The position numbers and the translations under genes were made by a program. Under the pieces are notes generated by a model. The model had not been told where the DNA came from. It was given only the letters and a program-made list of their open reading frames with translations, and did no database searches. From Candidatus Omnitrophota bacterium (GTDB lineage: Bacteria; Omnitrophota; Gorgyraeia; Zapsychrales; JANLHA01), in the NCBI GenBank assembly GCA_040753435.1, contig JBFMEN010000003.1, positions 10,916-74,915 of the forward strand: 64,000 nucleotides of DNA. The letters are read 5' to 3'. Positions within the stretch are counted from its first letter, which is position 1, and every line of letters begins with the position of its first letter. Positions 1-64,000 of this stretch are shown here, piece after piece.

Positions 1-719
1 GTCCGCTCGAGCTCTCTGATGATGGAAGAAATATTTCTTGCGTTCGACTTGACTGGCGCGCAACATGTCTCGCAGCCGATACTTCTGTAACGCATACCGT
101 CTTTCGCAAAGTAAAGATCCGTGATCGGGATGTGTTCACGCTTGATATATTTCCAGATATCGATTTCCCTCCAACCTAAAAGCGGGTGGATGCGGATATG
201 ATGGTGTTCTTCCTGAAGGGCTGCCTGGTACAGGTCCCACATTTCAAGAGGCTGGCGCTGATAATCCCATTGAAGATTTTTATTCCGTGGAGAAAAGAAG
301 CGTTCCTTGGCGCGAATGCCATGCTCGTCCCTGCGGATTCCCAGGAATAAGGCCTCGAGCCGGTATTTTACCACGGCATCCTGGAGGGCCTGGGTCTTTA
401 AAAGATGACAACATTGGAATTTTTCCTGATCGGGATTAATACCCTGGCGCAACGCCGCTTCATTCCTGGCCACAATTAAATCAAGAGCCCATTCTTTTGC
501 ATATCTTTCCCTGAATTCATAGATTTCTCTAAATTTATAACCCGTATCGATGTGAAGGACCGGAAAAGGGAGCTTGCCGAAGAACGCCTTGCGGCACAGC
601 CACAACAGCGTCGATGAATCTTTCCCGATAGACCAGAGCAGGGCAGAATTGCGGAAACGGTTATAAGCTTCGCGGATAATATAGATTGAATTGTTTTCCA
701 GGGAATCAAGATGGTTCAT
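1..719 (-). CDS. cysD: Sulfate adenylyltransferase subunit 2 (CysD, PAPS-reductase-like ATP sulfurylase small subunit); C-terminus cut by window start
   Basis: Minus-strand translation from the ATG at 719 gives MNHLDSLENNSIYIIREAYNRF..LWSIGKDSS..LLWLCRKAF..LPFPVLHIDTGYKFREIYEFRERYAKEW. The SIGKDSS and HIDTG..F.E motifs and overall colinearity are typical of CysD. There is no stop before position 1, so the ORF track does not list it. Confidence 0.8.
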   Translation of the reverse strand, partial: MNHLDSLENNSIYIIREAYNRFRNSALLWSIGKDSSTLLWLCRKAFFGKLPFPVLHIDTGYKFREIYEFRERYAKEWALDLIVARNEAALRQGINPDQEKFQCCHLLKTQALQDAVVKYRLEALFLGIRRDEHGIRAKERFFSPRNKNLQWDYQRQPLEMWDLYQAALQEEHHHIRIHPLLGWREIDIWKYIKREHIPITDLYFAKDGMRYRSIGCETCCAPVKSNARNISSIIRELER

Positions 720-1122
720 AAAGTTATCTGAAGAAAGGGGTTTTAATTATCTTAATTATAGAAAAATAATCCGTCATTCCAATAAAAATTATCAGAATGA
801 CCAACGCCGGACTGGAGAGGAGAGAGTGAGGATTTTTTTATTCTAATGAAAAATTCATTTTGGGTGAGGATGAGATCATCTTTCTTGTGGCTTTTAACAG
901 ATCCTCATATTGAAAGGGCTTGGTGATAAATTCCGAAATGATGCAGTCCATGTGCTGATCCGCAAACATTTGTTCAATGAAAGGACTGCCGCTGATCACA
1001 ACGATTTTTGTTAAATATCGTTTATCGCTTTGTCCTGATCAAGAGCAAGAAAAGAAATAAAAAAAGACTGGTTGTTATTTAAAGAGGGCCAGCAGCTGTC
1101 TGCCAGCCCTTTCAAAAAATCC

Positions 1123-1560
1123 TTACTGACTGGTTGCTCCCGATTCAAACATTCCTCTATCAATAACTCCTTCATACTGCTGAAGATCGTTCAGGCTGGA
1201 TTCCGCCTGATCGCGTATGGACGTCCAATCCCCTTCATTGGCATCCTGAACCTGCCCGATTGTTTCTTCCATGGACTGCTGGGCCTGCTGCAGTTCATTG
1301 ACCCTTTGAGAATCATCCTGCTGCTGAGCCTGATCCATTTGCTGACTGATGTTGTCCTGGGTCTGGTTCAGTTTGTCGACTAGTTGATCTTTTTGATCAA
1401 AGCTATACTGATCAAGGGAAATATCCTGATCCGGAGACTGTTGCATTTGCATGTCCGGAGCTGCGGGAGATGCATCCTGCCCCATTCCTTGAGCAAATAC
1501 CGGGACGACCGCCAGACAGAGAACAGACACAGCCAATGTTAACAATTTAATCCACCTCAT
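1123..1560 (-). CDS. Secreted Q/D-rich low-complexity protein (hypothetical)
   Basis: 145 aa ORF with a Sec-type signal peptide (MRWIKLLTLAVSVLCLAVVPVFAQG). An AAGGAG RBS lies 8 nt upstream on the minus strand. The mature part is Gln/Asp-rich and acidic. The overlapping + ORF 1072..1383 lacks these signals. Confidence 0.5.
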   Translation of the reverse strand: MRWIKLLTLAVSVLCLAVVPVFAQGMGQDASPAAPDMQMQQSPDQDISLDQYSFDQKDQLVDKLNQTQDNISQQMDQAQQQDDSQRVNELQQAQQSMEETIGQVQDANEGDWTSIRDQAESSLNDLQQYEGVIDRGMFESGATSQ

Positions 1561-1796
1561 AAAACTCTCCTTTTTTTCATGTTGAACGGATGTATTGCAC
1601 CATGTGATGTTATAAGGCAGACCCCTGTTTTTTAAAATAGGGCAGTTCTGTGTTTTTTAGACTTTATTCCTTAATGTCTTTATTGAAAAAAGTGGAATCA
1701 GGTTTGTTTTTTATGTGTGCAGCAGATAGACCGGGGTCAGCGTTCATTTAAAATATGCCAGGATAAATAGCCGGAAAAACAAAAAGGAGGAGCATA

Positions 1797-1955
1797 ATGT
1801 TAAGAATATTTATGGCAATGATGCTGGTCAGTATGACGTTGGTGTTGTCTGCCTGTGAAACAACGGAAGGGGTTGGTCAGGATATTGAAAACACGGGCGA
1901 AAATATAGGCGAAGGCGTTGAAGAAATGGGGGACGAAGCGGAGGATGAATATTAA
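1797..1955 (+). CDS. Entericidin EcnA/EcnB-family small lipoprotein
   Basis: 52 aa, MLRIFMAMMLVSMTLVLSACETTEGVGQDIENTGENIGEG... It has a lipobox (LSAC) followed by a TTxGVGxDI..G.NI motif, as in EcnB ([24 protein letters not shown]). An AAAGGAGG RBS lies upstream. It is below the ORF-track size cutoff. Confidence 0.6.
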   Translation: MLRIFMAMMLVSMTLVLSACETTEGVGQDIENTGENIGEGVEEMGDEAEDEY

Positions 1956-2030
1956 TTAACGGAAAGACCGGGCGGGGATTTTGAAAGACAATTGTTTTTA
2001 TTGATCGGGCAAGACGTTTAAGGAGGGAAC

Positions 2031-2129
2031 ATGTCTGTTCTAATGATGATCCTCGCCATTTTTTTACCGCCGCTGGCAGCTCTTCTTCATGCTGGAAGGA
2101 ATTCCAGTCGCATCGACGCGTTGTGTTGA
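2031..2129 (+). CDS. Pmp3/YqaE (UPF0057) family proteolipid, apparently truncated at 32 aa
   Basis: MSVLMMILAIFLPPLAALLHAG... matches the conserved ILAIFLPPLGVFL core of Pmp3/YqaE membrane-potential modulators, but terminates after about 32 aa instead of about 52. A GGAGGG RBS lies upstream. It may be a degraded or frameshifted copy. Confidence 0.35.
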   Translation: MSVLMMILAIFLPPLAALLHAGRNSSRIDALC

Positions 2130-2228
2130 GTAATAAAAGAGAATAAGAAAAGGAGCAGTAAATTTTCTGTTTGCCAATCAGATGTTCAAAGATATAATAT
2201 CTGCGTATTTTAAAGTAAATGTTTCTTT

Positions 2229-3965
2229 TTGAAGAAAAGGCTGCCAGTGCAACATTATCTGAATGAACAAAATATTTTTATTTTTCTGGTTCAGGTTTTT
2301 CTTCTTTTAAGTACGGCCAGGATTTTGGGCGAGTTGTTCAGGATGGGGCGGCAACCCTCCCTGACGGCAGAGATTATCGTCGGTATTATCTTTGGTCCCA
2401 CGATTTTTGGACGCTTCTTGCCGGCCGTCCATCAAATGATTTTCCCCCCCGATATTATTCAGCAAAACATGCTTGAGACATTCTCCTGGCTTGGAGTTCT
2501 GTTCCTTCTGCTGGAGACGGGACTCGAAGTAGATTTCACGAATGCCTGGCGTCAGAAGGGGGATGCCCTTAAGATCGCTGTTGCGGATATTTTTATCCCG
2601 ATGGTCATTACGTTCGTCCCTGTCTTGTTTTTGCCGGATCATTTTCTCGTCAGTCCGGAGAAAAAAATTATTTTTTCCATTTTTATGGCAACGGTGATGA
2701 CGATCAGCGCAATGCCTGTTACGGCGAGGGTCCTGCATGATCTCCGGCTGTCCAAAACGGATCTCGGCTATTTGATCATGTCGGCCTTATCGGTTAACGA
2801 TATTATCGGGTGGCTGATTTTCACGATTGTACTAGGCGTTTTTATGCAGGCGAACTTCACATTTTCCGCGGTGTTTATGATCTTTTCGTTGACAATCCTT
2901 TTTACGATTTTCTGTCTGACCTTTGGTAAACGTTTTACGGAATATATCATTACAAATTTTCAGGAAAGGAAATTCCCTGAGCCGGCCTCGTCGTTCACAT
3001 TCATTTGTCTGCTGGGGTTTCTCTGCGGAGCGGTGACCCAGAAAACAGGGATTCATGCCCTGTTCGGTTTTTTTCTGGCAGGGGTAATGGCCGGCGGAGC
3101 GCGGGCGCTTCAGGAGAGGACTCGTCAGATTATTTCCCAGATGGTTTATGCGTTGTTTGTTCCGATCTTCTTCGTTAACATCGGACTGAAGATCGATTTC
3201 TTAGCCAATTTCAATTTGTTCCTGGCCTTGTCTTTGTCCGTTTTGGGGATCGCCGCCAGGTTTTTCGGGGCGTGGATTGGAGTCGGTTTAAGCAGGCAGG
3301 ATCCGGTCAACAGGCTCGCCATTTCTATTGCCCATATTCCCGGCGGTGTCATGGAAATCGTTATCAGTTTGATCGCCCTGGAATATAATTTGATCACGGA
3401 GCAGGTTTTTGTTGCCATTGTTTTTGGTGCCGTTGTTTCTTCAGTTGTTCTGGGACCGTGGTTGGGATACGCCATCAGGCGGCGCAAGAAAGTCAGCATC
3501 TTTGAGTATTTTTCGAAAAGATCGATCATCGCTGACTTGAGGACGCAATGGAGGGATGAGGCCATCAGGAAGCTGTGTCATGTGGTTTTTGAACAGGAAG
3601 ACGTCCCTGACGAGGACGCTATTTTCAATGCTGTGATGCAGCGCGAACAGGAGATGGGCACGGCAATCGAAGAAGGGATTGCAGTCCCGCATGTGAGACT
3701 GCCGTATATTGAAGAACCTGTAATTGCTTTCGGCCGGTCCCTTTCGGGGATCGAATGGAACTCTCCCGACGGGCAGCCCTCACGGTTTGTGTTCCTGATT
3801 TTGACACCAGTGAAGGACGACGTGCAGGTACAGATTTTATCTTTGATCTCGAAGACGTTAAGCAATAAAGGAGTCCGGGATCAGATTCTTCAGGCTCAAG
3901 ACAGCCAGCATATATGGAATGTGCTTGAACCGGCGTTTTCGCAGCAAGATTTGATTAAACGGTAG
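2229..3965 (+). CDS. CPA2-family cation/proton antiporter fused to a C-terminal PTS EIIA type-2 (EIIA-Ntr-like) regulatory domain
   Basis: 578 aa. The N-terminal region is polytopic with a Kef/NapA-like start (ARILGELFRMGRQPSLTAEIIVGIIFGPTIFGR). The C-terminal ~150 aa (AIEEGIAVPHVRLPYIEEPVIAFGRS...FVFLILTP) resembles the PTS_EIIA_2 fold with a conserved His. The ORF-track start is TTG; the true start is uncertain by a few codons. Confidence 0.75.
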   Translation: MKKRLPVQHYLNEQNIFIFLVQVFLLLSTARILGELFRMGRQPSLTAEIIVGIIFGPTIFGRFLPAVHQMIFPPDIIQQNMLETFSWLGVLFLLLETGLEVDFTNAWRQKGDALKIAVADIFIPMVITFVPVLFLPDHFLVSPEKKIIFSIFMATVMTISAMPVTARVLHDLRLSKTDLGYLIMSALSVNDIIGWLIFTIVLGVFMQANFTFSAVFMIFSLTILFTIFCLTFGKRFTEYIITNFQERKFPEPASSFTFICLLGFLCGAVTQKTGIHALFGFFLAGVMAGGARALQERTRQIISQMVYALFVPIFFVNIGLKIDFLANFNLFLALSLSVLGIAARFFGAWIGVGLSRQDPVNRLAISIAHIPGGVMEIVISLIALEYNLITEQVFVAIVFGAVVSSVVLGPWLGYAIRRRKKVSIFEYFSKRSIIADLRTQWRDEAIRKLCHVVFEQEDVPDEDAIFNAVMQREQEMGTAIEEGIAVPHVRLPYIEEPVIAFGRSLSGIEWNSPDGQPSRFVFLILTPVKDDVQVQILSLISKTLSNKGVRDQILQAQDSQHIWNVLEPAFSQQDLIKR

Positions 3966-3983
3966 ACGGAAAGCAAGAAGGCT

Positions 3984-4883
3984 GTGATGATGAAGGTGCG
4001 TCAGGAAGCGATTGAGGATAAAAATAAGCGGTTATTTGCCTTTGAACGGGAGCTGGACCAGATTTCCCTGTCTTTGCTGAATATGTTTGATGATCGCAGA
4101 CTCAAGCTGTTTTCAATCCCGCCACATAAACGAATTTTTCTTTTCTTTCTGACCCGCGCGTTGAAAACCCATCAAGCAATCAAAATTCTGTGCCGTGAAG
4201 GTTTCGGACAAGATGCAGCCGTTTTGTTGAGAAGTCTTCTCGAAAACCTGATCAGCTTTAGATATGTTCTTCATCATTCGGAAGAAGCCGATGCACTTGC
4301 AGCGCGGTTTGTAGCCTACAAATGGGTCATTTTTCATCGTCATTTATGGGAACAGGAACGCGAGGAAAGGGAGAAAGGAGATCGGGAATACCGGTTGTTT
4401 GTTCAACGAAAAGAATTGATCTTAAAGAACTTTGAAGAGTTTAAAACGAAGTATCATATAAATTCAGGGCGCGGTCTCCTGACCTGGTCCGGTCGTACTG
4501 TTAAAGATATGGCCGGTATTGTCAGTAAAGATTTATTGAAAGAATATGAATCAATGTTCAGGACGTGCTCAAAGTTTACCCATCCAAGCATAATCAGTGA
4601 CAAAGAATACATGGTTATCGACGATGAAGAGATCGTTTTTTCAGTATCGCCTTCATTGATCGGTGTTGAAATAATCCTTTCGAAAAATATAAGTTATACT
4701 TTCGATGTCCTGTCGATCTTTGCCGGACTTTTTCAATTGAAGTGCGATGTCGTACTGAATGCATTTGAACGAAAGTTTAAGGCTTATCAGGCATCATTAT
4801 CGACCTCCACTTCAGGTACAGGTGCCGGAGAAACGGCTGCATCGATTAATCGGGAAAGTATTATTGTGTTTGAGAAGAATTAA
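3984..4883 (+). CDS. Hypothetical all-helical cytoplasmic protein (possibly DUF5677-like)
   Basis: 299 aa ORF starting MMMKVRQ, tightly spaced after the antiporter. No catalytic motif was recognised. Confidence 0.45.
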   Translation: MMMKVRQEAIEDKNKRLFAFERELDQISLSLLNMFDDRRLKLFSIPPHKRIFLFFLTRALKTHQAIKILCREGFGQDAAVLLRSLLENLISFRYVLHHSEEADALAARFVAYKWVIFHRHLWEQEREEREKGDREYRLFVQRKELILKNFEEFKTKYHINSGRGLLTWSGRTVKDMAGIVSKDLLKEYESMFRTCSKFTHPSIISDKEYMVIDDEEIVFSVSPSLIGVEIILSKNISYTFDVLSIFAGLFQLKCDVVLNAFERKFKAYQASLSTSTSGTGAGETAASINRESIIVFEKN

Positions 4884-5227
4884 TCAGCCGGAATCCGCAA
4901 GTTTTTAATAAAACAAATAAACATAAAAAGTTTAATCGTTAAAAATATTTCAGAATGAAAAATTGTCATCAGGTTTCTTTAAACATGATGTCATTCCCGC
5001 TTATGTTGTTGTTTCCAATAAACATCCGGCTGAAGTTTTAAATACCGGCGGAGTTTTCGTTTAATATTAGTATTAAATAAAAGAAAGGCGGAAAGAGGAA
5101 ATTTTGATTGGTATGCTTTTTGCTTAATTTCGATTGATAGTGAGGCGGCATTTTCGGTAAGGGGACCTTTTGATCTAAATGGTGTTACAGAGAACATCGG
5201 AATCAGGAAAAGGGAGTGAAGAATTAA

Positions 5228-5261
5228 CCCGGACAGGAGTGCGCCAGTCCGGGTTTTTTTT
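5228..5261 (+). terminator. Rho-independent terminator-like hairpin plus T8 in the long leader upstream of the amyloid-like operon
   Basis: cccggacaggagtgcgccagtccggg followed by tttttttt. The 7-bp GC-rich stem cccggac/gtccggg has a 12-nt loop. It sits 340 nt after the previous stop and 165 nt before the 5426 start. Confidence 0.5.
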
Positions 5262-5425
5262 GAATTGTTTTTACAGCATAAATTGAGGCGATAAACGGAA
5301 GGGGGGTGGTGTCGATTATTGAACGGATGCAGGGAAAGAATCAAACAGTTTCAGGGATGGGTTAATGATGATTTTTTCATCGCCCATATAACAGTATTAA
5401 TGTGTTTTAACGCGAGGGCAAAACA

Positions 5426-8347
5426 ATGAAGAAACTATTAATTTTGATACTTGTGATGATCTTCTCCACACAATATTCTCCCGTGGTATGGGCTGATGTT
5501 GTCGCTTTGACAGATGCCCAGATGGACGAGATTGCTGCGGGGGATTGGGTTATCATCGCCCAGAATGAGGATGTTGTCGATGTATTTGACAACATCAACA
5601 GGCTTGAAGCGGGTGAATCATCACAGCAAGGGCTTAATGGCCTCAGTAACGTGAATGAGGTCAACAGCGCGACTGCCGTTCAGCAGAACGTTTCTGACTC
5701 CAACGAAGGGGTCATGGACATCACAACTCGCAATGAGGCCAGTGTCACGAATTATCAACCAAGAGATGAACTGACCGTGTCGGAGACGCGAACTATTTCA
5801 GCGAGCAGCGAGAATGAAGTCCAGCAAACACAAAGGGCAATTACTTCCGACTCATTGACCGCTTCTGATCGGACAACAGCAACGAATTCGGAAAGCGCCT
5901 CTTTGGAACAGCGGGCTTCAAGCTCATTGAGCACGCTTTCTGACCAGAGCGCGAATGCTTCAGTGAGTTTTGATCAGGACAGCTCTTTAGCGACTTCAAA
6001 CAATGCTTCGAGTGACGCAAGTTTGAGCGCGGTTGATAATTTTCATTTAGAAGATCATGCGGTGAATAATACTTCGGTATCCGCGGAAACCAGCGACGCT
6101 GCATCAAGCAGTGCGTCGTTGGACAGTAACGCTGCTGCGTCTGAAAGGCATACGACTGACCAAAATGCGAATCAGGCAGCTGATGCTTCTCTGGATACAA
6201 GTGCTGCGGCATCTGAAGATCACGCGACAGATCAGGCTGCGAATCAGTCTGCGTCGGCTTCTTTAGATACTAATGCTGCGGCATCTGAAGATCACACGAC
6301 AGATCAGGCTGCGAATCAGTCTGCGTCGGCTTCTTTAGATACGAATGCTGCGGCATCTGAAGATCACACGACAGATCAGGCAGCGAATCAGTCTGCGTCG
6401 GCTTCTTTAGATACGAATGCTGCGGCATCTGAAGATCACACGACAGATCAGGCTGCGAGTCAGTCCGCGTCGGCCTCTTTAGATACGAGTGCTGCGGCAT
6501 CTGAAGATCACACGACAGATCAGGCTGCGAGCCAGTCCGCGTCGGCCTCTTTAGATACGAGTGCTGCGGCATCTGAAGATCACACGACAGATCAGGCTGC
6601 GAATCAGTCTGCGTCGGCTTCTTTAGATACGAATGCTGCGGCATCTGAAGATCACACGACAGATCAGGCTGCCAGCCAGTCAGCTTCGGCAACTCTGGAC
6701 ACCAGTGCGGCTGCTTCGGAAGATCACACCGCGGATCAGACAGCCAGCCAATCGTCATTAACGGCAGTTGATGCCAGCGCTTCGGCTTCTGAAGACCATA
6801 CAACGGATCAGTCTGCTGACCAAAGCTCTGCCTCGACTGTTGATGCGAATCTTGCGGCTTCTGAATCATTTGCTGCCGAAACGGCATCAGATGCTTTTGA
6901 AGGCGATGGAGAAGTGGCATCAACCGCAGATTCGGTTAGTTTTTCTGGAACATATGAAGAGGATAACGGATCGATTGCCCTTGATGGCGATTATGCCGAA
7001 ACACATGCGACAACATCCGATACAAAAACTTATTCAACATCAAGCAGCAGTTCTACTTCTGATACCGCTGCTCTTGATGGTGCCTTGAGTACTGCAAACG
7101 ACAGTTCATCCTCCGCGGATGCATCGACATCGGATGCCGCTCAAGCTCAGGAATCATTAGCGGCTTCACAGGATCAGAATGCTTCGGCTTCGGCATCGAC
7201 AACTGATTCTGCAGCGGCCCAACAATCTCTGACTGCAGCAAGCGATCAGGATGCAGCTGCCCAGGCATCGACAACTGATTCTGCAGCGGCTCAGCAATCC
7301 TTGACTGCGGCAAGCGATCAGGATGCAGCTGCCCAGGCATCAACAACTGATTCTGCAGCGGCTCAGCAATCCTTGACTGCGGCAAGTGATCAGGATGCGG
7401 CGGCCCAGGCATCAACAACTGATTCTGCAGCGGCTCAGCAATCTTTGACTGCGGCAAGCGATCAGGATGCAGCGGCCCAGGCATCGACAACTGATTCGGC
7501 AGCAGCGGAGCAGGCTTTAAGCGCATCAAGCGATCAGGCGGCATCAGCTTCGGCAGCTACAACGGATTCAGCAGCGGCAGAGCAGGGGTTAAGCGCGTCA
7601 AGTGATCAGGCAGCTTCTGCTTCAGCGTCAACGACTGATTCGGCGGCGGCAGAGCAGGGGTTAAGCGCGTCAAGCGATCAGGCAGCTTCTGCTTCAGCGT
7701 CAACGACGGATTCTGCGGCAGCGGAACAGACGTTAAGCGCATCAAGCAGCAATAGCGCATCGGCTTCAGCTTCGACATTAGATGAAGCTGCAGCAAATCA
7801 GTCGCTGTCGACAACGGCTGATACAGCAGAAGATCATACGGCATCCGCCAATCAAGCCGTTGCCCAGAGCAGCGACCTGATCAATGATCATGATCAATCA
7901 GTGGATCAGGCCAGTGCGGATTCAGCCAGCAGTTCATTAGATGAAACGCTAACGGTATCTTTTGATCAGAACGCTTCACAGAATGACGTGGAAACTGTCG
8001 ATGCTGAGGAAGCAACAGAGGTTATTGCAGATTCAAGCAACGATGAGAGCCTTGACACCCAAAGCGATCTGAACACTGTCAGTGAAAGCACTAACGAAGC
8101 TTCTGTAACAACCACGGTAAGTGTCGTCACTTCTGACACGACAAATACAACCATTAATGAAAGCACCGGAAAGAGTGTCAGAAATGTGCTTGTTTTAAGC
8201 GGCGGGGCGCAAAGCGAGATGAACGTGATGAGTAATGTAAACGCCGTCAGTTCAGCCATTGCGGTTCAAACGAATGTTGCGAATGCTAACGGGATTAGCG
8301 GCAGCATCAGTCACACCAATGTGGCAAATGTTGTTAACGGTTTTTAA
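5426..8347 (+). CDS. Secreted repeat protein with Fap-like amyloid motifs at both ends flanking two 24-aa tandem-repeat arrays (FapC-like candidate)
   Basis: 973 aa with signal peptide MKKLLILILVMIFSTQYSPVVWA. It has an N-terminal LTDAQMDEIAAG motif, then LNGLSNVNEVNSATAVQQNVSDSN. Then come about 10 copies of ASASLDTNAAASEDHTTDQAANQS and about 8 copies of ASTTDSAAAQQSLTAASDQDAAAQ. The C-terminus is LSGGAQSEMNVMSNVNAVSSAIAVQTNVANANG..NGF. An RBS lies upstream. Confidence 0.7.
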   Translation: MKKLLILILVMIFSTQYSPVVWADVVALTDAQMDEIAAGDWVIIAQNEDVVDVFDNINRLEAGESSQQGLNGLSNVNEVNSATAVQQNVSDSNEGVMDITTRNEASVTNYQPRDELTVSETRTISASSENEVQQTQRAITSDSLTASDRTTATNSESASLEQRASSSLSTLSDQSANASVSFDQDSSLATSNNASSDASLSAVDNFHLEDHAVNNTSVSAETSDAASSSASLDSNAAASERHTTDQNANQAADASLDTSAAASEDHATDQAANQSASASLDTNAAASEDHTTDQAANQSASASLDTNAAASEDHTTDQAANQSASASLDTNAAASEDHTTDQAASQSASASLDTSAAASEDHTTDQAASQSASASLDTSAAASEDHTTDQAANQSASASLDTNAAASEDHTTDQAASQSASATLDTSAAASEDHTADQTASQSSLTAVDASASASEDHTTDQSADQSSASTVDANLAASESFAAETASDAFEGDGEVASTADSVSFSGTYEEDNGSIALDGDYAETHATTSDTKTYSTSSSSSTSDTAALDGALSTANDSSSSADASTSDAAQAQESLAASQDQNASASASTTDSAAAQQSLTAASDQDAAAQASTTDSAAAQQSLTAASDQDAAAQASTTDSAAAQQSLTAASDQDAAAQASTTDSAAAQQSLTAASDQDAAAQASTTDSAAAEQALSASSDQAASASAATTDSAAAEQGLSASSDQAASASASTTDSAAAEQGLSASSDQAASASASTTDSAAAEQTLSASSSNSASASASTLDEAAANQSLSTTADTAEDHTASANQAVAQSSDLINDHDQSVDQASADSASSSLDETLTVSFDQNASQNDVETVDAEEATEVIADSSNDESLDTQSDLNTVSESTNEASVTTTVSVVTSDTTNTTINESTGKSVRNVLVLSGGAQSEMNVMSNVNAVSSAIAVQTNVANANGISGSISHTNVANVVNGF
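6130..6870 (+). repeat. 72-bp in-frame tandem repeat array, about 10 copies (24-aa unit ASASLDTNAAASEDHTTDQAANQS)
   Basis: Near-identical 72-nt units (gcgaatcagtctgcgtcggcttctttagatacgaatgctgcggcatctgaagatcacacgacagatcaggct) read directly in the sequence. They show occasional synonymous or conservative variants (N/S, N/T). Confidence 0.85.
7170..7740 (+). repeat. Second 72-bp in-frame tandem repeat array, about 8 copies (24-aa unit ASTTDSAAAQQSLTAASDQDAAAQ)
   Basis: Units such as gcatcgacaactgattctgcagcggctcagcaatccttgactgcggcaagcgatcaggatgcagctgcccag are repeated with minor variation. The period is the same as the first array but the unit is unrelated. Confidence 0.85.
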
Positions 8348-8406
8348 CGAGTGTTTTGGGGGAAGGAGACTTCCCCCAAAACTTTTTAAAGAATGTAAGG
8401 TGAGCT

Positions 8407-9690
8407 ATGTATCGGAAAATTATATCTATGATGATTTCAATCTGTCTTTTGTGTTCTCATGGACCGCTTGCATTTGCCAGTTATGCCGTTGTTCTCACCG
8501 ATTATGAATTGGATCAGATTTATGCCCAGGGAGTGGATGTCAGTCCCGGCGATGTTTTAAGTTCAGCGACAGTTGAGACTGCTGCTCTTGAATCAAATCC
8601 TTTTACGGAAAGTGAAAACAATAGCGTAACGTCGGTTCCTGTGACACCGGATAATCCTGTTGGACCGGCAACCCCGGTCCTGCCGGATGGTCCGACCGGC
8701 CCGGTGTTACCTGATGGGCCTTTTCCACCGGAAAGTCCTGTGTTACCAGATGGACCGGTTTTACCGGGTGGCCCTTTTGGTCCGACATCGCCGAATGGTC
8801 CGGTAGTGCCTGACAGTCCGGCGCTTCCGGACGGTCCGTTTGCACCGGGAAGCCCTGTGTTGCCGGACAGTCCTTTTGGTCCGACATCGCCGAATGGTCC
8901 GGTAGTGCCTGACAGTCCGGCGCTTCCGGACAGTCCGTTTGCACCGGGAAGTCCTGTGTTGCCGGACAGTCCTTTTGGTCCGACATCGCCGAATGGTCCG
9001 GTAGTGCCTGACAGTCCGGCGCTTCCGGACAGTCCGTTTGCACCGGGAAGTCCTGTGTTGCCGGACAGTCCTTTTGGTCCGACATCGCCGAATGGTCCGG
9101 TAGTGCCTGGCAGTCCGACGCTTCCGGACGGTCCGTTTGCACCGGGAAGTCCTAACGGGCCGATCAATCCGGTATTACCAACAGGACCTGTTAGTCCCGA
9201 ATTGCCAAATGGACCGTTTGCTCCGAACAGCCCGACTCTGCCAAATGCGCCGGGGAGTGTAACAGCGCCTCAAGCGCCAGCAGCTCCCGGGGAAGTGGCA
9301 TTAGCGGATCCTGTTGCATTAACTCCGGTCGTTCCTTCGGCACCGGGAACGCCGTCTGCTCCAAACGTCCCGGCGGCTCCAAATCCACCTATTCAGCTTG
9401 ATGTTGTCGCGGGGGGAAATGGCGGCGGTTTTCAGGTGGCGTTAAACAACAGCAGCGGTCAGTCTTTGCTGCCGGAATCTTTTACATCAAATGCGCTGGG
9501 AGCGATCAACTCAGTAGATTTGAGCGGGGCGGCCCAGCAGAATCTTTCCGCCATGGTCAATGTGAATGCGGCGGGAAGCGTTGTTCCGGTGATGATCAAT
9601 CTTACGGTATTGATGAATTCCACAGTTGAGAATCTGAGCAATTTCAATGATTTGAATTTGGCAAATTACTCGACCCTGAGAGTCCAGTGA
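8407..9690 (+). CDS. Secreted proline-rich (collagen-like PDSP/PDGP) repeat protein, paralogous at its N- and C-termini to the 5426..8347 product (FapB/C-like candidate)
   Basis: 427 aa with a signal peptide (..CSHGPLAFA). It has an N-terminal VVLTDYELDQIYAQG motif, then four 33-aa repeats (PDSPFGPTSPNGPVVPDSPALPDSPFAPGSPVL). Its C-terminal LSGAAQQNLSAMVNVNAAGSVVPVMINLTV aligns with LSGGAQSEMNVMSNVNAVSSAIAVQTNV of the upstream protein. Confidence 0.7.
   Translation: MYRKIISMMISICLLCSHGPLAFASYAVVLTDYELDQIYAQGVDVSPGDVLSSATVETAALESNPFTESENNSVTSVPVTPDNPVGPATPVLPDGPTGPVLPDGPFPPESPVLPDGPVLPGGPFGPTSPNGPVVPDSPALPDGPFAPGSPVLPDSPFGPTSPNGPVVPDSPALPDSPFAPGSPVLPDSPFGPTSPNGPVVPDSPALPDSPFAPGSPVLPDSPFGPTSPNGPVVPGSPTLPDGPFAPGSPNGPINPVLPTGPVSPELPNGPFAPNSPTLPNAPGSVTAPQAPAAPGEVALADPVALTPVVPSAPGTPSAPNVPAAPNPPIQLDVVAGGNGGGFQVALNNSSGQSLLPESFTSNALGAINSVDLSGAAQQNLSAMVNVNAAGSVVPVMINLTVLMNSTVENLSNFNDLNLANYSTLRVQ
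8750..9150 (+). repeat. 99-bp in-frame tandem repeat, about 4 copies (33-aa Pro-rich unit)
   Basis: The unit ccggacagtccttttggtccgacatcgccgaatggtccggtagtgcctgacagtccggcgcttccggacagtccgtttgcaccgggaagtcctgtgttg is repeated nearly exactly. Confidence 0.85.
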
Positions 9691-9714
9691 TAGTGAAAGG
9701 CCGGTTCGACAGCA

Positions 9715-10431
9715 ATGTCTGAGAAAAGTTGCAGAAAAACAATAAGGATTGACGTTTTAGTTCTTGTGGCCTTGGCGTTGGTCAGCATGTGTTTGTCCGA
9801 TGCCAGGGCCGCAAGTTTTTCGGTCGGCGGCGTCCGTCTTTATAAAAATGTGAAACCTCTGCGGGAAATCAAGCGGAGCAATCTAACTCCTCAGAGTCTG
9901 GATTTCAGCTGCGGGCCTGCCGGTCTTGCGACGCTGTTTCACTATTATTTAAGCGATCCCGTGTCTGAAGCAGAGATTATTACGGCGTTATTACAGACGA
10001 CGTCTTTGGAAAAGGTCAGGGCCCGTGGAGGATTTTCATTATTGGATTTAAAATCGTTTGCCGAACGGCGTGGGTACGTAGCAACAGGTTTTCAAATGGA
10101 TATCAGCGCCCTTCGCCAGTTGGGTAAACCGGTTCTGGTGCCGATTAAGTTTAAAAATTACCGGCACTTTGTCGTTGTTAAAGATGTGGTGAATGACCGT
10201 GTTTTTATTGCCGATCCTGCTTCGGGAAACATGTCATTGAAGACACATCAGTTTGAACGGATATGGTTACATGGAATTGTGCTGTTAATAGAACCATCAG
10301 GAGGCGGGATCCAGAAAAATAACGATTTAGAATTAAAGGAATCCGATCTTATTTTCGCAGATTATTCCCGATGGAGCGCAATCGTAAGGCCAAGTTTAAT
10401 TCGAACCGCAATTTACCCGACGGAGTATTAA
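9715..10431 (+). CDS. Secreted C39-like cysteine peptidase domain protein (FapD-like)
   Basis: 238 aa with a signal peptide (..CLSDARA). QSLDFSCGPAGLATLFHYY matches the Q..x..CG.A.L catalytic-Cys region of peptidase C39 (bacteriocin-processing, double-glycine peptidase) domains. Its size and periplasmic localisation resemble FapD. Confidence 0.7.
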   Translation: MSEKSCRKTIRIDVLVLVALALVSMCLSDARAASFSVGGVRLYKNVKPLREIKRSNLTPQSLDFSCGPAGLATLFHYYLSDPVSEAEIITALLQTTSLEKVRARGGFSLLDLKSFAERRGYVATGFQMDISALRQLGKPVLVPIKFKNYRHFVVVKDVVNDRVFIADPASGNMSLKTHQFERIWLHGIVLLIEPSGGGIQKNNDLELKESDLIFADYSRWSAIVRPSLIRTAIYPTEY

Positions 10432-11699
10432 TGGAATACTTGCAATATGGAAAAAGGGTGGCATGGGGCCTTGCCTTCACCGCCGCCGTTATGCTGGTAC
10501 ATGGAATTTTAAGTGAGGTAAGAAAAAGGAATGTTGAAGAATCAGTTTTGCGTGAAGAAGTCCGCCTTGAGGTGATTTCAGAGTTTGAGCAGAGGATGCA
10601 GGACATGATCCGTCTGCAGGTGGAAGAAAAAGTTGCGGCAATAAAATTGGTGAATGGCGGCAGGCTTCTCTCAGACTATGAGTTGAAAGAAAGCATTGCC
10701 GGAAATCCGGTTGAGTCACCAATAAACGCGGTTGCCCATTCCGGCGATTCCGCCGTTGTCGATCTTGTCATTAAAAGAGACGATGTTTCAGGGACAGATC
10801 AGAATGGTGAGGCGGAAGGTTTGGCAACGGAGCCGGTCACTGATAGCGAAATCGTCGAATCCATCGAGAAAACTTTGGTGCAACGGGGGAGTATCCTGCT
10901 TCCAAAAGGGACTTTACAGATGGAGCCGAGCCTTGTTTATGCCCATTTTTCCTCTAACCGGATCAATATCCAGGGGTTCAGCATTCTTCCAGTTCTCGTC
11001 ATAGGGGATATTTCAACGGAAACCGTGCGCAGGGATCTTTTTATTCAAACGCTTTCATTTAAATACGGGCTGATGCACAATTTTCAGACTGAACTTAAGA
11101 TTCCTGCGCGATATGAATACGATCGGATCACAGACACGGCCAGCGCTGAAAGCACGCGCAGTGACTTCGGGATCGGCGATGTGGAATTTGGTTTCAGCCG
11201 TCAGATCGGCTGGGAAAACGGAACCATTCCGGATCTTGTTTTTGCCATGGCCGTAAAAACTCCATCAGGAGAAGGCCCTTATAATCGTGACATCGGTTTG
11301 GGAACAGGGCACTGGGCTCTTCGCGGCAGCCTCATCGCGGCAAGGGCGAGTGATCCGGCAGTTATCTTCGGCAGCCTGAGTTATACCTGGAACATCGAAA
11401 GGGACATCGACAATTATGGAACAGTGGACCCCGGTGACTCCATCAGTTACAGCGTCGGGACCGCGATTGCGTTAAGTTATCAGACGGCGATCACATTTTC
11501 ATTCGATCAGAGCATCACCCTTCATATGGAAAGGAACGGGAGCAGCGTGTCGAATTCGTTTGTCAATGCCGCGAATTTAAGGACAGGGTTTAACTGGTCT
11601 TTGAGCGAGCGGTCTTCAGTCGATTTCGGAGTCAGTACGGGGGTCACCGAAGACGCTCCAGACGTGACTGTTGAAATACGTTTTCCCTATATTTTTTAA
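10431..11699 (+). CDS. Outer-membrane secretion channel candidate with an N-terminal coiled-coil and a C-terminal beta-barrel ending in Phe (FapF-like, Phenol_MetA_deg-type barrel)
   Basis: Its ATG overlaps the upstream stop (TAATG), indicating translational coupling. It has an N-terminal hydrophobic segment, a heptad-rich stretch (VLREEVRLEVISEFEQRMQDMIRLQVEEKVAAIK) and then alternating-hydrophobic beta strands ending in the C-terminal motif RFPYIF. The ORF-track start at 10371 was trimmed to the coupled ATG. Confidence 0.65.
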   Translation: MEYLQYGKRVAWGLAFTAAVMLVHGILSEVRKRNVEESVLREEVRLEVISEFEQRMQDMIRLQVEEKVAAIKLVNGGRLLSDYELKESIAGNPVESPINAVAHSGDSAVVDLVIKRDDVSGTDQNGEAEGLATEPVTDSEIVESIEKTLVQRGSILLPKGTLQMEPSLVYAHFSSNRINIQGFSILPVLVIGDISTETVRRDLFIQTLSFKYGLMHNFQTELKIPARYEYDRITDTASAESTRSDFGIGDVEFGFSRQIGWENGTIPDLVFAMAVKTPSGEGPYNRDIGLGTGHWALRGSLIAARASDPAVIFGSLSYTWNIERDIDNYGTVDPGDSISYSVGTAIALSYQTAITFSFDQSITLHMERNGSSVSNSFVNAANLRTGFNWSLSERSSVDFGVSTGVTEDAPDVTVEIRFPYIF

Positions 11700-11795
11700 C
11701 AGAATGCTGTCTATTTTTTCGGGAAACAGCCGGTAGCAATGAGCCATTGATAATTTATGATAAAAAAGGATTGGTAAAATTAAAAAAAGGCGGAG

Positions 11796-12095
11796 ATGAT
11801 GAAAAGAAAGATATTGATAACGTTATTATTGTTGATTTTGGGACTGGGGTTGACCTACCTCGTTTCCATGGGAGTCCAGGCGGAAGATGCGTTGGGCCAA
11901 CAGAAGATTGAGGGAGAGATTGTGGAGATGGATGAGGAGGAGGGGGTCGTTGTGATCCAGGATATGCATCCACCCAATGATGAAAAACAATTATATGCGC
12001 ATCCGCAGAAGCTGGAATCGTTCGAGGAGGGAAACAGGGTACGCGCCTATTATCAGCCAAAAGACAGTGTGATCCGGGATATGAATATGTTTTAA
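11796..12095 (+). CDS. Small secreted acidic protein (hypothetical; possible accessory of the amyloid-like locus)
   Basis: 99 aa with a signal peptide (MMKRKILITLLLLILGLGLTYLVSMGVQA) and an upstream GGCGGAG RBS. An intrinsic terminator follows it. Confidence 0.5.
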   Translation: MMKRKILITLLLLILGLGLTYLVSMGVQAEDALGQQKIEGEIVEMDEEEGVVVIQDMHPPNDEKQLYAHPQKLESFEEGNRVRAYYQPKDSVIRDMNMF

Positions 12096-12124
12096 GTTTT
12101 TTTCAAAAATATTTATGAAAATGA

Positions 12125-12150
12125 GACAGGCACAAGCCTGTCTTTTTTTA
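12125..12150 (+). terminator. Rho-independent terminator ending the amyloid-like operon
   Basis: gacaggcacaagcctgtc hairpin followed by ttttttt. Confidence 0.6.
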
Positions 12151-12247
12151 TTATGCGGCAAGAAATTAACTGAGGGTAGAACTCCCATCTTAAACCCCGG
12201 ACATGAATTTATTAAGATAAAAAGCAATAGAGACAATAAAGGAGGTC

Positions 12248-13453
12248 ATGATGAAGGCAGTTGTTTTTGAAGATATCGGAAAAATTTCTTTTAAAGACGT
12301 TCCGGATCCGTCACTTCAGAGTCCGATGGATGCCCTTGTTAACATCACGGCAAGTTCGATTTGCGGCACCGACCTTCATATGGTGAGAGGAACATTGGGG
12401 GAAATGAAACCAGGGACCATCATGGGACATGAAGGCGTGGGGGTCATCGATGCCGTTGGTTCTGCTGTGCGGAATCTAAAAGAAGGAGAGCGGGTTATTA
12501 TCCCTTCCAGCATTGGATGCGGTTACTGCGCCTATTGCCGGGCGGGATATTTTTCTCAATGCGATAACGCAAACCCCAGCGGCAAACAGGCAGGAACGGC
12601 ATTCTTCGGAGGACCGAAAAGCAGCGGTTCTTTCGACGGACTCCAGGCGGAGAAGGTCCGGGTTCCTTTTGCTAATGTCGGGTTGGTCAAGATTCCGGAA
12701 TGGCTGACGGATGATCATGCATTGATGCTTTCGGATATTTTCCCGACTGGATTTTTCGGAGCCGAGATGGCTGAAATTACGGAAGGCGATGTGGTGGCGG
12801 TTTTGGGCTGCGGGCCCGTTGGCTTGTTCGCTATTGCCAGCGCATTTCATTTAGGGGCCGGAAGGGTTTTTGCGGTCGACAGAGTTCCTTACCGGCTTGA
12901 TCATGCGCGGAACATTGGCGCCGAAACGATTAATTTTGAAGAGGAAGATCCTGTCGCCGTAATTATGGGGCTGACCGGGGGCATCGGGGTGGATCGTTTG
13001 ATCGAGGCAGTCGGAATCGATGCGCAACATCCTCATCAAGGGTTTGCCCAGCCGTCGGAAGACGATCTGCATCGATTTGAGAAAGAAGTCGCTGAGGTGA
13101 CCCGGCATTCCAGGTTACCTGAAAAATGGGAAGTCGGAGATGCTCCTTCCCAGGCCCTGGATTGGGCGGTACAAATGCTTGATAAGGCGGGCACGCTTTC
13201 GATTATCGGAGTTTACCCTGAAACGGCCCAGACCTTTCCAATCGGAAAAGCGATGGGCAAGAACCTGACAATTAACATGGGGAATTGCAGTCATCGGAAA
13301 TATATCCCGATGCTGCTCGACCTAGTCGGGGAAAGTTATTTTGATTTCTCGAATATTTTGACAAAAACTGAACCGTTCTCCCGGGCCATGGATGCTTACC
13401 ACGCCTTTGATCACCATCGGGAGGGATGGATAAAAGTCAAACTCGAGACGTGA
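12248..13453 (+). CDS. Zinc-dependent alcohol dehydrogenase (MDR) family, formaldehyde-dehydrogenase-like
   Basis: GHEGVGVI catalytic-zinc motif, structural-zinc Cys cluster (CGYCAYCRAGYFSQC) and GCGPVGL Rossmann motif. 401 aa with a GGAGG RBS. Confidence 0.85.
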   Translation: MMKAVVFEDIGKISFKDVPDPSLQSPMDALVNITASSICGTDLHMVRGTLGEMKPGTIMGHEGVGVIDAVGSAVRNLKEGERVIIPSSIGCGYCAYCRAGYFSQCDNANPSGKQAGTAFFGGPKSSGSFDGLQAEKVRVPFANVGLVKIPEWLTDDHALMLSDIFPTGFFGAEMAEITEGDVVAVLGCGPVGLFAIASAFHLGAGRVFAVDRVPYRLDHARNIGAETINFEEEDPVAVIMGLTGGIGVDRLIEAVGIDAQHPHQGFAQPSEDDLHRFEKEVAEVTRHSRLPEKWEVGDAPSQALDWAVQMLDKAGTLSIIGVYPETAQTFPIGKAMGKNLTINMGNCSHRKYIPMLLDLVGESYFDFSNILTKTEPFSRAMDAYHAFDHHREGWIKVKLET

Positions 13454-13475
13454 CATCGGAACGACCGGAGGAGAA

Positions 13476-13934
13476 ATGATCAAAATATTGATTGTTACAG
13501 TTTCTCTTTTCTCTTTATTGAATTTGTATGTTTTTCCTGATATTAACGACAATCGGGAATGGTTTGAGTGTGACGACCGAACCATTCCCGCCGAGAAGAC
13601 CCGATTTGATTATTATGGAGTCGAGATCTACCGTTCACTATCCGATGATTTCTTATTTATTGTCGATGAGGATGATGGCAAGTCGGCGTGTATTCCAATC
13701 GGGGAAGATCAGGGGGCGCAGCGATGGATTCTGGCTGGATTTAAAAAGATCAAGGCGGGAAAGTTTACTTCCAGGAAGGTGATAGCTTTTGAGATTCAGA
13801 GATCCTGTGTCAGCAGATATTTTAACATTAAAAATGGAAAAGAGATCTTTGTGGATGAAACTGGAGATGGGCAGCTTTATGTTGACTATGAGCAGGAAAT
13901 TGAAGAAGAACCGTTTAAATATCCGTATGATTGA
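13476..13934 (+). CDS. Hypothetical secreted/exported protein
   Basis: 152 aa ORF with a hydrophobic N-terminus and an upstream GGAGG RBS. Confidence 0.45.
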   Translation: MIKILIVTVSLFSLLNLYVFPDINDNREWFECDDRTIPAEKTRFDYYGVEIYRSLSDDFLFIVDEDDGKSACIPIGEDQGAQRWILAGFKKIKAGKFTSRKVIAFEIQRSCVSRYFNIKNGKEIFVDETGDGQLYVDYEQEIEEEPFKYPYD

Positions 13935-14095
13935 GATTGGGGAATTCGAATAAGGAATCAGGCTCAGGTTTTCTTTGCAGTTCTTTTATCAGGCGGCTTT
14001 GCTTTACAAAAAACAAACGGGCCTGTTTTTTCTGATATTTCAACAGACCCGCCATTTTTTGTTTCAATTAAAAGTTCGTTAATTTTCGACTGTCT

Positions 14096-14776
14096 TTATC
14101 GATAGCGGAATACATTAAATACGCGTGACCACAAAGATAGTCCTGTCAGAAACAGGATGGAGCCGATCGCCAGCATCGAAATAAGTTGCAGGACGAGAGG
14201 CGCGATATTAATGACCGACATGATTCCCAGAGCGACAGCGGCAATTCCGATAAATATTTCCGCATCCGCCGAAGCTGTCACCGCCTGTTCAGCCACTCTC
14301 TTGATTTGAGGAGAGTGGACAGGGTTCATTAAATTCAGTGCGTTCAGCCTGAAATCTATCCCGCTTCCGAAAATCAGTCCGGCCCCGTATACAATCGCCG
14401 CAGATCCGATCATCATTTGGGGCGACATTCCTGCCATGGCGAGAATCCCCAGAGCGATGCCGGTAATCCCGGCGATGGTCTCAGAGGTTATCCCGGTATT
14501 GAGCTGGGATAAAGCCTTTTTGCTCATTTCAGGCTCTCCTGCGACCACGGATTCCATTTTCGACGCTACCGACGATCCTTTAATTAATAAGGCGGCCCCA
14601 ATCAAAATTGTAGATATCGACAGCATGATGACCGGATAAATATCCAATAGGCCCAGAATGGAAAGGATGACTGCCCCCATTCCGATTATGCTTTCAATGA
14701 TTGATCCGCTGCCGACTGCGATTAAAGCTCTTTCTTGCTCACTCATATGCACCTCCATGATTGATGATGAAAACAT
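14096..14776 (-). CDS. Gly/Ala/Ile-rich polytopic membrane protein (hypothetical)
   Basis: 226 aa with multiple predicted TM segments rich in small residues. It is convergent with the upstream + gene. The true start is possibly the internal M (MSEQERAL). Confidence 0.45.
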   Translation of the reverse strand: MFSSSIMEVHMSEQERALIAVGSGSIIESIIGMGAVILSILGLLDIYPVIMLSISTILIGAALLIKGSSVASKMESVVAGEPEMSKKALSQLNTGITSETIAGITGIALGILAMAGMSPQMMIGSAAIVYGAGLIFGSGIDFRLNALNLMNPVHSPQIKRVAEQAVTASADAEIFIGIAAVALGIMSVINIAPLVLQLISMLAIGSILFLTGLSLWSRVFNVFRYR

Positions 14777-15322
14777 TCAAGCTCTTCATATAATGTAAAG
14801 GTTTTTAATGGTAAGGCTATTGGAAGTTTCTGCCTTTTTTAGACTATTTTCATCATCGACGTGAAATATTGATGCGGGTAAAGGGAAAAATGTTGATAAA
14901 AAGGGGAAATTGGACCTTGTCTGACTAAGGGCGGAATATAGAATAAAATCAGAAAGCAAAAAAAGATATCCGTTAGACATGGTCGTGTATGAAATTAATC
15001 AACTGGAAGAAAACAACAAAGGAAAAAACCGGTTTGATACGGAAAAGCTTTTTACCGGTTTTTCCGTTATTTAATTTTATCGATATCTTTGAAGGCTTTC
15101 CTGACGATAATTTCGATATGCCCGGTAATGAATTTTTTTATCATAGCGTCAGGTTGACCGGCCTTAGCCGGAGTATCATTCCCATTGTAATCATTTTCAT
15201 CAATCTTGATTTCACCCATTTTAAAAACGAACGTTGTCTTTTTTGTGAAAGATAGCTGGTTGGCGTTCCGGCAGGAAAGAGGGCTGGTGTTTAATAATTT
15301 CGCGAATAAAATCTGGCAGTTC

Positions 15323-17542
15323 ATGATGAAACGGGTTGCACGCGCTCACGGGATTATTGATCCTGTCGCCTTTTCAGCCAAATTGAACAGATTCGGCCAG
15401 CCTTCGGAAGTGATCGTGCCTGTTGAACTGATCCGTATGTCTGCTGTTCTTCACGCAAGGGGGCTTGTGAACAGCAGGGCCATTCAGCACAATCTTGACT
15501 GGGTTTGGCCTTATTGGGTGGTGAAGCAGTTTGACCCTAAAAATATCTCCTTTATACCGAGGGCGTTTTCATTAACCCATATCAATTTAACTGAACGAAA
15601 CTGGACAGCCATAGGCCTTCCCGGTATCGATGAATTTCCCATTGTTGATCCGCGGGGACTTGTCACCCCATTCTTTGATAGTTGGTCGCTGGACGGATGG
15701 ATTGTGGGCGGGGGTCATGAACTTCTTCCATCTCGCTCAATGGATGCTGTCCAGCAGCTTGTAATGGACGGAAACATTTGTCTTAAAACCAAAACAGCGA
15801 ATACCTTTGGTTATCAGCTTGAGGTTGAGGCGCAGGTGATTTCCACGGAAGCAGGACCGGTCTGCCATGTGAGTTATAAAGCCAAAACTCCCCTGGAAGG
15901 AGCGTCTCTTGTCATTTCCGTCAGACCCTATAACCCTGAAGGGGTGAGCTTTATTAATTCAATCTCCATGACCCATGAAGGGAATGGATGGATCATTAAT
16001 AAAAAACATTCCGTCTTGTTCAGCGCCTTTGCCCATCGGCATGTTTTTTCAGATTATCCTTCCGGAGATGTTTACGAGCGTCTCGATAACAAGGAAAATT
16101 TAACGAATATCAAATGTGATGTTGGTATGGCGACGGCGGCGGCGGTATTTCCCCTGGAGCCGGAACAGATCTTCGAAATTTCAGTCGATGTTCCGTTATT
16201 AAAGAGAAAAGATTATCAGGATTCGAGCCGGAGGACGCCAATTCAACATTGGCATGAAAGTCTTAGGGACGCCGCGCGATTATCTTTATCCGACAAGCAT
16301 TTCGAATTTTTGTACAATGCTGCCGTCAGGACGCTGGTTTTAATGACCGGGGAGGATATTTATCCCGGACCATATACGTACAAACATTTCTGGTTTCGTG
16401 ACGCTGCCTTCATGTTATATGCGTTGACCATGATCGGGTTGACGAAACGGGGCCGATCGGCCGTCAATCTTTTTTTTCAACGTCAGAAATTAAACGGTTA
16501 TTTTCTGTCACAGGACGGCGAATGGGATTCCAACGGGCAGGTTTTATGGAGCATCCGGAAATTTTATGAAATGACCGGAGAAAGAGTCCCTGTTGAACGA
16601 CGCGAAAGGATCAAAAGGGGAGTCCGCTGGATCATGCACAAGCGTCTGGGAGAAAACATGACACCGCATTCAGGACTGATGCCGGCAGGTTTCAGTGCGG
16701 AGCACTTCGGACCGAATGATTATTATTACTGGGATGATTTCTGGTCCGTCGAAGGCTTGCGGTCGGGGGCATTTCTTTTAGAGCAGCTTGGTGAACGCTA
16801 TGTTGCCAGAAAATGTCTCAAAGAGGCGGAAGCCCTGTTAAAGGCGATTGAGAGGAGCCTGGAGAAAACTTCGCAGCGGTTAAAAACAAAAGCCATGCCA
16901 TCGTCGCCTTATCGCCGGTTGGACAGCGCCAGCGTTGGTCTTCTCGCGGCCTCATATCCTTTGAAATTATGGAAAGCGGATGATGAGCGCATCGACAAGA
17001 CGACCGAATTTTTGCTGGAGAACTGTTTCCTGAAAAATTCTTTTTTTCACGATATGAGTCATTCGGGAATAAATCCTTATTTGACGCTGCATGTGGCCGA
17101 GGTCCTCTTGCGTAAGGGCGACGGACGTTACTACGACCTTATGAAAGCGGTTGCAGATTCCGCCAGCCCGGCAGGTCAGTGGCCCGAGGCGATCCATCCA
17201 AATACCGGAGGAGGGTGCATGGGTGATGGGCAGCATGCGTGGGCATCGGCAGAATGGATTATGATGCTGCGCAACTGTTTTGTCCAGGAAGGAGCCGGAG
17301 ACATTCTGGTCCTTTGTCCCGGCGTTCATCCCGGCTGGTATTCCGATAACGAAGCTTCGTTCGGATGGTTATTTACCAGCCGCGGAAAGATTTATATCCG
17401 GGTCCGGAAGGACGGCGGAAAAGTGAAAATATCCTGGGAAGGCCGTTGGCATGATGATGTTCCGCCAAATATTATTGTCAAACTTCCGGGGTTGTCTCCT
17501 GTTCAGGTTCCTTATGGGGAAACTTCGGTTGAGGTAAGTTAA
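15323..17542 (+). CDS. (alpha/alpha)6-barrel glycoside hydrolase (amylo-alpha-1,6-glucosidase / GH15-GH63-like family)
   Basis: The HFWFRDAAFMLYAL motif and the acidic/aromatic-rich C-terminal half are typical of glucoamylase and debranching-type barrels. The start was trimmed from the ORF-track 15206 to the internal ATG (MMKRVARAHG). Family assignment is approximate. Confidence 0.55.
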   Translation: MMKRVARAHGIIDPVAFSAKLNRFGQPSEVIVPVELIRMSAVLHARGLVNSRAIQHNLDWVWPYWVVKQFDPKNISFIPRAFSLTHINLTERNWTAIGLPGIDEFPIVDPRGLVTPFFDSWSLDGWIVGGGHELLPSRSMDAVQQLVMDGNICLKTKTANTFGYQLEVEAQVISTEAGPVCHVSYKAKTPLEGASLVISVRPYNPEGVSFINSISMTHEGNGWIINKKHSVLFSAFAHRHVFSDYPSGDVYERLDNKENLTNIKCDVGMATAAAVFPLEPEQIFEISVDVPLLKRKDYQDSSRRTPIQHWHESLRDAARLSLSDKHFEFLYNAAVRTLVLMTGEDIYPGPYTYKHFWFRDAAFMLYALTMIGLTKRGRSAVNLFFQRQKLNGYFLSQDGEWDSNGQVLWSIRKFYEMTGERVPVERRERIKRGVRWIMHKRLGENMTPHSGLMPAGFSAEHFGPNDYYYWDDFWSVEGLRSGAFLLEQLGERYVARKCLKEAEALLKAIERSLEKTSQRLKTKAMPSSPYRRLDSASVGLLAASYPLKLWKADDERIDKTTEFLLENCFLKNSFFHDMSHSGINPYLTLHVAEVLLRKGDGRYYDLMKAVADSASPAGQWPEAIHPNTGGGCMGDGQHAWASAEWIMMLRNCFVQEGAGDILVLCPGVHPGWYSDNEASFGWLFTSRGKIYIRVRKDGGKVKISWEGRWHDDVPPNIIVKLPGLSPVQVPYGETSVEVS

Positions 17543-17553
17543 GGAGTCATCAG

Positions 17554-18870
17554 ATGAACATTCTCATGATGAGCAATACTTATAAGCCGATCGTCGGAGG
17601 TTTGGAAAGATCGATCGAGATCCTCGTGACAGAGTTTCGCCGGCGGGGGCATCAGGTGATGCTCGTTTCGCCGGAGATGAAGGGGGCCCCGGAGGAAGAA
17701 GGGGTTTTCCGGATCCCGGCCATTCAGCATTTTAACGGGACAGATTTTTCAGTCGAGCTCCCTGTCCCCATGGGTTTGTCTGCAGAGCTGAATAAATTCA
17801 ATCCGGATATCGTGCATTCCCATCACCCGTTTTTGATCGGGGATACCGCCTTGCGGGTTGCTTCCAAGTTCAACGTGCCGATCGTTTTTACATATCACAC
17901 CCTGTATGAAGAATATATCCATTATGTTCCCGGCAATAACGCCTTAATCAAAAAGTTTGTCATCGAGTTGGCGAAAGGGTACTGCGAGTTGTGTGATCAT
18001 GTCATCGCGCCAAGTGACAGCGTTGCGGCCCTGCTTAAATCAAGAGGGGTCAAGACTTCCATCAGCGTGATACCTTCCGGGATTTACTTTTATGATTATA
18101 TGTCTCTTGAGCCACGCAGAAGCCCTCTTTTATCCGGTATCCCCGAAAATGCTTTTATCGTCGGAACGGCAGGAAGAATTGCCCCGGAAAAGAATATAGA
18201 TTTTCTGACGGCAACGATGATCGCGTTTCTTAAAAGACAGCCGCAGGCATATTTTATGGTCATTGGTGACGGACCGTTGTTGAAAGAAGTTGAAAAGCGT
18301 TTTATTAATGCCGGGTTATCAAATCGTTTTATTGCGACTGGAACCCTGACCGGCGGTGAACTTGCAAGCGGATACCGATCCCTTGACGCTTTTGTATTCG
18401 CCTCTCATAGCGAAACCCAGGGTCTGGTGGTGGTTGAAGCCATGTCTTCCGGTGTCCCTGTCGTCGCGATTGACGCCTCCGGAGTTCGCGAAGTCGTGAA
18501 GGACAGGAAAAATGGGCGGCTGATTGCCGGAGATGATGAACGGGAATTCGTTGCCGCGCTTGAGTGGGTGATGGGGCTTTCGGAAGATGAAAAAAACAGG
18601 ATCAAGGCCGGCGCAAGGGAAAAAGGGAGGGAGTTTTCAATTGACTTAAGCGTCGAAAAGATTTTAACCCTTTTTTCAGACATCCTTCTTTGTGAAAAAA
18701 AGATTTGTGACTTAAACGATAATCTGTGGAGGAGATCTGCCCGGCTCATTAAAACTGAAAAGAATATCATGGTGAATCTTTCAAGAGCAACAGGAGGCGC
18801 CCTCCATGAATTTCCAAGAAAGTTATTGGAGAGCGTAAGGGAGAAGGCAAAAGAAAAGACTAAAAATTAG
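17554..18870 (+). CDS. Glycosyltransferase family 4 (GT-B, retaining)
   Basis: The N-terminal GT4 half and a C-terminal EX7E-type motif (FVFASHSETQGLVVVEAMSSGVPVVAIDASGVREVV) are present. An RBS lies upstream. Confidence 0.85.
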   Translation: MNILMMSNTYKPIVGGLERSIEILVTEFRRRGHQVMLVSPEMKGAPEEEGVFRIPAIQHFNGTDFSVELPVPMGLSAELNKFNPDIVHSHHPFLIGDTALRVASKFNVPIVFTYHTLYEEYIHYVPGNNALIKKFVIELAKGYCELCDHVIAPSDSVAALLKSRGVKTSISVIPSGIYFYDYMSLEPRRSPLLSGIPENAFIVGTAGRIAPEKNIDFLTATMIAFLKRQPQAYFMVIGDGPLLKEVEKRFINAGLSNRFIATGTLTGGELASGYRSLDAFVFASHSETQGLVVVEAMSSGVPVVAIDASGVREVVKDRKNGRLIAGDDEREFVAALEWVMGLSEDEKNRIKAGAREKGREFSIDLSVEKILTLFSDILLCEKKICDLNDNLWRRSARLIKTEKNIMVNLSRATGGALHEFPRKLLESVREKAKEKTKN

Positions 18871-18882
18871 AGGAATTTATGT

Positions 18883-19347
18883 ATGCAATCGAAAAAGAAA
18901 AATATCCTTATTGTTCTTTTCCTTTCATTTATCCCAGGTCTGCCACAGTTTTATTTGGGTTTATCAAAGAAAGCTGCAAGCCTTTTTATCATTGATGCCG
19001 CTCTGTTCTTGTCATTTTTCCTGACTCATTCATATGTATCCCGTCTATTGGCGGTTGTTATTTATCTGATAACTTTTTTTCCGGCAGCCATTGAAAGTCA
19101 TCAGATTGCCCGGTATGGCGAAAACAGAATTGATACCAGTGCTAAATGGTACGTTATAGCGCTCTTGTTGACGACGGGGTTTTCAGCGCTGCCTCTTTTG
19201 TGGCAAAGCGAACATTTTTCACGGCAGGCGAAAATGATCTGGACCGCTGCGGTGCCGATTTTGGCGGCTATTTTTTTTACAGGTCTCATCAAATACTGGA
19301 GCCATATTGAACGGATAATCCAGTCAGCCTTGACAGGAAGGACTTGA
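18883..19347 (+). CDS. Hypothetical 4-TM membrane protein
   Basis: 154 aa hydrophobic ORF immediately after the GT4 gene. Confidence 0.45.
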   Translation: MQSKKKNILIVLFLSFIPGLPQFYLGLSKKAASLFIIDAALFLSFFLTHSYVSRLLAVVIYLITFFPAAIESHQIARYGENRIDTSAKWYVIALLLTTGFSALPLLWQSEHFSRQAKMIWTAAVPILAAIFFTGLIKYWSHIERIIQSALTGRT

Positions 19348-19350
19348 GGA

Positions 19351-20772
19351 ATGGGGGAAGATCGCTCAAATTCAGATTTCGGCAACATTAAAGAACAGAT
19401 TATTCAATTTGATTCCTGTACTGCTCTGATGAATGCCCTTGCGCGATTTCTTCATGGGCTGGATTTTCCACTCGTCGGGCTTGGTCATAATGTTCCTTCC
19501 TGGCTTGGGTCGCTCGTTGATGCTATTCCCAGAAAAATACGCTTAAAAATTTACGGCTGGAGCGGATGGATTGATGCCTTGCCTTCGGAAAAGCTTCCAG
19601 AACTTCGCTCTGAAAATATTGACCGGTGGGTTGCATCTGTTTACCCCAAGCGGCAGTATCCCGGTATCATGTTCGGCTCGGCCAATGGGGCGGCGATTCA
19701 TATTGCTGCCGCATTGGGGATCCCCTGGCTCCCGCAGACTTTTTTGACTGCGGCCAGACGTTTTTTGCCGCCGGATGAAATCCGGAAGGATATTGAATGG
19801 GGAAAACAGGTCATTCGTCCTTTTCTTCATTTGAATCCGGATCTGCAGACGACGCAGATGCACGACCCGGTCCAGGACAGGCTGATGATCCAGAAAATGG
19901 GATATTTCCGGATTAAAAAAATGCGGCTGGGAAAGATTTATGAAAAATTTATTTTGGAAAATCTGAAGATGCCTGCTGTGTTTATGACCGTGGAATGCCG
20001 TCTTTTATGGCCTGCACTTGAAGTCGGTGAGCGGCATTATTTTCAAGTTGGCGGATTGGGGTCGGTTAAACCGTATGAATATCTGCACGGCAGTAACCGG
20101 GTGAAGTCTTTCCTCAAACAGATGGGTTCGACTTTGGAACGATGGGAGACATTTCAACCGACGGGAGAGTTCGCAGAGGGAGAATGGGGGTTCGTTGAAC
20201 AATGCCTGCCCGACATACAGCGGTTTGTCGGCAAGCACAATATTCCCTGGGTCAGGATTATTTTTGATCATCCGGAAGATCTTGCCCCGTTCACCGCCGC
20301 ACTTTATGAGTGGTGGTATCGGCGGTTGGGACGCGCTTCCAACATTTTGTTGATTGAAAACTTCGGTTTGATGGCGCCTTTCGATACTGTTGAGGGAAAC
20401 GTCATTCCCTTCTGGCTGGCGTTTAATACAGAAGATTCCCTTAACCGGATTAAAAAATATTTGGAGAGGCATCATTCATTCAGTGAGATTTATTTGATGC
20501 TGATGTCAAACGGAGTCCCTGATGAGATCGGGCTGGTAACGATTGACAAATGGAGAAATATTTTGGCAACGGCTAAGGAGAAGGGTGATTTTATCGGGGT
20601 TAATGAGCGCGAATATCCTTTAGACTTCGGGACGTTCATTAAATATAACCAGGAATTAAAGAAGAAAATCAAAAACAGGATGCCGTTGCCGGAGCCGTTG
20701 TCCCTTGAAGATCTGAGGGAATTTGTTGAGACGCATCAAGGGATGTATCATGTCCAGTGGAAGTCCTCCTGA
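19351..20772 (+). CDS. Hypothetical protein (473 aa), no recognised domain
   Basis: Long ORF tightly packed in the same operon; no diagnostic motif was seen. Confidence 0.5.
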   Translation: MGEDRSNSDFGNIKEQIIQFDSCTALMNALARFLHGLDFPLVGLGHNVPSWLGSLVDAIPRKIRLKIYGWSGWIDALPSEKLPELRSENIDRWVASVYPKRQYPGIMFGSANGAAIHIAAALGIPWLPQTFLTAARRFLPPDEIRKDIEWGKQVIRPFLHLNPDLQTTQMHDPVQDRLMIQKMGYFRIKKMRLGKIYEKFILENLKMPAVFMTVECRLLWPALEVGERHYFQVGGLGSVKPYEYLHGSNRVKSFLKQMGSTLERWETFQPTGEFAEGEWGFVEQCLPDIQRFVGKHNIPWVRIIFDHPEDLAPFTAALYEWWYRRLGRASNILLIENFGLMAPFDTVEGNVIPFWLAFNTEDSLNRIKKYLERHHSFSEIYLMLMSNGVPDEIGLVTIDKWRNILATAKEKGDFIGVNEREYPLDFGTFIKYNQELKKKIKNRMPLPEPLSLEDLREFVETHQGMYHVQWKSS

Positions 20773-20785
20773 AAGGAGGAACAAC

Positions 20786-21427
20786 ATGGAAAAAATCGAA
20801 GAAGTGAAAAGTTTTCTTTTATGGGCGTTCCGCCTGCTTTTGGTCGTTACCGGAATAGTAGCACTGTGGATCGGTGATATCGAAAATTTTCTTTTTGTCA
20901 CCTTAACGCTTTTTCTGACGTTCCTGCCGAGTCTTATTGAGCGCCAGTTACGGATTGAGTATCCCGGCGAACTTGAAATCCTTATTTTATTTTTGATCAT
21001 GTCATCTATGTATCTGGGTGAGATGCATGCGTATTATTACAAATTCAGGTGGTGGGATACTCTGCTTCATGGCGTTTCGGCCATTATTGTAGGCGGAATT
21101 GGCTTCTCGCTGGTCTTTATTTTGAATCGTTCTGAAAGAGTTGCACTGAAACTCAGTCCAAAATTCGTAGCTGTTTTCGCCTTTGGTTTTTCGTTATCCG
21201 TCGGGACTCTGTGGGAAATATTTGAATTTGCCATGGATCAGCTTTTTGGCTTCAACATGCAAAAGAGCGGTCTCATCGATACCATGTGGGATCTGATTAC
21301 AAACGCCATCGGCGCATTTCTTTTTTCACTCGTTGGATATTTTCACATCCGGCATGGCATCACCATCTTTAATTATCTTGAAAAAAAATTTTTCAGAATG
21401 AACCCTGATCTGAAAATAAAAAAATAG
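20786..21427 (+). CDS. Hypothetical polytopic membrane protein
   Basis: The ORF-track start at 20723 (TTG) was trimmed to the internal ATG (MEKIEEVK), which is preceded by GGAGG. It has multiple TM helices. Coordinates here carry about 1 nt of uncertainty from my manual counting. Confidence 0.45.
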   Translation: MEKIEEVKSFLLWAFRLLLVVTGIVALWIGDIENFLFVTLTLFLTFLPSLIERQLRIEYPGELEILILFLIMSSMYLGEMHAYYYKFRWWDTLLHGVSAIIVGGIGFSLVFILNRSERVALKLSPKFVAVFAFGFSLSVGTLWEIFEFAMDQLFGFNMQKSGLIDTMWDLITNAIGAFLFSLVGYFHIRHGITIFNYLEKKFFRMNPDLKIKK

Positions 21428-21553
21428 TTTCCATCCCATGACTGTTATTTCTAAAACAGAAAAAAGTCGATAAATAATGGAAGCAGACCATGGCGTGGAC
21501 GGGACTGTCTTTATAAAATAAAGTGCCTATTTCAGGACAGAGAGGAGGAAGGA

Positions 21554-21940
21554 ATGTTTTTCTGGGATATCATTGCGGCCATGGCCACAGCTGTCCTGTT
21601 AACAGCGATTTTTGAGGGAGGCAGCCACCGGGGAGGACTCGGAGACGGCGCATTATTGTTTTTCTTTATTATATTTTTGACAGCATGGGCCGGAGGGTTA
21701 TGGATTACACCTTTTGGGCCTGCTTTTTTTGGAATTTACTGGTTCCCCTTTTTATTTTTTTCATTAGTGACGGCATTGCTGATGGCGGGGTTATTGGAAT
21801 CAAAGGCGTTGAGAACAAATGCTGGGACCGTGGCAAAGGAAGGGACCGGTCTCGAGTCAGTTAAAGTTAATGTTGTCTTTTACTGGACGCTTATCTTTAT
21901 TCTGGTCTTTTGGATAATTTTTGGATATTTATGGCTTTAG
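21554..21940 (+). CDS. Small hydrophobic membrane protein (hypothetical)
   Basis: 128 aa with a GGAGG RBS; Phe/Trp-rich TM helices. Confidence 0.4.
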   Translation: MFFWDIIAAMATAVLLTAIFEGGSHRGGLGDGALLFFFIIFLTAWAGGLWITPFGPAFFGIYWFPFLFFSLVTALLMAGLLESKALRTNAGTVAKEGTGLESVKVNVVFYWTLIFILVFWIIFGYLWL

Positions 21941-21993
21941 GGATCATTGGCTGAACCGGCCTTTTCAGTGAAGAGAATGAACTTTAGGGGGAA

Positions 21994-22332
21994 TTGATGA
22001 CTGAGCCGTGGTATTTAAAGCAATCCGAGCTGGGGAGAGCCTTCCAGCATTTTTATGTAACTTGCAAAGAGAAGACCTTTCTTGATAAAAAGACGGCAGA
22101 ATTGATGAAACTGGCTTTGGCCTGTGTGTTACGCTGCCCTCATTGCACGGAAAATCATATTAAAGCAAGTATGGTTGCTGGAGCGACGAAACAGGAAGTC
22201 GCGGAAGCCTTGTTGATCGCGGCCGTTGAAGGGGCCGGAAGCCAGCTCTACTGGCAGAAGGAAGTGTTTGAAAAATATTTTAACGAAGCGGATCAGGAGG
22301 GAAAGAATGGCCAAGGTTGCCGTGATCATTGA
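21994..22332 (+). CDS. Carboxymuconolactone decarboxylase (AhpD-like) family protein
   Basis: The LALACVLRCPHCTENH motif (CxxC..H) is typical of the AhpD/CMD core. 112 aa. Confidence 0.7.
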   Translation: MMTEPWYLKQSELGRAFQHFYVTCKEKTFLDKKTAELMKLALACVLRCPHCTENHIKASMVAGATKQEVAEALLIAAVEGAGSQLYWQKEVFEKYFNEADQEGKNGQGCRDH

Positions 22333-22831
22333 TGATCTTTTTGAAGATTCGGAGTATACAGAACCCGTGGATGCGTTTGAAGAAGCCGGCCATGATGTGA
22401 TGAATGTGGGGCTTCATCAGGGAGAACATGTCGAGGGAAAGAGCAAAGGGATATCCGTTGAAATCGATGAGGAAGTCAGCGGCGCGTCAGAGGATGAGTT
22501 CGATGCGCTTTTTATTCCCGGAGGATATTCTCCCGATCGTCTCCGTTCGCATCCTGATGCTGTAAATTTTGTCAAAGGCTTTATGCAGAAGGGGAAACCG
22601 GTTTTTGCGATTTGTCACGGCCCTCAATTATTAATTACTGCGGGGCTGTTATCGGGGAAAAAAGTAACGGGGTGGAAATCAATCAAGCAAGACATTAAAA
22701 ATGCCGGCGCCGAGTTTCTGGATCAGCCGGTTGTTGAAGATGGAAATCTTATCACGAGCCGGAGTCCGGCGGACATCCCGCTATTTAACCAGGCTTGTTT
22801 AAAAGAATTAAACCGGTTAGGCCGTGCTTGA
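22307..22831 (+). CDS. DJ-1/PfpI family protein (class I glutamine amidotransferase-like)
   Basis: MAKVAVIIDDLFEDSEYTEPVDAFEEAGHDV and the nucleophile-elbow AICHGPQLL are present. A GGAGGG RBS lies upstream. The ORF-track start at 22226 is an upstream extension overlapping the AhpD-like gene. Confidence 0.8.
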   Translation: MAKVAVIIDDLFEDSEYTEPVDAFEEAGHDVMNVGLHQGEHVEGKSKGISVEIDEEVSGASEDEFDALFIPGGYSPDRLRSHPDAVNFVKGFMQKGKPVFAICHGPQLLITAGLLSGKKVTGWKSIKQDIKNAGAEFLDQPVVEDGNLITSRSPADIPLFNQACLKELNRLGRA

Positions 22832-22919
22832 TTTGCACGGAAGGCGAGGGAACCTTGATAATACAGGCTTCCTGTGTTAGACTCTCAACAGTTCCTTAAA
22901 CCGCTAATGAAAAGAATCG

Positions 22920-24416
22920 ATGGCCTATCAAATTCTTTTAATCGATGACGATGCCTCCTTCCGTCAGGAATTCCGGGAGTATCTTAATGATGTTAAGGTT
23001 GTTGAAGCGTCATCCGGCCAGGAAGCCCAAAATATTTTATCCACGCCAAATGACATTGATCTTGTTATCCTTGATGAGATGTTGAGCCATGAAAGAGGCA
23101 CGGAAATTCTGCCGCGTCTCAGACAAATCGCACCGCATTTACCTGTCATTCTTCTGACCGGGTACAGTTCCAAAGATATCGCCGTTGATGCTCTGCGCGC
23201 CCAGGCCGCGGATTACCTTGAAAAACCTTTAAACCCGAAAAAGTACGGAATTATCCGTTCTTATTTCACGTCCGTTCCGAGAGATACAGACGGGAGCTTT
23301 ACCAACGGTTTTGAAGGGAAGATCGAATGGGTCAAACGTTATCTTTGCAAGAATTACGATAAAAGGGTGAGGCTCAAGGATGTGGCGGAGGGTGTCTGCT
23401 GGAGCACCAAGTATCTCAGCCGTATTTTTAAAGAGCATATGGGTTCAAGTTTCAGCGAATATAAATTGGGCATTAAAATTGAAAAAGCTAAAGAATGGCT
23501 TCAGAGTGACGGACGGACCATCGATCAGATTTCGCTGAAGCTCGGGTATGAGAATACCGATTCTTTCGTCAAGATATTCAAAAAATTTAACGGCTGCACT
23601 CCCTCCGAATATCGCAAAAAGAATTTACAACAACCGGAGGCATCTCGTATTGCAAGAGCAAGGGATTCCGTTGAGGCTGAACCACAAAAATCCATGAAAA
23701 GGATCCGGAAATCGCAGAAGACAGAAATCGATTCCCAAAGGCTTCAATATTTATCTGATATCAGCCGGTTGGCCTCGATGGTTGCGCACGAATTGCGCAA
23801 TCCTATCGGCGTCATCTCCACGGCACTCTGGAATATCCGAAGGAAGAACAAAAATCCGGATTTAGAAACGAATATTCAGAGCATCGAAAAGAAAGTCGAT
23901 GAAAGCATTTCGATCATAAATAATTTATTGAACTATTCCCGTCTGCGGATTCCGCGTTTTAAACCGGTTAAACTGGATGAAATCCTTATCGATTCCGTTC
24001 AATCGGTTTCTAAAAAATTTCGTCATCGCGCCAATCAAGTGCAAATACACCAGGATTTAAAGACATTAGAAACTGCTATTGTTAACGGTGACCCGAGTCA
24101 ATTAAGGCAGGTTTTCAAAAACATTCTCATCAATGCTTATCAAGCGCTGGAGGGAGTCCCTGACCCCAGGATTGAGATATGGGGAGAAGTCAAGGCCGAG
24201 CAAGCCCGAGTCTTTATCCGTGATAACGGCCCAGGAATTAAAAAACAAAATCTTAAAAAGGTTTTCGATCTTTTTTATTCAGAACGATCGCGTGGGGCCG
24301 GACTGGGTCTGTCGATCGCCAAGCAGCTTGTTGAAATGCACAATGGAACGATAAGCATCAAAAGTGAAATGGGACAGGGCACTCTCGTTTCCATTTTCCT
24401 TCCTGTCACAGCTTGA
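22920..24416 (+). CDS. Hybrid regulator: receiver (REC) domain, then AraC-type HTH, then histidine kinase (HisKA plus HATPase_c)
   Basis: ILLIDDD..LVILDEMLSH (phospho-acceptor Asp region), then KDVAEGVCWSTKYLSRIFKEHMG..GYENTDSFVKIFKKFNGCTPSEYR (AraC HTH), then MVAHELRNPIGVI (H-box) and GAGLGLSIAKQLVEMHNGTISI (G2 box). Confidence 0.8.
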   Translation: MAYQILLIDDDASFRQEFREYLNDVKVVEASSGQEAQNILSTPNDIDLVILDEMLSHERGTEILPRLRQIAPHLPVILLTGYSSKDIAVDALRAQAADYLEKPLNPKKYGIIRSYFTSVPRDTDGSFTNGFEGKIEWVKRYLCKNYDKRVRLKDVAEGVCWSTKYLSRIFKEHMGSSFSEYKLGIKIEKAKEWLQSDGRTIDQISLKLGYENTDSFVKIFKKFNGCTPSEYRKKNLQQPEASRIARARDSVEAEPQKSMKRIRKSQKTEIDSQRLQYLSDISRLASMVAHELRNPIGVISTALWNIRRKNKNPDLETNIQSIEKKVDESISIINNLLNYSRLRIPRFKPVKLDEILIDSVQSVSKKFRHRANQVQIHQDLKTLETAIVNGDPSQLRQVFKNILINAYQALEGVPDPRIEIWGEVKAEQARVFIRDNGPGIKKQNLKKVFDLFYSERSRGAGLGLSIAKQLVEMHNGTISIKSEMGQGTLVSIFLPVTA

Positions 24417-24569
24417 ATCCTTTCCGGTTAAATCTTATAAAATCCAGTAGAATCCGGATGTATAAAAGGGGTAACAGGCCATGTTGCCGTTCCGGCCGTT
24501 TATTATAATGCTCTTACGATTTATTCACTTATGAAAAATAATTGTTAATAACGCGCGGGGGGCAGCATT

Positions 24570-24920
24570 ATGAGAGCATATAATCTGGTCAGTGAGCTTG
24601 GGCATGACTTTTTTTTAACGCTTGATGGCATGGTCTCTCCGAAAATGGAAATCGTCGAGAGGCCGAAGTTTGTCAACGGCAACAAATTATTCGTTCAAAT
24701 CTGGTTTGATCCTGAGAGCGCTGATAAATTCAGAGTGCAGGAATGTGCTTCGCTGATTATTATTGATAGAGAAGATAACCGGCTTTATCTCATTGAAGGT
24801 GTCATTGAAAAGCTTGAACGACAGGAAGAGGAAGAGATGCAGGCCATCCAGGAACGTTTTTATCAAAGTCAATCTCTGTGGGGAGTGACTCTGAAAATCA
24901 GGACCGCGAAATCAATATGA
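24570..24920 (+). CDS. Hypothetical small protein
   Basis: 116 aa ORF; no motif recognised. Confidence 0.35.
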   Translation: MRAYNLVSELGHDFFLTLDGMVSPKMEIVERPKFVNGNKLFVQIWFDPESADKFRVQECASLIIIDREDNRLYLIEGVIEKLERQEEEEMQAIQERFYQSQSLWGVTLKIRTAKSI

Positions 24921-25085
24921 TTTGAAGCCTTTGATTTCGCCGGGCAGAGGCTGGTTAAATAATTTTAAAAGCCGCTTTTTATTTTAGTTTATCGTAAAAA
25001 TTAAAAGATGGCTTTTTTTCTATCCTGATTTAAAATAAATTTATATTTATTCAAATATAAAAAACATATCGAAAGGCGCGCAGAG

Positions 25086-25727
25086 ATGTTTGGTTATATC
25101 GTTAAAGAATTAAGCGAACACTCCCCATTTACTTTATTTGGCGCTTTGACAGGAATTCTTTTAATGATGATTTTTAAAAATATGCCCCATGAAATTGCTC
25201 ATGGGATTTTTTATGTATTCCATCCCGCCCATGTATTTTTGAGTGCAATGGTGACAACTGCTTTGTATTGCCAGTACAGGCCGGATTCCCGTTCTCTAAA
25301 AAAAGTATGGAAGGTCATTTTAATCGGTTTTGTGGGTTCAGTCGGGGTTGGAACCCTTAGTGACTCTTTAATTCCTTTATGGGGGGAGCAATTGCTGGAT
25401 ATGGGAAATCCTGAGCCTCATATCGGATTTATTGAGAAATGGTGGATTGTTAACCCGATTGCCGTCGCCGGTATCTTTGTCGCCTATAATTTTCCGTTCA
25501 CAAAATATCCACATGCGCTGCACGTCCTGGTAAGCACATGGGCATCCCTGTTTCATATGATGATGGCTCAAAACCCGGGAGACGCGATTCCGTATTTTGG
25601 AGTTTTTATTTTTCTGTTCCTGGGGGTTTGGTTTCCGTGTTGTTGCAGCGATATTATTTTCCCTCTTCTTTTTGTAAGGAAGCCCGAGGACATTTTAAAA
25701 AAGGAATGCAGTTTCTGCGGCCATTAA
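25086..25727 (+). CDS. Hypothetical His-rich membrane protein
   Basis: 213 aa with several TM segments (..HEIAHGIFYVFHPAHVFL..). Confidence 0.4.
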   Translation: MFGYIVKELSEHSPFTLFGALTGILLMMIFKNMPHEIAHGIFYVFHPAHVFLSAMVTTALYCQYRPDSRSLKKVWKVILIGFVGSVGVGTLSDSLIPLWGEQLLDMGNPEPHIGFIEKWWIVNPIAVAGIFVAYNFPFTKYPHALHVLVSTWASLFHMMMAQNPGDAIPYFGVFIFLFLGVWFPCCCSDIIFPLLFVRKPEDILKKECSFCGH

Positions 25728-25768
25728 CCAAGCTGGAAAGCATTCACTGCATCTTGAAAAGGGGGCAT

Positions 25769-26665
25769 ATGAACAAGTTTGAAAAACGATGGTTCATTAC
25801 AACTCTTTTTATTCTGGCGATTCTTTTTGATGTTCGTTCTTCGTTTGCTTTTGTCAATTTTTTCGACGTGAAATCTTCTGATCCCTGGGAAGCGACCCTT
25901 AAGACGGAGTACACCTTTGAAACCGGTGTCGACTCCCAGGATGGTGATTTTTCGGTAGGACATTCAGAGCTCGGTTTAAAAAAAGAATTTAAGCTCGAAA
26001 ATGGTCTCCCGGTCGATTTTGGGATTGCCATGGATCATTACACGATTCACGATGATACTCCGGTTGATCTTCCTGCCTCCCTTCAAAGCAAGGGGATAAT
26101 TCTCGGGGCTAAAATGCCGATGCCGTTTACGACGAGTGATTATTTGTTCATGGGCGTAAGTATGGGGGCGTACCTTCAAAGCGCGGGAGACCATGCCTTT
26201 CATTCCAGTGCGTTTCGTTTCAAAAACCGCCTTTACGGGATTTATAAAAAGGATGAGCGGTTTATTTTTGTGATGGGCGTTATGGCGAATCCCGATTATG
26301 AAGAGCGGGCGGTGCGGCCTTTTGCCGGTATGCAGTATCTTATAAATGACCGTTGGAGTATTCATTTCCTATCCGATGATCCTTTTGTTGCTTATCGCCT
26401 TAGTGATAGAACCACGTTAAAATGCCAGTTAAGCATTATCAATGATGAGTTTGAGGTTGTCTCAGGTTCCAGGAGAGGGGAGATTGTTAACATTAATGAA
26501 TATCATATCGGTTTGGGGGTTGAACACGAGATCAAAAAGGACATGAATGTCCAGGGTACTGTTGGCTGGGCCACGGGACGCAAGTATGAATATCTTAAGG
26601 ATGGAGGGAAAGTCGTTCCTGAGGACGGGATATTCTTGGGGCTCAGTCTTAACCTTGGATTCTAA
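25769..26665 (+). CDS. Outer-membrane beta-barrel protein (hypothetical)
   Basis: It has a signal peptide (MNKFEKRWFITTLFILAILFDVRSSFA) and alternating-hydrophobic strands, and ends ..GLSLNLGF with a C-terminal Phe. The start was trimmed from 25538 to an internal ATG preceded by AAAGGGGG. Confidence 0.6.
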   Translation: MNKFEKRWFITTLFILAILFDVRSSFAFVNFFDVKSSDPWEATLKTEYTFETGVDSQDGDFSVGHSELGLKKEFKLENGLPVDFGIAMDHYTIHDDTPVDLPASLQSKGIILGAKMPMPFTTSDYLFMGVSMGAYLQSAGDHAFHSSAFRFKNRLYGIYKKDERFIFVMGVMANPDYEERAVRPFAGMQYLINDRWSIHFLSDDPFVAYRLSDRTTLKCQLSIINDEFEVVSGSRRGEIVNINEYHIGLGVEHEIKKDMNVQGTVGWATGRKYEYLKDGGKVVPEDGIFLGLSLNLGF

Positions 26666-26863
26666 CCATATTCCTGCCGCCATCGTGCGGATAATGTTTA
26701 TATCTGTTTTTTAAAATCGAGTTCGGGCTTGAAATCTGCTTTAATGATTATTCAAAAATATCAAGGGACCCTGAAAGTAGTCAGCAAACCGGGTGAAGGC
26801 TCGGTCTTTACGATCGTTCTGCCGTCCATCCAGCATGCTTCCAAGAAATACTTGTCCTTTTAG
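26666..26863 (+). pseudogene. Remnant of a histidine-kinase C-terminus (HATPase_c G2/G3 region), with no start and no upstream domains
   Basis: The in-frame translation ..SGLKSALMIIQKYQGTLKVVSKPGEGSVFTIVLPS.. closely parallels the true HK tail at 24330..24416 (GLGLSIAKQLVEMHNGTISIKSEMGQGTLVSIFLPV). It sits in the same frame directly after the OMP stop. Confidence 0.4.
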
Positions 26864-26936
26864 TTGTTCTTTAGCGAATCCGTTTTTCAAAGAAAACATT
26901 TAATCAGTAATTTCTTCAAGGGACAAAGGAGTAATC

Positions 26937-28841
26937 ATGTTTCGTGTCCTTTCGAATGCTCTATTCTTGCCAATGCTGTTGATAATGCTTTCTGGAACGG
27001 CGCTTCCTCTTCCGGAAGAGGAAAAATTGGTCTATGGCGAAGCCACATTTGACCGTTCGGGAAAGGTTTTTACGGTCAATCAGAACAGCAGCCAGCTGAT
27101 CGTTAATTACAATCGTTTCTGGATCGGCAAGTCGGAGACAGTGAGGTTCAATCAGCCCGGTATTTCCAGTGTTGTTTTAAACAGGGTGACTGGTTCAAGC
27201 CCTTCAAATATTTTCGGAACACTCTCCGCCAATGGTCAGGTCTTTCTTGTCAATCCGAACGGGATTGTGTTTGGAAGAAACGCCACGGTTGACGTCGGAG
27301 GACTTGTCGCCTCGACTTTGAAGATTTCCAACGATGATTTTAAAAACGGCAATTATGTTTTTACTGGCCGCAGCGGAACGATCGGGAATTTCGGAACGAT
27401 TCAATCCCGTGCGGGAGGATATGTGGCCCTTTTATCGCCGCAAATAAAAAACGGAGGTTCTGTGGTCGCGACCCTGGGAAGGGTAGTTCTGGCGTCAGGA
27501 GAGAGGATTACCCTTGGTCTCGATTCCGGGAATTTGATCGGTGTCGCCGTTAACGAAGAAGTCACTAAAAGCCTGGCTGCTGCAGATGCCGCCATTGAAA
27601 ATTTCGGCAGTGTTAAATCTGACGGTGGCAAGGTTATTCTGACCGCCAAGACACTTAACACGGTTTTTGATCATGCCATTAATAATGACGGGATCATTGA
27701 AGCAAACGGTTTTGGGGATCACGACGGGGAAATTCTGCTGCTGGCCGACAATGATATTACAGTTGGGGGACGCCTTGAAGCGGCGGGAGATATCCGGATC
27801 ATTTCCACCGAAGGGAACGTCGTGCATCAATTAAGTTTTATCGAAGGCGATTTAAACGGAGATGTGATCACCGGATCCGGTTTTTATGGGTCTGCTGGTA
27901 ACGATTATGTCCTGAAGAACGGAATCATGATCAGCAGTCCCTACGAGACTTTTGATATTTCGGCCGGGAACAATGTGATCATCGGCTCGGATGGAGAGGA
28001 TGCCATCAGTGTTCTTCAATGGGGATATGGGTCAGGAGACCGCGGGTTTAAATTACGGGAGGTCGGTTATTATACTACAGAGAGCGGCAGAATTTTTTAT
28101 CATCCCCTTATGATCAGCGATGATATCGGAAAAGACGGGGCCCTCATGGGGGGCGCTCGCTCGGTTTATGGCGAACCGGGATTTGAATTTTATGTCACGT
28201 TTCTTGATTATATGGCGAAGCCGCTAACCTTTTTTAGTGAAATGGCATTGAACAAGAAAGGGTTGGATCATGAGAACAGGATTGGAGATCAGTCTATTTG
28301 GGAGGATGGCGGCGACAACGATTTTAATGATGCCCAACTTGTTTTTGTGACAGAAACTTTCAAGGTGTCTGCTTCGCCGCAAATTCCCAAACCGCCAGCC
28401 CCGCCTGATCCTCCTGAACCGCCTGATCCTCCCGAACCGCCTGATCCTCCTGAACCGCCTGATCCTCCCGAACCGCCTGATCCTCCCGAACCGCCTGATC
28501 CTCCTGAACCGCCTGATCCCCCTGAACCGCCTGATCCTCCTGAACCGCCTGATCCTCCTGAGCCTCCGGATATTCCAGAAATTCCTGCCGCCGGTTCCGT
28601 TGACTCTTTGCTTCGAAAAGGGAAAGAATATTCGGATAACTTTTCTGTTTATTATGAAATTCTTTTTCCAAGTCAATTCCTGAGTTTTGAACCGGTTGCT
28701 GCAGTCGGACTTTACGCGTATCATCCATTGACTTTGGTGGATGAGAGCGCCTTTGACAATATTAGACTTGATATCGATGCCTATGAATTCGTTGAAGATC
28801 AAATTAGAAAGAAAAGGTTTTCTCCTTATTTTGGAGAATAA
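26937..28841 (+). CDS. TPS-domain (hemagglutination-activity domain) secreted protein with a (PEPPDP)n spacer: a short TpsA-like exoprotein
   Basis: Signal peptide, then NYNRFWIGKSETVRFNQPG..SVVLNRVTGSSPSNIFGTLSANGQVFLVNPNGIVFG. These are the classic NxxGI..N.F..F / NPNGI motifs of two-partner-secretion TpsA N-termini. A beta-helix-like G/N-rich body follows, then 12 copies of PEPPDP and a C-terminal ~90-aa domain. Confidence 0.75.
   Translation: MFRVLSNALFLPMLLIMLSGTALPLPEEEKLVYGEATFDRSGKVFTVNQNSSQLIVNYNRFWIGKSETVRFNQPGISSVVLNRVTGSSPSNIFGTLSANGQVFLVNPNGIVFGRNATVDVGGLVASTLKISNDDFKNGNYVFTGRSGTIGNFGTIQSRAGGYVALLSPQIKNGGSVVATLGRVVLASGERITLGLDSGNLIGVAVNEEVTKSLAAADAAIENFGSVKSDGGKVILTAKTLNTVFDHAINNDGIIEANGFGDHDGEILLLADNDITVGGRLEAAGDIRIISTEGNVVHQLSFIEGDLNGDVITGSGFYGSAGNDYVLKNGIMISSPYETFDISAGNNVIIGSDGEDAISVLQWGYGSGDRGFKLREVGYYTTESGRIFYHPLMISDDIGKDGALMGGARSVYGEPGFEFYVTFLDYMAKPLTFFSEMALNKKGLDHENRIGDQSIWEDGGDNDFNDAQLVFVTETFKVSASPQIPKPPAPPDPPEPPDPPEPPDPPEPPDPPEPPDPPEPPDPPEPPDPPEPPDPPEPPDPPEPPDIPEIPAAGSVDSLLRKGKEYSDNFSVYYEILFPSQFLSFEPVAAVGLYAYHPLTLVDESAFDNIRLDIDAYEFVEDQIRKKRFSPYFGE
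28390..28570 (+). repeat. 18-bp in-frame tandem repeat (ccgcctgatcctcctgaa), about 10-12 copies encoding (PEPPDP)n
   Basis: Read directly in the sequence; third-position variants (cct/ccc) occur between copies. Confidence 0.85.
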
Positions 28842-28920
28842 ACTTTGTTCGCAGCTTGACACGGGATTCAATCCGAGTAAGATGAACTAGTTTGGCGAAA
28901 TAAAGATAACTGGAAAGATC

Positions 28921-29541
28921 ATGAAAACACGAAAAGTTCTTTTAACCATTTTGATCATCCTTGCCTGTGTGGCGGCCTTTCAATGGGGATGGTTTTTTTA
29001 TCGGTCTTCCAAGGATGATCCGTTTAAAATTAGTTCGAAAAGGGTGAAAGGAACACCCGATGCGGCCGTTAAGATTATTGAATACACGGATTACCGCTGC
29101 AGTTTTTGCTCGGGCGCTTCTAATTGGCTTAACAAGATTATGAGGAAAAACCCCGGATCAATCTATTTAGAAGTTAGGTACTTTCCCTTGCATTTGAATG
29201 ATGGGGCCTTAACGGCTAGGTTCGCCGAGTGCGCGTTACGTCAAAATAAATTCTGGGCTATTCATGACGATTTGATGACTCAGCAATCGAAATGGATAAG
29301 GCTTCCCAATTCAGAATCCTTTTTTCTTGATTTGGCCGTTAAACATCGTTTGGATGTGGGACAGTTGAAAACATGCTGGTCAGATCCGGAGCTTTATGAT
29401 TCCATTATGGATCTTAAGGACCAAGGAAAGGATTTGGGGGTAACGGCAACGCCGACATTTTTTGTGAATGGGAAAATGGCGGTTGGAGTTAATGATTTGA
29501 AGACGGAACTTAACCGTTTATTGGGAACGGAACTTGAATAA
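28921..29541 (+). CDS. DsbA-like thiol:disulfide oxidoreductase (thioredoxin fold), membrane-anchored or secreted
   Basis: An N-terminal TM/signal segment and a CSFC redox motif in the context YTDYRCSFCSGAS. 206 aa. Confidence 0.65.
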   Translation: MKTRKVLLTILIILACVAAFQWGWFFYRSSKDDPFKISSKRVKGTPDAAVKIIEYTDYRCSFCSGASNWLNKIMRKNPGSIYLEVRYFPLHLNDGALTARFAECALRQNKFWAIHDDLMTQQSKWIRLPNSESFFLDLAVKHRLDVGQLKTCWSDPELYDSIMDLKDQGKDLGVTATPTFFVNGKMAVGVNDLKTELNRLLGTELE

Positions 29542-29670
29542 AATCCTTTTTCATTTCAGTCATTGCGGCTGAATTTATTCTCAGAAAATTTCCCGCTAGG
29601 TGTTTCGGCGCCTCCGTTTATTTTTCAGTTCAATTTCCCCTTGTCTGGAGTCCCCATGATGATTTTCCCC

Positions 29671-29699
29671 TTGCCACATTCGGAGTGGATATATATAAT
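29671..29699 (+). promoter_or_regulatory. Sigma-70-like promoter upstream of trxA (TTGCCA-N17-TATAAT)
   Basis: ttgcca at 29671..29676, a 17-nt spacer, then tataat at 29694..29699, about 88 nt upstream of the trxA ATG, with an AAAGAGGAGG RBS. Confidence 0.45.
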
Positions 29700-29786
29700 A
29701 CGTTGATTTATTATATATATTAAGTTTTGAAATAGTACTCTTTGAAAAGTAACAACTTAGATTTTTAATTTAAAGAGGAGGAATTT

Positions 29787-30107
29787 ATGCCTGCTGATCA
29801 TTTAAAACCCAGTAATTTTCAAAGCCAGGTGTTAAGGTCAGATATCCCTGTGTTAGTTGACTTTTACGCTGACTGGTGCGGACCATGCAAAATGCTTTCC
29901 CCCATTGTTGACCAGCTTTCCGATGAACTTGAGGGCAAGGCCAAGGTTTTTAAGCTGAATGTCGATGAAGGCCAGGAGATTGCAGCCCAGTATAATATTA
30001 TGTCGATTCCCAACCTTTTGCTTTTTAAGAATGGAGAAGTCGCAGTTCAGATGGTGGGGGCGATGCCAAAGGATCAATTACTGGCAAAAATGAAACCCCA
30101 CATATAA
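29787..30107 (+). CDS. trxA: Thioredoxin
   Basis: WCGPCK active site; 106 aa; strong RBS. Confidence 0.9.
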   Translation: MPADHLKPSNFQSQVLRSDIPVLVDFYADWCGPCKMLSPIVDQLSDELEGKAKVFKLNVDEGQEIAAQYNIMSIPNLLLFKNGEVAVQMVGAMPKDQLLAKMKPHI

Positions 30108-30144
30108 TTATTAATTTTTTAGAGGGTCCCGGAGGAATATTCAG

Positions 30145-30513
30145 ATGCTGATCCAATTCTGCAAGTCTAAAATCGCTTATGCTACTATTACCAAGGCAGA
30201 ACTGTATTATGAGGGCAGCCTTACTATTGATGCAGAGTTTCTTGATAAAACAGGAATTATGCCTGGAGAAAAAGTCGAGGTATTGAATGTGAACAATGGC
30301 TCCCGTATTGAGACTTATGCTATTGCGGGGGAACCGGGATCAGGTGTTATTTGTTTGAACGGGCCGGCTGCTCACAGCGGGAGAGTCGGAGACCAGGTCA
30401 TCATTTTGAGTTATGCCTTTATGACGCCTGAAGAAGCAGGCAAGTTTAAGACTAAAATAATACATTTGGATAAAAATAATAAGGTTAAAATGCTTCTTGG
30501 TTCTCAAAACTGA
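30145..30513 (+). CDS. panD: Aspartate 1-decarboxylase (pyruvoyl-dependent)
   Basis: MLIQFCKSKIAYATITKAELYYEGSLTID. The G-S self-cleavage site and overall PanD colinearity are present. Confidence 0.9.
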   Translation: MLIQFCKSKIAYATITKAELYYEGSLTIDAEFLDKTGIMPGEKVEVLNVNNGSRIETYAIAGEPGSGVICLNGPAAHSGRVGDQVIILSYAFMTPEEAGKFKTKIIHLDKNNKVKMLLGSQN

Positions 30514-30527
30514 GGACTAAAGGGTTC

Positions 30528-31025
30528 ATGATGAGAAAAGCAATTTTGGCTATCCGGACTTTGGGAGATTCTTGCCTTCGACAACCAGCAATGAAGCTGG
30601 ACCATGTCGGTCCGTCTGAACGTATTTTAATCCAGGCAATGATTAAAACTTTATATGATGCGGATGGGGTAGGGCTGGCGGCGCCACAGATAGGAATCAA
30701 TAAACAGATTGCCGTAATCGATGTCGGTAACGGTCCGATTGTGCTGGTTAATCCGCAAATTATAAAAACCCGGGGGGAAGAGGAATTTGAAGAAGGGTGT
30801 TTAAGCATACCTGGTGTATCTGCAAGGATAAAGAGGGCGAAAAACGTTTTAGTAAGATTTATCGATGAACAGAACAGGCAACAGGAAATGGAATGCGCTG
30901 GCTTGTTGGCCCGCGCTGTTCAGCACGAGTGTGATCATTTGCAAGGGAAGCTGATTATTGATTACATGAGTGACGACGAAAGACAAAAAGTCGTAAAGCT
31001 TTTCCCAGATGCAAAATTAAATTAA
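30528..31025 (+). CDS. def: Peptide deformylase
   Basis: GVGLAAPQIG, EGCLSIPG and HECDHLQG metal-binding motifs. Confidence 0.9.
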   Translation: MMRKAILAIRTLGDSCLRQPAMKLDHVGPSERILIQAMIKTLYDADGVGLAAPQIGINKQIAVIDVGNGPIVLVNPQIIKTRGEEEFEEGCLSIPGVSARIKRAKNVLVRFIDEQNRQQEMECAGLLARAVQHECDHLQGKLIIDYMSDDERQKVVKLFPDAKLN

Positions 31026-31029
31026 TCTC

Positions 31030-31941
31030 ATGGTTAATGCGCTTCCCGAAAAATTAGCCTCGCAATACGCTCTGCCAGCATGGTTCAGGCAGGAAATCCC
31101 CGATATTCCCAAGATTAAAAAGATGCAGATGCTGTTGCGGGACAGGAGACTTTCGACAGTTTGCGAAGAAGCCCGTTGTCCGAACATGGGGCAGTGCTGG
31201 GGACGCGGGGTGGCAACGTTCATGATTCTGGGCGAGGTTTGTACCCGTTCCTGTTCTTTTTGTAATGTGACCACTGGAAAACCCGCCATTCCCGATCCTT
31301 CAGAACCTGAACATGTTGCCGAAATGGTTAAAAATCTGGGATTAAAATATGCGGTGATTACTTCCGTTACGCGGGATGATCTTGAAGATGAGGGCGCTGA
31401 ACAATTTGCGCGGACGGTCCGCAGGATCAAACAAGCTAATCCGGGTGTTGCGGTTGAGCTTTTGATACCTGATTTTTCAGGACGGGAGTCCCTGATTGAA
31501 CGTGTTATTGCGGCTGCTCCTGAAGTCATTGGCCATAATATTGAAATGGCCGAACATTTGTTTCCTTTCATCAGGCCTCAAGCGGATTATCATCGTTCAT
31601 TAAAAGTTCTTAAAATGATTAAAAAGAAAGCGCCCGGGATTATGGTGAAATCGGGTTTCATGGTGGGGCTGGGGGAAACCGATGCCGATGTTGAAAAGAT
31701 GATGGAAGATATTCGTCAGGCCGGATGTGATATTTTGACCATAGGGCAATATTTGTCGCCGTCCCGTGGATTACGCCATGTCCCGGTTCAACGTTTTGTG
31801 CATCCGGAAGTTTTTGATCAATACCGGCAGCATTCCCTTCGAATGGGATTCAGTCATGTCCTGAGCGGGCCACTGGTCCGGAGTTCTTATATTGCGGAAT
31901 CAGGTTATGAGGCGTGCCGTGAACTATTGGAGAGGCCATGA
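31030..31941 (+). CDS. lipA: Lipoyl synthase
   Basis: The two Fe-S Cys clusters CEEARCPNMGQC and CTRSCSFC (radical SAM). Confidence 0.9.
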   Translation: MVNALPEKLASQYALPAWFRQEIPDIPKIKKMQMLLRDRRLSTVCEEARCPNMGQCWGRGVATFMILGEVCTRSCSFCNVTTGKPAIPDPSEPEHVAEMVKNLGLKYAVITSVTRDDLEDEGAEQFARTVRRIKQANPGVAVELLIPDFSGRESLIERVIAAAPEVIGHNIEMAEHLFPFIRPQADYHRSLKVLKMIKKKAPGIMVKSGFMVGLGETDADVEKMMEDIRQAGCDILTIGQYLSPSRGLRHVPVQRFVHPEVFDQYRQHSLRMGFSHVLSGPLVRSSYIAESGYEACRELLERP

Positions 31942-32915
31942 CTGCAAAAATTAAGGCGTTTATTTCCTTTTTTCTCCGTTTTGGTTTAAGCGCGGGTTTA
32001 TTGGGGTTATTATTTTTACAGATGAAAGATAAAGAGCGTCTTGCAGAACTTTTTCTTGCCGCCGATTTTCAATATCTTGTGTATGCTTTTCTTTTATTCG
32101 CATTGATTCATTATCTTTTGTTGATCCGCTGGCGGATTTTTATCAATGCGCTGGATTTAAATATCCCCTGGATGAACATGTCCCGTTATTTTTTCCTGGG
32201 ATTATTCGGGAATCTTTTTTTACCAAGCGCCATCGGGGGAGATATTATCAAGGCTGTCGGATTGTGTGTTAATGCGGAGAAAAAACCACGCATCGTGGCG
32301 TCTGTTTTACTGGATCGTCTGAGCGGATTTGCTTCCATGGTCATTGTTGCATCGTTCGGGCTACTCGTAGGGTTCGACTATCTGGATAATCCTGCTATCT
32401 GGCTGATGGTTTTCTTCATGGCGTTGGGCCTGATTTTCCTGGCCGCCGTGTTGCTGAACCAAAACCTTTACAATATTTTTTGTCAGATTTTTTGCTTTTT
32501 TCCTAAAATCAGGACCGCGGTGATGCAAATGCATTATGACGTTGTGCTGTTGAAAGACAGAAAGGACGCGATTGTCAAGGCGATTGCGTTGGCGTGTGCC
32601 GGCCAGGTTCTGCTGGCATTGGTATTTTTTCTGCTTGCGTTAGGAATGCATCAATCCGTTTCGATTTTCTTTTTCATTATTTTTACGCCGATCACTTGTG
32701 TTGCGGCATCTCTTCCATCCATCGGAGGTCTTGGTTTCCGGGAAGGGATGCTGGAATATTTGTTGGCAGGAGTTGGACTCGTTTCGGGTGTGGGAGTCGG
32801 CATCGGTCTGCTTGATTTTCTTTTTATGGTGATTGTGGGGATATTTGGATGGTTTTTCTTTTTATTAACAAAAGACAGAGAAAGCGTCGAATCCGCGTCC
32901 GCCCCGGCGAGTTAA
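31938..32915 (+). CDS. UPF0104 / lysylphosphatidylglycerol-synthase-TM-like (flippase-like) membrane protein
   Basis: Polytopic, with the characteristic GNLFLPSAIGGDIIKA motif; overlaps the lipA stop by 4 nt. Confidence 0.65.
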   Translation: MTAKIKAFISFFLRFGLSAGLLGLLFLQMKDKERLAELFLAADFQYLVYAFLLFALIHYLLLIRWRIFINALDLNIPWMNMSRYFFLGLFGNLFLPSAIGGDIIKAVGLCVNAEKKPRIVASVLLDRLSGFASMVIVASFGLLVGFDYLDNPAIWLMVFFMALGLIFLAAVLLNQNLYNIFCQIFCFFPKIRTAVMQMHYDVVLLKDRKDAIVKAIALACAGQVLLALVFFLLALGMHQSVSIFFFIIFTPITCVAASLPSIGGLGFREGMLEYLLAGVGLVSGVGVGIGLLDFLFMVIVGIFGWFFFLLTKDRESVESASAPAS

Positions 32916-32930
32916 TGGGGCAAGTCTTTC

Positions 32931-33422
32931 ATGGCTTTACATTATATTCTGGATGGCTACAATATTATTAAGTCGACTGACGGTCTGGCGGATTGCAAGC
33001 TGGAAGAAGGGCGCAAAAATCTGGTTGATATGATCCGGCGGGAGAGGCTTTGTGGAAGTTCCCGTAACAAGGTAACCGTCATATTTGATGGACGTAACGA
33101 TGTTTGGGGTTCTTTGAGGCAGGATGCGGTCAAAACCGTGTTTACGAATGGCGGAAGCGCAGACGACCTGATCAGGAGAATCGTTGAGGATGAACCCAAT
33201 GCCAAAAACCTTGTCATTGTTACTGATGATAAGGAACTGGCAAGTTATATTGGAAAATTAAACGCAAGAGTGATGGGCGTTAACGATTTTTTGTATCCTT
33301 CATTAAGAAGAAATGAGTCCGCAAGGAAAAAAGGACAGGAATCATCAAAAATGATTTCTTATCAAAGCCAGAAAAAAATTACAGAAGAGCTTGAGAAAAT
33401 CTGGCTTAAACGCGAGCCTTAA
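32931..33422 (+). CDS. NYN-domain (YacP/Rae1-like) ribonuclease-fold protein
   Basis: ILDGYNII...VIFDG...IVTDDKEL is the YacP-type PIN-like motif pattern. Confidence 0.7.
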   Translation: MALHYILDGYNIIKSTDGLADCKLEEGRKNLVDMIRRERLCGSSRNKVTVIFDGRNDVWGSLRQDAVKTVFTNGGSADDLIRRIVEDEPNAKNLVIVTDDKELASYIGKLNARVMGVNDFLYPSLRRNESARKKGQESSKMISYQSQKKITEELEKIWLKREP

Positions 33423-33429
33423 CGTCACT

Positions 33430-34194
33430 ATGATCATTCGTACTGTCATTAACTTTTTCTCGGGATTGGGCAATGCTCTTATTTTTTTTAAAGACGTGCT
33501 GGGCTGTATTTTAAGGGGCAGGATCCGATGGGGAGAAATTTTAAAACAGGTTTATGAGCAGGGCATTGAATCAACCATGATTATTGCGATGACGTCCGTT
33601 GCGACAGGAGCGGTTCTGGCCTTACAGGGACATGTCATGCTTTCACGGTTCGGGGCAAAGGAGTTTGTGGCGCATTTGGTAGCCTTGTCGCTTGTCAGGG
33701 AACTGTCTCCGGTTTTTGCCTCGTTTATTTTCTCGGGAAAAGCAGGCGCGCGCATTGCCGCGGAGCTGGGAACGATGAATGTGAATGATCAGATCGTGGC
33801 CACCAGGACTTTAGGTGTCGATCCTATCGAATATCTTGTTGTCCCGCGGATGCTGGCCTGCATACTTGTCCTTCCGGGACTGGTGGTGCTTTCAGAGGTC
33901 TTCGGGATCATCGGCGGTTATGTGATTTCGGTTTTCGATGCCGGTATTCCCGGAGTTGGCTATATTCAACAGACGATGAAAGCCATTAACTTTGTCGATT
34001 TTTTCAGCGGGTTTATTAAAACCATATTCTTCGCAGTTTTTATTTCATGGATTTGTTGTTATCAGGGGTTTGTGACGAGAGGGGGTTCTCTCGGAGTCGG
34101 TCAATTCACAACAAAAGCAGTGGCTTTGTCGTATATCGTCGTCATTATATCAAATACCGTTTTAACCAAGGTTATTCTTAATTTTTGGGGATAG
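33430..34194 (+). CDS. mlaE: ABC transporter permease MlaE (phospholipid transport)
   Basis: Conserved MlaE/Ttg2B core (EQGIESTMIIAMTSVATGAVLALQG..REL.PV..S...GKAGARIAAELGTM). The start was trimmed from the ORF-track 33391 to the internal ATG. Confidence 0.85.
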   Translation: MIIRTVINFFSGLGNALIFFKDVLGCILRGRIRWGEILKQVYEQGIESTMIIAMTSVATGAVLALQGHVMLSRFGAKEFVAHLVALSLVRELSPVFASFIFSGKAGARIAAELGTMNVNDQIVATRTLGVDPIEYLVVPRMLACILVLPGLVVLSEVFGIIGGYVISVFDAGIPGVGYIQQTMKAINFVDFFSGFIKTIFFAVFISWICCYQGFVTRGGSLGVGQFTTKAVALSYIVVIISNTVLTKVILNFWG

Positions 34195-34209
34195 GATAAA
34201 GGGGGGGCC

Positions 34210-34548
34210 ATGAAGAAGTTTCTCTTATTAGCCGTTTGTTTGGTGTTGTCCGGATGTTCCTCGGTTGAAAGAAATCAGGGGACGATGGCCAAGTATTCCG
34301 TCCCCGATGAGGAGGCCCGGTGGATACAGAATGGGAATCCCATAGACTTTGAAGACAGGTTGTGGTATCCGCAGGACCGATTCGATGTTCTTCTTGACTC
34401 TGAAGTTTATTACAAAGGGGAGTATCGGGGAGTTCCTTTTTTCGTTGAAAAGGTTGATATAAAGCCATATAACAAAATTTTTACAAAATTCGGTCGCAAC
34501 AAGTTTCGCGTTTACCGACCCGTTAATAAAAATGATCAAAGTCTCTGA
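34210..34548 (+). CDS. Small lipoprotein (hypothetical) embedded in the mla operon
   Basis: MKKFLLLAVCLVLSGCSS lipobox; 112 aa; lies between mlaE and mlaF and overlaps the mlaF start. Confidence 0.5.
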   Translation: MKKFLLLAVCLVLSGCSSVERNQGTMAKYSVPDEEARWIQNGNPIDFEDRLWYPQDRFDVLLDSEVYYKGEYRGVPFFVEKVDIKPYNKIFTKFGRNKFRVYRPVNKNDQSL

Positions 34549-35260
34549 TTTATACAAAAGTTATGAAGGGCAGACGGTCCTTGAGGGAATCAACCTTGAG
34601 ATCGCCGAAGGAGAGTTTTGCGCGATTCTGGGCGGCAGCGGGTCGGGGAAAAGTGTTTTGCTGCGTCATCTGATCGGCCTTGAGAAGCCCGATCACGGAC
34701 ATGTGTTTATTAACGGCACGGATATCACCCTTTTGTCTGAAGGGGATTTGCTGACCGTGCGTAAAAACATCGGATATTTGTTTCAGGCCGGGGCGCTTTA
34801 TGATTCGTTTACCGTCCGCGAGAATGTAGCCTTTCCGCTTTCTGAACATACGAAGATGAGCTGGGAAGAAATCTGGAGAAAGGTTGATGAACTGCTTGAA
34901 CAAGTTGGGCTTGAGGCGGCGAAAGATAAACTTCCTTCGGAATTAAGCGGGGGGATGAACAAGAGGGCGGCATTGGCGCGGGCGGTTGTGATGGATTCAA
35001 AGATATTGTTATGTGATGAACCGACATCGGGTCTGGATCCGATCCTGAGTAGGGAAATTTCCGACCTGATTAAGAATGTTTCACGTCAGCTTAAGAGTAC
35101 AACGGTTGTCACTTCCCACGATGTCAATAACGCGCTCCGGATAGCGGATCGGATTGTTCTGATTAAAGACAAGCGGATCCTTATGCAAGGAACACCTGCG
35201 GAGTTTCGTCATACGAAGGATTTCTTTATCAGAGATTTTTTGGATGTTTGCAGAGTATAG
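34532..35260 (+). CDS. mlaF: ABC transporter ATP-binding protein MlaF
   Basis: Walker A GGSGSGKS, signature LSGGMNKR and Walker B LLCDEP. Confidence 0.9.
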   Translation: MIKVSDLYKSYEGQTVLEGINLEIAEGEFCAILGGSGSGKSVLLRHLIGLEKPDHGHVFINGTDITLLSEGDLLTVRKNIGYLFQAGALYDSFTVRENVAFPLSEHTKMSWEEIWRKVDELLEQVGLEAAKDKLPSELSGGMNKRAALARAVVMDSKILLCDEPTSGLDPILSREISDLIKNVSRQLKSTTVVTSHDVNNALRIADRIVLIKDKRILMQGTPAEFRHTKDFFIRDFLDVCRV

Positions 35261-35296
35261 GTTTGTTGATAGCCAAACAAGTACCTGGAGGAGGCA

Positions 35297-35890
35297 ATGC
35301 AGCATAAAGATCAGTTTCAAAAAGTTACGGCTGGCGCTTTCCTGTTTTTTTGTATTGTATTGATTGTCATCGTTATTTTTACGATTGGTCTTGGTAAGGG
35401 GTTTACTGAGCCGAAAATAAAAATGACGGTCATTTTCGGAAAAGTGGGCGGTCTTTCCATCGGCGCGCCTGTCCGTCTGTCAGGTGTGACCGTCGGAACA
35501 GTGGCTGAAATCGATTTTTTGGAAACAGAAGTTGACGGCCGCGGGGTCAGGGTTGTCCTGAATGTGTATAAAAAATATATCGGTCAGCTTAGGAAGATCA
35601 GTCAGGTCGCCATTGTGACAGAAGGGGTTTTAGGTGAAAAAATGGTCGAAATTTCCGCGGAACCGTCCATGCATATCGAAGATCTGGATTTGCCGTTGAT
35701 TGGGGAAGATCCGATTGAAGTCAGGGACCTGGCCGAGACATTTGACAGCACTGCCGCCGCCTTGCTGCAAACATCGGAGCGAATTGCGGTCATTCTTGAA
35801 GAGGTGGAAGATTTATCTGGCATCGCCCGCCGGTTGCTTAACCGTATCGAACAAAGGGTTATCGATGGTAATCTGTTTAAGGTCTTTTAA
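35297..35890 (+). CDS. mlaD: MCE-domain periplasmic substrate-binding component MlaD
   Basis: An N-terminal TM anchor, then an MCE fold (GAPVRLSGVTVGTVAEI). Confidence 0.8.
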   Translation: MQHKDQFQKVTAGAFLFFCIVLIVIVIFTIGLGKGFTEPKIKMTVIFGKVGGLSIGAPVRLSGVTVGTVAEIDFLETEVDGRGVRVVLNVYKKYIGQLRKISQVAIVTEGVLGEKMVEISAEPSMHIEDLDLPLIGEDPIEVRDLAETFDSTAAALLQTSERIAVILEEVEDLSGIARRLLNRIEQRVIDGNLFKVF

Positions 35891-35911
35891 TTTGAAAGGA
35901 ATGGAAACGGT

Positions 35912-36982
35912 ATGACAGGTACTGAAATTTTCGGGTTTTCAATGCAGCCCTGGCTCGTTATTCCCATAACCTATTTCTTGTGGGTCAGCGTGTTGCTCAT
36001 GATGAAGCGGGTTATCTTCAAGATCATTCATGGTTTTTCGGTGAAGACGTTGACCAGAATCGATGACATCATCGTCGGGTCTATGGATTTTCCGCTGACA
36101 CTCCTGATCTTTGTTAGCGGCGGCCTTGTGATCGAACGAATGATCCCTTTTGTCAATGGGGACCTTATGAATTATTTCATTATCGCGTTTAAGGTGACGG
36201 CTATCCTTGCCGTTGTCTTGTTTGCCGACCGCCTTTCTAATTCATTATTGAAAGTGTATTCGGATAAGGTTGATTTCCTCAGGGCTTCCGGAGGGATTAC
36301 ACGGGGAATTGTTCGCGCAATCGTTCTTGGTCTCGGATTGCTGATTCTTTTGGACAGTTTCGGAGTTTCGATCACGCCCGTTTTGGCTTCCCTGGGTGTT
36401 GGTTCGCTGGCGATCGCCCTTGCGTTACAGCCAACTTTGGAGAATTTTTTTGCCGGCGTACAGATCGTGATCGATAAACCGATCCAGGTCGGTCAATTCG
36501 TGAAACTCGAATCGGGGGAAGAAGGATATGTTTACAAGATCGGATGGCGTTCCACCTGGATCCGAATGCTTCCTAATAATATGGTGATTATGCCCAATAA
36601 GAATCTGGTGAATTCAAAAATCACCAACTTTTATTACCCTGAAAAAGAGCTTGCCGTTCTTGTGGAAGTCGGCGTTCATTATCAATCCGATCTGGAAAAA
36701 GTCGAAAGGGTCACGGTTGAGGTGGCCAGGCAGACGCTCAGGGAAGTTCCTGGAGGAGTTTCCGGCTTCGATCCGTTTATCCGTTACCATACTTTTGATG
36801 CCTCAAGTATTAATTTTTCCGTTATTCTTCGTGCCAAGGAATTTGTCGACGGCTTTTTGTTGAAGCATGAGTTTATTAAACGGCTGCAGAAACGTTATGC
36901 GCAGGAGGGGATTACCATTCCGTTCCCCATCGTTGCCGTCAATTACTCTCAGGAAAATGCGGAGAACAAAACGGAGATTTAG
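35912..36982 (+). CDS. Mechanosensitive ion channel (MscS family)
   Basis: TM domain plus a conserved beta-domain (PIQVGQFVKLESGEEGYVYKIGWRSTWIRMLPNNMVIMPNKNL). Confidence 0.85.
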   Translation: MTGTEIFGFSMQPWLVIPITYFLWVSVLLMMKRVIFKIIHGFSVKTLTRIDDIIVGSMDFPLTLLIFVSGGLVIERMIPFVNGDLMNYFIIAFKVTAILAVVLFADRLSNSLLKVYSDKVDFLRASGGITRGIVRAIVLGLGLLILLDSFGVSITPVLASLGVGSLAIALALQPTLENFFAGVQIVIDKPIQVGQFVKLESGEEGYVYKIGWRSTWIRMLPNNMVIMPNKNLVNSKITNFYYPEKELAVLVEVGVHYQSDLEKVERVTVEVARQTLREVPGGVSGFDPFIRYHTFDASSINFSVILRAKEFVDGFLLKHEFIKRLQKRYAQEGITIPFPIVAVNYSQENAENKTEI

Positions 36983-37027
36983 GTCAGTGTTAATAGGATG
37001 ATTAAGGTTATGGGGAGGGAATGAGAT

Positions 37028-37324
37028 ATGTTCGTGATTGCAAATTTTTTGGTGGCCCTGGCTCAAATATTAAGCGCCATATTCACCATCTTCTGGTGGC
37101 TTTTATTGATTCGCGTCCTGATTAGTTGGGTTAATCCTGATCCGTTCAATGTTTTTGTGCAGTTCCTGTATCGGATCACTGAGCCGGTTCTGGTTCCAAT
37201 CCGGCGTTTTCTGCCAATGATGGGGCCAGTCGATCTTTCACCGCTGGTTGCGTTCTTTTTGATCATTTTTTTAAGGACGTTTCTTATCCAGACGATTCTT
37301 GATCTCGCGTACAGTCTCCGGTAG
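37028..37324 (+). CDS. yggT: YggT family membrane protein
   Basis: LLLIRVLISWVNPDP...YRITEPVLVPIRRFLP. Confidence 0.8.
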   Translation: MFVIANFLVALAQILSAIFTIFWWLLLIRVLISWVNPDPFNVFVQFLYRITEPVLVPIRRFLPMMGPVDLSPLVAFFLIIFLRTFLIQTILDLAYSLR

Positions 37325-37404
37325 AAAAATAAATCCCTTGCAAAGTATTTATATTTAGTATATATAGTACTAATATTATTATTTTAATTAGAAAGGAAAG
37401 CGGG

Positions 37405-37701
37405 ATGCTTGACAAGATGAAACAATTGATGGAGATGAAGAAGCAGGCTGACAGGATCAAAAAAGAGCTGGATAATGTTATCGTTGATGTGAAAGAAGTA
37501 GAAGGTATTTCCCTTCAGATTACAGGTTCTCAAACGTTTCGTTCTATCGAAATCAGTCAGGATATGCTCGTTCCTGAGAATAAAGCGCGTTTGGAAAAAG
37601 ATTTACTGCGTAGTCTGAATTCAGCCATAAAGAAATCGCAAAAGACAGCTGCCGAAAAAATGGCGGCATCAATGCCGAAGATTCCAGGGTTTAATTTTTA
37701 A
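37405..37701 (+). CDS. ybaB: Nucleoid-associated protein YbaB/EbfC
   Basis: MLDKMKQLMEMKKQADRIKKEL..VEGISLQITG.. pattern; 98 aa. Confidence 0.85.
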   Translation: MLDKMKQLMEMKKQADRIKKELDNVIVDVKEVEGISLQITGSQTFRSIEISQDMLVPENKARLEKDLLRSLNSAIKKSQKTAAEKMAASMPKIPGFNF

Positions 37702-37820
37702 TCCGAAGCTAGGACAGGGGTTTTAGTTTCGTTGGCCGCCGAAGATGTATCGGTGGTTGAGGCTGATAGTGAGATTTAATCATTGTCGGCATGTAACAGA
37801 AAAACATTAAGGAGGACCAG

Positions 37821-38054
37821 ATGCCTTACGATCAATCGTTAGATAAAGAACTTTTCAAGGAATGCAAAGAATTTGACGGGACACGAATCACTGTTGGAGT
37901 TTTCCAATATAATGAAGGCGAGAAAAAGCTTCAGGTGGTCCGTGAAAATCGCACCCAGACTGATGAATGGCGTTTTGCCAAACTCGGCCGTATGACGAAA
38001 GAGGAAGTGGAAACGATTATTCCGGTCATGACCAAGGCCGTGGGATCCATGTAA
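37821..38054 (+). CDS. Hypothetical small protein
   Basis: 77 aa ORF with a GGAGG RBS. Confidence 0.4.
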   Translation: MPYDQSLDKELFKECKEFDGTRITVGVFQYNEGEKKLQVVRENRTQTDEWRFAKLGRMTKEEVETIIPVMTKAVGSM

Positions 38055-38085
38055 TTTTCTGAAGCGTTGAGAGGGAGGGGATTTT

Positions 38086-38559
38086 ATGCCTGAAGTATAC
38101 CTAAGCAGAGAAGGATATGAAAAGCTGCGGGAAGAGCTGGAATATATGAAGAATACAAAACGGCGTGAAATCGCGAAAGCGATCGCCGAAGCCCGGTCTC
38201 AGGGAGATCTTTCCGAAAATGCAGAATATGATGCGGCCAAAGATGCCCAGGCGCATTGTGAGGCGCGGATTGCTGAACTCGAATCCAGGTTGAGCAATGT
38301 TCGCATTATCGAAGATATGAATATCCCTGCCGATAAAGTTTATATCGGCGCCATCGTGACTCTTCTTGATTTTGAAAATGGGGAGGAGATTAAATATTCG
38401 ATGGTTTCACCTGAGGAGGCCGACTATGACCAAAACAAAATTTCTATTCTTTCTCCAATCGGAAAGGGATTGATGGGGAAGGCGCAGAATGAAGAGGTTG
38501 AGGTCAAAGTACCCGCCGGAATATTAAGATACAAGATTATGAAAATCGAACGACCATAA
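38086..38559 (+). CDS. greA: Transcription elongation factor GreA
   Basis: An N-terminal coiled coil with the DLSENAEYDAAKD acidic tip and a C-terminal FKBP-like domain. Confidence 0.9.
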   Translation: MPEVYLSREGYEKLREELEYMKNTKRREIAKAIAEARSQGDLSENAEYDAAKDAQAHCEARIAELESRLSNVRIIEDMNIPADKVYIGAIVTLLDFENGEEIKYSMVSPEEADYDQNKISILSPIGKGLMGKAQNEEVEVKVPAGILRYKIMKIERP

Positions 38560-38693
38560 ATATAATAAAAAATTCTGAACGCCAAAGACAAAATTTTAAT
38601 AATACGAAATACCGGAAGCTTAATTATGGTATTTGAGTCTTTGGTTCCTGAACTTGTTTAGAACTTTCGATTTCAGGACTTAGAATTTAAGTT

Positions 38694-38726
38694 CAGCTCC
38701 AGCCTAAAGGCTGGAGCTTTTTTTTG
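38694..38726. terminator. Bidirectional intrinsic terminator between greA (+) and the convergent membrane-protein gene (-)
   Basis: agctccagcctaaaggctggagct perfect hairpin followed by tttttttt, with an A-rich tract on the other side. Confidence 0.6.
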
Positions 38727-40020
38727 GAATGACGGAGAGGGAAATCCAGAGGATGAGAGCTGGGGCAAGGGCCATCAGGATTCTGTTGAGCGAAACAGCC
38801 AGCCACCATTCAATTTCAAAATAAGTGTTGACCCAATAATAAAAGATAACGATAAGCATATAGGCAATAACGGGTAAAACGAAAACATATTCTTTGAATA
38901 CTTTTTTAAAATTCAGCAGGGCTGCGGCTAACAGCAGAAACCACAGGAATCCCCATTTTAACCGGGTTATTTCAATAATAAAAAAACCCAGAATGATTTT
39001 GAGCCTTAACAGCGTTGATGGGTTCGATGATGAGGCCAGTCCGTTTATGAAGGTTTGGTTGCCCGGCGACAAAAATAACTGGAACAAAATGGATGGAAGA
39101 CCGGCGATCAGGGCGGCCGGCAGGAATAAAAATGCTTTTTCCTTCCAATCTTTATTTTTAAAAATAAAAGTCATGGCGACGGTGAAGGTTAGGCCGGCGA
39201 GGATTGTTCCTTCTGGTTTTATGAAGCTTAATATGCCGGTAAAGATGCCGGAAAAAATCAGAAATACATTTAATGATGTAAACGCCAGATAAAGGCTTCC
39301 CAAAGCAGCGAGCAGATACAGCCCAAGGAAAATATCCGCGTACTGACTGACGGCCAGGGTCATGAAGAAAGGAATGGTAAACAAGAACAGCGCTGGTATC
39401 CAGGAGAGTAAAGCCTGCATTCGCTTTCGTTGAAGAAAACCGAAAATAAAAAGCGATGTCAATGAACAGGAAAGAATGCTGTTCCAAAAAGGAATAAACC
39501 AGGGGGTATCCTTTGAAAAGGACCATGTCCAGACGTTCCACAAAGGAATGGCCAGCGGATAATGGGGACTGGAGCGCCACAGTTCCGGAGCGAAGAGTTC
39601 TTTCCATCGAGAACCTGAGAGCAGCAAAAATTTTGCTTTAAAATTCCATACCTGCCAGGCATCCCAGCCTCCGTCAGGATGATTCTTGGCAAAGATGAAT
39701 GATATAGTCCCTGTAATCAAAAGGATGAGCAGCGCGGGCACTAATTCTGAGAGAAAATAAGTTTTTTCGGGAAGCCCGGAGGTTTTGAGCGTTTTTGGGA
39801 CCAGAAGTCCGATGATCAGACCATGGGACATCAGGGTAAATAAAAGATTAAATGTATTGAAGAAGACAAAGCTGAAAAAACAGATAAAAATACTGATGCT
39901 GATTCCTGAAAGCAGAGAGAGCCCCAGAAAAAGTGAAAATGGTAACGCGGTATCCTTTAAAAATTTTTTAACGATTAGCGTTCCGGCGCAGAGAGATAAG
40001 AGATAAGGGATGATTTGCAT
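38704..40020 (-). CDS. Large polytopic membrane protein (hypothetical; possibly glycosyltransferase-39/DUF2079-like)
   Basis: 438 aa with more than 10 predicted TM helices. Confidence 0.5.
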   Translation of the reverse strand: MQIIPYLLSLCAGTLIVKKFLKDTALPFSLFLGLSLLSGISISIFICFFSFVFFNTFNLLFTLMSHGLIIGLLVPKTLKTSGLPEKTYFLSELVPALLILLITGTISFIFAKNHPDGGWDAWQVWNFKAKFLLLSGSRWKELFAPELWRSSPHYPLAIPLWNVWTWSFSKDTPWFIPFWNSILSCSLTSLFIFGFLQRKRMQALLSWIPALFLFTIPFFMTLAVSQYADIFLGLYLLAALGSLYLAFTSLNVFLIFSGIFTGILSFIKPEGTILAGLTFTVAMTFIFKNKDWKEKAFLFLPAALIAGLPSILFQLFLSPGNQTFINGLASSSNPSTLLRLKIILGFFIIEITRLKWGFLWFLLLAAALLNFKKVFKEYVFVLPVIAYMLIVIFYYWVNTYFEIEWWLAVSLNRILMALAPALILWISLSVIPKKSSSL

Positions 40021-40445
40021 TAGAGCCGATCAGGGTTGCTGGCCAGGACGAACCCGTTTTGGGTAGCGCCTATCATGACCATGCCTTCTTGTTTAATTTC
40101 ATTAAGGGCCTTAAGCGGGGATGAATAATTGTAAATGACAAAAGGCAAGTCTGTTTCATTTAACTCAAGTATTACCGGCGCCAAGGTGTACTGGGCAACA
40201 GCGAATTTGGCCGCAACTGATAGATCGTCCATGGAGCCGTCAGTTACATAACCGACTTTAGAAACATTGCCTAAAATATCGCGAAGAACTATAAAAGGTC
40301 TTCCAATAAAAACGTAAGGCTGGGAAGATATCTTTTTTAGACTCGAAGAAATGGCGGGGACTGTCATTGTCAGGTTGAATATTAAAGCGGCCAGAATGGC
40401 CAAAAGAAGAATATACGGATGCTTTCCCCAGATTTTTTTAAACAT
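40020..40445 (-). CDS. Hypothetical exported protein
   Basis: 141 aa with an N-terminal hydrophobic segment; its stop overlaps the downstream minus-strand gene start. Confidence 0.45.
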   Translation of the reverse strand: MFKKIWGKHPYILLLAILAALIFNLTMTVPAISSSLKKISSQPYVFIGRPFIVLRDILGNVSKVGYVTDGSMDDLSVAAKFAVAQYTLAPVILELNETDLPFVIYNYSSPLKALNEIKQEGMVMIGATQNGFVLASNPDRL

Positions 40446-40616
40446 CCCTGATCCTTAATCTAAATAAATGCACGGAAACGTTTCCATTTTACATAGATTT
40501 ACTTATAAATTCAAATAAAGATATTTTTTTATAAAACAAAAATTAATCTTTCGAAAAGATTAGCTAACAAGTATAATAATTTTTATTCTTATTAATATAA
40601 TAAAGAAAGAGACCAC

Positions 40617-41639
40617 GTGATAAAAGTCGGTATCATCGGATGCGGCCATTGGGGACCCAATCACATTCGTGTTTTTGAACAACTCCCTGATTCCCAGGCC
40701 TTTATTTGTGTGGACACAGATGCGTCCCGTTTGGAAGCCATCCGGCGTTCATTCCCTGATATTATTACCAAAACTGATTATCGGGAGGTTCTGAGTTCCA
40801 AAGAAGTCGATGCCGTTTGTGTTGCTTCGCCAACCAATACCCATTATGAAATCACAAAAGAAGCGTTATTGGCCGGCAAGCATGTATTATGTGAAAAACC
40901 GCTTTCGCTCAATGTGTCTCAATGCAGTGAACTGGCGTTGCTGGCGACGAAAGTCAAAAAAGTTTTGATGGTGGGACATGTTTTTGTTTTTAACGCCGGG
41001 ATTATTAAATTAAAAGAACTGATTGATTCCGGGGAGTTGGGCAAGGTTCAATACGCCCATGCCATTCGAACGAATCTGGGGCCGTTTCGTTATGATGTCA
41101 ATGCCTTGTGGGATCTGGCGCCGCATGATCTTTCCATTTTCAATTATCTTTTTGACAGTTGCCCCGTCAATGTGTCGGCGAGAGGACAACGTTATTTGGG
41201 CGACAAGTTGGAGGACGTGGCGTTCACTACGATGGAATATCCCGGCCGTGTTATCGCCAACGTCCATGTCAGCTGGCTTGATCCGAAAAAAGTCAGGCAG
41301 ATCACCATTGTCGGGGATAAAAAAATGGCGGTCTGGGATGATCTCGACAGCCTGGGCCCTGTTAAAATTTATGACAAGCATGTGGAACGGACTTCACGAT
41401 ATTATGAATCTTACGGAGAGTTTCAGCTTCTTTCCAGGGAAGGGAGCATTACGATTCCGAACATCGGTTTCAGCGAGCCCTTGAAAGTCCAGGATCAATA
41501 TTTTATCGAGTGTTTGACCAGTGGCTGTTCTCCGGTTAAGGCCGACGCACTCAAAGGCCTCGATGTCGTCAAGACACTGGTCGCCATTCAGCAGTCTATG
41601 GATCAAAGCGGTGCATCCGTGGAAATCGGAGGAGATTGA
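40617..41639 (+). CDS. Gfo/Idh/MocA family NAD(P)-dependent oxidoreductase (sugar dehydrogenase)
   Basis: MIKVGIIGCGHWG Rossmann start and EKP motif. Confidence 0.85.
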   Translation: MIKVGIIGCGHWGPNHIRVFEQLPDSQAFICVDTDASRLEAIRRSFPDIITKTDYREVLSSKEVDAVCVASPTNTHYEITKEALLAGKHVLCEKPLSLNVSQCSELALLATKVKKVLMVGHVFVFNAGIIKLKELIDSGELGKVQYAHAIRTNLGPFRYDVNALWDLAPHDLSIFNYLFDSCPVNVSARGQRYLGDKLEDVAFTTMEYPGRVIANVHVSWLDPKKVRQITIVGDKKMAVWDDLDSLGPVKIYDKHVERTSRYYESYGEFQLLSREGSITIPNIGFSEPLKVQDQYFIECLTSGCSPVKADALKGLDVVKTLVAIQQSMDQSGASVEIGGD

Positions 41640-42202
41640 TGGCGGATTATTTTCAGCATGAAAAAGCCCTTGTCAGCCCCGAAGCGAAGATTGGGAAAGG
41701 ATGCCGAATCTGGGCATTCACGAATATTCAGGACGGGGCGGTTGTGGGCGAAGGATGCAATGTCTGCGACGGGTGCTTCATCGAAGGAGGCGCTGTGATC
41801 GGCAATAATGTGACTTTAAAGAATGGCGTTTCGGTCTTTAACGGAATCACCATTGAAGATGACGTTTTTTGCGGCGCAAACGTCGCTTTTATCAATGACC
41901 GGTTTCCCCGAAGTCACAGGTCCATTCCCTGGACTCTCGAAAAGACAGTCGTTAAAAAGGGAGCGACGATAGGCGCGAATGTAACTCTTCTCTGCGGGAT
42001 CATGGTTGGTGAATACGCGTTTATCGGAGCGGGAAGCGTGGTGACAAAAGATGTTGTACCCCATGGTCTTGTTTATGGAAATCCCGCCGCTCTCCACGGC
42101 TATGCCTGTCATTGCGGGAAAAAGCTGGATGATTATTTGACATGTGCTTGCGGAGCTGTTTATGAAAAAGGCCCCGATGGAGTCGTCAGAAAGAAAGGTT
42201 GA
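41636..42202 (+). CDS. Left-handed beta-helix (hexapeptide-repeat) sugar N-acetyltransferase
   Basis: Repeated [LIV]G..[ST]...[LIV] hexapeptides (GKGCRIWAFTNIQDGAVVGEGCNVCDGCFIEGGAVIGNNV). Confidence 0.8.
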   Translation: MMADYFQHEKALVSPEAKIGKGCRIWAFTNIQDGAVVGEGCNVCDGCFIEGGAVIGNNVTLKNGVSVFNGITIEDDVFCGANVAFINDRFPRSHRSIPWTLEKTVVKKGATIGANVTLLCGIMVGEYAFIGAGSVVTKDVVPHGLVYGNPAALHGYACHCGKKLDDYLTCACGAVYEKGPDGVVRKKG

Positions 42203-42936
42203 TATTGGCTAGAGTCCTGGTTTGCCCGATTGCTTATAACGAGAATGTTAAACTTGAAAGTGCCATCAAGCGCTTTTCAACATGTTCATTAAGCCGTTCC
42301 GTCGATTATGTAGTTATGGATGACGGCTCAAATGATGGCACGACTGAGATGATCCGTTCTTTCACAGACAAGGGAGTCCGCACGATCAAACATCCTGAAT
42401 CACGCGGGGTAGGCGCCGCTATTCGTACGGCGATTGGTTATGCCAGGGAAAATGGTTATGAGATCATTGTGATCATGGCCGGCAATGATAAGGATGATCC
42501 AGAACAGATCGACCGGTTACTGCGGCCAATCATTAACGACGGATACGATTTGGTCCAGGGTTCGCGTTATCTTGAAGGAGGAGGCATTGGAGGTGATATG
42601 CCTTTGTATCGGAAGGTGGCGACCAGGATTCATCCGATGCTGATGTCATTCTTTTTAAAAAAGAAAGTGACCGACAGCACCAACGGTTTCAGGGCGATCC
42701 GGCTCGATATATTTAATGACAGCCGGATTAATTTAGACCAGGATTGGCTCAACCGGTATGAGCTTGAACCATACATACTTTTTCAGGCGATTCGCTGCGG
42801 CTATCGTTTTTGTGAGGTCCCTGTCACGAAAATCTATCCTCTAAAAAAACTTGGCTATACAAAAATGAAACCGGTCATCGGATGGTGGAGTATTTTGCGC
42901 CCGGTTTTTTTATTAGGGTTAGGAATGCGAAAATAG
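42199..42936 (+). CDS. Glycosyltransferase family 2
   Basis: VVMDDGSNDGT motif and DxD region; 245 aa. Confidence 0.85.
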   Translation: MILARVLVCPIAYNENVKLESAIKRFSTCSLSRSVDYVVMDDGSNDGTTEMIRSFTDKGVRTIKHPESRGVGAAIRTAIGYARENGYEIIVIMAGNDKDDPEQIDRLLRPIINDGYDLVQGSRYLEGGGIGGDMPLYRKVATRIHPMLMSFFLKKKVTDSTNGFRAIRLDIFNDSRINLDQDWLNRYELEPYILFQAIRCGYRFCEVPVTKIYPLKKLGYTKMKPVIGWWSILRPVFLLGLGMRK

Positions 42937-43682
42937 GAGAAGATGTGAAAGAATGCCCCCGCTGTCAAATCACTTTTCACATGGATGATCGCGAACGATG
43001 TCTTTACTGCAACACCATTCTGCAATCGTCCGATGAAGATAAAACTGATTTGACAAAACCCGTGAATTCGGGATTTCTGGGTATAGCCGCGGCTCAATCC
43101 GTTATTCAGAAGGTTGTTGATGATCATGGCATCAAGAATCTTACCCGGCTTCAATTCATCGTTTCCAGTTATTTCAGGACCCGGACCCTTCATTTTACCT
43201 ACGCGTTTTGCAGGAATGATTTTTTGATGGGGCCAGTGTTCAGACGCCGGATGATTCAACCTTTTAATATTACCTCGGCCTTGATGTTGCCATGGGTAGT
43301 ATTTAATCTTTTTGATTCCGTCTTCTGCCGGTTCCTTTATACAAGATATTGTCATAAATGCGGATGGAAATTCTATAAGGTTCAGAATAACAATGAACAT
43401 CATCATGAAGAATGCGAGTATAATCGGGAATACAAGAACTTGATCGAGGCGATCTTGAGGGGCAGTATTATGTGGGAAGAGGCGACATTCAAGCGCCTGG
43501 GTTTGATGAAAAAAAATGCGGGGCGCAGGAGCGCTTATTGGGAGCTTTGTGAAAAAAAAGTTTTTTTCTCGGGAGCTCTGGATATCGCGTGTATCTGGTT
43601 TTCGATTTGCCTCTGGACACTGCTGATTATTGGAATCTCGTTCCCGTATATTATTAAAGCCGTTTATATGCTGGAAGTTTAG
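42882..43682 (+). CDS. Hypothetical protein with an N-terminal C4 zinc ribbon and hydrophobic segments
   Basis: CPRCQ...CLYCNT near the N-terminus. The real start is probably downstream of the ORF-track start (GTG around 42945). Confidence 0.4.
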   Translation: MVEYFAPGFFIRVRNAKIGEDVKECPRCQITFHMDDRERCLYCNTILQSSDEDKTDLTKPVNSGFLGIAAAQSVIQKVVDDHGIKNLTRLQFIVSSYFRTRTLHFTYAFCRNDFLMGPVFRRRMIQPFNITSALMLPWVVFNLFDSVFCRFLYTRYCHKCGWKFYKVQNNNEHHHEECEYNREYKNLIEAILRGSIMWEEATFKRLGLMKKNAGRRSAYWELCEKKVFFSGALDIACIWFSICLWTLLIIGISFPYIIKAVYMLEV

Positions 43683-43702
43683 CATTTATTTAAAAAAGAA
43701 AA

Positions 43703-43990
43703 TTGATGATAAAGGGGAGGGGTATGAAAAAGCTGCTGATTTTGTTAATATTATCAGGACTTTTGGGATGCAGTTATGGCAAAGAGCATGTCGAGCTGAT
43801 ATTTGATAATCCGGGAGTCCTGGAAGATTCCCTCTACGCCGGTTATCAAAAGAAACTTGATGAAATCGAGAGACAATATCTCCGCAAAGAGATTTCCTAC
43901 GCGGACTATATAAGGCTTAAACAGGAGCTGGATGATCAGTATTCGGCTGAACAAGAAAAAAGAACCAGAATTATCGAAGGGAATAATTAA
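43703..43990 (+). CDS. Small lipoprotein (hypothetical)
   Basis: MKKLLILLILSGLLGCSYG lipobox. Confidence 0.45.
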   Translation: MMIKGRGMKKLLILLILSGLLGCSYGKEHVELIFDNPGVLEDSLYAGYQKKLDEIERQYLRKEISYADYIRLKQELDDQYSAEQEKRTRIIEGNN

Positions 43991-43998
43991 CGAATCCT

Positions 43999-44718
43999 AT
44001 GCGTATTTACGGTAAAAATCCGGTCCTGGAACGTCTGAAGAGCGAACCTAAAAGCATTCTGAAACTGTATTTGGAAACAGGACATGCTGAGTCGGGCTAT
44101 ATTAATAAGAAAGCCAGGAAATGGGGTATTCCTGTTCAGACAGTCACCAGGCAAAAGATGGACAAGATTGGACGGAATGTCAATACCCAGGGGATCATGG
44201 CCGAGATCGGGGAATTTGCTTATGTGGAGTTCGACGATTTGCTCACGAAGGCGGCGGAAAAAAAATTATGTTTGGTGTTTCTCGACGGCTTGACAGACCC
44301 GCAGAATCTGGGTGTCATTATCAGGAGCCTGGGGTGTTTGGGCGGGTTTGCGATTATACTTCCTGTCCATGATTCAGTATCGGTGACTGAAACGACATTG
44401 CGTATTTCCTGTGGCGGCGAAAATTATGTGTCGATTTCCCGTGTCGCCAATTTATCCAAAGCTATCCGTGAGGCGAAAGACAGGGATTTCTTGATTATGG
44501 GAGCAGTTGTTGACGAAGGCGAAGATATCAGGAAGGCGGATTTCCAATTTCCCGTCGCACTGGTGATCGGTTCGGAACAGAAAGGGATACGGCCGGTCAT
44601 TAGGAGCCTGCTGGACCGCAAAATTACCTTGCCCATGTCTCAAAACCGTTTGTCCCTGAATGCGGCCCAGGCAACGACTCTTTTTTGCTATGAGATCAGC
44701 CGGCGGCGCATTTCGTAA
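43999..44718 (+). CDS. SpoU/TrmH-family RNA 2'-O-methyltransferase (RlmB-like)
   Basis: N-terminal substrate-binding domain and SPOUT motifs (LVFLDGLTDPQNLG, VALVIGSEQKGI). Confidence 0.85.
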   Translation: MRIYGKNPVLERLKSEPKSILKLYLETGHAESGYINKKARKWGIPVQTVTRQKMDKIGRNVNTQGIMAEIGEFAYVEFDDLLTKAAEKKLCLVFLDGLTDPQNLGVIIRSLGCLGGFAIILPVHDSVSVTETTLRISCGGENYVSISRVANLSKAIREAKDRDFLIMGAVVDEGEDIRKADFQFPVALVIGSEQKGIRPVIRSLLDRKITLPMSQNRLSLNAAQATTLFCYEISRRRIS

Positions 44719-44734
44719 TGATGAAGGGAAGGGC

Positions 44735-45337
44735 ATGACGAAAAAGAAAAAGAAAACAAATAGTTCATATCAGGTTGCCCTGGATTTTTTTGCTGAAGCG
44801 GGCCTTTTGAAAAGGGTGCGACGAAGCGGATGGTGGGTTGCCGGTATAGACGATCCCGAGACCGTAGCGGATCATTCTTTTCGAACCGCTGTTATCGGTT
44901 TTTACATGGCTCATCTTGAGAAGGCAGATCCGTATAAAGTTGTTTCGATGTGTTTGTTTAATGACATTCATGAAGCCAGGATCAATGATCTCCACAAAAT
45001 GGGCCATTCCTATATTGATTTTAAAGATGCCGAAAAACGGGTGTTTGTTGACCAGGTGAAGAGACTCGACCAGGAGGTGCGTGAGCCGTTGTCCGCGTTA
45101 AGAAATGAATATGATGGGCAGTCGACCAGGGAGAGCCAAATTGCCCGTGATGCGGATATTCTTGAATGCTTGATCCAGGCCAAAGAGTATCTGGACAGCG
45201 GTTACCTGGAGGCGGAACATTTTTTCGGGTGCGCGCCGATGCATCTTAAATGCCAAACAGCCCAAAAAATATGGCTTAAAATTGCGGATTGGGATAGCAG
45301 CGACTGGTGGCAAAATGTGGTAAAATTTGAACGTTAA
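44735..45337 (+). CDS. HD-domain phosphohydrolase (YfbR-like 5'-nucleotidase family)
   Basis: ETVADHSFR..HD motif. The start was trimmed from 44660 to the ATG (MTKKKKK). Confidence 0.7.
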   Translation: MTKKKKKTNSSYQVALDFFAEAGLLKRVRRSGWWVAGIDDPETVADHSFRTAVIGFYMAHLEKADPYKVVSMCLFNDIHEARINDLHKMGHSYIDFKDAEKRVFVDQVKRLDQEVREPLSALRNEYDGQSTRESQIARDADILECLIQAKEYLDSGYLEAEHFFGCAPMHLKCQTAQKIWLKIADWDSSDWWQNVVKFER

Positions 45338-45427
45338 CTTAATAACAGGTGACGAACAAAGAGTGGTGAGATGTCATGGTTCAGGTTGTTTGTAAACCGT
45401 CGCCTGTTATTTTAAAAAGGAAAAAAG

Positions 45428-45727
45428 ATGAATCGAATCGGGATTGCGGCGAGCAAGATTGCCAAGGGAAATATTTTTGTTTTTAACGTCTGCGTCGTCT
45501 TCTTCGTATTTTTATTGTCATTTCTCGTTTTCATTGTTGCCGGACTCGTCATTATGCTGGCGTTGATCGTTTTAGGGTATGTCGTGAATGGTTTTCTACC
45601 CCAGGATCTTTTGACAGAATGGAAAAGTATTGTTGCCGTATGCATGGCGACCCTGACCGCGGTTGTCTGTTTTTTTGCTATTGTCGCCTTGATTCAAAAC
45701 ATCAAATTCAAATTGCCAGGGGAATAA
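45428..45727 (+). CDS. Small 2-3 TM membrane protein (hypothetical)
   Basis: 99 aa hydrophobic ORF upstream of the sensor kinase. Confidence 0.4.
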   Translation: MNRIGIAASKIAKGNIFVFNVCVVFFVFLLSFLVFIVAGLVIMLALIVLGYVVNGFLPQDLLTEWKSIVAVCMATLTAVVCFFAIVALIQNIKFKLPGE

Positions 45728-45734
45728 TCAATAT

Positions 45735-47726
45735 ATGCCAAAAAAAACTGCACCTTTCTATTCCGATCTTTTAGTAAACGATCTCGACTGCGGATTTTTT
45801 CGTCATAATTTGGATGAAAAAAGGCTTCTCAATTTCGCGAATCAATCATTTTGTGAATTGCTGGGATATTCGCCCAAAGAGATGTCCCAGGTCTCGTTTT
45901 CCAATATTTTTAAAAACAAACGCATCTGTGAGAAACTCATCAATCAGGTGATTGGCGGCGAAAGCGTGAGACGAAAGAAAGTTGTTTTTAAGGCCAAGAA
46001 CGGGAATGAAATTCCCGCTGAATGCTGTCTGGCTGCGGTTTATGGGCGTGACGGCAACCCCAGATATATCGAAGGGTTGGCCAAGCCGATTATGCCATCC
46101 AGTATTCAAAAAGACCTTGCAGATTCAAAAGAACTCTTTAAAACTGTTTTTCACAACTCACCCGTCGCCATTATTGTTGCGGACAAAGACGAGCGGATTA
46201 TTGCATGGAACCCTTTTACCGAAAAGCTTTTGGGGTTTGGCAGGGGAGATCTTTTTAACCGTCCTGTCAGCGAGCTTTATCCGAAGAAGGAGTGGAAACG
46301 TATCCGGACCCTCAATATCCGCAAGCACAAATTGGTTTCCGATCTGGAAACCAGGATCACCAAAAAAGATCAAAGTGCCCTTGATATCCGGCTTTCACTT
46401 TCGGTTGTTCGTGATCAAAACGGAGAGGTGCTCGGCTCAATCGGTATCATGCACGATACTTCGATCCAGAAACGGACTGAGAAAATGTTGATGGAAGCCA
46501 AAAAGGCGGCGGAATCCGCGAGTGAGGCCAAGACCATGTTTTTGGCCAACATGTCGCACGAGGTCCGCACTCCGATGAATACAATCATGGGCATGGTCGA
46601 CTTGACCCTGGATACCGAGTTGACGCCGGAACAGCGCGACTATCTTCAGACCGTAAAAAATGCCGCTGATATTTTGCTGAGTTTGCTGAATGATATCCTG
46701 GATCTATCGCGGGTCGAGGCCGGGAAGATCCAGCTTGAAGATATTGAAATTAGTATCGACCGGACTATCCGCAGTGTTTGTAAAACAATGGATATTCTCG
46801 CAAAAAATAAAGGATTGTCGCTCCAGTGGTTGACTGATGAGAAGGTCCCCGACCTCGTTAAAGGCGATCCTGTGCGTCTGCGCCAGGTCCTGGTGAACCT
46901 GATCAATAATGCGATCAAATTTACTTCGAAGGGGAAAATAGAGGTTGAGGTTAAAGTGACCTCTATATCTGAAGAGAAGTGCCTCCTTTTATTTTCAGTG
47001 AAAGATGAAGGGATCGGGATCGAGAAAGATAAACAGGAAAAGATCTTTGAGGTCTTTACACAGGAAGATGTGTCGACGACAAGGCAGTTCGGTGGAACAG
47101 GGCTCGGTCTGGCTATTTGCAAGAAGCTGTTGGAGTTGATGGGAGGCAGCATATGGGTTGAGAGCGAGAAAGGCAGGGGGAGCAAGTTTTATTTTAATAT
47201 CCCGTTTCAGATCGTCCGGAAAGATGAAGTTCCCGAGGCGCTGCAGGAGGATAGTATTGAGTTGCAGTTGATGGAACAGATTTCCATAAAGAAGAGCCAC
47301 GAAGCTGTAGTTAAAAAAGAGAACATCCATATTTTGCTTGCAGAAGATAATATGGTTAACCAGCGGATGACACAGCGCATGCTTGAGAAGAAGGGCTGGC
47401 AGGTTACGGTTGCCAATCAGGGGCAGGAAGTTTTGGACCTGCTAATGAAGCAGTCGTTTGATTTGATTTTGATGGACGCGCAAATGCCGGTGATAGACGG
47501 GTGGGAAGCAACAAAACAAATTCGGGAAAGTGAAAAGACAACAGGGGGACATATACCGATTATTGCTTTGACGGCAAGAGTTATGGCTGGGGATCGCAAG
47601 AAATGTCTTGACGCGGGTATGGATGGGTATGTGTCGAAACCAATCGATCGTTCTCAATTATTTGAGGTGGTCGAATCGTTTTTCTTCATTGAGAAAGGTG
47701 GATCGGATGGACATGAAAGTCATTGA
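45735..47726 (+). CDS. PAS-PAS hybrid sensor histidine kinase with a C-terminal receiver domain
   Basis: Two PAS regions, HisKA (SHEVRTPMNTIMGM), HATPase_c (GTGLGLAICKKL) and REC (ILLAEDN..DLILMDAQMP). Confidence 0.85.
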   Translation: MPKKTAPFYSDLLVNDLDCGFFRHNLDEKRLLNFANQSFCELLGYSPKEMSQVSFSNIFKNKRICEKLINQVIGGESVRRKKVVFKAKNGNEIPAECCLAAVYGRDGNPRYIEGLAKPIMPSSIQKDLADSKELFKTVFHNSPVAIIVADKDERIIAWNPFTEKLLGFGRGDLFNRPVSELYPKKEWKRIRTLNIRKHKLVSDLETRITKKDQSALDIRLSLSVVRDQNGEVLGSIGIMHDTSIQKRTEKMLMEAKKAAESASEAKTMFLANMSHEVRTPMNTIMGMVDLTLDTELTPEQRDYLQTVKNAADILLSLLNDILDLSRVEAGKIQLEDIEISIDRTIRSVCKTMDILAKNKGLSLQWLTDEKVPDLVKGDPVRLRQVLVNLINNAIKFTSKGKIEVEVKVTSISEEKCLLLFSVKDEGIGIEKDKQEKIFEVFTQEDVSTTRQFGGTGLGLAICKKLLELMGGSIWVESEKGRGSKFYFNIPFQIVRKDEVPEALQEDSIELQLMEQISIKKSHEAVVKKENIHILLAEDNMVNQRMTQRMLEKKGWQVTVANQGQEVLDLLMKQSFDLILMDAQMPVIDGWEATKQIRESEKTTGGHIPIIALTARVMAGDRKKCLDAGMDGYVSKPIDRSQLFEVVESFFFIEKGGSDGHESH

Positions 47727-48063
47727 TATGAAAGAAGCTCTGGACAGGGTGCAGGATGACCGCGAATTGTTATTTGAACTGTTTGATATTTTTCAGGACG
47801 ATTTTAAGGTAAAGCGTAAGGAGATCCAAAAGGCGCTGGATCAAGGGGATTGCGAAACGGTTCGCAATCTTGCCCATTCCTTAAAGGGCGCCGCAGGGAA
47901 TATTTCCGCCAAAAGACTCCAGGCACTTTTTCTGTTTGTTGAAGAAAAGTCTGCCGCAGGCACTCTTTCCGAGATAGGAGGAAGGTTGACAGAGTTAGAC
48001 AGGGAATTTGAAGAATATAAAGTAGAGGCCCAAAAGCTGAGAAGTGAACGGGGTCTTCTGTAA
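47707..48063 (+). CDS. Hpt (histidine phosphotransfer) domain protein
   Basis: AHSLKGAAGNISA phospho-His motif. It overlaps the HK stop. The start was trimmed from 47608. Confidence 0.7.
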   Translation: MDMKVIDMKEALDRVQDDRELLFELFDIFQDDFKVKRKEIQKALDQGDCETVRNLAHSLKGAAGNISAKRLQALFLFVEEKSAAGTLSEIGGRLTELDREFEEYKVEAQKLRSERGLL

Positions 48064-48078
48064 ACGGATTCGCAAAGA

Positions 48079-49101
48079 ATGAGAAACTTTGTTTTCACAA
48101 TTGTGGTAATTTCCGGCTTGCTTCTTGGAATAGTGCTCGTATTGTTGAATACGACGATTCTAGTCAACGCTTTGCTGCCTGAAATTATTAATGAGCACGT
48201 GAAAGCATTTTCCATTGAGGAGTTCAGGTGCGGGAGCCAGACCAGCCGCTTGCCGGATTTGTTGTTCCTGTACAATGTGAAGTTCAAAGTCAGGAAAGGC
48301 GACCGGCTTGTCGACGTCAGTGTGAAGGAAATCGCTATCCACGAGTTCATGGATTTCGTTAAGCATTTTGAAACGCTGGGGATGTCCGCCAAGGGAATTA
48401 ACGTTGAGACAAAAGGATTTTCAGCGAAAAACGGTCAGTTGCAGGTCGTCATCGGATTGAAAGACCGTGTGGCCAGATATGCGGAAGGAGCAGGTTATAT
48501 CAAGAATTTCGAGGCCGGCGCATATTCATTTAATAAAGTGGTAGGGCATTTCAAGATTAATCCTGTTAAAGTTGAAGTCTTTAACGTTGAAGGCAAGATG
48601 TATGATGGCGATTTTACAGGACAGTTAACGCTTGATTATAAACCGCATTTCAATTTCGCTCTCTGGTCGGAGTTTAAAGGGATCCAGACGGCTTCAGTCC
48701 AAAAGATACATCCCGGGTTTTTTAAAACCATCAGGGGTTCCCTTGACGGATCCCTTCGTGTGGTTGGAGGGGAAGAGGTCGATATTTTTACCGTTATCTT
48801 TTTGGCCAGGAAAGGCTTGGCGATTACGCCGCATGTTTTTCTTTCGATGCGGGGCGCTTTTGATGAAGAGGAGGAGGCTGAACTCAAACGTCTCGCCGAG
48901 AATAATGCTGCCCTGACCGTCGAAAAGGGGGTTCTTCATATTCAGAACAGCCGCGATGAGAACGTGATGATGATTTTCGACATCGAGGAGGAAATCAATC
49001 ATTTTCTGCTAAAAGGGCGCTTCCCTTTGAAATGGGAAAAAGGGTTTAAGGAATTTTTGTTTCCCGTCATCGAAGACCAGGAGCCTGCCGGTGCCAGTTA
49101 A
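48079..49101 (+). CDS. Hypothetical N-terminally membrane-anchored beta-rich protein (AsmA-like?)
   Basis: 340 aa with an N-terminal TM segment and no catalytic motif. Confidence 0.45.
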   Translation: MRNFVFTIVVISGLLLGIVLVLLNTTILVNALLPEIINEHVKAFSIEEFRCGSQTSRLPDLLFLYNVKFKVRKGDRLVDVSVKEIAIHEFMDFVKHFETLGMSAKGINVETKGFSAKNGQLQVVIGLKDRVARYAEGAGYIKNFEAGAYSFNKVVGHFKINPVKVEVFNVEGKMYDGDFTGQLTLDYKPHFNFALWSEFKGIQTASVQKIHPGFFKTIRGSLDGSLRVVGGEEVDIFTVIFLARKGLAITPHVFLSMRGAFDEEEEAELKRLAENNAALTVEKGVLHIQNSRDENVMMIFDIEEEINHFLLKGRFPLKWEKGFKEFLFPVIEDQEPAGAS

Positions 49102-49777
49102 TATTGAGTTATGGATCGTTGTTGGTTTTCTTTTCGGTTTATTTGTTCTCGGGCTGGTTTTTTTAATGTCTCTGGAGCGAAAAAAGGCCCGTTCTCCGCG
49201 CCGAGTCAAACCATTGAAGGAAAAAGAACAGAAAGACTGGAGGGATGCGGCGCTGCGTTTGGAAAAACATGTTATTGAACTTCGCAAAGAAAGTGCCGAT
49301 TGGCATAAACAGGTCAAAGGCCTGCAGAAGGATTTGGAGATTTACCAGAAAAAATATGAAGATCTCTCAATCAAGCTCGATCGGGAAAAGACCTGGGAAC
49401 AGAAAGAATCCGCAGAACGGGAGAAAAAGAACCTGAGGATAAGAGAGCTGGAAAACGAAGTCAAGCGCGCGGAATCCCAGCTGGAAAAAGAGCATATGGA
49501 GTTCGTCTTGATCAGGCGGCAGAATGACGATTTCAGACAGGAGACCGAGAGGCAGACGGAGATGATCCGGCAGTTGAACGGTGATCTGGAGAAGGCCAAG
49601 GCCCAGACGGATGTTTACCGGAAAGAGATCCTGGAACTGCGGGCGGAAAATAAAAAGTTGTCCAAGCGCCACGATGACGTTCAGTGGATCGCTAAAAGCG
49701 TCCATATGCAAGTGAAAGATGAGCTCCGGCGGAAAACAGAGGAGCTTGAAAAGCTCCGGTCAAATAACAGCAACTAA
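49091..49777 (+). CDS. Membrane-anchored coiled-coil protein (hypothetical)
   Basis: N-terminal TM segment followed by about 190 aa of K/E-rich heptad repeats. Confidence 0.5.
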   Translation: MPVNIELWIVVGFLFGLFVLGLVFLMSLERKKARSPRRVKPLKEKEQKDWRDAALRLEKHVIELRKESADWHKQVKGLQKDLEIYQKKYEDLSIKLDREKTWEQKESAEREKKNLRIRELENEVKRAESQLEKEHMEFVLIRRQNDDFRQETERQTEMIRQLNGDLEKAKAQTDVYRKEILELRAENKKLSKRHDDVQWIAKSVHMQVKDELRRKTEELEKLRSNNSN

Positions 49778-49812
49778 ATTCGAAATACGAATATCGAAAT
49801 CCGAAGGAAGGA

Positions 49813-51021
49813 TTGCGTGCTTGGCATTTCGGACTTTTAATCCATGCAATGATTCATTTTTCCAAACGTACTGACTGGGATCTCAGTCAGAATGAATTAA
49901 CAAATATTCAGAACGCTCATAAATCCTCCGGAAGGAGGATTTATGATCTTACGGTTTCCAATCCGACCGTTTGCGGAATCGATTTTCCTCAGGCAAAAAT
50001 CGATCAGGCATTTCATCATCAGGAAAATTCAGTCTATCATCCTCATCCCCGGGGGCTTGCAGTTGCCCGGGATGCCGTTCGGGAATATTACGCTCAAAAG
50101 GGAGTCAAACTTTCTGCCGATCAGATCTTTTTGACCTCCAGCACGTCGGAAGCCTATAGTTTTCTGTTCCGTCTTCTTGCAGATCCTTACGATGGTGTTA
50201 TTTTTCCGAAACCCAGTTATCCTTTGTTTGAATTTCTTTCTGATCTCCATGATTTGAACTGGGCGACGTATCAACTTGTTTATGAAAACGGCTGGCGTCT
50301 TGACGAGGTTCTTTTCAGATCGGCGATGGAAAACAATCCGAAGGCGATTGTCCTGGTCAATCCCAATAATCCAACCGGTTCCTGCCTGAATAAGGGCGAG
50401 CTGGATCTGATTTATTCCGCGGCTGCTCTAAGCGACGCGCCGATCATTTGCGATGAAGTGTTTTTGGACTACAGTTTTGATGAAACCAAGGAAATCCGGA
50501 CATTGGCCGGGCGGAAAGATCACCTGACTTTTGTTCTGGGAGGCGTTTCGAAAGCCCTCGCCTTACCCCAGATGAAGTGTTCATGGATCGCTGTGTCAGG
50601 TCCGCAGAAGGATGTCAGCGATGCGCTTTCCCGTTTAGAAGTGATTGCCGATACGTATCTTTCCGTTAACACACCGGTCCAGAATGCCTTACCGGTGCTC
50701 ATGAATCTTCAGCCAGAAATCCGGTCAAAAATCATGGAACGGGTATCTTTGAACAGAAATTTTCTGTCTGAAGCCGTGAAGAGTTTTAAAGGAGATTCTG
50801 AGTTGCTGAGGGCCGATGGTGGATGGACCGCAGTCTTGCGCTCTTCAGGAGCCGATGAAGAGCAGCTTGTGGTGCGTTTGTTAAGAGAGAAGGACGTTCT
50901 TGTTCACCCGGGATACTTTTTTAATTTTCAGGAAAGCGGGTTCTTTGTGATCAGTCTCCTTCTTCAGGAAGAAATTTTTCAGGAAGGGATCCGGCGGCTT
51001 TTAACCATGCTTCGCAGATGA
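49813..51021 (+). CDS. PLP-dependent aminotransferase class I/II
   Basis: YDLTVSNPT substrate loop and SKALALPQMKCSW (Lys-PLP region). The start is uncertain: the ORF-track start is TTG, and an internal ATG lies at about 49849. Confidence 0.75.
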   Translation: MRAWHFGLLIHAMIHFSKRTDWDLSQNELTNIQNAHKSSGRRIYDLTVSNPTVCGIDFPQAKIDQAFHHQENSVYHPHPRGLAVARDAVREYYAQKGVKLSADQIFLTSSTSEAYSFLFRLLADPYDGVIFPKPSYPLFEFLSDLHDLNWATYQLVYENGWRLDEVLFRSAMENNPKAIVLVNPNNPTGSCLNKGELDLIYSAAALSDAPIICDEVFLDYSFDETKEIRTLAGRKDHLTFVLGGVSKALALPQMKCSWIAVSGPQKDVSDALSRLEVIADTYLSVNTPVQNALPVLMNLQPEIRSKIMERVSLNRNFLSEAVKSFKGDSELLRADGGWTAVLRSSGADEEQLVVRLLREKDVLVHPGYFFNFQESGFFVISLLLQEEIFQEGIRRLLTMLRR

Positions 51022-52925
51022 ATACCACTGATCTGAAAAAATTGTTGGACAATGTCTGGGTCAGGGGAGCTTTCCTTGCGCTCGTCGTGCTCTTGTGTTA
51101 TTCCCAGGCAATGAAGGCGGGTTACATCTGGGACGATGATTACCTGGTGACCCGGAATCCGTATTTAAAGAGCGCGAACGGTTTAAAAGAGCTATGGTTT
51201 AACTTCCGGTCGCGCTCCCAGTATTATCCTGTGGTGTTCAGCGTCTTCTGGGTTTTTTATCACTTGTGGGAACTGGATCCGTTCGGATATCATTTAGCGA
51301 ATATCATTCTCCACATCGGGAACGCCCTTCTCATTTGGGCGATTTTCAAGAAACTGGATATCCCCTGGGCATACTGGATTGGCTTTGTTTTTGCCGTCCA
51401 TCCCGTTCACGTCGAATCCGTCGCGTGGGTCTCGGAGTTGAAAAATACCCTTTCAGCATTTTTCTTCTTGCTGACGGTCCTTGTTTACCTTGGGATTTAT
51501 CTCCCCGACTGGAAGAGATGCTCTCGTCCGTTTATTTATGCTTCTGCCCTTGGCCTGCATTTACTGGCCTTATTCAGTAAAACCGTCACGTGCGTTTTCC
51601 CCGTCATTATGCTCATCGTTTTATGGTGGAAGAAAAAAAGCCTTCAATGGAAAGATGTGTTAATGCTGGTCCCGTTCTTTCTGCTGGGGTTAATGATGGG
51701 CCTCGTGACCGTTTGGATGGAGGTTCATCAGGTAGGAGCCGATGGAGCGGAATGGCAGCAAACGCCGGTAGAGAGGTTTTTGATTGCGGGGCGGGCGCTT
51801 TGGTTTTATCTGGCAAAACTTGCTCTTCCAGCGAATCTGATCTTTACATATACCCGCTGGCGGATTGATGCCGGCGCATTTTGGCAATATTTATATCCTG
51901 TTTCGTTCGGCCTGTTGATGCTGACACTCTTTATTAAATCTTCCAAATGGGGAAGAGGCTGGCTTGCGGGATTGTTATATTTCACGATGGCGCTGTTTCC
52001 GGCGTTAGGGTTCTTTGATTTATTTCCGATGCGTTTTTCCTATGTCGCCGATCATTTTCAATACCTGGCCAGCATCGGGCCAATCGCGCTCGCGATCTTT
52101 TTATGTTATTTGCTTTGGCGGAAAAATTTTTATGAAACCCGTCTTGCCCTGGGCGTTGTTTTTTCTGCCGTCGTTATTCTTTTCGGCTGGCTGACATTCA
52201 AACAGACGTTTATTTATAAAGACAAACTGACCCTGTTTAATGACGTCATTGAAAAAAATCCGGACAGCTGGATGGCGTACAATAACCGCGGAGACATTTA
52301 TTTTTCTCAGGGGCGGCTGGATCTGGCGGAAAATGACTTTGCCAAAGCCTTATCGCTATTTCCCAATAATTCCGATGCCTTGAATAACAACGCGCTGATT
52401 TTTTATTTTAAAGGCGAGTTTGAAAAGGCGTTCCATTTTTTCAGCCTGGCGATCAAGGCGCGTCCGGAATTTTATGAGGCGTACGGGAACAGGGGTATGG
52501 TGTATCGCCAGAATGGGGAATTCGAAAAGGCGCTGGACGATTTTAACCGGGCCCTGAAGATCAACCCGTATTATCAGGAGGGATATAACCGTCGCGCGAT
52601 CCTGTTTTCCATGATGGGCAATCACGACGCCGCTCTGAAAGATCTGAGCGCTGTTATAAAAATCGATCCGGCTTTTGTCGGCGCTTACGCGAACCGTGGT
52701 GTTATCTATTTAAAAAAAGAAGATTACCCGCGCGCATTGGAGGAGTTCAATCTTGCCCTGCGGGTTGACCCTTCGCTGGGGACGGCCTATCTGAATCGGG
52801 CCGCGGTTTGGAAACATTTGGGGCGGGTGGATTTGGCTCTGGCGGACCTTTTGAAGGCCCGGACGATGGGTCTCAATGTAGATCCACAGGAAATCAAAGA
52901 TCTTCAGGAAAAGGCACGACGGTAA
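51018..52925 (+). CDS. Membrane glycosyltransferase-like (DUF1736/PMT-type) N-terminal domain fused to TPR repeats
   Basis: A polytopic N-terminal half, then 6-7 TPR units (AYNNRGDIYFSQGRLDLAENDFAKAL...). Confidence 0.8.
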   Translation: MNTTDLKKLLDNVWVRGAFLALVVLLCYSQAMKAGYIWDDDYLVTRNPYLKSANGLKELWFNFRSRSQYYPVVFSVFWVFYHLWELDPFGYHLANIILHIGNALLIWAIFKKLDIPWAYWIGFVFAVHPVHVESVAWVSELKNTLSAFFFLLTVLVYLGIYLPDWKRCSRPFIYASALGLHLLALFSKTVTCVFPVIMLIVLWWKKKSLQWKDVLMLVPFFLLGLMMGLVTVWMEVHQVGADGAEWQQTPVERFLIAGRALWFYLAKLALPANLIFTYTRWRIDAGAFWQYLYPVSFGLLMLTLFIKSSKWGRGWLAGLLYFTMALFPALGFFDLFPMRFSYVADHFQYLASIGPIALAIFLCYLLWRKNFYETRLALGVVFSAVVILFGWLTFKQTFIYKDKLTLFNDVIEKNPDSWMAYNNRGDIYFSQGRLDLAENDFAKALSLFPNNSDALNNNALIFYFKGEFEKAFHFFSLAIKARPEFYEAYGNRGMVYRQNGEFEKALDDFNRALKINPYYQEGYNRRAILFSMMGNHDAALKDLSAVIKIDPAFVGAYANRGVIYLKKEDYPRALEEFNLALRVDPSLGTAYLNRAAVWKHLGRVDLALADLLKARTMGLNVDPQEIKDLQEKARR

Positions 52926-52930
52926 ACTCC

Positions 52931-53650
52931 ATGAACCTTGTTTTATTTGAGAAAAAGGATTTTGTTGATGATCGGCACGTGTTGCTTAAAGGACGCCAGT
53001 TTCTTCATGCCAGAGATATTCTTCATATCAAAACAAATGACGTGATCCGGGTCGGCGCGCTGGGAGGTCTTCTGGGCAAAGGCGCGGTTGTTGAATTGGG
53101 AAAGGATTCCCTGAAACTGAGAGTCAGTCTCGATGAGGAGCCCCCGCAAAAGTTGGGAATAATTCTGATCCTTTCTCTGCCGCGTCCGCTTGTTTTCCGA
53201 AGACTTTTATCCGCTGTCGCTGCCATGGGTGTCAGGCAAATTGTTTTTATCCAGAGCGTTCGTGTTGAAAAAAGTTACTGGAACAGCCCAGCCTTAAATG
53301 AAGAAAATGTCCGGCAGGCGTTGATTTCGGGATTGGAGCAAAGCAGGGACACGCTTTTACCCGATGTCAGTTTTGAAAAAAGATTTAAGCCCTTCATGGA
53401 TAAGCGTTTGCCTTTGCTTCGCGAGGGGAAGAAATGTTTCCTGGCTCATCCGGAGAAGGCGAAACCATGCCCATCGAATGTGAAGGGACAGATGGTTCTT
53501 GCGGTTGGTCCGGAAGGCGGATTTGTCCCATCTGAAGTTGAGGCCTTCGAGAAGGCCGCTTTTTTGTCTGTTCATCTCGGTCCGCGTATTCTGCGGGTTG
53601 AAACTGCCGTCCAGGCGCTGCTCGGCCGCACAATGTCTTTGACCCGGTAA
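52931..53650 (+). CDS. rsmE: 16S rRNA (uracil1498-N3)-methyltransferase RsmE
   Basis: PUA-like N-terminus, then the SPOUT C-terminus (VAVGPEGGFVPSEVEAF...LGPRILRVETA). The start was trimmed from 52808. Confidence 0.85.
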   Translation: MNLVLFEKKDFVDDRHVLLKGRQFLHARDILHIKTNDVIRVGALGGLLGKGAVVELGKDSLKLRVSLDEEPPQKLGIILILSLPRPLVFRRLLSAVAAMGVRQIVFIQSVRVEKSYWNSPALNEENVRQALISGLEQSRDTLLPDVSFEKRFKPFMDKRLPLLREGKKCFLAHPEKAKPCPSNVKGQMVLAVGPEGGFVPSEVEAFEKAAFLSVHLGPRILRVETAVQALLGRTMSLTR

Positions 53651-53680
53651 CATAATTTTCTGCTTTCGACCTCCCCAACC

Positions 53681-53710
53681 TTGATATTTTACTAATTTAT
53701 ATATTATATT
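53681..53710 (+). promoter_or_regulatory. Candidate sigma-70-like promoter in the AT-rich region upstream of the giant gene (TTGATA-N17/18-TATATT)
   Basis: ttgata at 53681, then a 17-18 nt spacer and ttatat/tatatt, in a 155-bp region of about 80% AT. Confidence 0.3.
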
Positions 53711-53805
53711 TGGTTATAAATTATAAAAGCCGAAAAGATTGAGATCAGGGCGAAAAATATATATAACTATTTTATTTATAACAAGATAAGTCGTTTTTCA
53801 TAAAA

Positions 53806-56800
53806 TTGAGAAAAATTAACTGTTTAAAATTTCATGCTGCGGGAAAGGCCCTGACCTGTTTTTTGGCTTTTTCCTTTGTGTTTAATCCTGTTATTGGGTA
53901 TGCCCAGATTGGATTAAACCCGTCATCTTCCCCAGTTCTTCCTGTTCCAGGAGCCATGGTTCCTTTGAGCGGCGCTTTTGACCCGGCCATCATCAATGGG
54001 ATAAAGATATTTCCCGATAATCCTTTTCGATTAGAGTTTCTTATTGGTTCAGGACAATCGGAATTGGAAGGGGATGACTTCAGGGAAGAGTCTAAAAAGC
54101 TTGTTCGGTATTTTTTGGCTTCATTGACTGTTCCCGACAAGGAACTCTGGGTCAACTTATCGCCCTATGAAAGAGATCGTATTATACCCGAAGCCTTTGG
54201 TATTACTGAAATGGGCCGGGATTTGCTGGCCCAGGATTATTTATTGAAACAGGTAACGGCTTCGCTGATGTATCCGGACGGGTCTCCAGGCAAAGAATTC
54301 TGGCTCCGGGTTTCCGCGAAGGCTTATGAACAATATGGGGTCACCGATGTTCCCGTTGACCTGTTTAACAGAGTATGGGTCTTGCCCGACAGGGCGGTTG
54401 TTTATGAGCAGGGAGATACTGCTTTTGTGATTGAGAGCCGTTTAAAGGTGATGCTGGATTCGGATTACGAAGCCATGCAGGGTTCCCAAGAGCCCAAGAG
54501 CCCAAGTTCCAAAGAAAAAGATTTTACATGGGCACATGGGCACATGGGCACATGGGAACTTGACTCCGGAGAGCTTTCGAAACAAATCGTTCGCGAGGTC
54601 ATCCTTCCCGAAATCGAACGAGAAGTCAACGAAGGAAAAAATTTCGCCCCGTTGCGCCAGATTTACAATTCAATGATACTCGCCACATGGTTTAAACGAA
54701 GTCTGCGGGAAGGTTTGTTGAACAAAATTTATGTCGGAAAGAACAAGATTGAAGGGGTTGATATTAGTGACAAACAGGCCAAAGAGAAGATCTACCAGCG
54801 GTACCTGGAGGCATTCCAGGAAGGGGTTTATAACCTGGTTAAAGAAGAGTATGATCCTGTTCTAAAAGAGATTGTTCCAAAGAGATACACATCCGGAGGA
54901 ATGGAATTCGGGTTGCGGCTGGATCAAACGGTCAAGAATGTCACCAGTCTGTCTTCAGCGCAGTCCAAAGATTTCGCAATGCTGGTTAAAGACAAGGGGA
55001 TCAGGAAGGTTTCCGTTGATCTGGAAAGGTCCGCAAAGACAATCCCTGCTCTAAGTTATGCTATTTATCAAGATGCGGAATATATCAACGGAAGGATTGA
55101 GGGGGGAAGATTATTTCGTCCGGGAGGGGCAAAAGATATTTTTGAATTACGCGTGCACTTGGACGAAACGCCTTTGGATTTCTCTGGGGTTGTTAAAATG
55201 ATCCTTCCGAAAGACGGAACGTTAACTATGTTCGGAAAGGGATATTGGCAGGGTTGGGAGGAATACCGCGGCGAGCCGGTAATTATTGTTATAAACAACA
55301 GAAACGTGGTTGAAGTTTATAATTCACAAAATCAAAAGATTTTCCCATTCGGAAAAAATATTATTTATCCCGGAGGAACGTACCGGAATGGAAAAGTCAA
55401 TGGAACTCCGTTTAACCCGCATGGAGCAAGGACAAAAGTTACGATTAAAGACTATATCGGTGAAAACCCGGAATTCACCGGTGTTATCCACAGAGTTCAG
55501 CTCAATAATCATGGCGGGTTGCCTTCCATGGAATATCTGGGGGTCAAATGGGCTAATATGAGCGGCTATGAAAACGCCTTTGTTACGATCGTAGTCGAAA
55601 AAGGCCGGGCTACGGCGATCTATGATGCGAGCGGGAAACAGATCTTCCCTTTCCCCCATAATTATGTCCATTTTGGGGCTCAATACAAAGACGGAAAAAT
55701 TACCGGCGGCGTTTTGGCAACCCCGCACGGGATTTCCAGCCGTTACGAATTGAACAAGTTGTTATCAGCCGCGAGAAAAAAAGATCCCGGCATGTCCTGT
55801 GTCGTCGAAAAGGTGCCGCTGAATGATAAAGGAGGGCTGACGTATTTCCTGGGGGTCGGCAAGTATTGGGCAGATAAGGCGGGATACGAAAAGGCCCTTG
55901 TTACGATTGTCGTTACTAACGGAGATGAGATTACGGTTTATGATGAGAGAGGAAAGAAGATTTTCGAAAGACTGCGGAAGGAAGAAAATTTCGTTTACTT
56001 AAATGCTCGATATGAGGAGGGGAAAATCGTCGGAGGCACGCTTCTCAATGAACGGGGAACTTTTGACCGGCGGGAGTTAAATAAAATCGTGGCGCCGCAT
56101 CCCGGGTTTACCGGGGTCATTGACAAGGTCCGCTTGTCGTTTAATGGCGGGTTGGTGAAATTTCTTGGAAAAAATGTTTGGATGGGGATGACGGAATATG
56201 CCTATCAGATGGTCACAGTTGTTATGGCCGATGGGGAAGTGACGGAAGTTTATGACAGGAGCAACGAGCCAATATATCCGTTTAAAGAGAATTTTATATA
56301 CAAAGGCGCCCGTTTGGAGAAAGGGAAAATTATCGGGGGAGAACTTGTCAATCCCCAGGGGTTTCTGGACAAAACGTTTATTGGGAAGTATCTGAATGAA
56401 CCGGAAAATGAGGATTTTACGGGAGTTATTGAGACAAGGCTGCTGTTTGATGGAGGACTTCCCGTGGGTTTAGAGGAACCCGGATGGTCGTTACAGACGG
56501 AATATAAGCATAAATTTGTTTTTATAGTGAAAGAAAAAGGGAAGACAGTCGGAATTTATGATGAGGAAGGAACTAGATTATTTCCTTATGACGCAAATTT
56601 TGTTTATTGGAACGCTGATTTTATTGATCGGGAGATTAAGGGAGGAAAGCTCCTGACCCCGGCAGGGGTGAGAACCCGTAAGAATTTAAATGAACTGCTT
56701 GCTGAATATCCGGATTTTACAGGGATTATTACGAAGCTGCCGTTTCACGATTCAGGACGGCTCGGTCAAGTGAAAGATGGAATCTATCTTGACTATGTTT

Positions 56801-59800
56801 CGGCTATTCGTGGGAAGAAAGTGACGGTTAAGCTTGTCAAGGGAGCGGTTGTCGCGATTTACGATGAACGCGGATTTATGGTGTGGTCGGAAAACCGGGA
56901 GAGCGTCGGATTTGATATTTTGAATAGTCTATGGAAGTCGGGGGACCTTCAAAAGTTACTGGAACTTTTCGGTGAAGAGGGAACAAATCGTCTCTTGTTC
57001 TCTTTTTTTGATGATTTGACGCCGAAAAGTTTGATAGACTTTTTTCGGGATTACAGGAGTTTTGGGGTCCGGAAGAAGTTTCGGAAAAAGAAGTATGAAG
57101 AAACATTGAAGCCTTCGGAAATTGTTAAAAAGCTGGGCGCGATCGGCCTGCTTCAGAAACAATCCTCAAAGGCCGACTTTCAGGAAGTTTTACGGCAGCA
57201 GTTATTTTCGCTTGTCTATAGTTCTATTGTACGGGACTATAAATTCATCGATGCGATCGAAAAGGAGGTTAAGAGGAATTCGTTTGATCCGGTTATTAAA
57301 AATGCTTTTGAAGAGGTTATCCGCACTTACAGAGATCTGGGAAATTTTCATGTTGAAGGGATTCGATCCCCTACTCAATTAAGATTTTATCAAAAGCGCG
57401 GAGTCAAGTTTATTCTGGACGCTAAACGAGTTCTCCTGTCTGATCAATCGGGGTTGGGAAAAACTTTACAGGCCTTGACGGCGGCGGTTAATGCTTATGA
57501 TGGAAAAGGCGGGAAAAAGATTCTTATTATCTGTCCGGACGTATCCATCCGTAATACGTGGATTAAGGATATTCAACGTCATTTAAAAGGTGAACAGAAA
57601 ATTTATGTTGTCGGCAGCAAAGCAGACTTTAATTCGATTAAAAAACGGAACGATGCCAGGGACGCAAGGTTTATTATTGCCAATTATGAGGTTTTAAGAG
57701 GGGAAGATGCCGCCGGTCTCAGGCAGAATATAAAGGATTTGGGGATTGATTTTATTATTGCTGATGAGGGGCACAGGATTAAGAACAATTCCCAGCTGAC
57801 TGAGGCGGTCCAGGAGTTCCACGCTCCGTACCAGGTCCTGATCAGCGCTTCCGCCCAGCAGGGAAGGACGATTGCCAAAATTTTTAACCTGCTGAATTGG
57901 CTTTATCCGGAAAGGTATCCGGACAGAAAGGAATTCTTGCGGAAGTACGGTAATGCTGAGGGATACTGGCAGTTGAAGTCTGAAATGAGAGGCTTTATGC
58001 TGCGGAGACATAAATCAGACGTCCTGGCGGACATGCCGGAAATTAACGTGGAGTTTCTTCCCGTGCAGCTTAAAGGCGAACAACTGCGTTTATATCAAGA
58101 GATTGAGAAGGAGTTTGATGAGATTACTGAATCGGGTGATTATCTGCGAATGGGGGGAGTGATCCTGAATTTGATTCGAGTGGCGCTGGATACAGCCTTG
58201 ATCAGAGATATCTTTTTAAAAGATTTAGACGCTCAGGAAATTATTCCGGTTAAAGTGGGAGGGTATTACGGAAGAGTCGGAGACGTGGAATACAGGTTCT
58301 CCTTTTCATTTAAAGATCCGGTTTTTTCTTATACTGATTCATCAGGGAAGAAATATTCTATGAAGGTGAGGGATGGGGACATTGTTCAGATGGGTGGACG
58401 AACGTATGAAATAGGAATTAAGGAAAGAAAATCGGTTTCAGCGAAGTATGAGGCCCTTGACCGTATGGTCGATGACATTGTCGGTGAAAAAAAAGAAAGC
58501 ATGGTGGTTTTTACCGGCGCGCGAAAGGCTGTTTCTTATTTAAAGCAACGATATGAAAAAGAAGGATACGAAGTGGTCGGCATTGATGGAGATGTCAGCG
58601 CGAAAGCAAGGGAAGATATTCTGAAAAAGTTTAATACGGCCGGGAGACCGATTATCCTTGTTTGTACCTATCAAACATTGGGTGAATCCATTGATATTAC
58701 CGGAGCGCATTACGGGGTCTTGCTGGACAGCCCATGGCTTGACCGCGAACAGATCATGGACCGGCTGCATCGATTGGGGCAGCTGCATGATGTCTTGTTT
58801 ACGATTATTGTTGCAAAAGACACCGTCGATGAACATGTAGAGCAGGTCAATATGGAAAGCGATATGATCAAGAGCATTGTTCTTGATAACCTTAATGTTT
58901 ATAACAGGCAAAAGGAATTGAGCAAAAGATTAATTTTGGAGAAAGTCAGAAATAAAGAACTTTATTCCCAACTTAGAAGATTTCAAGAGAAGGTCCGGTT
59001 AATTGGAAGCGACGTGGAGAAAAAGGCCCGATCGGCAAGACTTTTGACTGAATATAAAAAAGGCAATCTGAGCGTTCTTTACGGAAACCATCGTTTCGCT
59101 GCAGAACTTGAAAATATAAACGGGGAGACCGTTTATCTTGACGGCCTTTTGGAGCTTGTGAATATGGTGAAGGATCTAAGTGCCGATTCAAAGAATGCGT
59201 TAAAAGAATTTTTCATTCAACGTTTTAAAGACGAGAGGCAGAAAGATGTCAGGGTTAAAGATATGATCCTGTGGGATATTTGCAATCAAATTATCCCCGG
59301 TTTTATTAATATCGATTATGACGGAAAATTGGAGTTTATGATTGAATGGGGAACTTATATATTAAGAAGGCTGATCGTTAACCCTGACCTCAGTAAGGAA
59401 GAGTTGATGACAGGATTGGGGGATGAAGCCGGAGACCTTTTTAATGACACCATGCATCTTCTCGACACATCGAATATCCTGAAGTTATTTTCTCTGATGA
59501 CGGTCATCCCTCAATCCTATTATTATGAGGGAGAGCTTCTCAGGTATGAACCGGCGATCTCTGTTTATTACGCGAATGGAAGAATCAGGTACTGGGATCA
59601 ACAGATCGTCGATAACATTGCGCCGGGATGGCAGATCAGCGACGGTGAGATTTATTCGGGAATAGAGGGGATTGAGCGGGAAGGCCGGCGGGTCCGGGCT
59701 CTGGAAGAATCAGAGGAGAAGCGTCTGGCCAATCAGATACGGCTGGGGAACAAGGCGGCGGAAAATCTTCTGGTGCGGGCGTATTTCCGAAATTTGAAAC

Positions 59801-60558
59801 CGATCGCGAAACGGGTCATCGAGAGCGGAAAGCTGGAGAAGGCATTCGGTTTAAAAGTCGCCGGTGTTGTGGATTTGGAAAGCCTGGTTTCCGCCGGGGA
59901 AGAGGCATTGGTAGATTTGATTAATGTCTACTCAGAGCACGAGATCTATTACAATACGCCGCTTAAAGATTTTCTCCGGAAACGGTTGAATCCGAGAATG
60001 TATTCGCTCGGGTTTCAGATAGCGGAAGAGATGTCCAGGTCGGTCGACCCTGAAGAATATTATCGAAGCGAATTGCTGAGCGAAGATCCTGTCGACCCAG
60101 GTAATTTGGAAGTGGGTGAACAAAAGAAAATTTTTGCCGGTCTGCTTGAACGGGAAGGTTTTAGCGATATAGAAGCTGAGATGATCATGCTTTTTGTTTT
60201 TGAAGGTTATTCGGAGAAGGAGTTGCTGGAAGAATACTTTCAAAACGGTTTAAGGGATCCGAGCGAACAGGACATACGGTATGTGGAGAATCTTATTGCC
60301 AGCTTTCAACATAAAATGAATGTTTTGGGCAAGGAAAACCTCCTTAATATTCTTGATGAAGGGCTTCCTGTTGATGAGGATGTGGGAGGTATCAATCTTG
60401 ATCCGGCGATCTTGAATATCGAGACCCGTGGCAGCGGTTTGGAGAAAGGCTTTTCCGATATTGATATGACACTGTTTGACGACTCTTCTTTCGCGGGATT
60501 TATTCCTGTGATTATCGACATTGCTCCTGCGAATTTATCAGGGTTTATAGCAAATTAG
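53806..60558 (+). CDS. Giant (2250 aa) multi-domain protein. It has a signal peptide, a conserved about 370-aa N-terminal domain shared with the downstream paralog, 6-7 novel ~90-aa tandem repeats, an SNF2-family helicase (DEXH ATPase plus helicase-C) and a C-terminal sigma-70/ECF-like region 2 plus region 4 module
   Basis: TTG start. Signal-like ..CFLAFSFVFNPVIGYA. N-terminal domain LVRYFLASLTVPDKELWVNLSPYERDRIIP...TWELDSGELSKQIVREVILPEIEREVNEGKNFAPLRQIYNSMILATWFK. Repeats carry V.V.D..G..I(F/Y)PF..N.VY..A.Y..GKI.GG.L..P.G...R.ELNK.....P.FTGVI.K. SNF2 motifs SDQSGLGKTLQAL (motif I), IIADEGHRIKN (motif II), LLDSPW..EQIMDRLHRLGQ (motif VI). C-terminal LGNKAAENLLVRAYFRNLKPIAKRV (sigma region 2.1-2.2-like) and AEMIMLFVFEGYSEKELLEEYF (region 4-like). 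Confidence 0.85.
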   Translation: MRKINCLKFHAAGKALTCFLAFSFVFNPVIGYAQIGLNPSSSPVLPVPGAMVPLSGAFDPAIINGIKIFPDNPFRLEFLIGSGQSELEGDDFREESKKLVRYFLASLTVPDKELWVNLSPYERDRIIPEAFGITEMGRDLLAQDYLLKQVTASLMYPDGSPGKEFWLRVSAKAYEQYGVTDVPVDLFNRVWVLPDRAVVYEQGDTAFVIESRLKVMLDSDYEAMQGSQEPKSPSSKEKDFTWAHGHMGTWELDSGELSKQIVREVILPEIEREVNEGKNFAPLRQIYNSMILATWFKRSLREGLLNKIYVGKNKIEGVDISDKQAKEKIYQRYLEAFQEGVYNLVKEEYDPVLKEIVPKRYTSGGMEFGLRLDQTVKNVTSLSSAQSKDFAMLVKDKGIRKVSVDLERSAKTIPALSYAIYQDAEYINGRIEGGRLFRPGGAKDIFELRVHLDETPLDFSGVVKMILPKDGTLTMFGKGYWQGWEEYRGEPVIIVINNRNVVEVYNSQNQKIFPFGKNIIYPGGTYRNGKVNGTPFNPHGARTKVTIKDYIGENPEFTGVIHRVQLNNHGGLPSMEYLGVKWANMSGYENAFVTIVVEKGRATAIYDASGKQIFPFPHNYVHFGAQYKDGKITGGVLATPHGISSRYELNKLLSAARKKDPGMSCVVEKVPLNDKGGLTYFLGVGKYWADKAGYEKALVTIVVTNGDEITVYDERGKKIFERLRKEENFVYLNARYEEGKIVGGTLLNERGTFDRRELNKIVAPHPGFTGVIDKVRLSFNGGLVKFLGKNVWMGMTEYAYQMVTVVMADGEVTEVYDRSNEPIYPFKENFIYKGARLEKGKIIGGELVNPQGFLDKTFIGKYLNEPENEDFTGVIETRLLFDGGLPVGLEEPGWSLQTEYKHKFVFIVKEKGKTVGIYDEEGTRLFPYDANFVYWNADFIDREIKGGKLLTPAGVRTRKNLNELLAEYPDFTGIITKLPFHDSGRLGQVKDGIYLDYVSAIRGKKVTVKLVKGAVVAIYDERGFMVWSENRESVGFDILNSLWKSGDLQKLLELFGEEGTNRLLFSFFDDLTPKSLIDFFRDYRSFGVRKKFRKKKYEETLKPSEIVKKLGAIGLLQKQSSKADFQEVLRQQLFSLVYSSIVRDYKFIDAIEKEVKRNSFDPVIKNAFEEVIRTYRDLGNFHVEGIRSPTQLRFYQKRGVKFILDAKRVLLSDQSGLGKTLQALTAAVNAYDGKGGKKILIICPDVSIRNTWIKDIQRHLKGEQKIYVVGSKADFNSIKKRNDARDARFIIANYEVLRGEDAAGLRQNIKDLGIDFIIADEGHRIKNNSQLTEAVQEFHAPYQVLISASAQQGRTIAKIFNLLNWLYPERYPDRKEFLRKYGNAEGYWQLKSEMRGFMLRRHKSDVLADMPEINVEFLPVQLKGEQLRLYQEIEKEFDEITESGDYLRMGGVILNLIRVALDTALIRDIFLKDLDAQEIIPVKVGGYYGRVGDVEYRFSFSFKDPVFSYTDSSGKKYSMKVRDGDIVQMGGRTYEIGIKERKSVSAKYEALDRMVDDIVGEKKESMVVFTGARKAVSYLKQRYEKEGYEVVGIDGDVSAKAREDILKKFNTAGRPIILVCTYQTLGESIDITGAHYGVLLDSPWLDREQIMDRLHRLGQLHDVLFTIIVAKDTVDEHVEQVNMESDMIKSIVLDNLNVYNRQKELSKRLILEKVRNKELYSQLRRFQEKVRLIGSDVEKKARSARLLTEYKKGNLSVLYGNHRFAAELENINGETVYLDGLLELVNMVKDLSADSKNALKEFFIQRFKDERQKDVRVKDMILWDICNQIIPGFINIDYDGKLEFMIEWGTYILRRLIVNPDLSKEELMTGLGDEAGDLFNDTMHLLDTSNILKLFSLMTVIPQSYYYEGELLRYEPAISVYYANGRIRYWDQQIVDNIAPGWQISDGEIYSGIEGIEREGRRVRALEESEEKRLANQIRLGNKAAENLLVRAYFRNLKPIAKRVIESGKLEKAFGLKVAGVVDLESLVSAGEEALVDLINVYSEHEIYYNTPLKDFLRKRLNPRMYSLGFQIAEEMSRSVDPEEYYRSELLSEDPVDPGNLEVGEQKKIFAGLLEREGFSDIEAEMIMLFVFEGYSEKELLEEYFQNGLRDPSEQDIRYVENLIASFQHKMNVLGKENLLNILDEGLPVDEDVGGINLDPAILNIETRGSGLEKGFSDIDMTLFDDSSFAGFIPVIIDIAPANLSGFIAN
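55270..56900 (+). repeat. Six to seven diverged tandem repeats of about 270 bp (~90 aa each) inside the giant gene
   Basis: The recurrent protein pattern (..T.VYD..G..IFPF..NFVY..A.Y..GKI.GG.L..P.G...R.ELNK.....P.FTGVI.KV.L...GGL..) was read from the translation. DNA identity between units is low, so the repeats are ancient. Confidence 0.6.
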
Positions 60559-60639
60559 CATTTTGGATGATTGTTTTGGTAACTGTGATTTATTAAAACA
60601 TATAAAATAAAGAAATTAATATTAAAAAAGAGGGCCAGC

Positions 60640-63600
60640 ATGAACCAAACGATTACAAAGAACCATTTCAGTACCTGCATCCGTGTCATTTCCAGCTTTC
60701 TTGTTGTCACATTTCTCACAACGACAGTCTTGCCTCCGGGATACGCCCAGACCATCGGCTTGAGTCTTCCGGTTCCCGGCGCCATGGTCGGTCAGAGCCA
60801 GGCGTTTGTTCCGGCGCTTTTAAAAGGCATGACCGTTTATCCCGATAATCCTTTGCAGTTTGATTTCATTATTGATTCAGGACACGAAAAGCTTAAAGAG
60901 CCGGAGCTTAAAAAAGAATCCGGGCGGCTGGTGAAATATTTTCTGGCTTCGATGACAGTTCCGCAAAATGACCTGTGGGTCAATTTATCGCCGAATGAAA
61001 AAGACCGGATTATTCCGGATGAACTGGGCAAAACCGAACTCGGGCGTGATTTGCTGGCGCAGGATTATATTTTGAAGCAATTGACCGCGACCATGATGTA
61101 TCCGGAGGAAGAGCTGGGCAAAAAATTCTGGGAGCGCGTGCGAAAAATCGCGAAGGAGAAATACGGCATTACTGAAATCCCGACGGATACGTTTAACAAG
61201 GTCTGGATCCTTCCCGAAACAGCCATGGTTTATGAATATGAGAATACAGTTTACATTACTGATGCGCATTTGAAGGTGATGCTCGATAGCGATTACGAAG
61301 CGATGCAGCAGAAGGGTGCCCAGGAGCCCAAGAGCCCAGGTTCCCAAGTAAAAGATTTTACTTGGGCACATGGGAACGTGGGCACATGGGAACTTGATTC
61401 CGGTGAACTTTCGAAACAAGTTATTCGAGAAGTCATCCTTCCCCAAATCGAAAAAGAAGTCAATGAAGGAAAGAACTTCGCCACTCTGCGCCAGATCTAC
61501 CATTCGCTCATTCTCGCCAAGTGGTACAAACAAACCGTAAAGAACAGCATCATGTCGCAGGTCTACATCGATCAGAACAAGACCGCCGGCATCGAGATCA
61601 ATGATCCTGCGATGAAGGAGACGATTTACGACCGCTACATGCAGGCCTACAAAAAAGGTGTGTTCAACTATATCAAGGAAGACTACGACGAGCTGAGCCA
61701 GACGGTTATTCCGCGTCAGTATTTTTCGGGTGGTTTCAAAGACTCGGCCATGGTCGTTGAAAAGTCCGACAACACCTTTAAGGTTGCGAAGAGTGAAGTG
61801 GGGGCGGAATACCGCTCTCGCGTCATTGTCAGGCCGACAGCGGCAGCAATTGTTTTCGATGATGATAAATTTTTTCCTGCTCTTTCCAGGCGTTTTGTTC
61901 ATCTGGTTCTGGCGCCCGTTTCTTTGGCAATTTTAGGGGCGGTTCTTTTTATTGCCGTCCCGGGAGAGAACCTGTCGTTTGCCCAACCCGCATCAAGCCC
62001 GACGGTGGAAGCTGTTTCAGAGATTTCAAAATCACTGGATACAGTTCGCCAGGCGAAGATCGACGTCGCGCAGGATGATTATGGATATGAATATTTAATC
62101 ATTAACTTGTCATTTGCGGCTCCGGAAATAGGCGTTAGAAGGCCGGGCTGGAACGTCATCCCGCTGCAAGACAATAAAGTTTTTAAGACTGATCAGGCGG
62201 TGGATCAGTTGTTGCTCCACAAGAACGATCCCCGGGCCGCGTCAGGAATTCTTGAAGCGGCCGGGTTTAACACCCATGCCATGATGGCAGCGGCAAAACT
62301 TGACGAAAAAGACAGGGCCGGCCTTATTCCGATTCTTCATCAAAATTTAAAAAACAGCAGCGATATTATCGTTGAAGGCGCGCTTAAGGCATTGTCTGAA
62401 TTCGATAGCGCGAGTTTGCGATCAGTGGTGCCGGAGTTGCTTAACTTGCTGAACCGGCATAATCCCGGAATAAGGTTAGAAGTCATGAGTTTGATTTTTT
62501 CCAAGGATCTTCAAACATCCGATCCTGATAAATTTGCTTTGGAACTGGCCAAACTGATGAATACGGAACAAGATCATACTGTTTTAGCGGCCGATTGGCT
62601 CGGAGTCGAAAATTATTCCCGGGCCGAACGTCAGGGGAAAATTCCCCAGGTCATGGAGATTGTCGATTCGCTGGAAAGAGAGACGCGCATCATTGCCGCT
62701 TATATCGCCGGAAAGTTGGGGACGAAAGCAAATGGATCTGTTGACGGCTTGATCAGGAATCTTTCGAGTAAAGATGCCGGTCTTCAGCTGATCTCTGCTC
62801 AAAGTCTCGGGAAAATCGGCCCACTTGCCGAGAAGGCCCTTCCCAAACTTGAGGAGATCATGAATACGGCGGGTTATGAAGCGGAACCAAAAAGGGCGGC
62901 CGGGACGGCTTATAAAAGAATTAAGAATATCCCGCTTGATCCGGGAGAGGATAAGGAGACTTCGCCCAGGACGCTTTCCTTTTTCAAAGAAGACGATCAG
63001 GCGATGCTGGCTGCCGATACGGTTGATCTTAAAGAAGTGCTGGCAATGCTTCCCCGGGAACTCAGGGTTGGCAGAAATTCCCGGCGATCAATAGATTTGC
63101 GTTTAATAAGTCCGGATGAGTGGAATGATTTATATCCGCAAGCGACAAACGGTATTTTGTTTCAGGATTTTCAGTCTTCTAGAGGCGGACAGCCGCAGGG
63201 CGACGGGGTTATGAAAATTTCTATCCGGGACGATGTTACCGCGAAGGCCTTTCTTCAGGAGTTTGCCGGACAGGGGCTGCACCGGCGTCTGGGTCTTGAG
63301 GATGAGGGGCTCTTGAAATTAATTGATGAGGTCAGGACCGAGCCGGATCATATCGCGGATACGTTATTTGTTCTCGATGAGGAAATTCAGGGCGTACGCG
63401 CGGAATTAAAAGGCCATGACCGAAAAAAGAGAGAGACGTACTTGCAGTCCCTGCTTCAACGAAGAGAAGATTTGCGTTTGTCTTTGAAGCGGGCCGTTGA
63501 GAAAGCAACGACCGATCCTCAGATTGTCGTGGCGGTGGATGGATCGGGTTTTGACGATGATCATGACAAAAATGGAGGGGCTGAAAGAATTTATGGAATC

Positions 63601-64000
63601 GGGGGAATGATGAAAATTTTTTCCGCCGCGGCGGCTTCGGCCCTGGCGTCTTTTTTCTTTTCTTTTGAGACCGGGGTTATTACCGGGGTTGTCTCCCCGG
63701 GGGCGGGTATTCAATCAATCGCAAAAGGAATGGGGCCAGCTGTTGTAAGTGTTACATATAACGATATTATCAATCAGACACCGGAAGCTGTCGCAGTTTT
63801 TCATGAGCTTGCCGGGAAAGGGGAAATATCAGGACTGGGGCTGATGCTTCAGGACGGATTTGATGTTAATGCGACGAACGATGACGGAGAAACAGCGCTG
63901 ATAACGGCCATTAACCGGCGGCAGGTTGAAACCGTAAAATTTCTTCTTGAGCAAGGCGGTAGTCCTGAGCCCGCCGCGATTAAGTTGGCGGTCGCAAATA
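60640..64000 (+). CDS. Second giant-gene paralog, with more than 1120 aa inside the window and its 3' end beyond it. It has a signal peptide, the same conserved N-terminal domain, a transmembrane helix, HEAT/ARM-like repeats and a C-terminal ankyrin repeat
   Basis: ATG at 60640 with an AAAAGAGGG RBS. The N-terminal about 370 aa are roughly 60-65% identical to the 53806 product (..KYFLASMTVPQNDLWVNLSPNEKDRIIPDELG.. / ..TWELDSGELSKQVIREVILPQIEKEVNEGKNFATLRQIY..). The TM helix is FVHLVLAPVSLAILGAVLFIAVPG (61885..61965). HEAT-like units read LIPILHQNLKNSSDIIVEGALKAL, VPELLNLLNRHNPGIRLEVMSL, GLIRNLSSKDAGLQLISAQSLGKIG. The ankyrin unit is DGETALITAINRRQVETVKFLLEQGG. There is no in-frame stop to the window end. 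Confidence 0.8.
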   Translation, partial: MNQTITKNHFSTCIRVISSFLVVTFLTTTVLPPGYAQTIGLSLPVPGAMVGQSQAFVPALLKGMTVYPDNPLQFDFIIDSGHEKLKEPELKKESGRLVKYFLASMTVPQNDLWVNLSPNEKDRIIPDELGKTELGRDLLAQDYILKQLTATMMYPEEELGKKFWERVRKIAKEKYGITEIPTDTFNKVWILPETAMVYEYENTVYITDAHLKVMLDSDYEAMQQKGAQEPKSPGSQVKDFTWAHGNVGTWELDSGELSKQVIREVILPQIEKEVNEGKNFATLRQIYHSLILAKWYKQTVKNSIMSQVYIDQNKTAGIEINDPAMKETIYDRYMQAYKKGVFNYIKEDYDELSQTVIPRQYFSGGFKDSAMVVEKSDNTFKVAKSEVGAEYRSRVIVRPTAAAIVFDDDKFFPALSRRFVHLVLAPVSLAILGAVLFIAVPGENLSFAQPASSPTVEAVSEISKSLDTVRQAKIDVAQDDYGYEYLIINLSFAAPEIGVRRPGWNVIPLQDNKVFKTDQAVDQLLLHKNDPRAASGILEAAGFNTHAMMAAAKLDEKDRAGLIPILHQNLKNSSDIIVEGALKALSEFDSASLRSVVPELLNLLNRHNPGIRLEVMSLIFSKDLQTSDPDKFALELAKLMNTEQDHTVLAADWLGVENYSRAERQGKIPQVMEIVDSLERETRIIAAYIAGKLGTKANGSVDGLIRNLSSKDAGLQLISAQSLGKIGPLAEKALPKLEEIMNTAGYEAEPKRAAGTAYKRIKNIPLDPGEDKETSPRTLSFFKEDDQAMLAADTVDLKEVLAMLPRELRVGRNSRRSIDLRLISPDEWNDLYPQATNGILFQDFQSSRGGQPQGDGVMKISIRDDVTAKAFLQEFAGQGLHRRLGLEDEGLLKLIDEVRTEPDHIADTLFVLDEEIQGVRAELKGHDRKKRETYLQSLLQRREDLRLSLKRAVEKATTDPQIVVAVDGSGFDDDHDKNGGAERIYGIGGMMKIFSAAAASALASFFFSFETGVITGVVSPGAGIQSIAKGMGPAVVSVTYNDIINQTPEAVAVFHELAGKGEISGLGLMLQDGFDVNATNDDGETALITAINRRQVETVKFLLEQGGSPEPAAIKLAVAN

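What the first reader, a model, noticed from the sequence alone, without database searches (positions are those of the whole stretch)
26937..28841. Orphan, unusually short TpsA-like exoprotein with a (PEPPDP)12 spacer and no Omp85-type TpsB partner in the window
The N-terminal about 250 aa have the hallmark TPS-domain motifs of filamentous-hemagglutinin-type two-partner-secretion substrates. The protein is only 634 aa and no POTRA-containing TpsB transporter is encoded nearby. The adjacent 299-aa barrel (25769..26665) is too small to be Omp85-like. The rigid Pro-Glu/Pro-Asp spacer (TonB-like) followed by a about 90-aa C-terminal domain suggests a stalk presenting a small effector or adhesin module. 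Adjacent DsbA-like and thioredoxin genes would fit an envelope-folding context. It may be a mini-TpsA secreted by a distal TpsB.
Basis: partly seen in the sequence, partly recalled or inferred. Interest (0 to 1): 0.55.

Follow-up and report, generated by a model that had tools for sequence, protein, structure and literature searches.

The report
Short orphan TpsA adhesin, Omnitrophota-type
This gene encodes a genuine but unusually compact two-partner-secretion surface protein from an uncultured Omnitrophota-like bacterium; its transporter gene is not nearby, and it ends in a proline-rich spacer plus a conserved 70-residue tail that no database describes and that marks a whole subfamily of such proteins.

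Summary
ORF 26937..28841 (634 aa) has a strong TPS domain (Pfam 130 bits; the fold matches EtpA, HMW1, HxuA and FHA secretion domains), and no TpsB or TpsB remnant lies in the 64 kb window. The repeat has about 10 PEPPDP units, not 12.

The interpretation needs revising in four places.
- The protein belongs to an Omnitrophota TpsA subfamily whose non-orthologous members all have a canonical TpsB next door.
- The TpsB-less state is not an accident. The same tpsA sits at the same housekeeping locus in at least four related genomes, so a TpsB acting in trans is the most likely route (inferred, not shown).
- The small barrel became adjacent only through a deletion, which left a histidine-kinase scar at 26726..26860. 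The protein has no cysteines, so the DsbA-like neighbour is irrelevant.
- The C-terminal about 70 aa is not a variable effector. It is the most conserved part of the protein, always terminal, found in about 240 protein clusters, absent from Pfam, NCBIfam and the PDB, not predicted to fold alone, and usually preceded by a Pro-rich stretch.

I read the linker and tail as a tether or retention element comparable to the FhaB PRR and ECT. The likely ligand-binding head is a DUF4114-like β-sandwich.

The parts
25769..26665 (+). Context only: small outer-membrane-type protein (298 aa with a signal peptide), DUF6268-like. It is not a TpsB.
   Evidence: PF19783 scores 27.9 bits against a cutoff of 22.8, and there is no POTRA or ShlB domain. 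Orthologues occur in L006 and L007 (E about 1e-85, 47-48% identity). In L007 a 5-kb kinase cluster separates the barrel from tpsA.
26726..26860 (+). Decayed 3' end of a histidine-kinase gene (tail of the HATPase_c domain). This is the scar of a deletion that removed an HK-RR-HK cluster between the barrel and tpsA.
   Evidence: The frame starting at 26642 reads ...GLKSALMIIQKYQGTLKVVSKPGEGSVFTIVLPSIQHASKKYLSF*. It aligns to residues 1067-1099 of the 1103-aa PAS kinase directly upstream of tpsA in L007 (48% identity, E=1e-9). L015 also has a kinase C-terminus directly upstream of tpsA.
26926..26931 (+). Shine-Dalgarno sequence AAGGAG, 5 nt before the ATG
   Evidence: Read directly from the sequence.
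26937..27008 (+). Sec signal peptide (aa 1 to about 22-24; MFRVLSNALFLPMLLIMLSGTA|LP)
   Evidence: The sequence has a basic n-region, a hydrophobic core and a small-residue site. It aligns with the family consensus ...AYA|LPQG. The model shows helix 2-19.
27057..27776 (+). TPS secretion domain (aa 41-280), including LNRV (aa 81-84) and NPNGIVFG (aa 106-113)
   Evidence: PF05860 scores 130.3 bits and TIGR01901 scores 85 bits. The model has pLDDT above 90 here, and Foldseek matches EtpA, HMW1, HxuA, FHA and HpmA TPS domains.
27777..27986 (+). Continuation of the beta-helix (aa 281-350)
   Evidence: AlphaFold predicts beta-strands with pLDDT 79-96. The region is conserved in family alignments A1 and A3.
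27999..28367 (+). DUF4114-like beta-sandwich (aa 355-477) with an acidic WEDGGDNDFND motif (aa 455-465). This is the proposed Ca2+/carbohydrate-binding head.
   Evidence: The target scores 18.4 bits for PF13448 (E=0.004, below the cutoff of 27), while 19 of 20 family members match (best E=2e-9). The model shows a beta-sandwich with pLDDT 73-87. Function of DUF4114 elsewhere: PMC9109919, PMC11934332.
28380..28586 (+). Pro-rich acidic linker (aa 482-550). Its core is an 18-nt tandem repeat at 28401..28561 that encodes PEPPDP.
   Evidence: Tandem Repeats Finder reports 8.9 copies with 95% matches. There are 8 exact and 2 degenerate peptide units, and the region is 56% Pro. It occupies the position of about 360 residues in the closest relative, P0125. 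It is the most Pro-rich pre-CTD segment among 108 family members.
28629..28838 (+). Subfamily-defining C-terminal domain (CTD, aa 565-634): VYYEIL...FEP...GLYAYHPL...D.SAFD.I.LD..AYEF...PYFGE
   Evidence: It is conserved in A1, A2 and A4. A profile finds 240 clusters (E<=1e-3) among 1.84 billion representatives, and apart from two spurious repeat-protein hits every listed match is at or within about 30 residues of the C-terminus. It has no Pfam, NCBIfam or PDB relative. It has no confident autonomous fold.
28921..29541 (+). Context only: DsbA/Thioredoxin_4-like protein (206 aa)
   Evidence: Pfam scores 75 and 52 bits. It is present in L006 and L007 but absent from the orthologous locus L015. 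The target has no cysteines.
29787..30107 (+). Context only: thioredoxin, the first gene of the conserved housekeeping block (Trx-PanD-Def-LipA and onward)
   Evidence: Pfam scores 109.6 bits. Synteny with L006, L007, L015 and L017 is shown.

Best explanation
The ORF encodes an intact, compact type Vb (two-partner secretion) passenger protein of a subfamily known so far almost only from Candidatus Omnitrophota.

Architecture (shown):
- a Sec signal peptide;
- a TPS domain with a right-handed beta-helix (aa about 25-350);
- a DUF4114-like beta-sandwich (aa about 355-477);
- a recently expanded acidic polyproline linker, (PEPPDP) times about 10;
- a 70-aa C-terminal domain (CTD) that defines the subfamily.

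Genomic status (shown):
- The gene is a conserved 'orphan'. Orthologues occupy the same housekeeping locus (ahead of Trx-PanD-Def-LipA) in at least four related genomes, and none has a tpsB within the recovered DNA.
- All eight non-orthologous loci of the subfamily have a POTRA_2+ShlB TpsB directly adjacent.

Mechanism (inferred):
- After Sec export, the TPS domain is recognised by the POTRA domains of a TpsB encoded elsewhere in the genome, as with FhaC serving FhaS and FhaL.
- The beta-helix and the lectin-like sandwich fold on the cell surface and act as a short adhesin, probably binding a carbohydrate in a Ca2+-dependent way.
- The polyproline rod and CTD are not cargo. They form a tether, retention or regulatory element that stays on the periplasmic side or in the TpsB pore and keeps the passenger attached to the cell. 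[quoted passage not shown]

History (shown): compared with its closest relative (P0125, 930 aa), the window protein has lost about 360 residues of passenger and gained the repeat array in the same position.
For: TpsA identity: PF05860 130 bits and TIGR01901 85 bits. The beta-helix model matches solved TPS domains.

Subfamily and partners: the closest homologues are Omnitrophota MAG proteins. A TpsB lies adjacent in L001, L002, L004, L008, L010, L012, L013/L021 and L020.

Conserved orphan locus:
- The window, L006, L007, L015 and L017 share gene order at 45-75% amino-acid identity and lack a TpsB.
- The TPS motifs remain intact across them.
- Precedents for orphan TpsAs served in trans are given in PMC10449530.

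CTD as a non-cargo element:
- It is found in 240 clusters and, apart from two spurious repeat-protein hits, always lies at or within about 30 residues of the C-terminus.
- It is more conserved than the TPS region (68% against 50% with P0125, 73% against 46% with P0128, 64% against 44% with L007).
- The 40 residues upstream average 15.8% Pro against 4.1% elsewhere (n=108).
- It has no confident fold alone (pLDDT 67, pTM 0.25).
- It also occurs on two Sec-signal proteins without a TPS domain, encoded right next to a tpsA.
- In the long-form loci, a conserved cassette follows tpsA/tpsB: a SurA-like lipoprotein, a HAMP membrane protein and an HExxH protein. This fits periplasmic handling of these proteins.

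FhaB model: the prodomain with its PRR and ECT is periplasmic, and the ECT controls degradation of the prodomain (PMC4542190).

Head domain: DUF4114 matches 19 of 20 family members. Lectin precedents are in PMC9109919 and PMC11934332.
Against: - No TpsB of the source genome could be examined. The window's genome was not found in any collection, so secretion in trans is an inference.
- The location of the CTD (periplasm or surface) is untested. Its similarity to the FhaB PRR and ECT is one of architecture only, with no sequence homology shown.
- The target's own DUF4114 score is below Pfam's cutoff, and the profile found no solved structure.
- The accessory cassette is absent from the window and from all orphan and short-form loci, so it cannot be claimed for this gene.
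- The internal deletion and the nearby deletion scar could instead indicate decay.
Confidence: 0.55

Rival explanations
1. One reading: the proline-rich segment is an extracellular stalk, and the C-terminal domain is the functional tip, a small adhesin or effector presented away from the cell.
For: The order of the architecture (helix, linker, terminal module) allows it. Polyproline rods are rigid spacers. In FHA, the C-terminal end of the mature protein is the end distal from the cell (established knowledge).
Against: - The CTD is the most conserved segment and is not polymorphic.
- It is attached to passengers from about 560 to 3657 aa.
- It has no confident autonomous fold and no toxin, enzyme or adhesin family match.
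- The DUF4114-like sandwich is a better candidate for the binding head.
Confidence: 0.15
2. The CTD is an extracellular cell-surface anchor. After full translocation it binds non-covalently to the producer's own outer membrane, LPS or surface layer, and the proline rod holds the beta-helix away from the cell.
For: The CTD is always terminal, is rich in aromatic residues, and is shared by proteins of different lengths. It is often followed by a short Lys/Glu-rich tail. Such an anchor would explain cell association without retention in the periplasm.
Against: The two Sec-only CTD proteins (P0151, P0153) have no evident route across the outer membrane. No known anchor family matches. The CTD is not predicted to fold alone.
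Confidence: 0.15
3. The gene is a decaying relic. It lost its TpsB, then lost its middle region, and a slippage-prone repeat expanded; it is no longer exported.
For: There is a deletion scar immediately upstream. About 360 aa are missing internally relative to P0125. The 18-nt units are 95% identical, which indicates recent expansion. No TpsB or accessory cassette is present in cis.
Against: - The 634-codon ORF is intact and has a good Shine-Dalgarno sequence.
- The deletion and the repeat keep the reading frame, and all three conserved modules are retained.
- Orthologues are intact in at least four genomes that have diverged to 45-75% identity.
- Equally short relatives sit next to a TpsB.
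Confidence: 0.12
4. Export does not use a TpsB. The neighbouring DUF6268-type barrel, or some other unknown outer-membrane component, carries this clade's TpsA across the outer membrane.
For: The barrel lies upstream of tpsA in the window, L006 and L007. No TpsB was seen in 64 kb, 20 kb or 14 kb of flanking DNA.
Against: - The barrel has no POTRA or ShlB domain and is only 298 aa.
- In L007 a kinase cluster separates it from tpsA, and in the window it became adjacent only by deletion.
- The whole 13-kb region is syntenic, so the co-occurrence is explained by shared ancestry.
- The TPS domain, whose only known role is recognition by TpsB POTRA domains, is fully conserved.
Confidence: 0.04

Closest known systems
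TpsA passenger proteins of two-partner (type Vb) secretion, in particular short adhesin-type members with solved TPS domains (EtpA, HMW1, HxuA, FHA)
   Same: It has an N-terminal Sec signal, a TPS domain with the NPNG motif, and a right-handed beta-helix. Relatives are paired with POTRA_2+ShlB transporters.
   Different: It is only 634 aa and has no tpsB within 64 kb. It carries a DUF4114-like sandwich, a polyproline repeat and a conserved CTD that the characterised TpsAs are not known to have.
Orphan TpsAs secreted in trans (Bordetella FhaS and FhaL via FhaC; Neisseria meningitidis orphan TpsAs via TpsB2)
   Same: The tpsA gene has no adjacent transporter, and its TPS domain is intact (PMC10449530).
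   Different: Here the orphan sits at a conserved housekeeping locus across several genomes of an uncultured phylum. The transporter acting in trans has not been identified.
FhaB prodomain: proline-rich region (PRR) plus extreme C-terminus (ECT)
   Same: A repeat-containing Pro-rich segment is followed by a short, strictly conserved extreme C-terminus on a TpsA. In FhaB these parts stay in the periplasm and control processing (PMC4542190).
   Different: No sequence relationship has been shown. FhaB has a prodomain of about 1200 aa, whereas here the linker and CTD together are about 150 aa. The topology and processing of the Omnitrophota CTD are unknown.
DUF4114 (PF13448) lectin-type beta-sandwiches (Myxococcus PilY1.1 N-terminal domain; Acanthamoeba mannose-binding protein)
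   Same: It has an acidic W-E-D...G-D-x-D-[FY]-[ND]-D motif and a beta-sandwich, and it sits in an adhesin context (PMC9109919, PMC11934332).
   Different: The target scores below Pfam's cutoff, and binding of sugar or Ca2+ is untested.
TonB-type Pro-Glu/Pro-Lys periplasm-spanning spacers
   Same: Both are rigid, charged X-Pro repeats that link two functional ends.
   Different: There is no homology. The target has no N-terminal membrane anchor and no TonB C-terminal domain.

Membership tests
TpsA (two-partner secretion passenger, type Vb) | N-terminal TPS domain detected by curated HMMs | tested here: met
   PF05860 scores 130.3 bits (cutoff 33.5) and TIGR01901 scores 85 bits (cutoff 29.1).
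TpsA (two-partner secretion passenger, type Vb) | Conserved NPNG(I) motif and the preceding N-R-V / N-E-V element | tested here: met
   LNRV lies at aa 81-84 and NPNGIVFG at aa 106-113. N106 and F112 are invariant, and P107, N108, G109 and G113 nearly invariant (at least 90%), in the 26-sequence alignment.
TpsA (two-partner secretion passenger, type Vb) | Right-handed beta-helix fold of the secretion domain | tested here: met
   The AlphaFold model has pLDDT above 90 for aa 30-300. Foldseek matches 8cpk at E=3e-19, plus 2odl, 4i84, 1rwr and 3fy3.
TpsA (two-partner secretion passenger, type Vb) | Sec signal peptide | tested here: met
   Read from the sequence and from alignment with the family's AYA|LP site. 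No dedicated predictor was available.
TpsA (two-partner secretion passenger, type Vb) | Cognate TpsB (POTRA + ShlB/Omp85 barrel) encoded adjacent to the gene | tested here: not met
   There is none in the 64 kb window. Adjacency is usual for the family but not obligatory (PMC10449530).
TpsA (two-partner secretion passenger, type Vb) | A TpsB present somewhere in the genome, and secretion that depends on it | not testable with these tools
   The source genome was not found in any collection. Testing this needs the whole genome and an experiment.
Omnitrophota CTD-type TpsA subfamily (defined here) | C-terminal module of about 70 aa (YYE.L...YAYHPL...AY.FI) at the extreme C-terminus, preceded by a Pro-rich stretch | tested here: met
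   A local CTD profile matches at E=4.7e-36. The tail after the CTD is 0 residues, and the upstream 40 residues are 40% Pro.
DUF4114 (PF13448) | Match to the Pfam model above the gathering score | tested here: inconclusive
   The target scores 18.4 bits against a cutoff of 27 (E=0.004), while 19 of 20 aligned family members match (best E=2e-9).
TpsB / Omp85 (asked of the adjacent barrel 25769..26665) | POTRA domain(s) plus a ShlB/Omp85 16-stranded barrel, about 550 aa or more | tested here: not met
   The protein is 298 aa, matches only DUF6268, and gets no hit from the TpsB profile.
Known C-terminal sorting signals (T9SS CTD, PEP-CTERM, LPXTG and similar) | Match to the curated NCBIfam or Pfam models; for the CTERM and LPXTG types, a terminal TM helix plus a basic tail | tested here: not met
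   Pfam and NCBIfam give no such hit at E<=0.1. The sequence ends ...RKKRFSPYFGE with no hydrophobic helix.
FhaB-type prodomain (PRR + ECT) | Sequence homology to the Bordetella PRR and ECT; periplasmic retention and regulated degradation | not tested
   Only the architecture is comparable (PMC4542190). No FhaB sequence was compared, and topology needs an experiment.

The most novel reading that the evidence does not exclude
The Pro-rich linker and 70-aa CTD could be a previously unrecognised C-terminal envelope-docking or sorting signal of Omnitrophota with its own partner machinery. Candidates for that machinery are the SurA-like lipoprotein, HAMP protein and HExxH protein cassette seen beside the long-form systems. 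On this reading, both TPS and non-TPS proteins use the signal, and it lets the conserved TpsB-less clade reach or stay on the cell surface without a cognate transporter gene.
Probability: 0.1. Interest if true: 0.75.

Novelty: new variant of a known kind. Interest (0 to 1): 0.4.

Why it matters
Omnitrophota are uncultured, mostly ultra-small bacteria that are thought to depend on host cells, and how they attach to other cells is largely unknown (PMC10066038). I found no paper that links this phylum with two-partner secretion.

This window leads to three findings:
- a large, phylum-restricted TpsA subfamily marked by an undescribed conserved C-terminal module;
- a compact member that reduces the architecture to its essentials (secretion domain, lectin-like head, proline rod, tail), which makes it a convenient construct for experiments;
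- a conserved accessory cassette in the long-form systems.

If the tail proves to be a retention or regulatory element, the FhaB-type logic of a periplasmic C-terminus controlling a surface adhesin would extend to a distant phylum by an unrelated sequence. If not, this remains an ordinary orphan TpsA.

Tried and rejected
- Source genome. Exact-sequence look-ups of the target and of the thioredoxin found nothing. The genome and metagenome scans found relatives but not the window itself.
- Metagenome scan.
- CTD structure. The CTD was poorly predicted in the full-length model (pLDDT 30-59). A dedicated run with 61 sequences was only marginally better (pLDDT 67, pTM 0.25), so no fold comparison was attempted.
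- PDB searches. Profile searches with the CTD and with the DUF4114-like region found no relatives. Weak Foldseek hits of the sandwich to C2 domains (E=0.14) are not significant.
- Barrel as transporter: rejected. It has no POTRA or ShlB domain, the adjacency arose by deletion, and the co-occurrence is explained by whole-locus synteny.
- DsbA and thioredoxin link: rejected, because the protein has no cysteines and L015 lacks the DsbA-like gene.
- L004/L005 376-aa gene as a barrel homologue: no similarity.
- P0121 and P0122, the top hits of the CTD profile, are repeat-driven false positives.
- Literature searches for Omnitrophota with TPS or filamentous hemagglutinin returned nothing.
Full report
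**1. The observation**

The ORF at 26937..28841 (+) is real. It encodes 634 aa, and an AAGGAG Shine-Dalgarno sequence lies 5 nt upstream of the ATG.

The TPS domain is confirmed:
- Pfam matches aa 41-280 to the TPS secretion domain at 130.3 bits (cutoff 33.5).
- NCBIfam TIGR01901, the 'adhes_NPXG' model, matches at 85 bits.
- An AlphaFold model built on 26 family sequences gives a beta-helix with pLDDT above 90 for aa 30-300.
- Its best PDB matches are all TPS secretion domains: EtpA 8cpk (E=3e-19), HMW1 2odl, HxuA 4i84, FHA 1rwr and HpmA 3fy3.

The repeat is real but was over-counted. Tandem Repeats Finder gives 8.9 copies of an 18-nt unit at 28401..28561 with 95% matches. At the peptide level there are 8 exact PEPPDP units and one degenerate unit on each side.

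The window holds no TpsB:
- Pfam on the 11 ORFs of at least 425 aa found no ShlB or POTRA domain.
- tblastn with three Omnitrophota TpsBs gave nothing better than E=0.87.
- A TpsB profile found nothing among all window ORFs of at least 80 aa.

The upstream gene is a DUF6268-like small barrel, and the downstream genes are a DsbA/Thioredoxin_4-like protein and a thioredoxin. The target contains no cysteine, however, so a disulfide-folding link does not apply to it.

**2. What family it belongs to**

The best database relatives (38-44% identity) come from metagenomes and MAGs, and the ones that carry a source name are from Candidatus Omnitrophota/Omnitrophica; several carry TPS plus DUF4114 hits. 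An alignment shows a modular family:
- a signal peptide;
- a TPS domain and beta-helix;
- a DUF4114-like region, in most members;
- a variable middle region, absent in the short members of 559-634 aa and several hundred residues long in the 900-1000-aa members;
- a Pro-rich stretch;
- a strongly conserved C-terminal module of about 70 aa (VYYEIL...FEP...GLYAYHPL...D.SAFD.I.LD..AYEFI...PYFG).

The DUF4114 assignment is sub-threshold for the target (18.4 bits against a cutoff of 27). It holds for the family, because 19 of 20 aligned members match PF13448, with a best E of 2e-9. In the model this region is a beta-sandwich with pLDDT 73-87. Elsewhere DUF4114 is a Ca2+-dependent carbohydrate-binding sandwich. 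This has been proposed for Myxococcus PilY1.1 (PMC9109919) and shown for the Acanthamoeba mannose-binding protein (PMC11934332).

**3. The C-terminal domain (CTD)**

I searched a 9-sequence CTD profile against 1.84 billion representative proteins. It found 240 proteins at E<=1e-3 and 117 at E<=1e-10. The two top hits are repeat-driven false positives.

- Position: in all other cases the match lies within 0-30 residues of the C-terminus, in proteins of up to 3657 aa.
- Partner domain: a local TPS profile hits 83 of the 161 CTD proteins I held. Most of the others appear to be N-terminally truncated fragments of the same kind of protein.
- Exceptions: P0151 and P0153 have a Sec signal, Pro-rich repeats and the CTD, but no TPS domain. 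In L016, two such genes lie in tandem directly upstream of a TPS-domain gene.
- Pro-rich rule: the 40 residues before the CTD average 15.8% proline, against 4.1% in the rest of the protein (n=108). The target is the most extreme case, at 40%.
- Database status: the CTD has no Pfam, NCBIfam or PDB relative.
- Fold: it is not predicted to fold on its own, with pLDDT 30-59 in the full-length model and pLDDT 67 with pTM 0.25 using 61 diverse sequences.
- Conservation: among the closest relatives it is more conserved than the TPS region. The figures are 68% against 50% for P0125, 73% against 46% for P0128, and 64% against 44% for the L007 orthologue.

This pattern is the opposite of a polymorphic effector tip. 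It fits a conserved docking, retention or regulatory element.

**4. The orphan status**

Contexts for the subfamily fall into two groups.
- Eight distinct, non-orthologous loci have a POTRA_2+ShlB TpsB of 566-596 aa directly next to tpsA. These are L001, L002, L004, L008, L010, L012, L013/L021 and L020.
- The loci without a TpsB all belong to one orthologous set: the window, L006, L007, L015 (which encodes P0125) and L017.

The orthologous loci share the order tpsA, (DsbA-like), Trx, PanD, Def, LipA, LPG-synthase-like, YacP, MlaE and onward, at 45-75% amino-acid identity. The TpsB-less arrangement therefore arose once and has been kept, with an intact TPS domain, through considerable divergence. 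That argues for a functional gene served by a transporter encoded elsewhere. Documented examples are FhaC with FhaB, FhaL and FhaS, and N. meningitidis TpsB2 with orphan TpsAs (PMC10449530).

I could not verify a distal TpsB. The window's genome is in none of the collections, and only 8-20 kb of each sister locus could be read.

**5. The barrel and the scar**

In L007 the barrel (1703-2617) and tpsA (7793-10213) are separated by three genes: a 391-aa histidine kinase, a 132-aa response regulator and a 1103-aa PAS histidine kinase. L015 also has a kinase C-terminus immediately upstream of tpsA.

In the window, the 270-nt 'intergenic' stretch contains ...GLKSALMIIQKYQGTLKVVSKPGEGSVFTIVLP.... This aligns to residues 1067-1099 of the large L007 kinase at 48% identity (E=1e-9). 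The window lineage therefore deleted the kinase cluster, and that deletion is what brought the barrel next to tpsA. The barrel has no POTRA or ShlB domain. I see no reason to connect it with secretion of this protein.

**6. How the short form arose**

The closest relative, P0125 (930 aa, at the orthologous locus), matches aa 21-481 of the target at 50% identity and aa 561-634 at 68%. Its residues 490-852 correspond to the target's 80-residue Pro-rich linker. Orthologues have only short Pro-rich stretches of about 8-10 residues before the CTD.

The 18-nt units in the window are 95% identical, so the array is a recent expansion. The ORF stays in frame and keeps all three conserved modules. Independently short relatives, P0002 (609 aa) and P0004 (584 aa), sit next to a TpsB, so a short architecture is viable.

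**7. An accessory cassette seen in related loci**

I clustered the neighbouring ORFs across the loci. This revealed three conserved genes immediately after tpsA/tpsB in L002, L008, L012, L013/L021, L018/L009 and L020; L010 has the third gene only.
- The first encodes a lipoprotein of about 180 aa with a SurA-like N-terminal domain (SurA_N_3 at 34.9 bits).
- The second encodes a two-TM HAMP protein of about 190 aa (34-37 bits).
- The third encodes a secreted protein of about 190-200 aa. It has no family match, but an HE[IMV][GA]HA (HExxH) motif is invariant in 7 of 7 sequences.

A chaperone-like protein, a membrane signalling module and a putative metalloprotease would suit periplasmic handling or processing of these passengers. 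The cassette is absent from the window, the other orphan loci and the short-form loci. It is a lead for the subfamily, not a part of this gene's locus.

**8. Mechanism**

Shown:
- TpsA identity and the modular architecture.
- Conservation and terminal position of the CTD.
- The Pro-rich rule.
- Conservation of the orphan locus.
- The deletion history.

Inferred:
- Export through a TpsB acting in trans.
- Surface display of the beta-helix with a lectin-like head.
- The linker and CTD acting as a tether or retention element on the periplasmic side.

The last inference rests on an analogy with FhaB. In FhaB the prodomain, with its proline-rich region and strictly conserved extreme C-terminus, is periplasmic, and the ECT controls processing (PMC4542190). 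The analogy is one of architecture only. Homology was not tested and is unlikely. The rival readings are a stalk presenting a terminal adhesin or effector, an extracellular self-anchor, a decaying relic, and TpsB-independent export. They are scored separately in this report.

**9. Verdict**

This is a genuine TpsA, and orphan TpsAs are a known phenomenon, so the core of the finding is ordinary.

Three things are new:
- an undescribed C-terminal module, essentially restricted to Omnitrophota, that defines a large TpsA subfamily;
- the conservation of a TpsB-less member at a housekeeping locus;
- an accessory cassette in the long-form systems.

I rate it a new variant of a known kind, with moderate interest (0.4).

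Noticed in passing
window 26726..26860: A decayed C-terminal fragment of a histidine-kinase ATPase domain lies in the 'intergenic' region upstream of tpsA. It matches the end of the 1103-aa PAS kinase that occupies this position in L007. This is a deletion scar left by the loss of a two-component cluster.
   Followed up: yes
L002 11052-12800; L008 10386-12136; L012 6997-8780; L013 5656-7461; L018 815-2515; L020 10334-12067: A conserved three-gene cassette follows tpsA/tpsB in the long-form loci. It encodes a SurA-like lipoprotein, a two-TM HAMP protein, and an unannotated secreted protein with an invariant HExxH motif (a putative metalloprotease). It is absent from the window.
   Followed up: partly
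L016 1-621 and 995-2359 (P0153-like and P0151): Two tandem genes encode Sec-signal proteins made of Pro-rich DPRNKNITPGDPTR-type repeats plus the same CTD, with no TPS domain. They lie directly upstream of a TPS-domain gene.
   Followed up: partly
window 53806..60558 and about 60682..64000 (+ strand, runs off the window end): A 2250-aa ORF carries SNF2/helicase domains. It is followed by a second large ORF whose first 340 aa or so are a paralogous copy of the first ORF's N-terminal module. Both copies are 46-47% identical to the N-terminus of a 640-aa protein encoded near the TpsAB pair in L005. The module has no Pfam match.
   Followed up: partly
window 5426..8347, 15206..17542, 8407..9690, 19351..20772: Four large ORFs (973, 778, 427 and 473 aa) have no Pfam match at E<=0.001.
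   Followed up: no
window 22920..24416: An unusual hybrid regulator combines a receiver domain, an AraC-type HTH, HisKA and HATPase_c in one 498-aa protein. It lies upstream of the barrel.
   Followed up: no
L006 and L014 record titles: Two loci that carry this otherwise Omnitrophota-restricted subfamily are labelled 'uncultured Planctomycetales' and 'Candidatus Elulimicrobium' (Patescibacteria group in the NCBI taxonomy). L006 is fully syntenic with the window, so at least that label probably reflects binning or classification rather than biology.
   Followed up: partly

What the first reader, a model, noticed from the sequence alone, without database searches (positions are those of the whole stretch)
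53806..60558. Giant secreted-type protein embedding an SNF2 helicase and a sigma-factor-like module
A single 6.75-kb ORF encodes 2250 aa. Because it begins with a signal-like N-terminus, it unexpectedly combines an apparently extracytoplasmic N-terminal domain and repeat stalk with cytoplasmic-type nucleic-acid machinery.
- aa 1-33: signal-like N-terminus.
- aa 34 to about 400: a conserved domain of unknown function, duplicated in the next gene.
- about aa 490-1030: six to seven novel ~90-aa repeats.
- about aa 1190-1680: a complete SNF2/Swi2-type DEXH ATPase plus helicase-C module.
- The last about 300 aa: similar to sigma-70/ECF region 2 and region 4.
Possible explanations are a polymorphic toxin or effector delivering a DNA-remodelling payload to another cell, a surface-tethered nucleic-acid-handling machine, or a lineage-specific fusion. 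Giant genes of this kind have been described in Omnitrophota-like episymbiotic or predatory bacteria. This looks like an uncharacterised member with a distinct domain set.
Basis: partly seen in the sequence, partly recalled or inferred. Interest (0 to 1): 0.9.

Follow-up and report, generated by a model that had tools for sequence, protein, structure and literature searches.

The report
Signal-tagged SNF2–sigma fusion in Omnitrophota
This 2250-residue protein is real: it joins an export-type leader to a DNA-motor ATPase and a sigma-factor-like RNA-polymerase-binding module, and it belongs to a large, unannotated Omnitrophota family that hangs cytoplasm-type enzymes between the same N-terminal domain and C-terminal motif.

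Summary
ORF 53806..60558 (+) encodes 2250 aa:
- a Sec-type signal-like leader (aa 1-33);
- a ~340-aa domain repeated in the next gene;
- six ~100-aa repeats;
- an SNF2 ATPase with intact motifs (Pfam 3e-35);
- a sigma-70-like module. Pfam misses it, but hhalign against E. coli sigma factors gives 92% probability, E 6e-7, from region 1.2 to region 4.2.

Independent assemblies carry full-length orthologues, so it is not a chimera.

The leader, the N-domain and a ~55-aa C-terminal motif (GGIDL…GFxPVIxxIxP) define a family of at least 8,300 clusters at 50% identity. It was seen only in Omnitrophota-type MAGs, often in tandem arrays. The cargo between the two ends is almost entirely cytoplasm-type: kinases, PGK, PGI, methyltransferases, response regulators, ankyrin. 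Neither the N-domain nor the C-motif matches Pfam, NCBIfam or PDB.

Best reading (confidence about 0.4): an exported or delivered effector whose sigma-like module docks on a bacterial RNA polymerase while the SNF2 motor remodels it.

Main rival: a RapA-like factor acting in the producer's own cytoplasm.

Export, delivery and target are all inferred.

The parts
53806..53904 (+). Signal-peptide-like leader, aa 1-33: basic n-region, hydrophobic core, 'GYA|Q' site. TTG start.
   Evidence: Read from the sequence. The same n-h-c layout and positive-inside charge bias occur in 118 of 120 relatives, and an 'AQ' site in 107 of 120. No SignalP-type predictor was available.
53905..54930 (+). Family N-domain, aa 34-375 (motifs LPxPGxMV, WVNLSPxExDRIxP, GRDLLAQDYxLKQ, RKYFSGG). 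Fold and function unknown.
54949..56952 (+). Repeat region: a degenerate partial copy (aa 382-451) plus six ~100-aa repeats (aa 456-1049). Consensus PDFTGVI..V.L...GGL…VTIV..G.V..VYDE.G..IFPF..NFVY.GA.Y..GKI.GG.L.
   Evidence: Alignment A1. An HMM of the repeat finds 7 stretches in the query and 3-13 in orthologues P0002-P0008 only. Weak Pfam ArlS_N hit, 1.5e-6.
56953..57372 (+). Linker between the repeats and the ATPase, aa 1050-1189. No family match.
   Evidence: No significant Pfam hit (protein 4). Conserved among orthologues.
57373..58875 (+). SNF2/Swi2-type ATPase core, aa 1190-1690: motif I GLGKT (1216-1220), motif II DEGH (1320-1323), motif VI RLHRLGQ (1653-1659). An insertion of ~100 aa separates the two lobes.
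   Evidence: Pfam SNF2-rel_dom 3.4e-35 and Helicase_C 1e-13. The motif residues are invariant in eight orthologues. NCBIfam and PADLOC hits cover the core only.
59038..59613 (+). Conserved alpha/beta domain of unknown function, aa 1745-1936 (IDYDGxLEF, YYYEGxLLxY, IAPGW).
   Evidence: Invariant columns in orthologues. AlphaFold pLDDT about 80-90 over this part. No family match.
59614..60357 (+). Sigma-70-like module, aa ~1937-2184: equivalents of region 1.2, 2.1-2.4 and 4.2 joined by a short acidic linker, with no region 3.
   Evidence: Profile against PDB: SigA E 1.7e-6, about 23 of 25 matches sigma factors. hhalign against E. coli sigmas: 92.3%, E 5.7e-7, 229 columns. Foldseek top hits are sigma factors, E 0.01-0.2, probability up to 1.0. 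The region-2.3 tryptophan pair aligns with D-F.
60373..60558 (+). Family C-terminal motif, aa 2190-2250 (VGGINLDP…36 aa…GFIPVIIDIAP), followed by the stop codon.
   Evidence: Both halves of the motif are present in 111 of 120 relatives, 8-89 aa from the C-terminus and never internal. Alignment A5. No PDB match. AlphaFold confidence is low here.
60640..64000 (+). Tandem paralogue (= P0012, 1412 aa, runs off the window): leader, N-domain, a transmembrane-like segment at aa 422-440, then HEAT/ankyrin cargo.
   Evidence: Translation. tblastn 57% identity. Precomputed Pfam PF12796/PF13637/PF13646. Hydropathy.

Best explanation
Shown. This is a single, genuine gene of an Omnitrophota bacterium and one member of a very large phylum-restricted family. 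The family has a fixed frame:
- a Sec-type signal-like leader ending in ..YA|Q;
- a ~340-aa N-domain of unknown fold;
- a ~55-aa C-terminal motif (GGIDLNP…GFxPVIxxIxPxxNLPxLLG).
Between the two ends sits a swappable cargo. Here the cargo is six beta-rich repeats, an SNF2 ATPase whose catalytic motifs are intact, a conserved alpha/beta domain, and a two-domain sigma-70-like module (region 1.2/2 plus region 4).

Inferred mechanism.
1. The leader sends the protein through Sec, and signal peptidase I cuts after A33.
2. The N-domain, perhaps together with the C-motif, acts as the common handle for a later envelope step: anchoring at the outer membrane, crossing it, or hand-over to another cell.
3. 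The cargo works in an ATP- and RNA-polymerase-containing compartment, that is, the cytoplasm of a bacterial host or prey cell.
4. There the sigma-like module docks on RNA polymerase core as sigma region 2 and region 4 do (beta' clamp helices and beta flap). The SNF2 motor translocates on DNA to dislodge or remodel the polymerase, as RapA does. The result would be to shut down or redirect the target's transcription.
5. The sigma-like module has lost the tryptophan pair that melts the -10 element. It therefore looks like a polymerase-docking device rather than a working initiation factor.
For: Real gene. The ORF is uninterrupted. Eight full-length proteins from independent assemblies share every module, and an independent JGI contig carries a 2457-aa orthologous ORF.

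Leader. 118 of 120 relatives have the n-h-c layout with positive-inside bias: net charge +3.3 on the N-flank against +0.1 on the C-flank, with the N-flank higher in 116. 107 of 120 have a conserved AQ site. 200 of 226 have no strong hydrophobic segment downstream, so by the standard rule the whole chain is translocated.

Family frame.
- The N-domain is 41-62% identical across unrelated cargos.
- There are 8,314 clusters at E<=1e-3, and the domain is N-terminal in all of the best 150.
- The C-motif is present in 111 of 120.

Cargo.
- It is almost entirely cytoplasm-type, and partly of the kind seen in effectors (as I recall): HATPase_c, Pkinase, PP2C, UbiB, PGK, PGI, PGM, methyltransferases, Response_reg, HTH, DnaJ, ankyrin, HEAT, WD40.
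- Family genes sit in tandem arrays with different cargos, both here and in L083/L084.

SNF2 and sigma. The SNF2 core scores above the Pfam cut-offs and its motifs are invariant in orthologues. The sigma-like module is supported by a profile search, by profile-profile comparison and by fold search.

Biological setting. Omnitrophota are reported as ultra-small, host-dependent or predatory bacteria (PMC10066038). RNA of the predator Velamenicoccus archaeovorus has been seen inside dead prey cells (PMC13153191). RapA is an SNF2 ATPase that removes RNA polymerase from DNA (abstracts listed).
Against: - No experiment supports any step. Export is inferred from hydropathy, charge and motif rules, not from a trained predictor.
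- The TTG start has no Shine-Dalgarno sequence. NCBI starts the gene at ATG 53956, which is preceded by AGGAG. That AGGAG lies inside the conserved PGAM codons.
- No gene scanned in the window is tied to this locus; the only transport-related hits lie 25-44 kb upstream. Nor is any next to orthologue P0008.
- About 5% of family members, including the adjacent paralogue, have a transmembrane-like segment right after the N-domain. That would leave their cargo and C-motif in the producer's cytoplasm. So the cargo compartment is not uniform in the family, or the simple topology rule fails.
- A sigma-like dock would not fit archaeal RNA polymerase, and the only documented Omnitrophota prey is an archaeon.
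- The N-domain and C-motif match no known secretion signal or fold.
Confidence: 0.4

Rival explanations
1. The protein works in the producer's own cytoplasm as a RapA-like RNA-polymerase-associated remodeller. The sigma-like module tethers the SNF2 motor to the cell's own polymerase. The N-terminal hydrophobic segment is either a membrane tether or is not translated (start at ATG 53956). The shared N- and C-terminal modules serve assembly or regulation rather than export.
For: - SNF2 and sigma chemistry needs ATP, DNA and RNA polymerase, all of which are cytoplasmic.
- NCBI's gene model starts at ATG 53956, behind an AGGAG.
- The cargos of the whole family are cytoplasm-type.
- The adjacent paralogue and about 5% of members have a transmembrane-like segment after the N-domain, which would put their cargo in the cytoplasm.
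- The neighbours are housekeeping genes.
Against: - The 50 codons upstream of ATG 53956 encode a leader with the family's layout and YAQ site. That would not be preserved if untranslated.
- 116 of 118 leaders obey the positive-inside rule for N-in/C-out, and 200 of 226 proteins have no second hydrophobic segment to bring the chain back.
- The RapA NCBIfam model scores 37 bits against a cut-off of 576, and only over the ATPase core.
Confidence: 0.25
2. The protein is exported but stays with the producer, in the periplasm or on the surface. The N-domain and C-motif anchor it in the envelope and the repeats form a stalk. The SNF2/sigma-like part handles extracellular or incoming nucleic acid, or simply binds ligands without turning over ATP.
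For: - Export-type leader.
- A repeat 'stalk' whose copy number varies from 3 to 13 among orthologues, as in surface proteins.
- A moderately hydrophobic C-motif that could insert into or lie on a membrane.
- A diderm envelope with MlaE and a DsbA-like protein encoded in the window.
Against: - As far as is known, no ATP or RNA polymerase is available outside the cytoplasm.
- The ATPase motifs are strictly conserved among orthologues, which argues for catalysis.
- The family cargos include PGK, PGI, response regulators and HTH proteins, which make little sense on a surface.
Confidence: 0.15
3. It is the SNF2 component of an anti-phage defence system (Zorya ZorD, DISARM DrmD, Dpd DpdE, BREX BrxH-like).
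For: PADLOC and NCBIfam models of ZorD, DpdE, DrmD and BrxH match at E 1e-25 to 1e-7.
Against: - All the matches cover only the generic SNF2 core (aa ~1156-1700), and the NCBIfam scores are far below the curated cut-offs (for example ZorD 37 against 1500).
- No partner genes of those systems lie nearby.
- The leader, N-domain, repeats and sigma-like module are foreign to those systems.
Confidence: 0.03
4. The long ORF is an artefact: a chimeric assembly or a frameshift that fuses separate genes.
For: None found. The sequence is a metagenome-assembled contig, so errors are possible in principle.
Against: Seven further proteins of 2457-2852 aa from ENA, Logan, NCBI and JGI assemblies align over the full length, with invariant columns in every module. 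L081 carries an intact 2457-aa ORF. P0005 was seen on 5 contigs.
Confidence: 0.02

Closest known systems
RapA/HepA, the bacterial RNA-polymerase-associated Swi2/Snf2 ATPase
   Same: Both have an SNF2-type ATPase core with intact motifs. Both are coupled to a means of engaging RNA polymerase: RapA's own N-terminal domain, here a fused sigma-like module. The expected action is to dislodge or recycle polymerase on DNA.
   Different: The RapA NCBIfam model scores 37 bits against a cut-off of 576 and matches only the core. RapA has no signal peptide, no repeats and no sigma-like domain, and it is about 970 aa. Binding to RNA polymerase is inferred here, not shown.
Sigma-70 family factors (two-domain layout as in ECF sigmas, region 1.2 as in groups 1-3)
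   Same: Profile-profile alignment runs from region 1.2 through 2.1-2.4 and 4.2 (92% probability, E 6e-7). PDB profile hits and fold hits are sigma factors. The region 2.1/2.2 pattern (EEkRLanq.r.GN.aAee.LV.a.lr.v..IA.r) is kept.
   Different: No Pfam Sigma70_r2, Sigma70_r4 or ECF model matches the query. The region-2.3 tryptophan pair aligns with D-F. Region 3 is replaced by an acidic linker. The module sits at the end of a 2250-aa protein behind an ATPase. It is sigma-like, not demonstrably a sigma factor.
Modular secreted proteins with a conserved trafficking end and variable cargo (two-partner-secretion TpsA/CdiA, polymorphic toxins, T9SS C-terminal-domain cargo, T1SS LapA-type adhesins)
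   Same: The logic is the same: a conserved targeting module or modules with swappable payload, tandem gene arrays, many paralogues per genome, and repeat 'stalks' of variable copy number.
   Different: No TPS domain, T9SS C-terminal domain, RTX or other known trafficking domain matches. The conserved parts are at both ends. The payloads are housekeeping-type cytoplasmic enzymes rather than toxins. No cognate transporter or immunity gene is adjacent.
Omnitrophota giant proteins (Archaeovorin and Dockerin types; bioRxiv 10.1101/2023.11.21.568195 and 10.64898/2026.06.07.730766)
   Same: Same phylum. The domain repertoire overlaps (HATPase_c, methyltransferase, GNAT, PGM, starch synthase, response regulator, HEAT). 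Both combine signal or membrane-targeting sequences with cytoplasm-type enzymes.
   Different: Those proteins are over 10-100 kaa, have tens of transmembrane helices and carry SecA_DEAD domains. This one is 2250 aa with one hydrophobic leader and no SecA domain. Neither paper mentions the N-domain or C-motif frame in the passages found.

Membership tests
SNF2/Swi2 family ATPase | SNF2-related N-lobe domain above Pfam's gathering score | tested here: met
   PF00176, 122 bits against 24.9, aa 1195-1442.
SNF2/Swi2 family ATPase | Helicase C-terminal lobe | tested here: met
   PF00271, 51.9 bits against 23.5, aa 1547-1658.
SNF2/Swi2 family ATPase | Catalytic motifs I (GxGKT), II (DExH) and VI (arginine fingers) intact | tested here: met
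   GLGKT 1216-1220, DEGH 1320-1323, RLHRLGQ 1653-1659. The key residues are invariant in 8 orthologues.
Sigma-70 family | Region 2 recognised by the curated Pfam model Sigma70_r2 | tested here: not met
   No hit at E<=10 for the query segment. Among the 8 orthologues only Sigma70_r1_2 at 0.025 and Sigma70_ECF at 0.16.
Sigma-70 family | Profile-level homology to region 1.2/2 of known sigma factors | tested here: met
   hmmsearch of profile A4 against PDB: SigA E 1.7e-6, about 23 of 25 matches sigma factors. hhalign A6 against A8: 92.3%, E 5.7e-7.
Sigma-70 family | Region 4.2 helix-turn-helix | tested here: inconclusive
   The hhalign alignment extends through region 4.2 to the end of the sigma factors. 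Foldseek aligns 200-400 columns to whole sigma factors, but at E 0.01-0.2 and low TM-score. There is no Pfam Sigma70_r4 hit.
Sigma-70 family | Conserved aromatic residues of region 2.3 that melt and read the -10 element (the tryptophan pair; recalled from established knowledge) | tested here: not met
   In the hhalign alignment, 'STYATWWIRQ' of RpoS pairs with 'NTPLKDFLRK' of the query: W-W becomes D-F.
Sigma-70 family | Binds RNA polymerase core and directs promoter-specific initiation | not testable with these tools
   Needs biochemistry.
RapA/HepA | Full-length match to the NCBIfam equivalog PRK04914 | tested here: not met
   37.4 bits against a cut-off of 576; aa 1206-1380 only.
Defence-system SNF2 proteins (ZorD, DrmD, DpdE, BrxH) | Full-length model match plus the system's partner genes nearby | tested here: not met
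   Core-only matches, for example ZorD 37 bits against 1500. No partner genes in the window.
Omnitrophota giant proteins (Archaeovorin/Dockerin types) | Length over 10-30 kaa, many transmembrane helices, SecA_DEAD / SecA preprotein-binding domains (as described in the paper read) | tested here: not met
   2250 aa. One N-terminal hydrophobic segment plus the C-motif. No SecA family among the Pfam hits.
Two-partner secretion / T9SS / T1SS cargo | TPS domain, T9SS C-terminal domain, or RTX repeats with a C-terminal signal | tested here: not met
   No such Pfam hit. The only trace is CHU_C at E 0.13 inside a repeat.
Omnitrophota leader / N-domain / C-motif family (unnamed; defined here) | Signal-like leader with a ..YAQ-type site | tested here: met
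   aa 1-33 in the query. 118 of 120 relatives share the layout.
Omnitrophota leader / N-domain / C-motif family (unnamed; defined here) | ~340-aa N-domain directly after the leader | tested here: met
   41-62% identity to 119 relatives. The profile finds 8,314 clusters.
Omnitrophota leader / N-domain / C-motif family (unnamed; defined here) | C-terminal GGIDL…GFxPVIxxIxP motif | tested here: met
   aa 2193-2243: VGGINLDP…GFIPVIIDIAP. 111 of 120 relatives have both halves.

The most novel reading that the evidence does not exclude
The leader, N-domain and C-terminal motif together form a previously unrecognised, phylum-wide trafficking frame. Omnitrophota would use it to export, and possibly inject into partner cells, a large repertoire (at least 8,300 clusters at 50% identity) of otherwise cytoplasmic enzymes and regulators. 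The SNF2-sigma protein would be the member that targets the partner's RNA polymerase. If so, this would be a new protein-delivery system. A substantial part of the 'metabolic' genes annotated in Omnitrophota MAGs (PGK, PGI, PGM, kinases) would then be effectors rather than housekeeping enzymes.
Probability: 0.3. Interest if true: 0.9.

Novelty: new variant of a known kind. Interest (0 to 1): 0.72.

Why it matters
Omnitrophota are abundant, uncultured, ultra-small bacteria thought to live on other cells. How they act on their hosts is unknown.

This gene exposes a family of thousands of proteins that put cytoplasm-type enzymes behind an export-type leader and between two conserved, unannotated modules. 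That gives three things:
- a concrete, testable candidate for their effector repertoire and its targeting signal;
- a warning that MAG-based metabolic reconstructions may be counting these fusions as ordinary PGK, PGI, PGM or kinases;
- a natural fusion of an SNF2 motor with a sigma-like polymerase dock. If it binds RNA polymerase, it would be a new way of coupling a remodelling ATPase to the bacterial transcription machinery.

Tried and rejected
1. Pfam and NCBIfam on the whole protein and on segments. Only the SNF2 core is recognised. There is no Sigma70 model, no model for the N-domain or C-motif, and only a weak ArlS_N hit in the repeats.
2. phmmer of the C-terminal 591 aa against PDB found nothing. 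Only the orthologue profile revealed the sigma factors.
3. The search for homologous proteins with the C-module, once as a single sequence and once as alignment A6, returned no hit at all. Not even the identical P0001 came back. I treat both as technical nulls. Whether the SNF2-sigma C-module exists outside this family is therefore untested.
4. The metagenome scan for the C-module first failed for lack of a conserved stretch. With three sequences it gave only two loci, both of the P0002 type.
6. Profiles of the C-motif and the N-domain against PDB gave nothing.
7. PADLOC: the defence reading was rejected.
8. The look-up of encoding contigs for P0001 and P0012 found them not on record, so the contig beyond the window end was not seen.
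9. The literature searches found no description of the N-domain/C-motif family or of an SNF2-sigma fusion. The library is incomplete, so absence is not proof.
10. Promoter and terminator scans were no better than shuffled controls. No tRNA or Rfam matches in the window.
Full report
**1. The ORF and its start**

Window 53806..60558 (+) is one uninterrupted ORF of 2250 codons. The frame opens at 53782 after a TAA, and TTG 53806 is the only start codon upstream of the hydrophobic segment.

The identical protein is in NCBI as 'MAG: DEAD/DEAH box helicase [Candidatus Omnitrophota bacterium]' (P0001, 2200 aa, on a 139,678-bp contig). That model starts at ATG 53956 and therefore lacks the first 50 residues. 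ATG 53956 is preceded by AGGAG, but those bases are the codons of the conserved family motif P-G-A-M.

The 50 codons upstream encode MRKINCLKFHAAGK-ALTCFLAFSFVF-NPVIGYA|Q. Nearly all relatives have this same layout, so I take TTG 53806 as the start. This is an inference from homology.

**2. Check of each claimed feature**

- *Leader.* 118 of 120 relatives have an N-terminal hydrophobic core. Mean net charge is +3.3 on its N-flank and +0.1 on its C-flank, and the N-flank is the higher in 116. 107 of 120 have an 'AQ' site, typically ..PPxYAQ. This is the pattern of a Sec signal with a signal-peptidase-I site. No trained predictor was available.
- *N-domain.* aa 34-375 recur in the next gene (start 60640) at 57% identity.
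- *Repeats.* There are six copies of about 100 aa at aa 456-1049, plus a degenerate partial copy at aa 382-451.
- *SNF2.* SNF2-rel_dom scores 122 bits and Helicase_C 51.9 bits, both far above their cut-offs. GLGKT, DEGH and RLHRLGQ are invariant among orthologues.
- *Sigma-like module.* The curated models fail on the query, and so does a single-sequence PDB search. Three other tests agree with each other:
  - A profile of the C-terminal module of eight orthologues (A4) hits PDB sigma factors: SigA at E 1.7e-6, and about 23 of 25 listed matches are SigA, RpoS or other sigma chains. The alignment covers region 1.2 to region 2.
  - hhalign of A6 against an alignment of E. coli RpoS, RpoH, FliA and RpoD (A8, built) gives 92.3% probability and E 5.7e-7. 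It aligns 229 columns, from region 1.2 to the end of region 4.2.
  - An AlphaFold model of the module (pLDDT 71, and 80-90 over the first 330 residues) has sigma factors as nearly all of its top Foldseek hits (probability up to 1.0). The E-values are only 0.01-0.2.
  - Region 3 is replaced by an acidic linker. The tryptophan pair of region 2.3 aligns with D-F.
  - My conclusion is 'sigma-like, probably a polymerase-docking module'. I do not call it a sigma factor.

**3. Not an artefact**

P0002-P0008 (2457-2852 aa; from ENA, Logan, NCBI and JGI) align with the query over the full length. Every module has invariant columns. An independent JGI contig (L081) holds an intact 2457-aa ORF, and P0005 was seen on five contigs.

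The repeats and the C-module occur only in these eight of the 229 family proteins I held. Repeat copy number ranges from 3 to 13.

**4.

The whole-protein search returned more than 2,500 significant hits. Nearly all match only the first 16% or so of the query. They are 1,250-3,800-aa proteins from Omnitrophota MAGs, and their N-domains are 41-62% identical to the query's although the rest is unrelated.

Of the best 120, 111 also share a C-terminal motif: GGIDLNP, about 36 residues, then GFxPVIxxIxPxxNLPxLLG. It lies 8-89 aa from the C-terminus and is never internal. The query has it at aa 2193-2243.

An exhaustive profile search of 1.84 billion representatives found 8,314 clusters at 50% identity with E<=1e-3, and 6,702 with E<=1e-30. 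The domain is N-terminal in all of the best 150.

Nearly all of the best 79 come from MAGs named Omnitrophota or Omnitrophica, or from ENA MAGs labelled 'uncultured Planctomycetales'; one is labelled Candidatus Aceula meridiana and one only 'bacterium'. Several loci come from the same MAG.

Family genes form tandem arrays. There are two in this window. L083/L084 have at least four: PPDK_N cargo, a 108-aa fragment, PTA/acetate-kinase cargo and the SNF2-sigma gene.

Neither the N-domain nor the C-motif has a Pfam, NCBIfam or PDB-sequence match. The N-domain model (pLDDT 63, pTM 0.62) has no significant structural neighbour.

**5. The cargo repertoire**

The precomputed Pfam domains of the 120 best hits are almost all cytoplasm-type:

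- *Signalling and regulation:* HATPase_c, protein kinase, PP2C, response regulator, GGDEF, XRE- and TetR-type helix-turn-helix domains.
- *Metabolic enzymes:* PGK, PGI, PGM, starch synthase, PfkB, PPDK_N, UDP-glucose pyrophosphorylase.
- *Other enzymes and chaperones:* UbiB/ABC1 with M48 peptidase, SAM methyltransferases, GNAT, SNF2, DnaJ.
- *Repeat scaffolds:* ankyrin, HEAT, TPR, WD40.

No lectins, glycoside hydrolases or Ig-like domains appear. The set overlaps the domain 'modules' reported for the much larger Omnitrophota giant proteins. Those proteins are over 10-100 kaa, carry many transmembrane helices and have SecA_DEAD domains. This protein is not one of them.

**6. Topology**

200 of 226 family proteins have no strong hydrophobic segment after the N-domain. 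By the usual rules the whole chain would then be translocated.

About 5% do have a transmembrane-like segment immediately after the N-domain. The adjacent paralogue P0012 is one of them (aa 422-440). That would leave their cargo and C-motif in the producer's cytoplasm. I cannot reconcile these two sub-architectures, and the point counts against any simple model.

**7. Context**

The genes upstream are ordinary chromosomal genes: a GFO/IDH/MocA oxidoreductase, a hexapeptide transferase, a GT2 glycosyltransferase, SpoU, a PAS-histidine kinase-receiver hybrid, an aminotransferase, a TPR protein and RsmE.

No secretion apparatus is adjacent here, nor next to P0008. Elsewhere the window encodes a TPS-domain protein, a C39 peptidase, MlaE and a DsbA-like protein. 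These are consistent with a diderm envelope but are not linked to this gene.

PADLOC matches cover the generic SNF2 core only.

**8. Mechanism**

*Shown:*
- the domain anatomy;
- intact ATPase motifs;
- profile-level sigma homology;
- the family frame;
- the export-type leader pattern.

*Inferred:*
- Sec export and cleavage at A33|Q34;
- a shared post-Sec role for the N-domain and C-motif;
- action of the cargo in another cell's cytoplasm;
- docking of the sigma-like module on RNA polymerase core in the manner of sigma regions 2 and 4 (established knowledge of sigma-70 factors);
- RapA-like displacement or remodelling of the polymerase by the SNF2 motor (RapA papers listed).

The inference rests on three points. 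The cargos need ATP and cytoplasmic partners, yet the leaders look exported. Omnitrophota are reported as host-dependent or predatory (PMC10066038). And predator RNA has been seen inside prey cells (PMC13153191).

I give this reading about 0.4. A RapA-like role in the producer's own cytoplasm gets about 0.25, an envelope-retained role about 0.15, a defence system about 0.03 and an artefact about 0.02.

**9. Novelty**

The sequence is public, but it is annotated only as a DEAD/DEAH helicase. In the searchable literature I found no description of the leader/N-domain/C-motif frame or of an SNF2-sigma fusion. That library is incomplete.

In logic the protein resembles the modular secreted or polymorphic proteins, and RapA. 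It meets the defining features of none of them beyond the SNF2 core.

I rate it a new variant of a known kind, with interest 0.72. The stronger reading, a new phylum-wide delivery frame for cytoplasmic enzymes, is not excluded (probability about 0.3).

Noticed in passing
window 60640-64000 (+), runs off the window: The adjacent paralogue (P0012, 1412 aa, HEAT/ankyrin cargo) has a strong transmembrane-like segment (aa 422-440, hydropathy 2.74) right after the N-domain. The query and about 88% of the family lack one. This implies the opposite cargo topology within one family.
   Followed up: partly
window 54479-54700 and 61313-61534: A 222-nt stretch of the two tandem N-domain genes is 84% identical, against 71-73% for the flanking parts. 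It covers a lineage-specific insert (…QEPKSP.S..KDFTWAHG..GTWELDSGELSKQ) that is also nearly identical in P0009 from another contig. Possible gene conversion between paralogues.
   Followed up: partly
window 53806-53958: NCBI's gene model starts at ATG 53956 and drops the signal-like leader. The AGGAG before that ATG lies within the conserved P-G-A-M codons, which may mislead gene callers across the family (P0010 and P0045 also look truncated at the same spot).
   Followed up: partly
proteins P0024, P0032, P0044, P0045, P0063, P0072 and others: Family members are named in public records after their cargo alone ('phosphoglycerate kinase', 'glucose-6-phosphate isomerase', 'phosphoglucomutase', 'AarF/UbiB family protein'). 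Metabolic reconstructions of Omnitrophota MAGs may be counting these 1,500-3,000-aa leader-bearing fusions as ordinary glycolytic enzymes.
   Followed up: no
L083 59-16716 and L084 3-16671: A tandem array of at least four family genes with different cargos: PPDK_N (1507 aa), a 108-aa fragment holding only N-domain residues ~19-87, PTA/acetate kinase (1222 aa), SNF2-sigma (2554 aa), and another N-domain gene at the contig end.
   Followed up: partly
C-termini of the 120 relatives: After the C-motif many members have an acidic or proline-rich tail that ends in a short '…(Q/E)(L/V/I)S(x)(x)' motif (for example QLSSV, QVSSIR, EISALN, ELSRL). The SNF2-sigma subgroup, including the query, ends shortly after the C-motif and lacks this tail.
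   Followed up: no
window 26937-28841 (+), 9715-10431 (+), 10371-11699 (+): A TPS-domain (two-partner-secretion TpsA-like) protein of 634 aa. Elsewhere, a stand-alone C39 peptidase overlapping a Phenol_MetA_deg-type (possible outer-membrane barrel) gene. No link to the finding was established.
   Followed up: no
window 5426-8347, 8407-9690, 15206-17542, 19351-20772, 38704-40020(-): Several sizeable ORFs (427-973 aa) have no Pfam match at E<=1e-5.
   Followed up: no
window 22920-24416 (+): An unusual one-protein signalling fusion: receiver domain, AraC-type HTH, HisKA and HATPase_c in a single 498-aa protein.
   Followed up: no
The search for homologous proteins returned no hits for the C-terminal module (aa 1690-2185 or alignment A6). 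Even the identical P0001 was not recovered. The word-based candidate step seems to fail for this region, so those nulls carry no information.
   Followed up: yes

Follow-up and report, generated by a model that had tools for sequence, protein, structure and literature searches.

SNF2 ATPases of the Snf2/ISWI-like and SSO1653-like types, which are SF2 dsDNA translocases, are built on a two-lobe RecA-like core carrying all of the SNF2 motifs, and it is this core that they have in common with the protein described here. RapA, a bacterial representative without a signal peptide, has its motor held on RNA polymerase by its N-terminal domain, while the defence-associated proteins DrmD, ZorD, DpdE and BrxH share the core with our protein and differ from it in domain frame. 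A quite separate group of systems, the TPS exoproteins, CdiA and the polymorphic toxins, shares with our protein's family an architecture in which a Sec signal precedes a conserved N-terminal module, repeats and an exchangeable payload; genomes carry many paralogues, in some cases side by side, and cysteines are very few.

The Omnitrophota are widespread, uncultured and ultra-small bacteria that are thought to be predators or parasites. Two surveys (West-Roberts et al. 2023, bioRxiv 10.1101/2023.11.21.568195; Nielsen and Lui 2026, bioRxiv 10.64898/2026.06.07.730766) describe giant proteins of at least 10,000 amino acids from the phylum which, like the family reported below, contain methyltransferase, HATPase_c, PGM and starch synthase domains; those with cytoplasm-type enzymes carry predicted signal peptides or transmembrane helices. 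The word SNF2 is absent from both texts, and the passages covered by this analysis contain no shared N-terminal module and C-terminal motif, sigma-like fusion or cysteine depletion of the kind seen here.

The SNF2 core analysed here is not a free-standing cytoplasmic helicase but the payload carried by a single lineage within a very large, apparently undescribed family of modular proteins specific to the Omnitrophota. Beyond the core shared with Snf2/ISWI-like ATPases the protein adds a signal peptide, an N-terminal module (N-module), a C-terminal motif (C-motif), six lineage-specific repeats, a sigma-like domain, an inter-lobe insertion and an unusual motif III. For a DNA motor joined to a domain resembling a sigma factor, a build that looks designed for export is surprising.

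Reading frame and SNF2 core

The window, by which we mean the whole 64,000-nucleotide stretch of DNA analysed, comes from a Candidatus Omnitrophota metagenome-assembled genome (MAG) and contains a 2250-residue open reading frame (53806-60558, + strand) enclosing the complete SNF2 core (Table 1). The public gene model, MEW5894246.1, is labelled 'DEAD/DEAH box helicase' and begins at ATG 53956 (M51), 50 codons late, so that the signal peptide and conserved residues are lost and family membership is masked. TTG 53806 is the sole in-frame start 5' of the hydrophobic segment, and no obvious Shine-Dalgarno sequence precedes it. The initial annotation had spoken of a signal-peptide-bearing giant protein, a description that holds only if translation starts at this TTG; the embedding of SNF2 in a protein with a signal peptide, which it called atypical, is both real and atypical.

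Table 1. Position and basis of the features of the SNF2 gene and its downstream neighbour (window coordinates)
Feature	Nucleotides	Strand	Residues	Basis or detail
Predicted Sec signal peptide	53806..53904	+	1-33	MRKINCLKFHAAGKALTCFLAFSFVFNPVIGYA, followed by Q; hydrophobicity, family layout
Family N-module	53935..54921	+	~44-372	BLASTP, 119 homologues
Six tandem ~100-residue repeats, predicted β-rich	55057..56910	+	418-1035	self-derived HMM
Basic pre-helicase region	56911..57375	+	1036-1190	conserved in orthologue alignment, pI 9.5
SNF2 lobe 1 (LRFYQ; motif I GLGKT; motif Ia; motif II DEGH; motif III SASAQQG)	57388..58131	+		Pfam PF00176, ISW1 alignment, orthologue motif conservation
Peptide SDQSGLGKTLQAL	57439-57477	+	from 1212	quoted in initial annotation
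Motif I lysine	57460-57462		K1219	
Peptide IIADEGHRIKN	57754-57786	+	from 1317	quoted in initial annotation
Motif II acidic pair	57763-57768		D1320/E1321	
Inter-lobe insertion, ~100 residues	58132..58443	+	1443-1546	conserved in all orthologues
SNF2 lobe 2 (motif IV VVFTGA; motif V TYQTLGESIDIT; motif VI QIMDRLHRLGQ)	58444..58875	+		Pfam PF00271, ISW1 alignment, orthologue conservation
Peptide VVFTGARKAVSYL	58504-58542	+	from 1567	quoted in initial annotation
Peptide ILVCTYQTLGESIDITGAHYGVLLDSPW	58654-58737	+	from 1617	quoted in initial annotation
Peptide EQIMDRLHRLGQ	58747-58782	+	from 1648	quoted in initial annotation
Motif VI arginine	58762-58764		R1653	
Motif VI arginine	58771-58773		R1656	
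Post-helicase α/β domain	59047..59625	+	~1748-1940	confident AF2 model
Degenerate sigma-70-like region (region 1.2/2.1/2.2-like helices; weakly alignable region 2.3-2.4; region-4-like helix-turn-helix)	59668..60360	+	~1955-2185	orthologue profile, Foldseek
Family C-motif	60385..60555	+	2194-2250	GGINLDP…GFIPVIIDIAPANL…; BLASTP C-terminal HSPs
Tandem paralogue with ankyrin payload (MEW5894247.1, 1412 residues)	60640..64000, past window end	+		tblastn

Every peptide on which the claim of a complete SNF2 ATPase had been founded lies in frame within this reading frame, and the claim is borne out by profile comparison. Pfam SNF2-rel_dom (PF00176) matches residues 1195-1442 (E 3.4e-35; 122 bits, cut-off 24.9) and Helicase_C (PF00271) residues 1547-1658 (E 1e-13; 51.9 bits, cut-off 23.5), far more strongly than chance could explain. 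Among solved structures the nearest in sequence is yeast ISW1 (E 1.1e-28), for which both lobes align; other near ones are SNF2h, CHD4 and Sulfolobus SSO1653 (E 2e-20), and RapA is absent from the best 60 solved relatives. Membership of the RapA family was rejected, model NF003426, which has a cut-off of 576 bits, scoring 37.4 and matching residues 1206-1380 only.

Residues K1219/T1220, D1320/E1321/H1323 and R1653/R1656 are intact in the query. All of them are invariant in seven full-length orthologues (P0002-P0008) of only 24-47% overall identity, including the Walker A lysine (K1219) and the DEGH glutamate (E1321), whose conservation the initial annotation had proposed to check, and the arginine fingers R1653 and R1656; the catalytic-residue substitutions that would mark a pseudo-ATPase were looked for and are not present. 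Motif III is atypical, reading SASAQQG where TGTPxxN is expected, with SASAQ recurring in the five closer orthologues and TATP occurring in the two more distant ones. The SNF2 ATPase is thus real and looks catalytically intact and, since the core is complete and its catalytic residues are under purifying selection, the active ATP-dependent translocase originally suggested is the reasonable reading of the sequence.

Evidence for export

Apart from the predicted signal peptide, no stretch of the protein is strongly hydrophobic, and there is no other transmembrane segment. A heuristic test for Sec (SPase I) signals found a positively charged n-region (MRKINCLKFHAAGK), a hydrophobic h-region (ALTCFLAFSFVF) and small residues at -3 and -1 (NPVIGYA, with cleavage between A33 and Q34), and no lipobox cysteine. 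The same layout pervades the family: an h-region is present in 207 of 211 proteins and an xxA-Q junction with a small residue at -3 in 186 of 211, net charge being +3 before the h-region and 0 after it.

Cysteine makes up 0.10% of 165 family proteins, payloads included, a roughly ten-fold depletion by comparison with the 35 other open reading frames of the window (1.01%), 82 flanking reading frames at other Omnitrophota loci (1.07%) and 54 generic SNF2 proteins (1.08%). The mature query has four cysteines (0.18%) where about 22 would be expected (Poisson P 3e-6), and is about five-fold poorer in this residue than the generic SNF2 proteins. The family depletion is independent evidence for export; it shows adaptation to extracytoplasmic passage or location, from which injection does not follow. 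The presence of a DsbA-like gene within the window suggests an oxidising periplasm.

A modular family with swappable payloads

The family frame consists of a Sec signal peptide, an N-module of around 330 residues, a variable payload and a C-motif of around 60 residues with the consensus GGIDLNP…GFxPVIxxIxP. In the query the N-module directly follows the signal peptide and the C-motif lies near the C-terminus; comparison with 119 homologues reveals common parts only at residues ~14-370 and ~2188-2250. Omnitrophota proteins whose payloads have nothing to do with one another possess this N-module at 45-60% identity, and 58 columns of its alignment (A2) are invariant; among the payloads Pfam recognises PGK, PGI, PGM, UbiB, HATPase_c, kinases, methyltransferases, ankyrin and WD40. 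Its profile matches 8300 representatives of 50%-identity clusters, always N-terminally. Family loci number at least 579 in genomes, with several per genome, and the best 80 of these all come from MAGs recorded as Omnitrophota, as the Omnitrophota genus Aceula, as 'uncultured Planctomycetales' or just as 'bacterium'. Together, N-module, C-motif and the near absence of cysteines form a signature by which the family can be searched for, counted and tested.

Comparison of the N-module with Pfam (even at E values up to 10), NCBIfam and, by profile, with PDB sequences yielded nothing, and a Foldseek search of the PDB with its AF2 model (pLDDT 68) no match, the best E value being 0.55. Identity with the TPS domain (PF05860) was considered and rejected; a true TPS-domain protein encoded at another place in the window is matched with an E value of 1.5e-37, so that the PF05860 model works on this genome. 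The family differs from the TPS exoproteins and CdiA-type systems in that its N-module is modelled as α/β rather than β-helix and its payloads are housekeeping-type enzymes and regulators, not toxins, and are followed by a conserved motif. No TpsB-like partner was seen.

A regular expression for the C-motif finds it in 102 of 120 N-module proteins and, lacking an N-module, only in P0122, which is N-truncated. On its own the motif is predicted by AF2 to be disordered (pLDDT 30-39). The literature covered, mostly outside subscription journals, contained nothing on SNF2 in Omnitrophota, nor any description of the family in work on signal peptides, giant proteins or V. archaeovorus. The modular frame, like the tandem paralogue, the lineage-specific repeats and the sigma-70-like domain, is absent from the initial annotation.

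Other payload segments of the SNF2 lineage

The tandem repeats are specific to the SNF2 lineage, occurring in 3-12 copies in the query, P0001-P0008 and P0121 alone among 287 proteins. A relationship to bulb lectins was not accepted, the match of the repeat profile to the PDB being only marginal (E 0.016). The inter-lobe insertion, β-rich as judged by eye from its sequence, occupies a site at which insertions are common in SNF2 enzymes. The post-helicase domain has invariant YYY.G..L.Y and IAP motifs, and its AF2 model (m1cb37b8c21e8, residues 59-250) has block pLDDT values mostly of 56-92, and of ~85-92 in the first half. Neither Pfam nor NCBIfam matches the repeats, pre-helicase region, insertion, post-helicase domain or C-terminus.

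The sigma-like assignment of the region that follows rests on profile and fold comparison. A profile of eight orthologues finds SigA in the PDB with an E value of 1.8e-6, and 24 of the 24 top matches are sigma factors. Foldseek with the AF2 model ranks sigma factors highest (sigmaS first, with probability 0.90 and E 0.05; AlgU, sigmaE and SigW), no match reaching an E value of 1e-3. For the query segment alone the similarity is weak, only RpoD being matched (E 0.029), and the Pfam sigma models (PF04542 for region 2; PF04545 and PF08281 for region 4) find nothing significant in the query. In comparison with the group 1/2 and ECF members of the sigma-70 family, the region 1.2/2.1/2.2-like helices can be aligned, while region 4 is weakly alignable; the query region, furthermore, lies at the end of a 2250-residue protein. 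As we read the alignment, the region 2.3/2.4 aromatics responsible for melting the -10 element lack conservation.

A search for the SNF2-sigma cassette as a stand-alone cytoplasmic form returned, beyond the orthologues, only P0121 and P0122, followed by generic SNF2 cores. The complete variant P0121 has lost both N-module and C-motif and keeps the signal peptide, repeats, SNF2 core and sigma-like region.

Gene neighbourhood

The SNF2 gene lies among genes for a TPR protein, an aminotransferase, an RsmE-type methyltransferase and the ankyrin paralogue. The last, identical with P0012, starts 82 nt downstream at ATG 60640, preceded by GAGGG, and its N-module (60667-61740) is 55% identical by tblastn; tandem arrangements of this sort occur at 8 of 59 family loci. 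Two orthologue loci examined likewise have housekeeping surroundings, and no synteny was found among orthologue loci. No accessory or secretion gene is conserved in the 3 kb upstream of the 59 family loci, and partner genes of DISARM, BREX, Zorya or Dpd systems are present neither in the window nor beside the two orthologues.

Possible roles

The reading that we consider most likely is that of an exported, possibly host-delivered, DNA motor targeting RNA polymerase, its localisation and delivery being deduced rather than observed. The protein would be exported via Sec and handled by conserved machinery recognising the N-module and C-motif. An ATPase and DNA motor could not work in an ATP-free periplasm, and it would therefore probably act inside a second cell, host or prey, in that cell's cytoplasm. 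There the sigma-like domain may dock it on the β' clamp helices of the RNA polymerase core while the SNF2 motor translocates on DNA, displacing or remodelling transcription complexes. The proposed logic, a SNF2 motor held on RNA polymerase, is that of RapA, with a sigma2-like domain as the putative tether in place of RapA's N-terminal domain. The whole proposal, from exported dsDNA-translocase payload to action on RNA polymerase in another cell, is held tentatively, as plausible if a shade less probable than its negation. It draws on the intact catalytic residues, the family frame, the signal peptide, the cysteine depletion, the sigma-like domain and the coupling of N-module and C-motif, which co-occur and in P0121 are lost together. 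The single cultured member of the Omnitrophota, moreover, lives epibiotically as a predator, and its RNA has been observed within the cells of its prey (PMC13153191; PMC10066038). The injected effector suggested by the initial annotation is in this way strengthened at the level of the family, which is phylum-wide, by the shared Sec signal, N-module, C-motif and cysteine depletion, and is not proven. Against it stand the failure to find secretion or delivery machinery, no conserved accessory gene lying upstream of the family loci, the TTG start and later public start, and the weakness of the sigma similarity for the query alone and in Foldseek. As neither the N-module nor the C-motif can be assigned to any fold or family, we infer a delivery module from position and conservation. 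Glycolytic enzymes and starch synthase would also be odd choices of effector, and a sigma-like domain suits bacterial, not archaeal, RNA polymerase, whereas the prey of the sole cultured relative is an archaeon.

The conservation of the SNF2 lineage across divergent Omnitrophota, with catalytic motifs intact and housekeeping genes as neighbours, also fits a core function in the producing cell. The protein might then be a transcription remodeller, for example membrane-tethered, whose sigma-like domain binds the cell's own RNA polymerase while the motor recycles or displaces stalled complexes, a functional analogue of RapA or HelD in which N-module and C-motif serve as a scaffold or localisation device. 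Other family payloads, typical cytoplasmic enzymes needing ATP, SAM or sugar phosphates, would be at home in such a setting, but a canonical cleavable Sec signal with positive-inside bias places most of the chain beyond the cytoplasm, no further transmembrane segment is present, the RapA model scores far below its cut-off, and the ten-fold cysteine depletion, evident in the SNF2 payload relative to generic SNF2 proteins, is unexpected for cytoplasmic proteins; we judge this unlikely. Signal peptide and cysteine depletion would in turn suit a coat or scaffold displayed at the surface or in the periplasm, assembled in flagellin-like fashion by N-module and C-motif, with payloads binding, for example, eDNA and with little or no ATP turnover in SNF2 and the others. 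S-layer, flagellin and autotransporter-type proteins share these two traits, flagellins also have conserved termini around a variable middle, and two sources propose long Omnitrophota proteins as coats or adhesins (PMC10066038; bioRxiv 10.64898/2026.06.07.730766). The invariance of the Walker A lysine, DExH residues and both arginine fingers at such low overall identity nevertheless indicates selection for ATP hydrolysis, the sigma-like domain has no known extracellular ligand, and Pfam detects no adhesin, lectin or dockerin family, making mere display improbable. Least credible, and in our view very improbable indeed, is the anti-phage function also raised by the initial annotation, namely that the motor is the SNF2 part of a system resembling DISARM, BREX, Zorya or Dpd. 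The ZorD (E 3.5e-25), DpdE, DrmD and BrxH models of PADLOC do match, as do NCBIfam ZorD and DrmD (about 1e-9), but all of these matches are confined to the generic SNF2 core and lie far below cut-offs (ZorD, NF041790, 37.1 bits against 1500; DrmD, NF038317, 34.7 against 610; DpdE 17 against 500). No methyltransferase, ZorABC, Brx, Drm or Dpd partner genes accompany the gene in the window or at the two orthologue loci, and the signal peptide and family frame are foreign to such systems. Membership of ZorD was accordingly rejected (core-only PADLOC match, no ZorABC-like neighbours), as was that of DrmD (score below cut-off, no drmA/B/C or drmMI/MII neighbours).

Extended to the phylum, the export reading would have thousands of cysteine-free, cofactor-dependent enzymes of 'cytoplasmic' type delivered into the cytoplasm of hosts or prey through Sec signal, conserved N-module and C-terminal tag, the present protein being a sigma mimic whose SNF2 motor hijacks or strips the victim's RNA polymerase. 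We regard this broader scheme as doubtful. If true, it would make a family of 8,300 representatives, all in one export-type frame and with payloads that depend on ATP, SAM or DNA, a tangible set of candidate effectors, and would bring with it a new effector class and a new secretion or targeting signal. To our knowledge, the combination of SNF2 and sigma-like payload would be a previously unseen coupling of a chromatin-remodeller-type motor to bacterial RNA polymerase. Within the SNF2 lineage, orthologue P0007 carries an extra segment that is clearly sigma-70-like, with matches of about 1e-9 to sigma models.

An intact SNF2 ATPase within a long ORF

Positions 57385-58850 form part of one ORF encoding 2250 residues (see table; residues are numbered from its TTG start), and the peptides quoted for it in the initial annotation were all found in frame. 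SNF2 family membership was established by Pfam matches to both the SNF2-related domain (residues 1195-1442, E = 3.4e-35) and Helicase_C (1547-1658, E = 1e-13). By sequence comparison with solved structures the closest relatives are ISW1 (E = 1.1e-28), SNF2h, CHD4, ALC1, HELLS/DDM1 and Sulfolobus SSO1653 (E = 1.9e-20), RapA being absent from the best 60. The first lobe carries LRFYQ, GLGKT (Lys1219), LIICP, DEGH (Asp1320, Glu1321) and SASAQQG; the second, separated from it by an insertion of around 100 residues, carries VVFTGA, TYQTLGESIDIT and QIMDRLHRLGQ (Arg1653, Arg1656). Motif III is atypical yet conserved, reading SASAQ in closer orthologues and TATP in distant ones. Since the seven full-length orthologues, although just 24-47% identical overall, all share the Walker A, DExH and RxxRxGQ residues, the ATPase is complete as claimed and not a pseudo-ATPase with substituted catalytic residues. 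The further suggestion of an active translocase holds as a reading of these motifs.

Features of the SNF2 gene, its product and the surrounding window
Feature	Position	Strand	Remarks
SNF2 ORF	53806-60558	+	2250 residues, TTG start
Positively charged n-region	within 53806-53955	+	upstream codons, matches homologues
12-residue h-region	within 53806-53955	+	upstream codons, matches homologues
GYA|Q sequence	within 53806-53955	+	upstream codons, matches homologues
Invariant LPxPG	within 53806-53955	+	upstream codons, matches homologues
Tandem octamers in N-module loop	54485-54506; 54526-54556		8-nt repeats
Six repeats of ~100 residues	residues 418-1035		SNF2 lineage only, 3-12 copies
Predicted alpha/beta domain	residues ~1748-1940		confident AF2 model
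Sigma-70-like region	residues ~1955-2185		orthologue profile and Foldseek
Ankyrin/HEAT-payload family member	60640-64000, past window end	+	MEW5894247.1, 1412 residues; starts 82 nt downstream of SNF2 gene
TPS-domain protein	26937-28841	+	634 residues; genuine two-partner-secretion domain, E = 1.5e-37
DsbA-like thioredoxin	28921-29541	+	directly after TPS-domain gene

A shared frame with variable payloads

A homologue search gave 2541 matches at E ≤ 1e-5. Besides the seven full-length SNF2 relatives, in 112 of the 120 listed the similarity is confined to about 16% of the query (45-60% identity). These 112 range from 1.2 to 3.8 kaa in length and have unrelated payloads: phosphoglycerate kinase, glucose-6-phosphate isomerase, phosphoglucomutase, starch synthase, SAM methyltransferases, UbiB/M48, HATPase_c, Ser/Thr kinase with PP2C, GGDEF and TetR, as well as DnaJ, ankyrin, WD40 and TPR. 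What they have in common with the query is residues ~14-370, containing an N-terminal module (N-module), and, in many, residues ~2188-2250, containing a C-terminal motif (C-motif), GGIDLNP-x~35-GFxPVIxxIxPxxNLPxLLG.

When clusters built at 50% identity were searched with an N-module profile, 8,300 of their representatives matched, 6,696 of them at E ≤ 1e-30, the module always starting at residue ~2-76. Species-representative genomes hold at least 579 matching loci, several per genome; the best 80 of these come from MAGs labelled Omnitrophota/Omnitrophica, Aceula (an Omnitrophota genus), 'uncultured Planctomycetales' or, once, 'bacterium'. The C-motif is present in 102 of 120 N-module proteins and never occurs without the N-module, except in one N-truncated fragment. 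Neither has a match in Pfam, NCBIfam or PDB sequences. AF2 models the N-module as alpha/beta (pLDDT 68, pTM 0.68), with no Foldseek match in the PDB, and the C-motif alone as disordered, which fits a segment that may fold on a partner. The frame appears new, around a known kind of enzyme.

Four N-module proteins from other loci (P0020, P0023, P0075 and P0033) contain a different SNF2 core, only remotely related to that of the query (~22% identity) and joined to other repeats and to SAM methyltransferase or phosphoribosyltransferase domains; it follows that the family acquired an SNF2 payload on more than one occasion.

A predicted signal peptide and cysteine depletion

An identical protein is deposited as MEW5894246.1, 'MAG: DEAD/DEAH box helicase [Candidatus Omnitrophota bacterium]', with a gene model beginning at ATG 53956 (Met51). 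Without a stop the reading frame extends back to 53806, and its 50 additional codons specify what homologues carry at the same place. The shorter model cuts off the family-typical signal peptide and the LPxPG; the sole possible start taking in both is TTG 53806, with the caveat that no clear Shine-Dalgarno sequence precedes it, while the next gene has GAGGG. Among 211 family members with complete N-termini, the h-region is strongly hydrophobic in 207 and followed by xxA|Q in 186, the -3 residue being small in most and the median net charge falling from +3 ahead of the h-region to 0 behind it. The query has no further transmembrane-like segment. The initial remark that the ATPase sits, atypically, in a signal-peptide-bearing protein is borne out.

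Independently of the signal peptide, the family is nearly cysteine-free. Cysteine content is 0.10% in 165 members of at least 1200 residues (pooled), 0.03% in the N-module alone, 0.24% in the SNF2-lineage orthologues and 0.18% in the mature query (four residues, ~22 expected; Poisson P = 3e-6); the corresponding figures are 1.01% for 35 other ORFs of the window, 1.07% for 82 ORFs outside the family that neighbour its loci in other genomes and 1.08% for 54 generic SNF2 proteins. Proteins that traverse or exit the envelope are typically poor in cysteine (autotransporter and TPS passengers, type I substrates, flagellins and S-layer proteins are examples), and the DsbA-like gene suggests an oxidising periplasm. 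We regard the depletion as the best evidence for an adaptation of the entire protein, with its payload, to export.

A sigma-like region in the payload

No convincing relative was found for the repeats of the SNF2 lineage. The sigma-like region, as an orthologue profile, matches SigA in the PDB at E = 1.8e-6, all 24 best matches being sigma factors, and the alignment spans sigma regions 1.2-2.2 (to 2.4 with Thermus SigA). Foldseek with its AF2 model also places sigma factors at the top (sigmaS, probability 0.90; AlgU, sigmaE, SigW, SigC), with no E-value reaching 1e-3, and the query segment by itself matches RpoD marginally (E = 0.029). Inspection of the orthologue alignment by eye shows the core-binding helices of region 2.1/2.2 to be kept and the aromatic residues that melt the -10 element to be lost, for which reason we infer that the region serves to dock on the RNA polymerase core and is not a functional sigma factor. 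One orthologue, P0007, has an additional, well-preserved sigma-70-like segment between N-module and repeats (residues ~790-1010; sigma70-ECF superfamily model, 35 bits; RpoD_Cterm, 2e-09) alongside a degenerate C-terminal one.

No stand-alone SNF2-sigma cassette was found: beyond the orthologues come only P0121 and the fragment P0122, then generic SNF2 cores (~26% identity). P0121 (L082:3943-9360) is a complete gene and a natural 'frame-less' variant, retaining signal peptide, repeats, SNF2 and sigma-like region. Its joint loss of N-module and C-motif implies that these are functionally tied, and its retention of the signal peptide shows payload and export signal to belong together.

Possible site of action

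Tentatively, we read the query as an exported protein acting in the cytoplasm of another cell, a serious possibility that falls short of being probable but is the likeliest of the readings compared. Export would proceed via Sec, with N-module and C-motif recognised by a putative conserved machinery. Another cell's cytoplasm is suggested because a protein that hydrolyses ATP, moves on DNA and binds a polymerase would depend on ATP, cofactors and nucleic acid, none of which the periplasm offers; the same argument extends to sister proteins with kinase, PGK or methyltransferase payloads. A surface or periplasmic display protein is rather improbable. Action in another cell agrees with PMC10066038, where a predatory or parasitic way of life is proposed for the phylum, and with predator RNA reported inside prey cells (PMC13153191).

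The housekeeping gene context and the conservation speak for a rival reading, in which the protein remodels the RNA polymerase of the cell that makes it; the signal peptide and cysteine depletion speak against this reading, which is unlikely. Of the two roles originally envisaged, that of effector is plausible, whereas the anti-phage one is unsupported: a defence helicase is very improbable, as the protein misses the family cut-offs and the gene neighbourhood does not fit. Membership of RapA, DrmD, ZorD and DpdE was rejected in each case by the family tests. TPS/CdiA-type polymorphic exoproteins resemble the family frame in having a signal, conserved N-domain, repeats and swappable payload; the query is not one of them, lacking the TPS domain (Pfam), and the same model works here, since it finds the genuine TPS protein of the window.

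Multi-enzyme Omnitrophota proteins of at least 10 kaa bear signal peptides or transmembrane helices according to two preprints (bioRxiv 10.1101/2023.11.21.568195; bioRxiv 10.64898/2026.06.07.730766) and PMC10066038. SNF2 is not mentioned there, nor did the parts consulted of the preprints show a common N-module/C-motif, sigma-like fusion or cysteine depletion. A full-text search combining the stem Omnitroph with SNF2, incomplete in its coverage of the literature, found no paper, and provisionally we consider the family undescribed.

Tandem paralogue and other features of the window

The SNF2 gene and that of the ankyrin paralogue form a tandem pair, as seen at 8 of 59 family loci elsewhere. 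A 222-nt stretch (54479-54700 and 61313-61534) is 84% identical between them, against 71-73% for the remainder of the N-module. It spans the module's otherwise hypervariable loop (…EPKSPSSKEKDFTWAHGHMGTWELDSGEL…), consisting partly of 8-nt tandem repeats (CCCAAGAG x2.8, ACATGGGC x3.9) read in three frames. A change in octamer number would shift the reading frame. The same loop occurs in the homologue P0009, encoded on another contig. Gene conversion or a slippage-prone insert are possible causes.

No TpsB-like transporter was seen among the neighbouring ORFs scanned around the TPS-domain gene. G+C is 0.52-0.53 over 6001-10000, compared with 0.41-0.49 in the remainder of the window; this stretch overlaps ORFs 5426-8347 (973 residues) and 8407-9690 (427 residues), neither with a Pfam match. 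Nearly all long ORFs lie on the forward strand. GC skew is positive in all 2-kb bins, rising monotonically when cumulated, and peaks at 0.25-0.27 over the SNF2 gene (56-60 kb).
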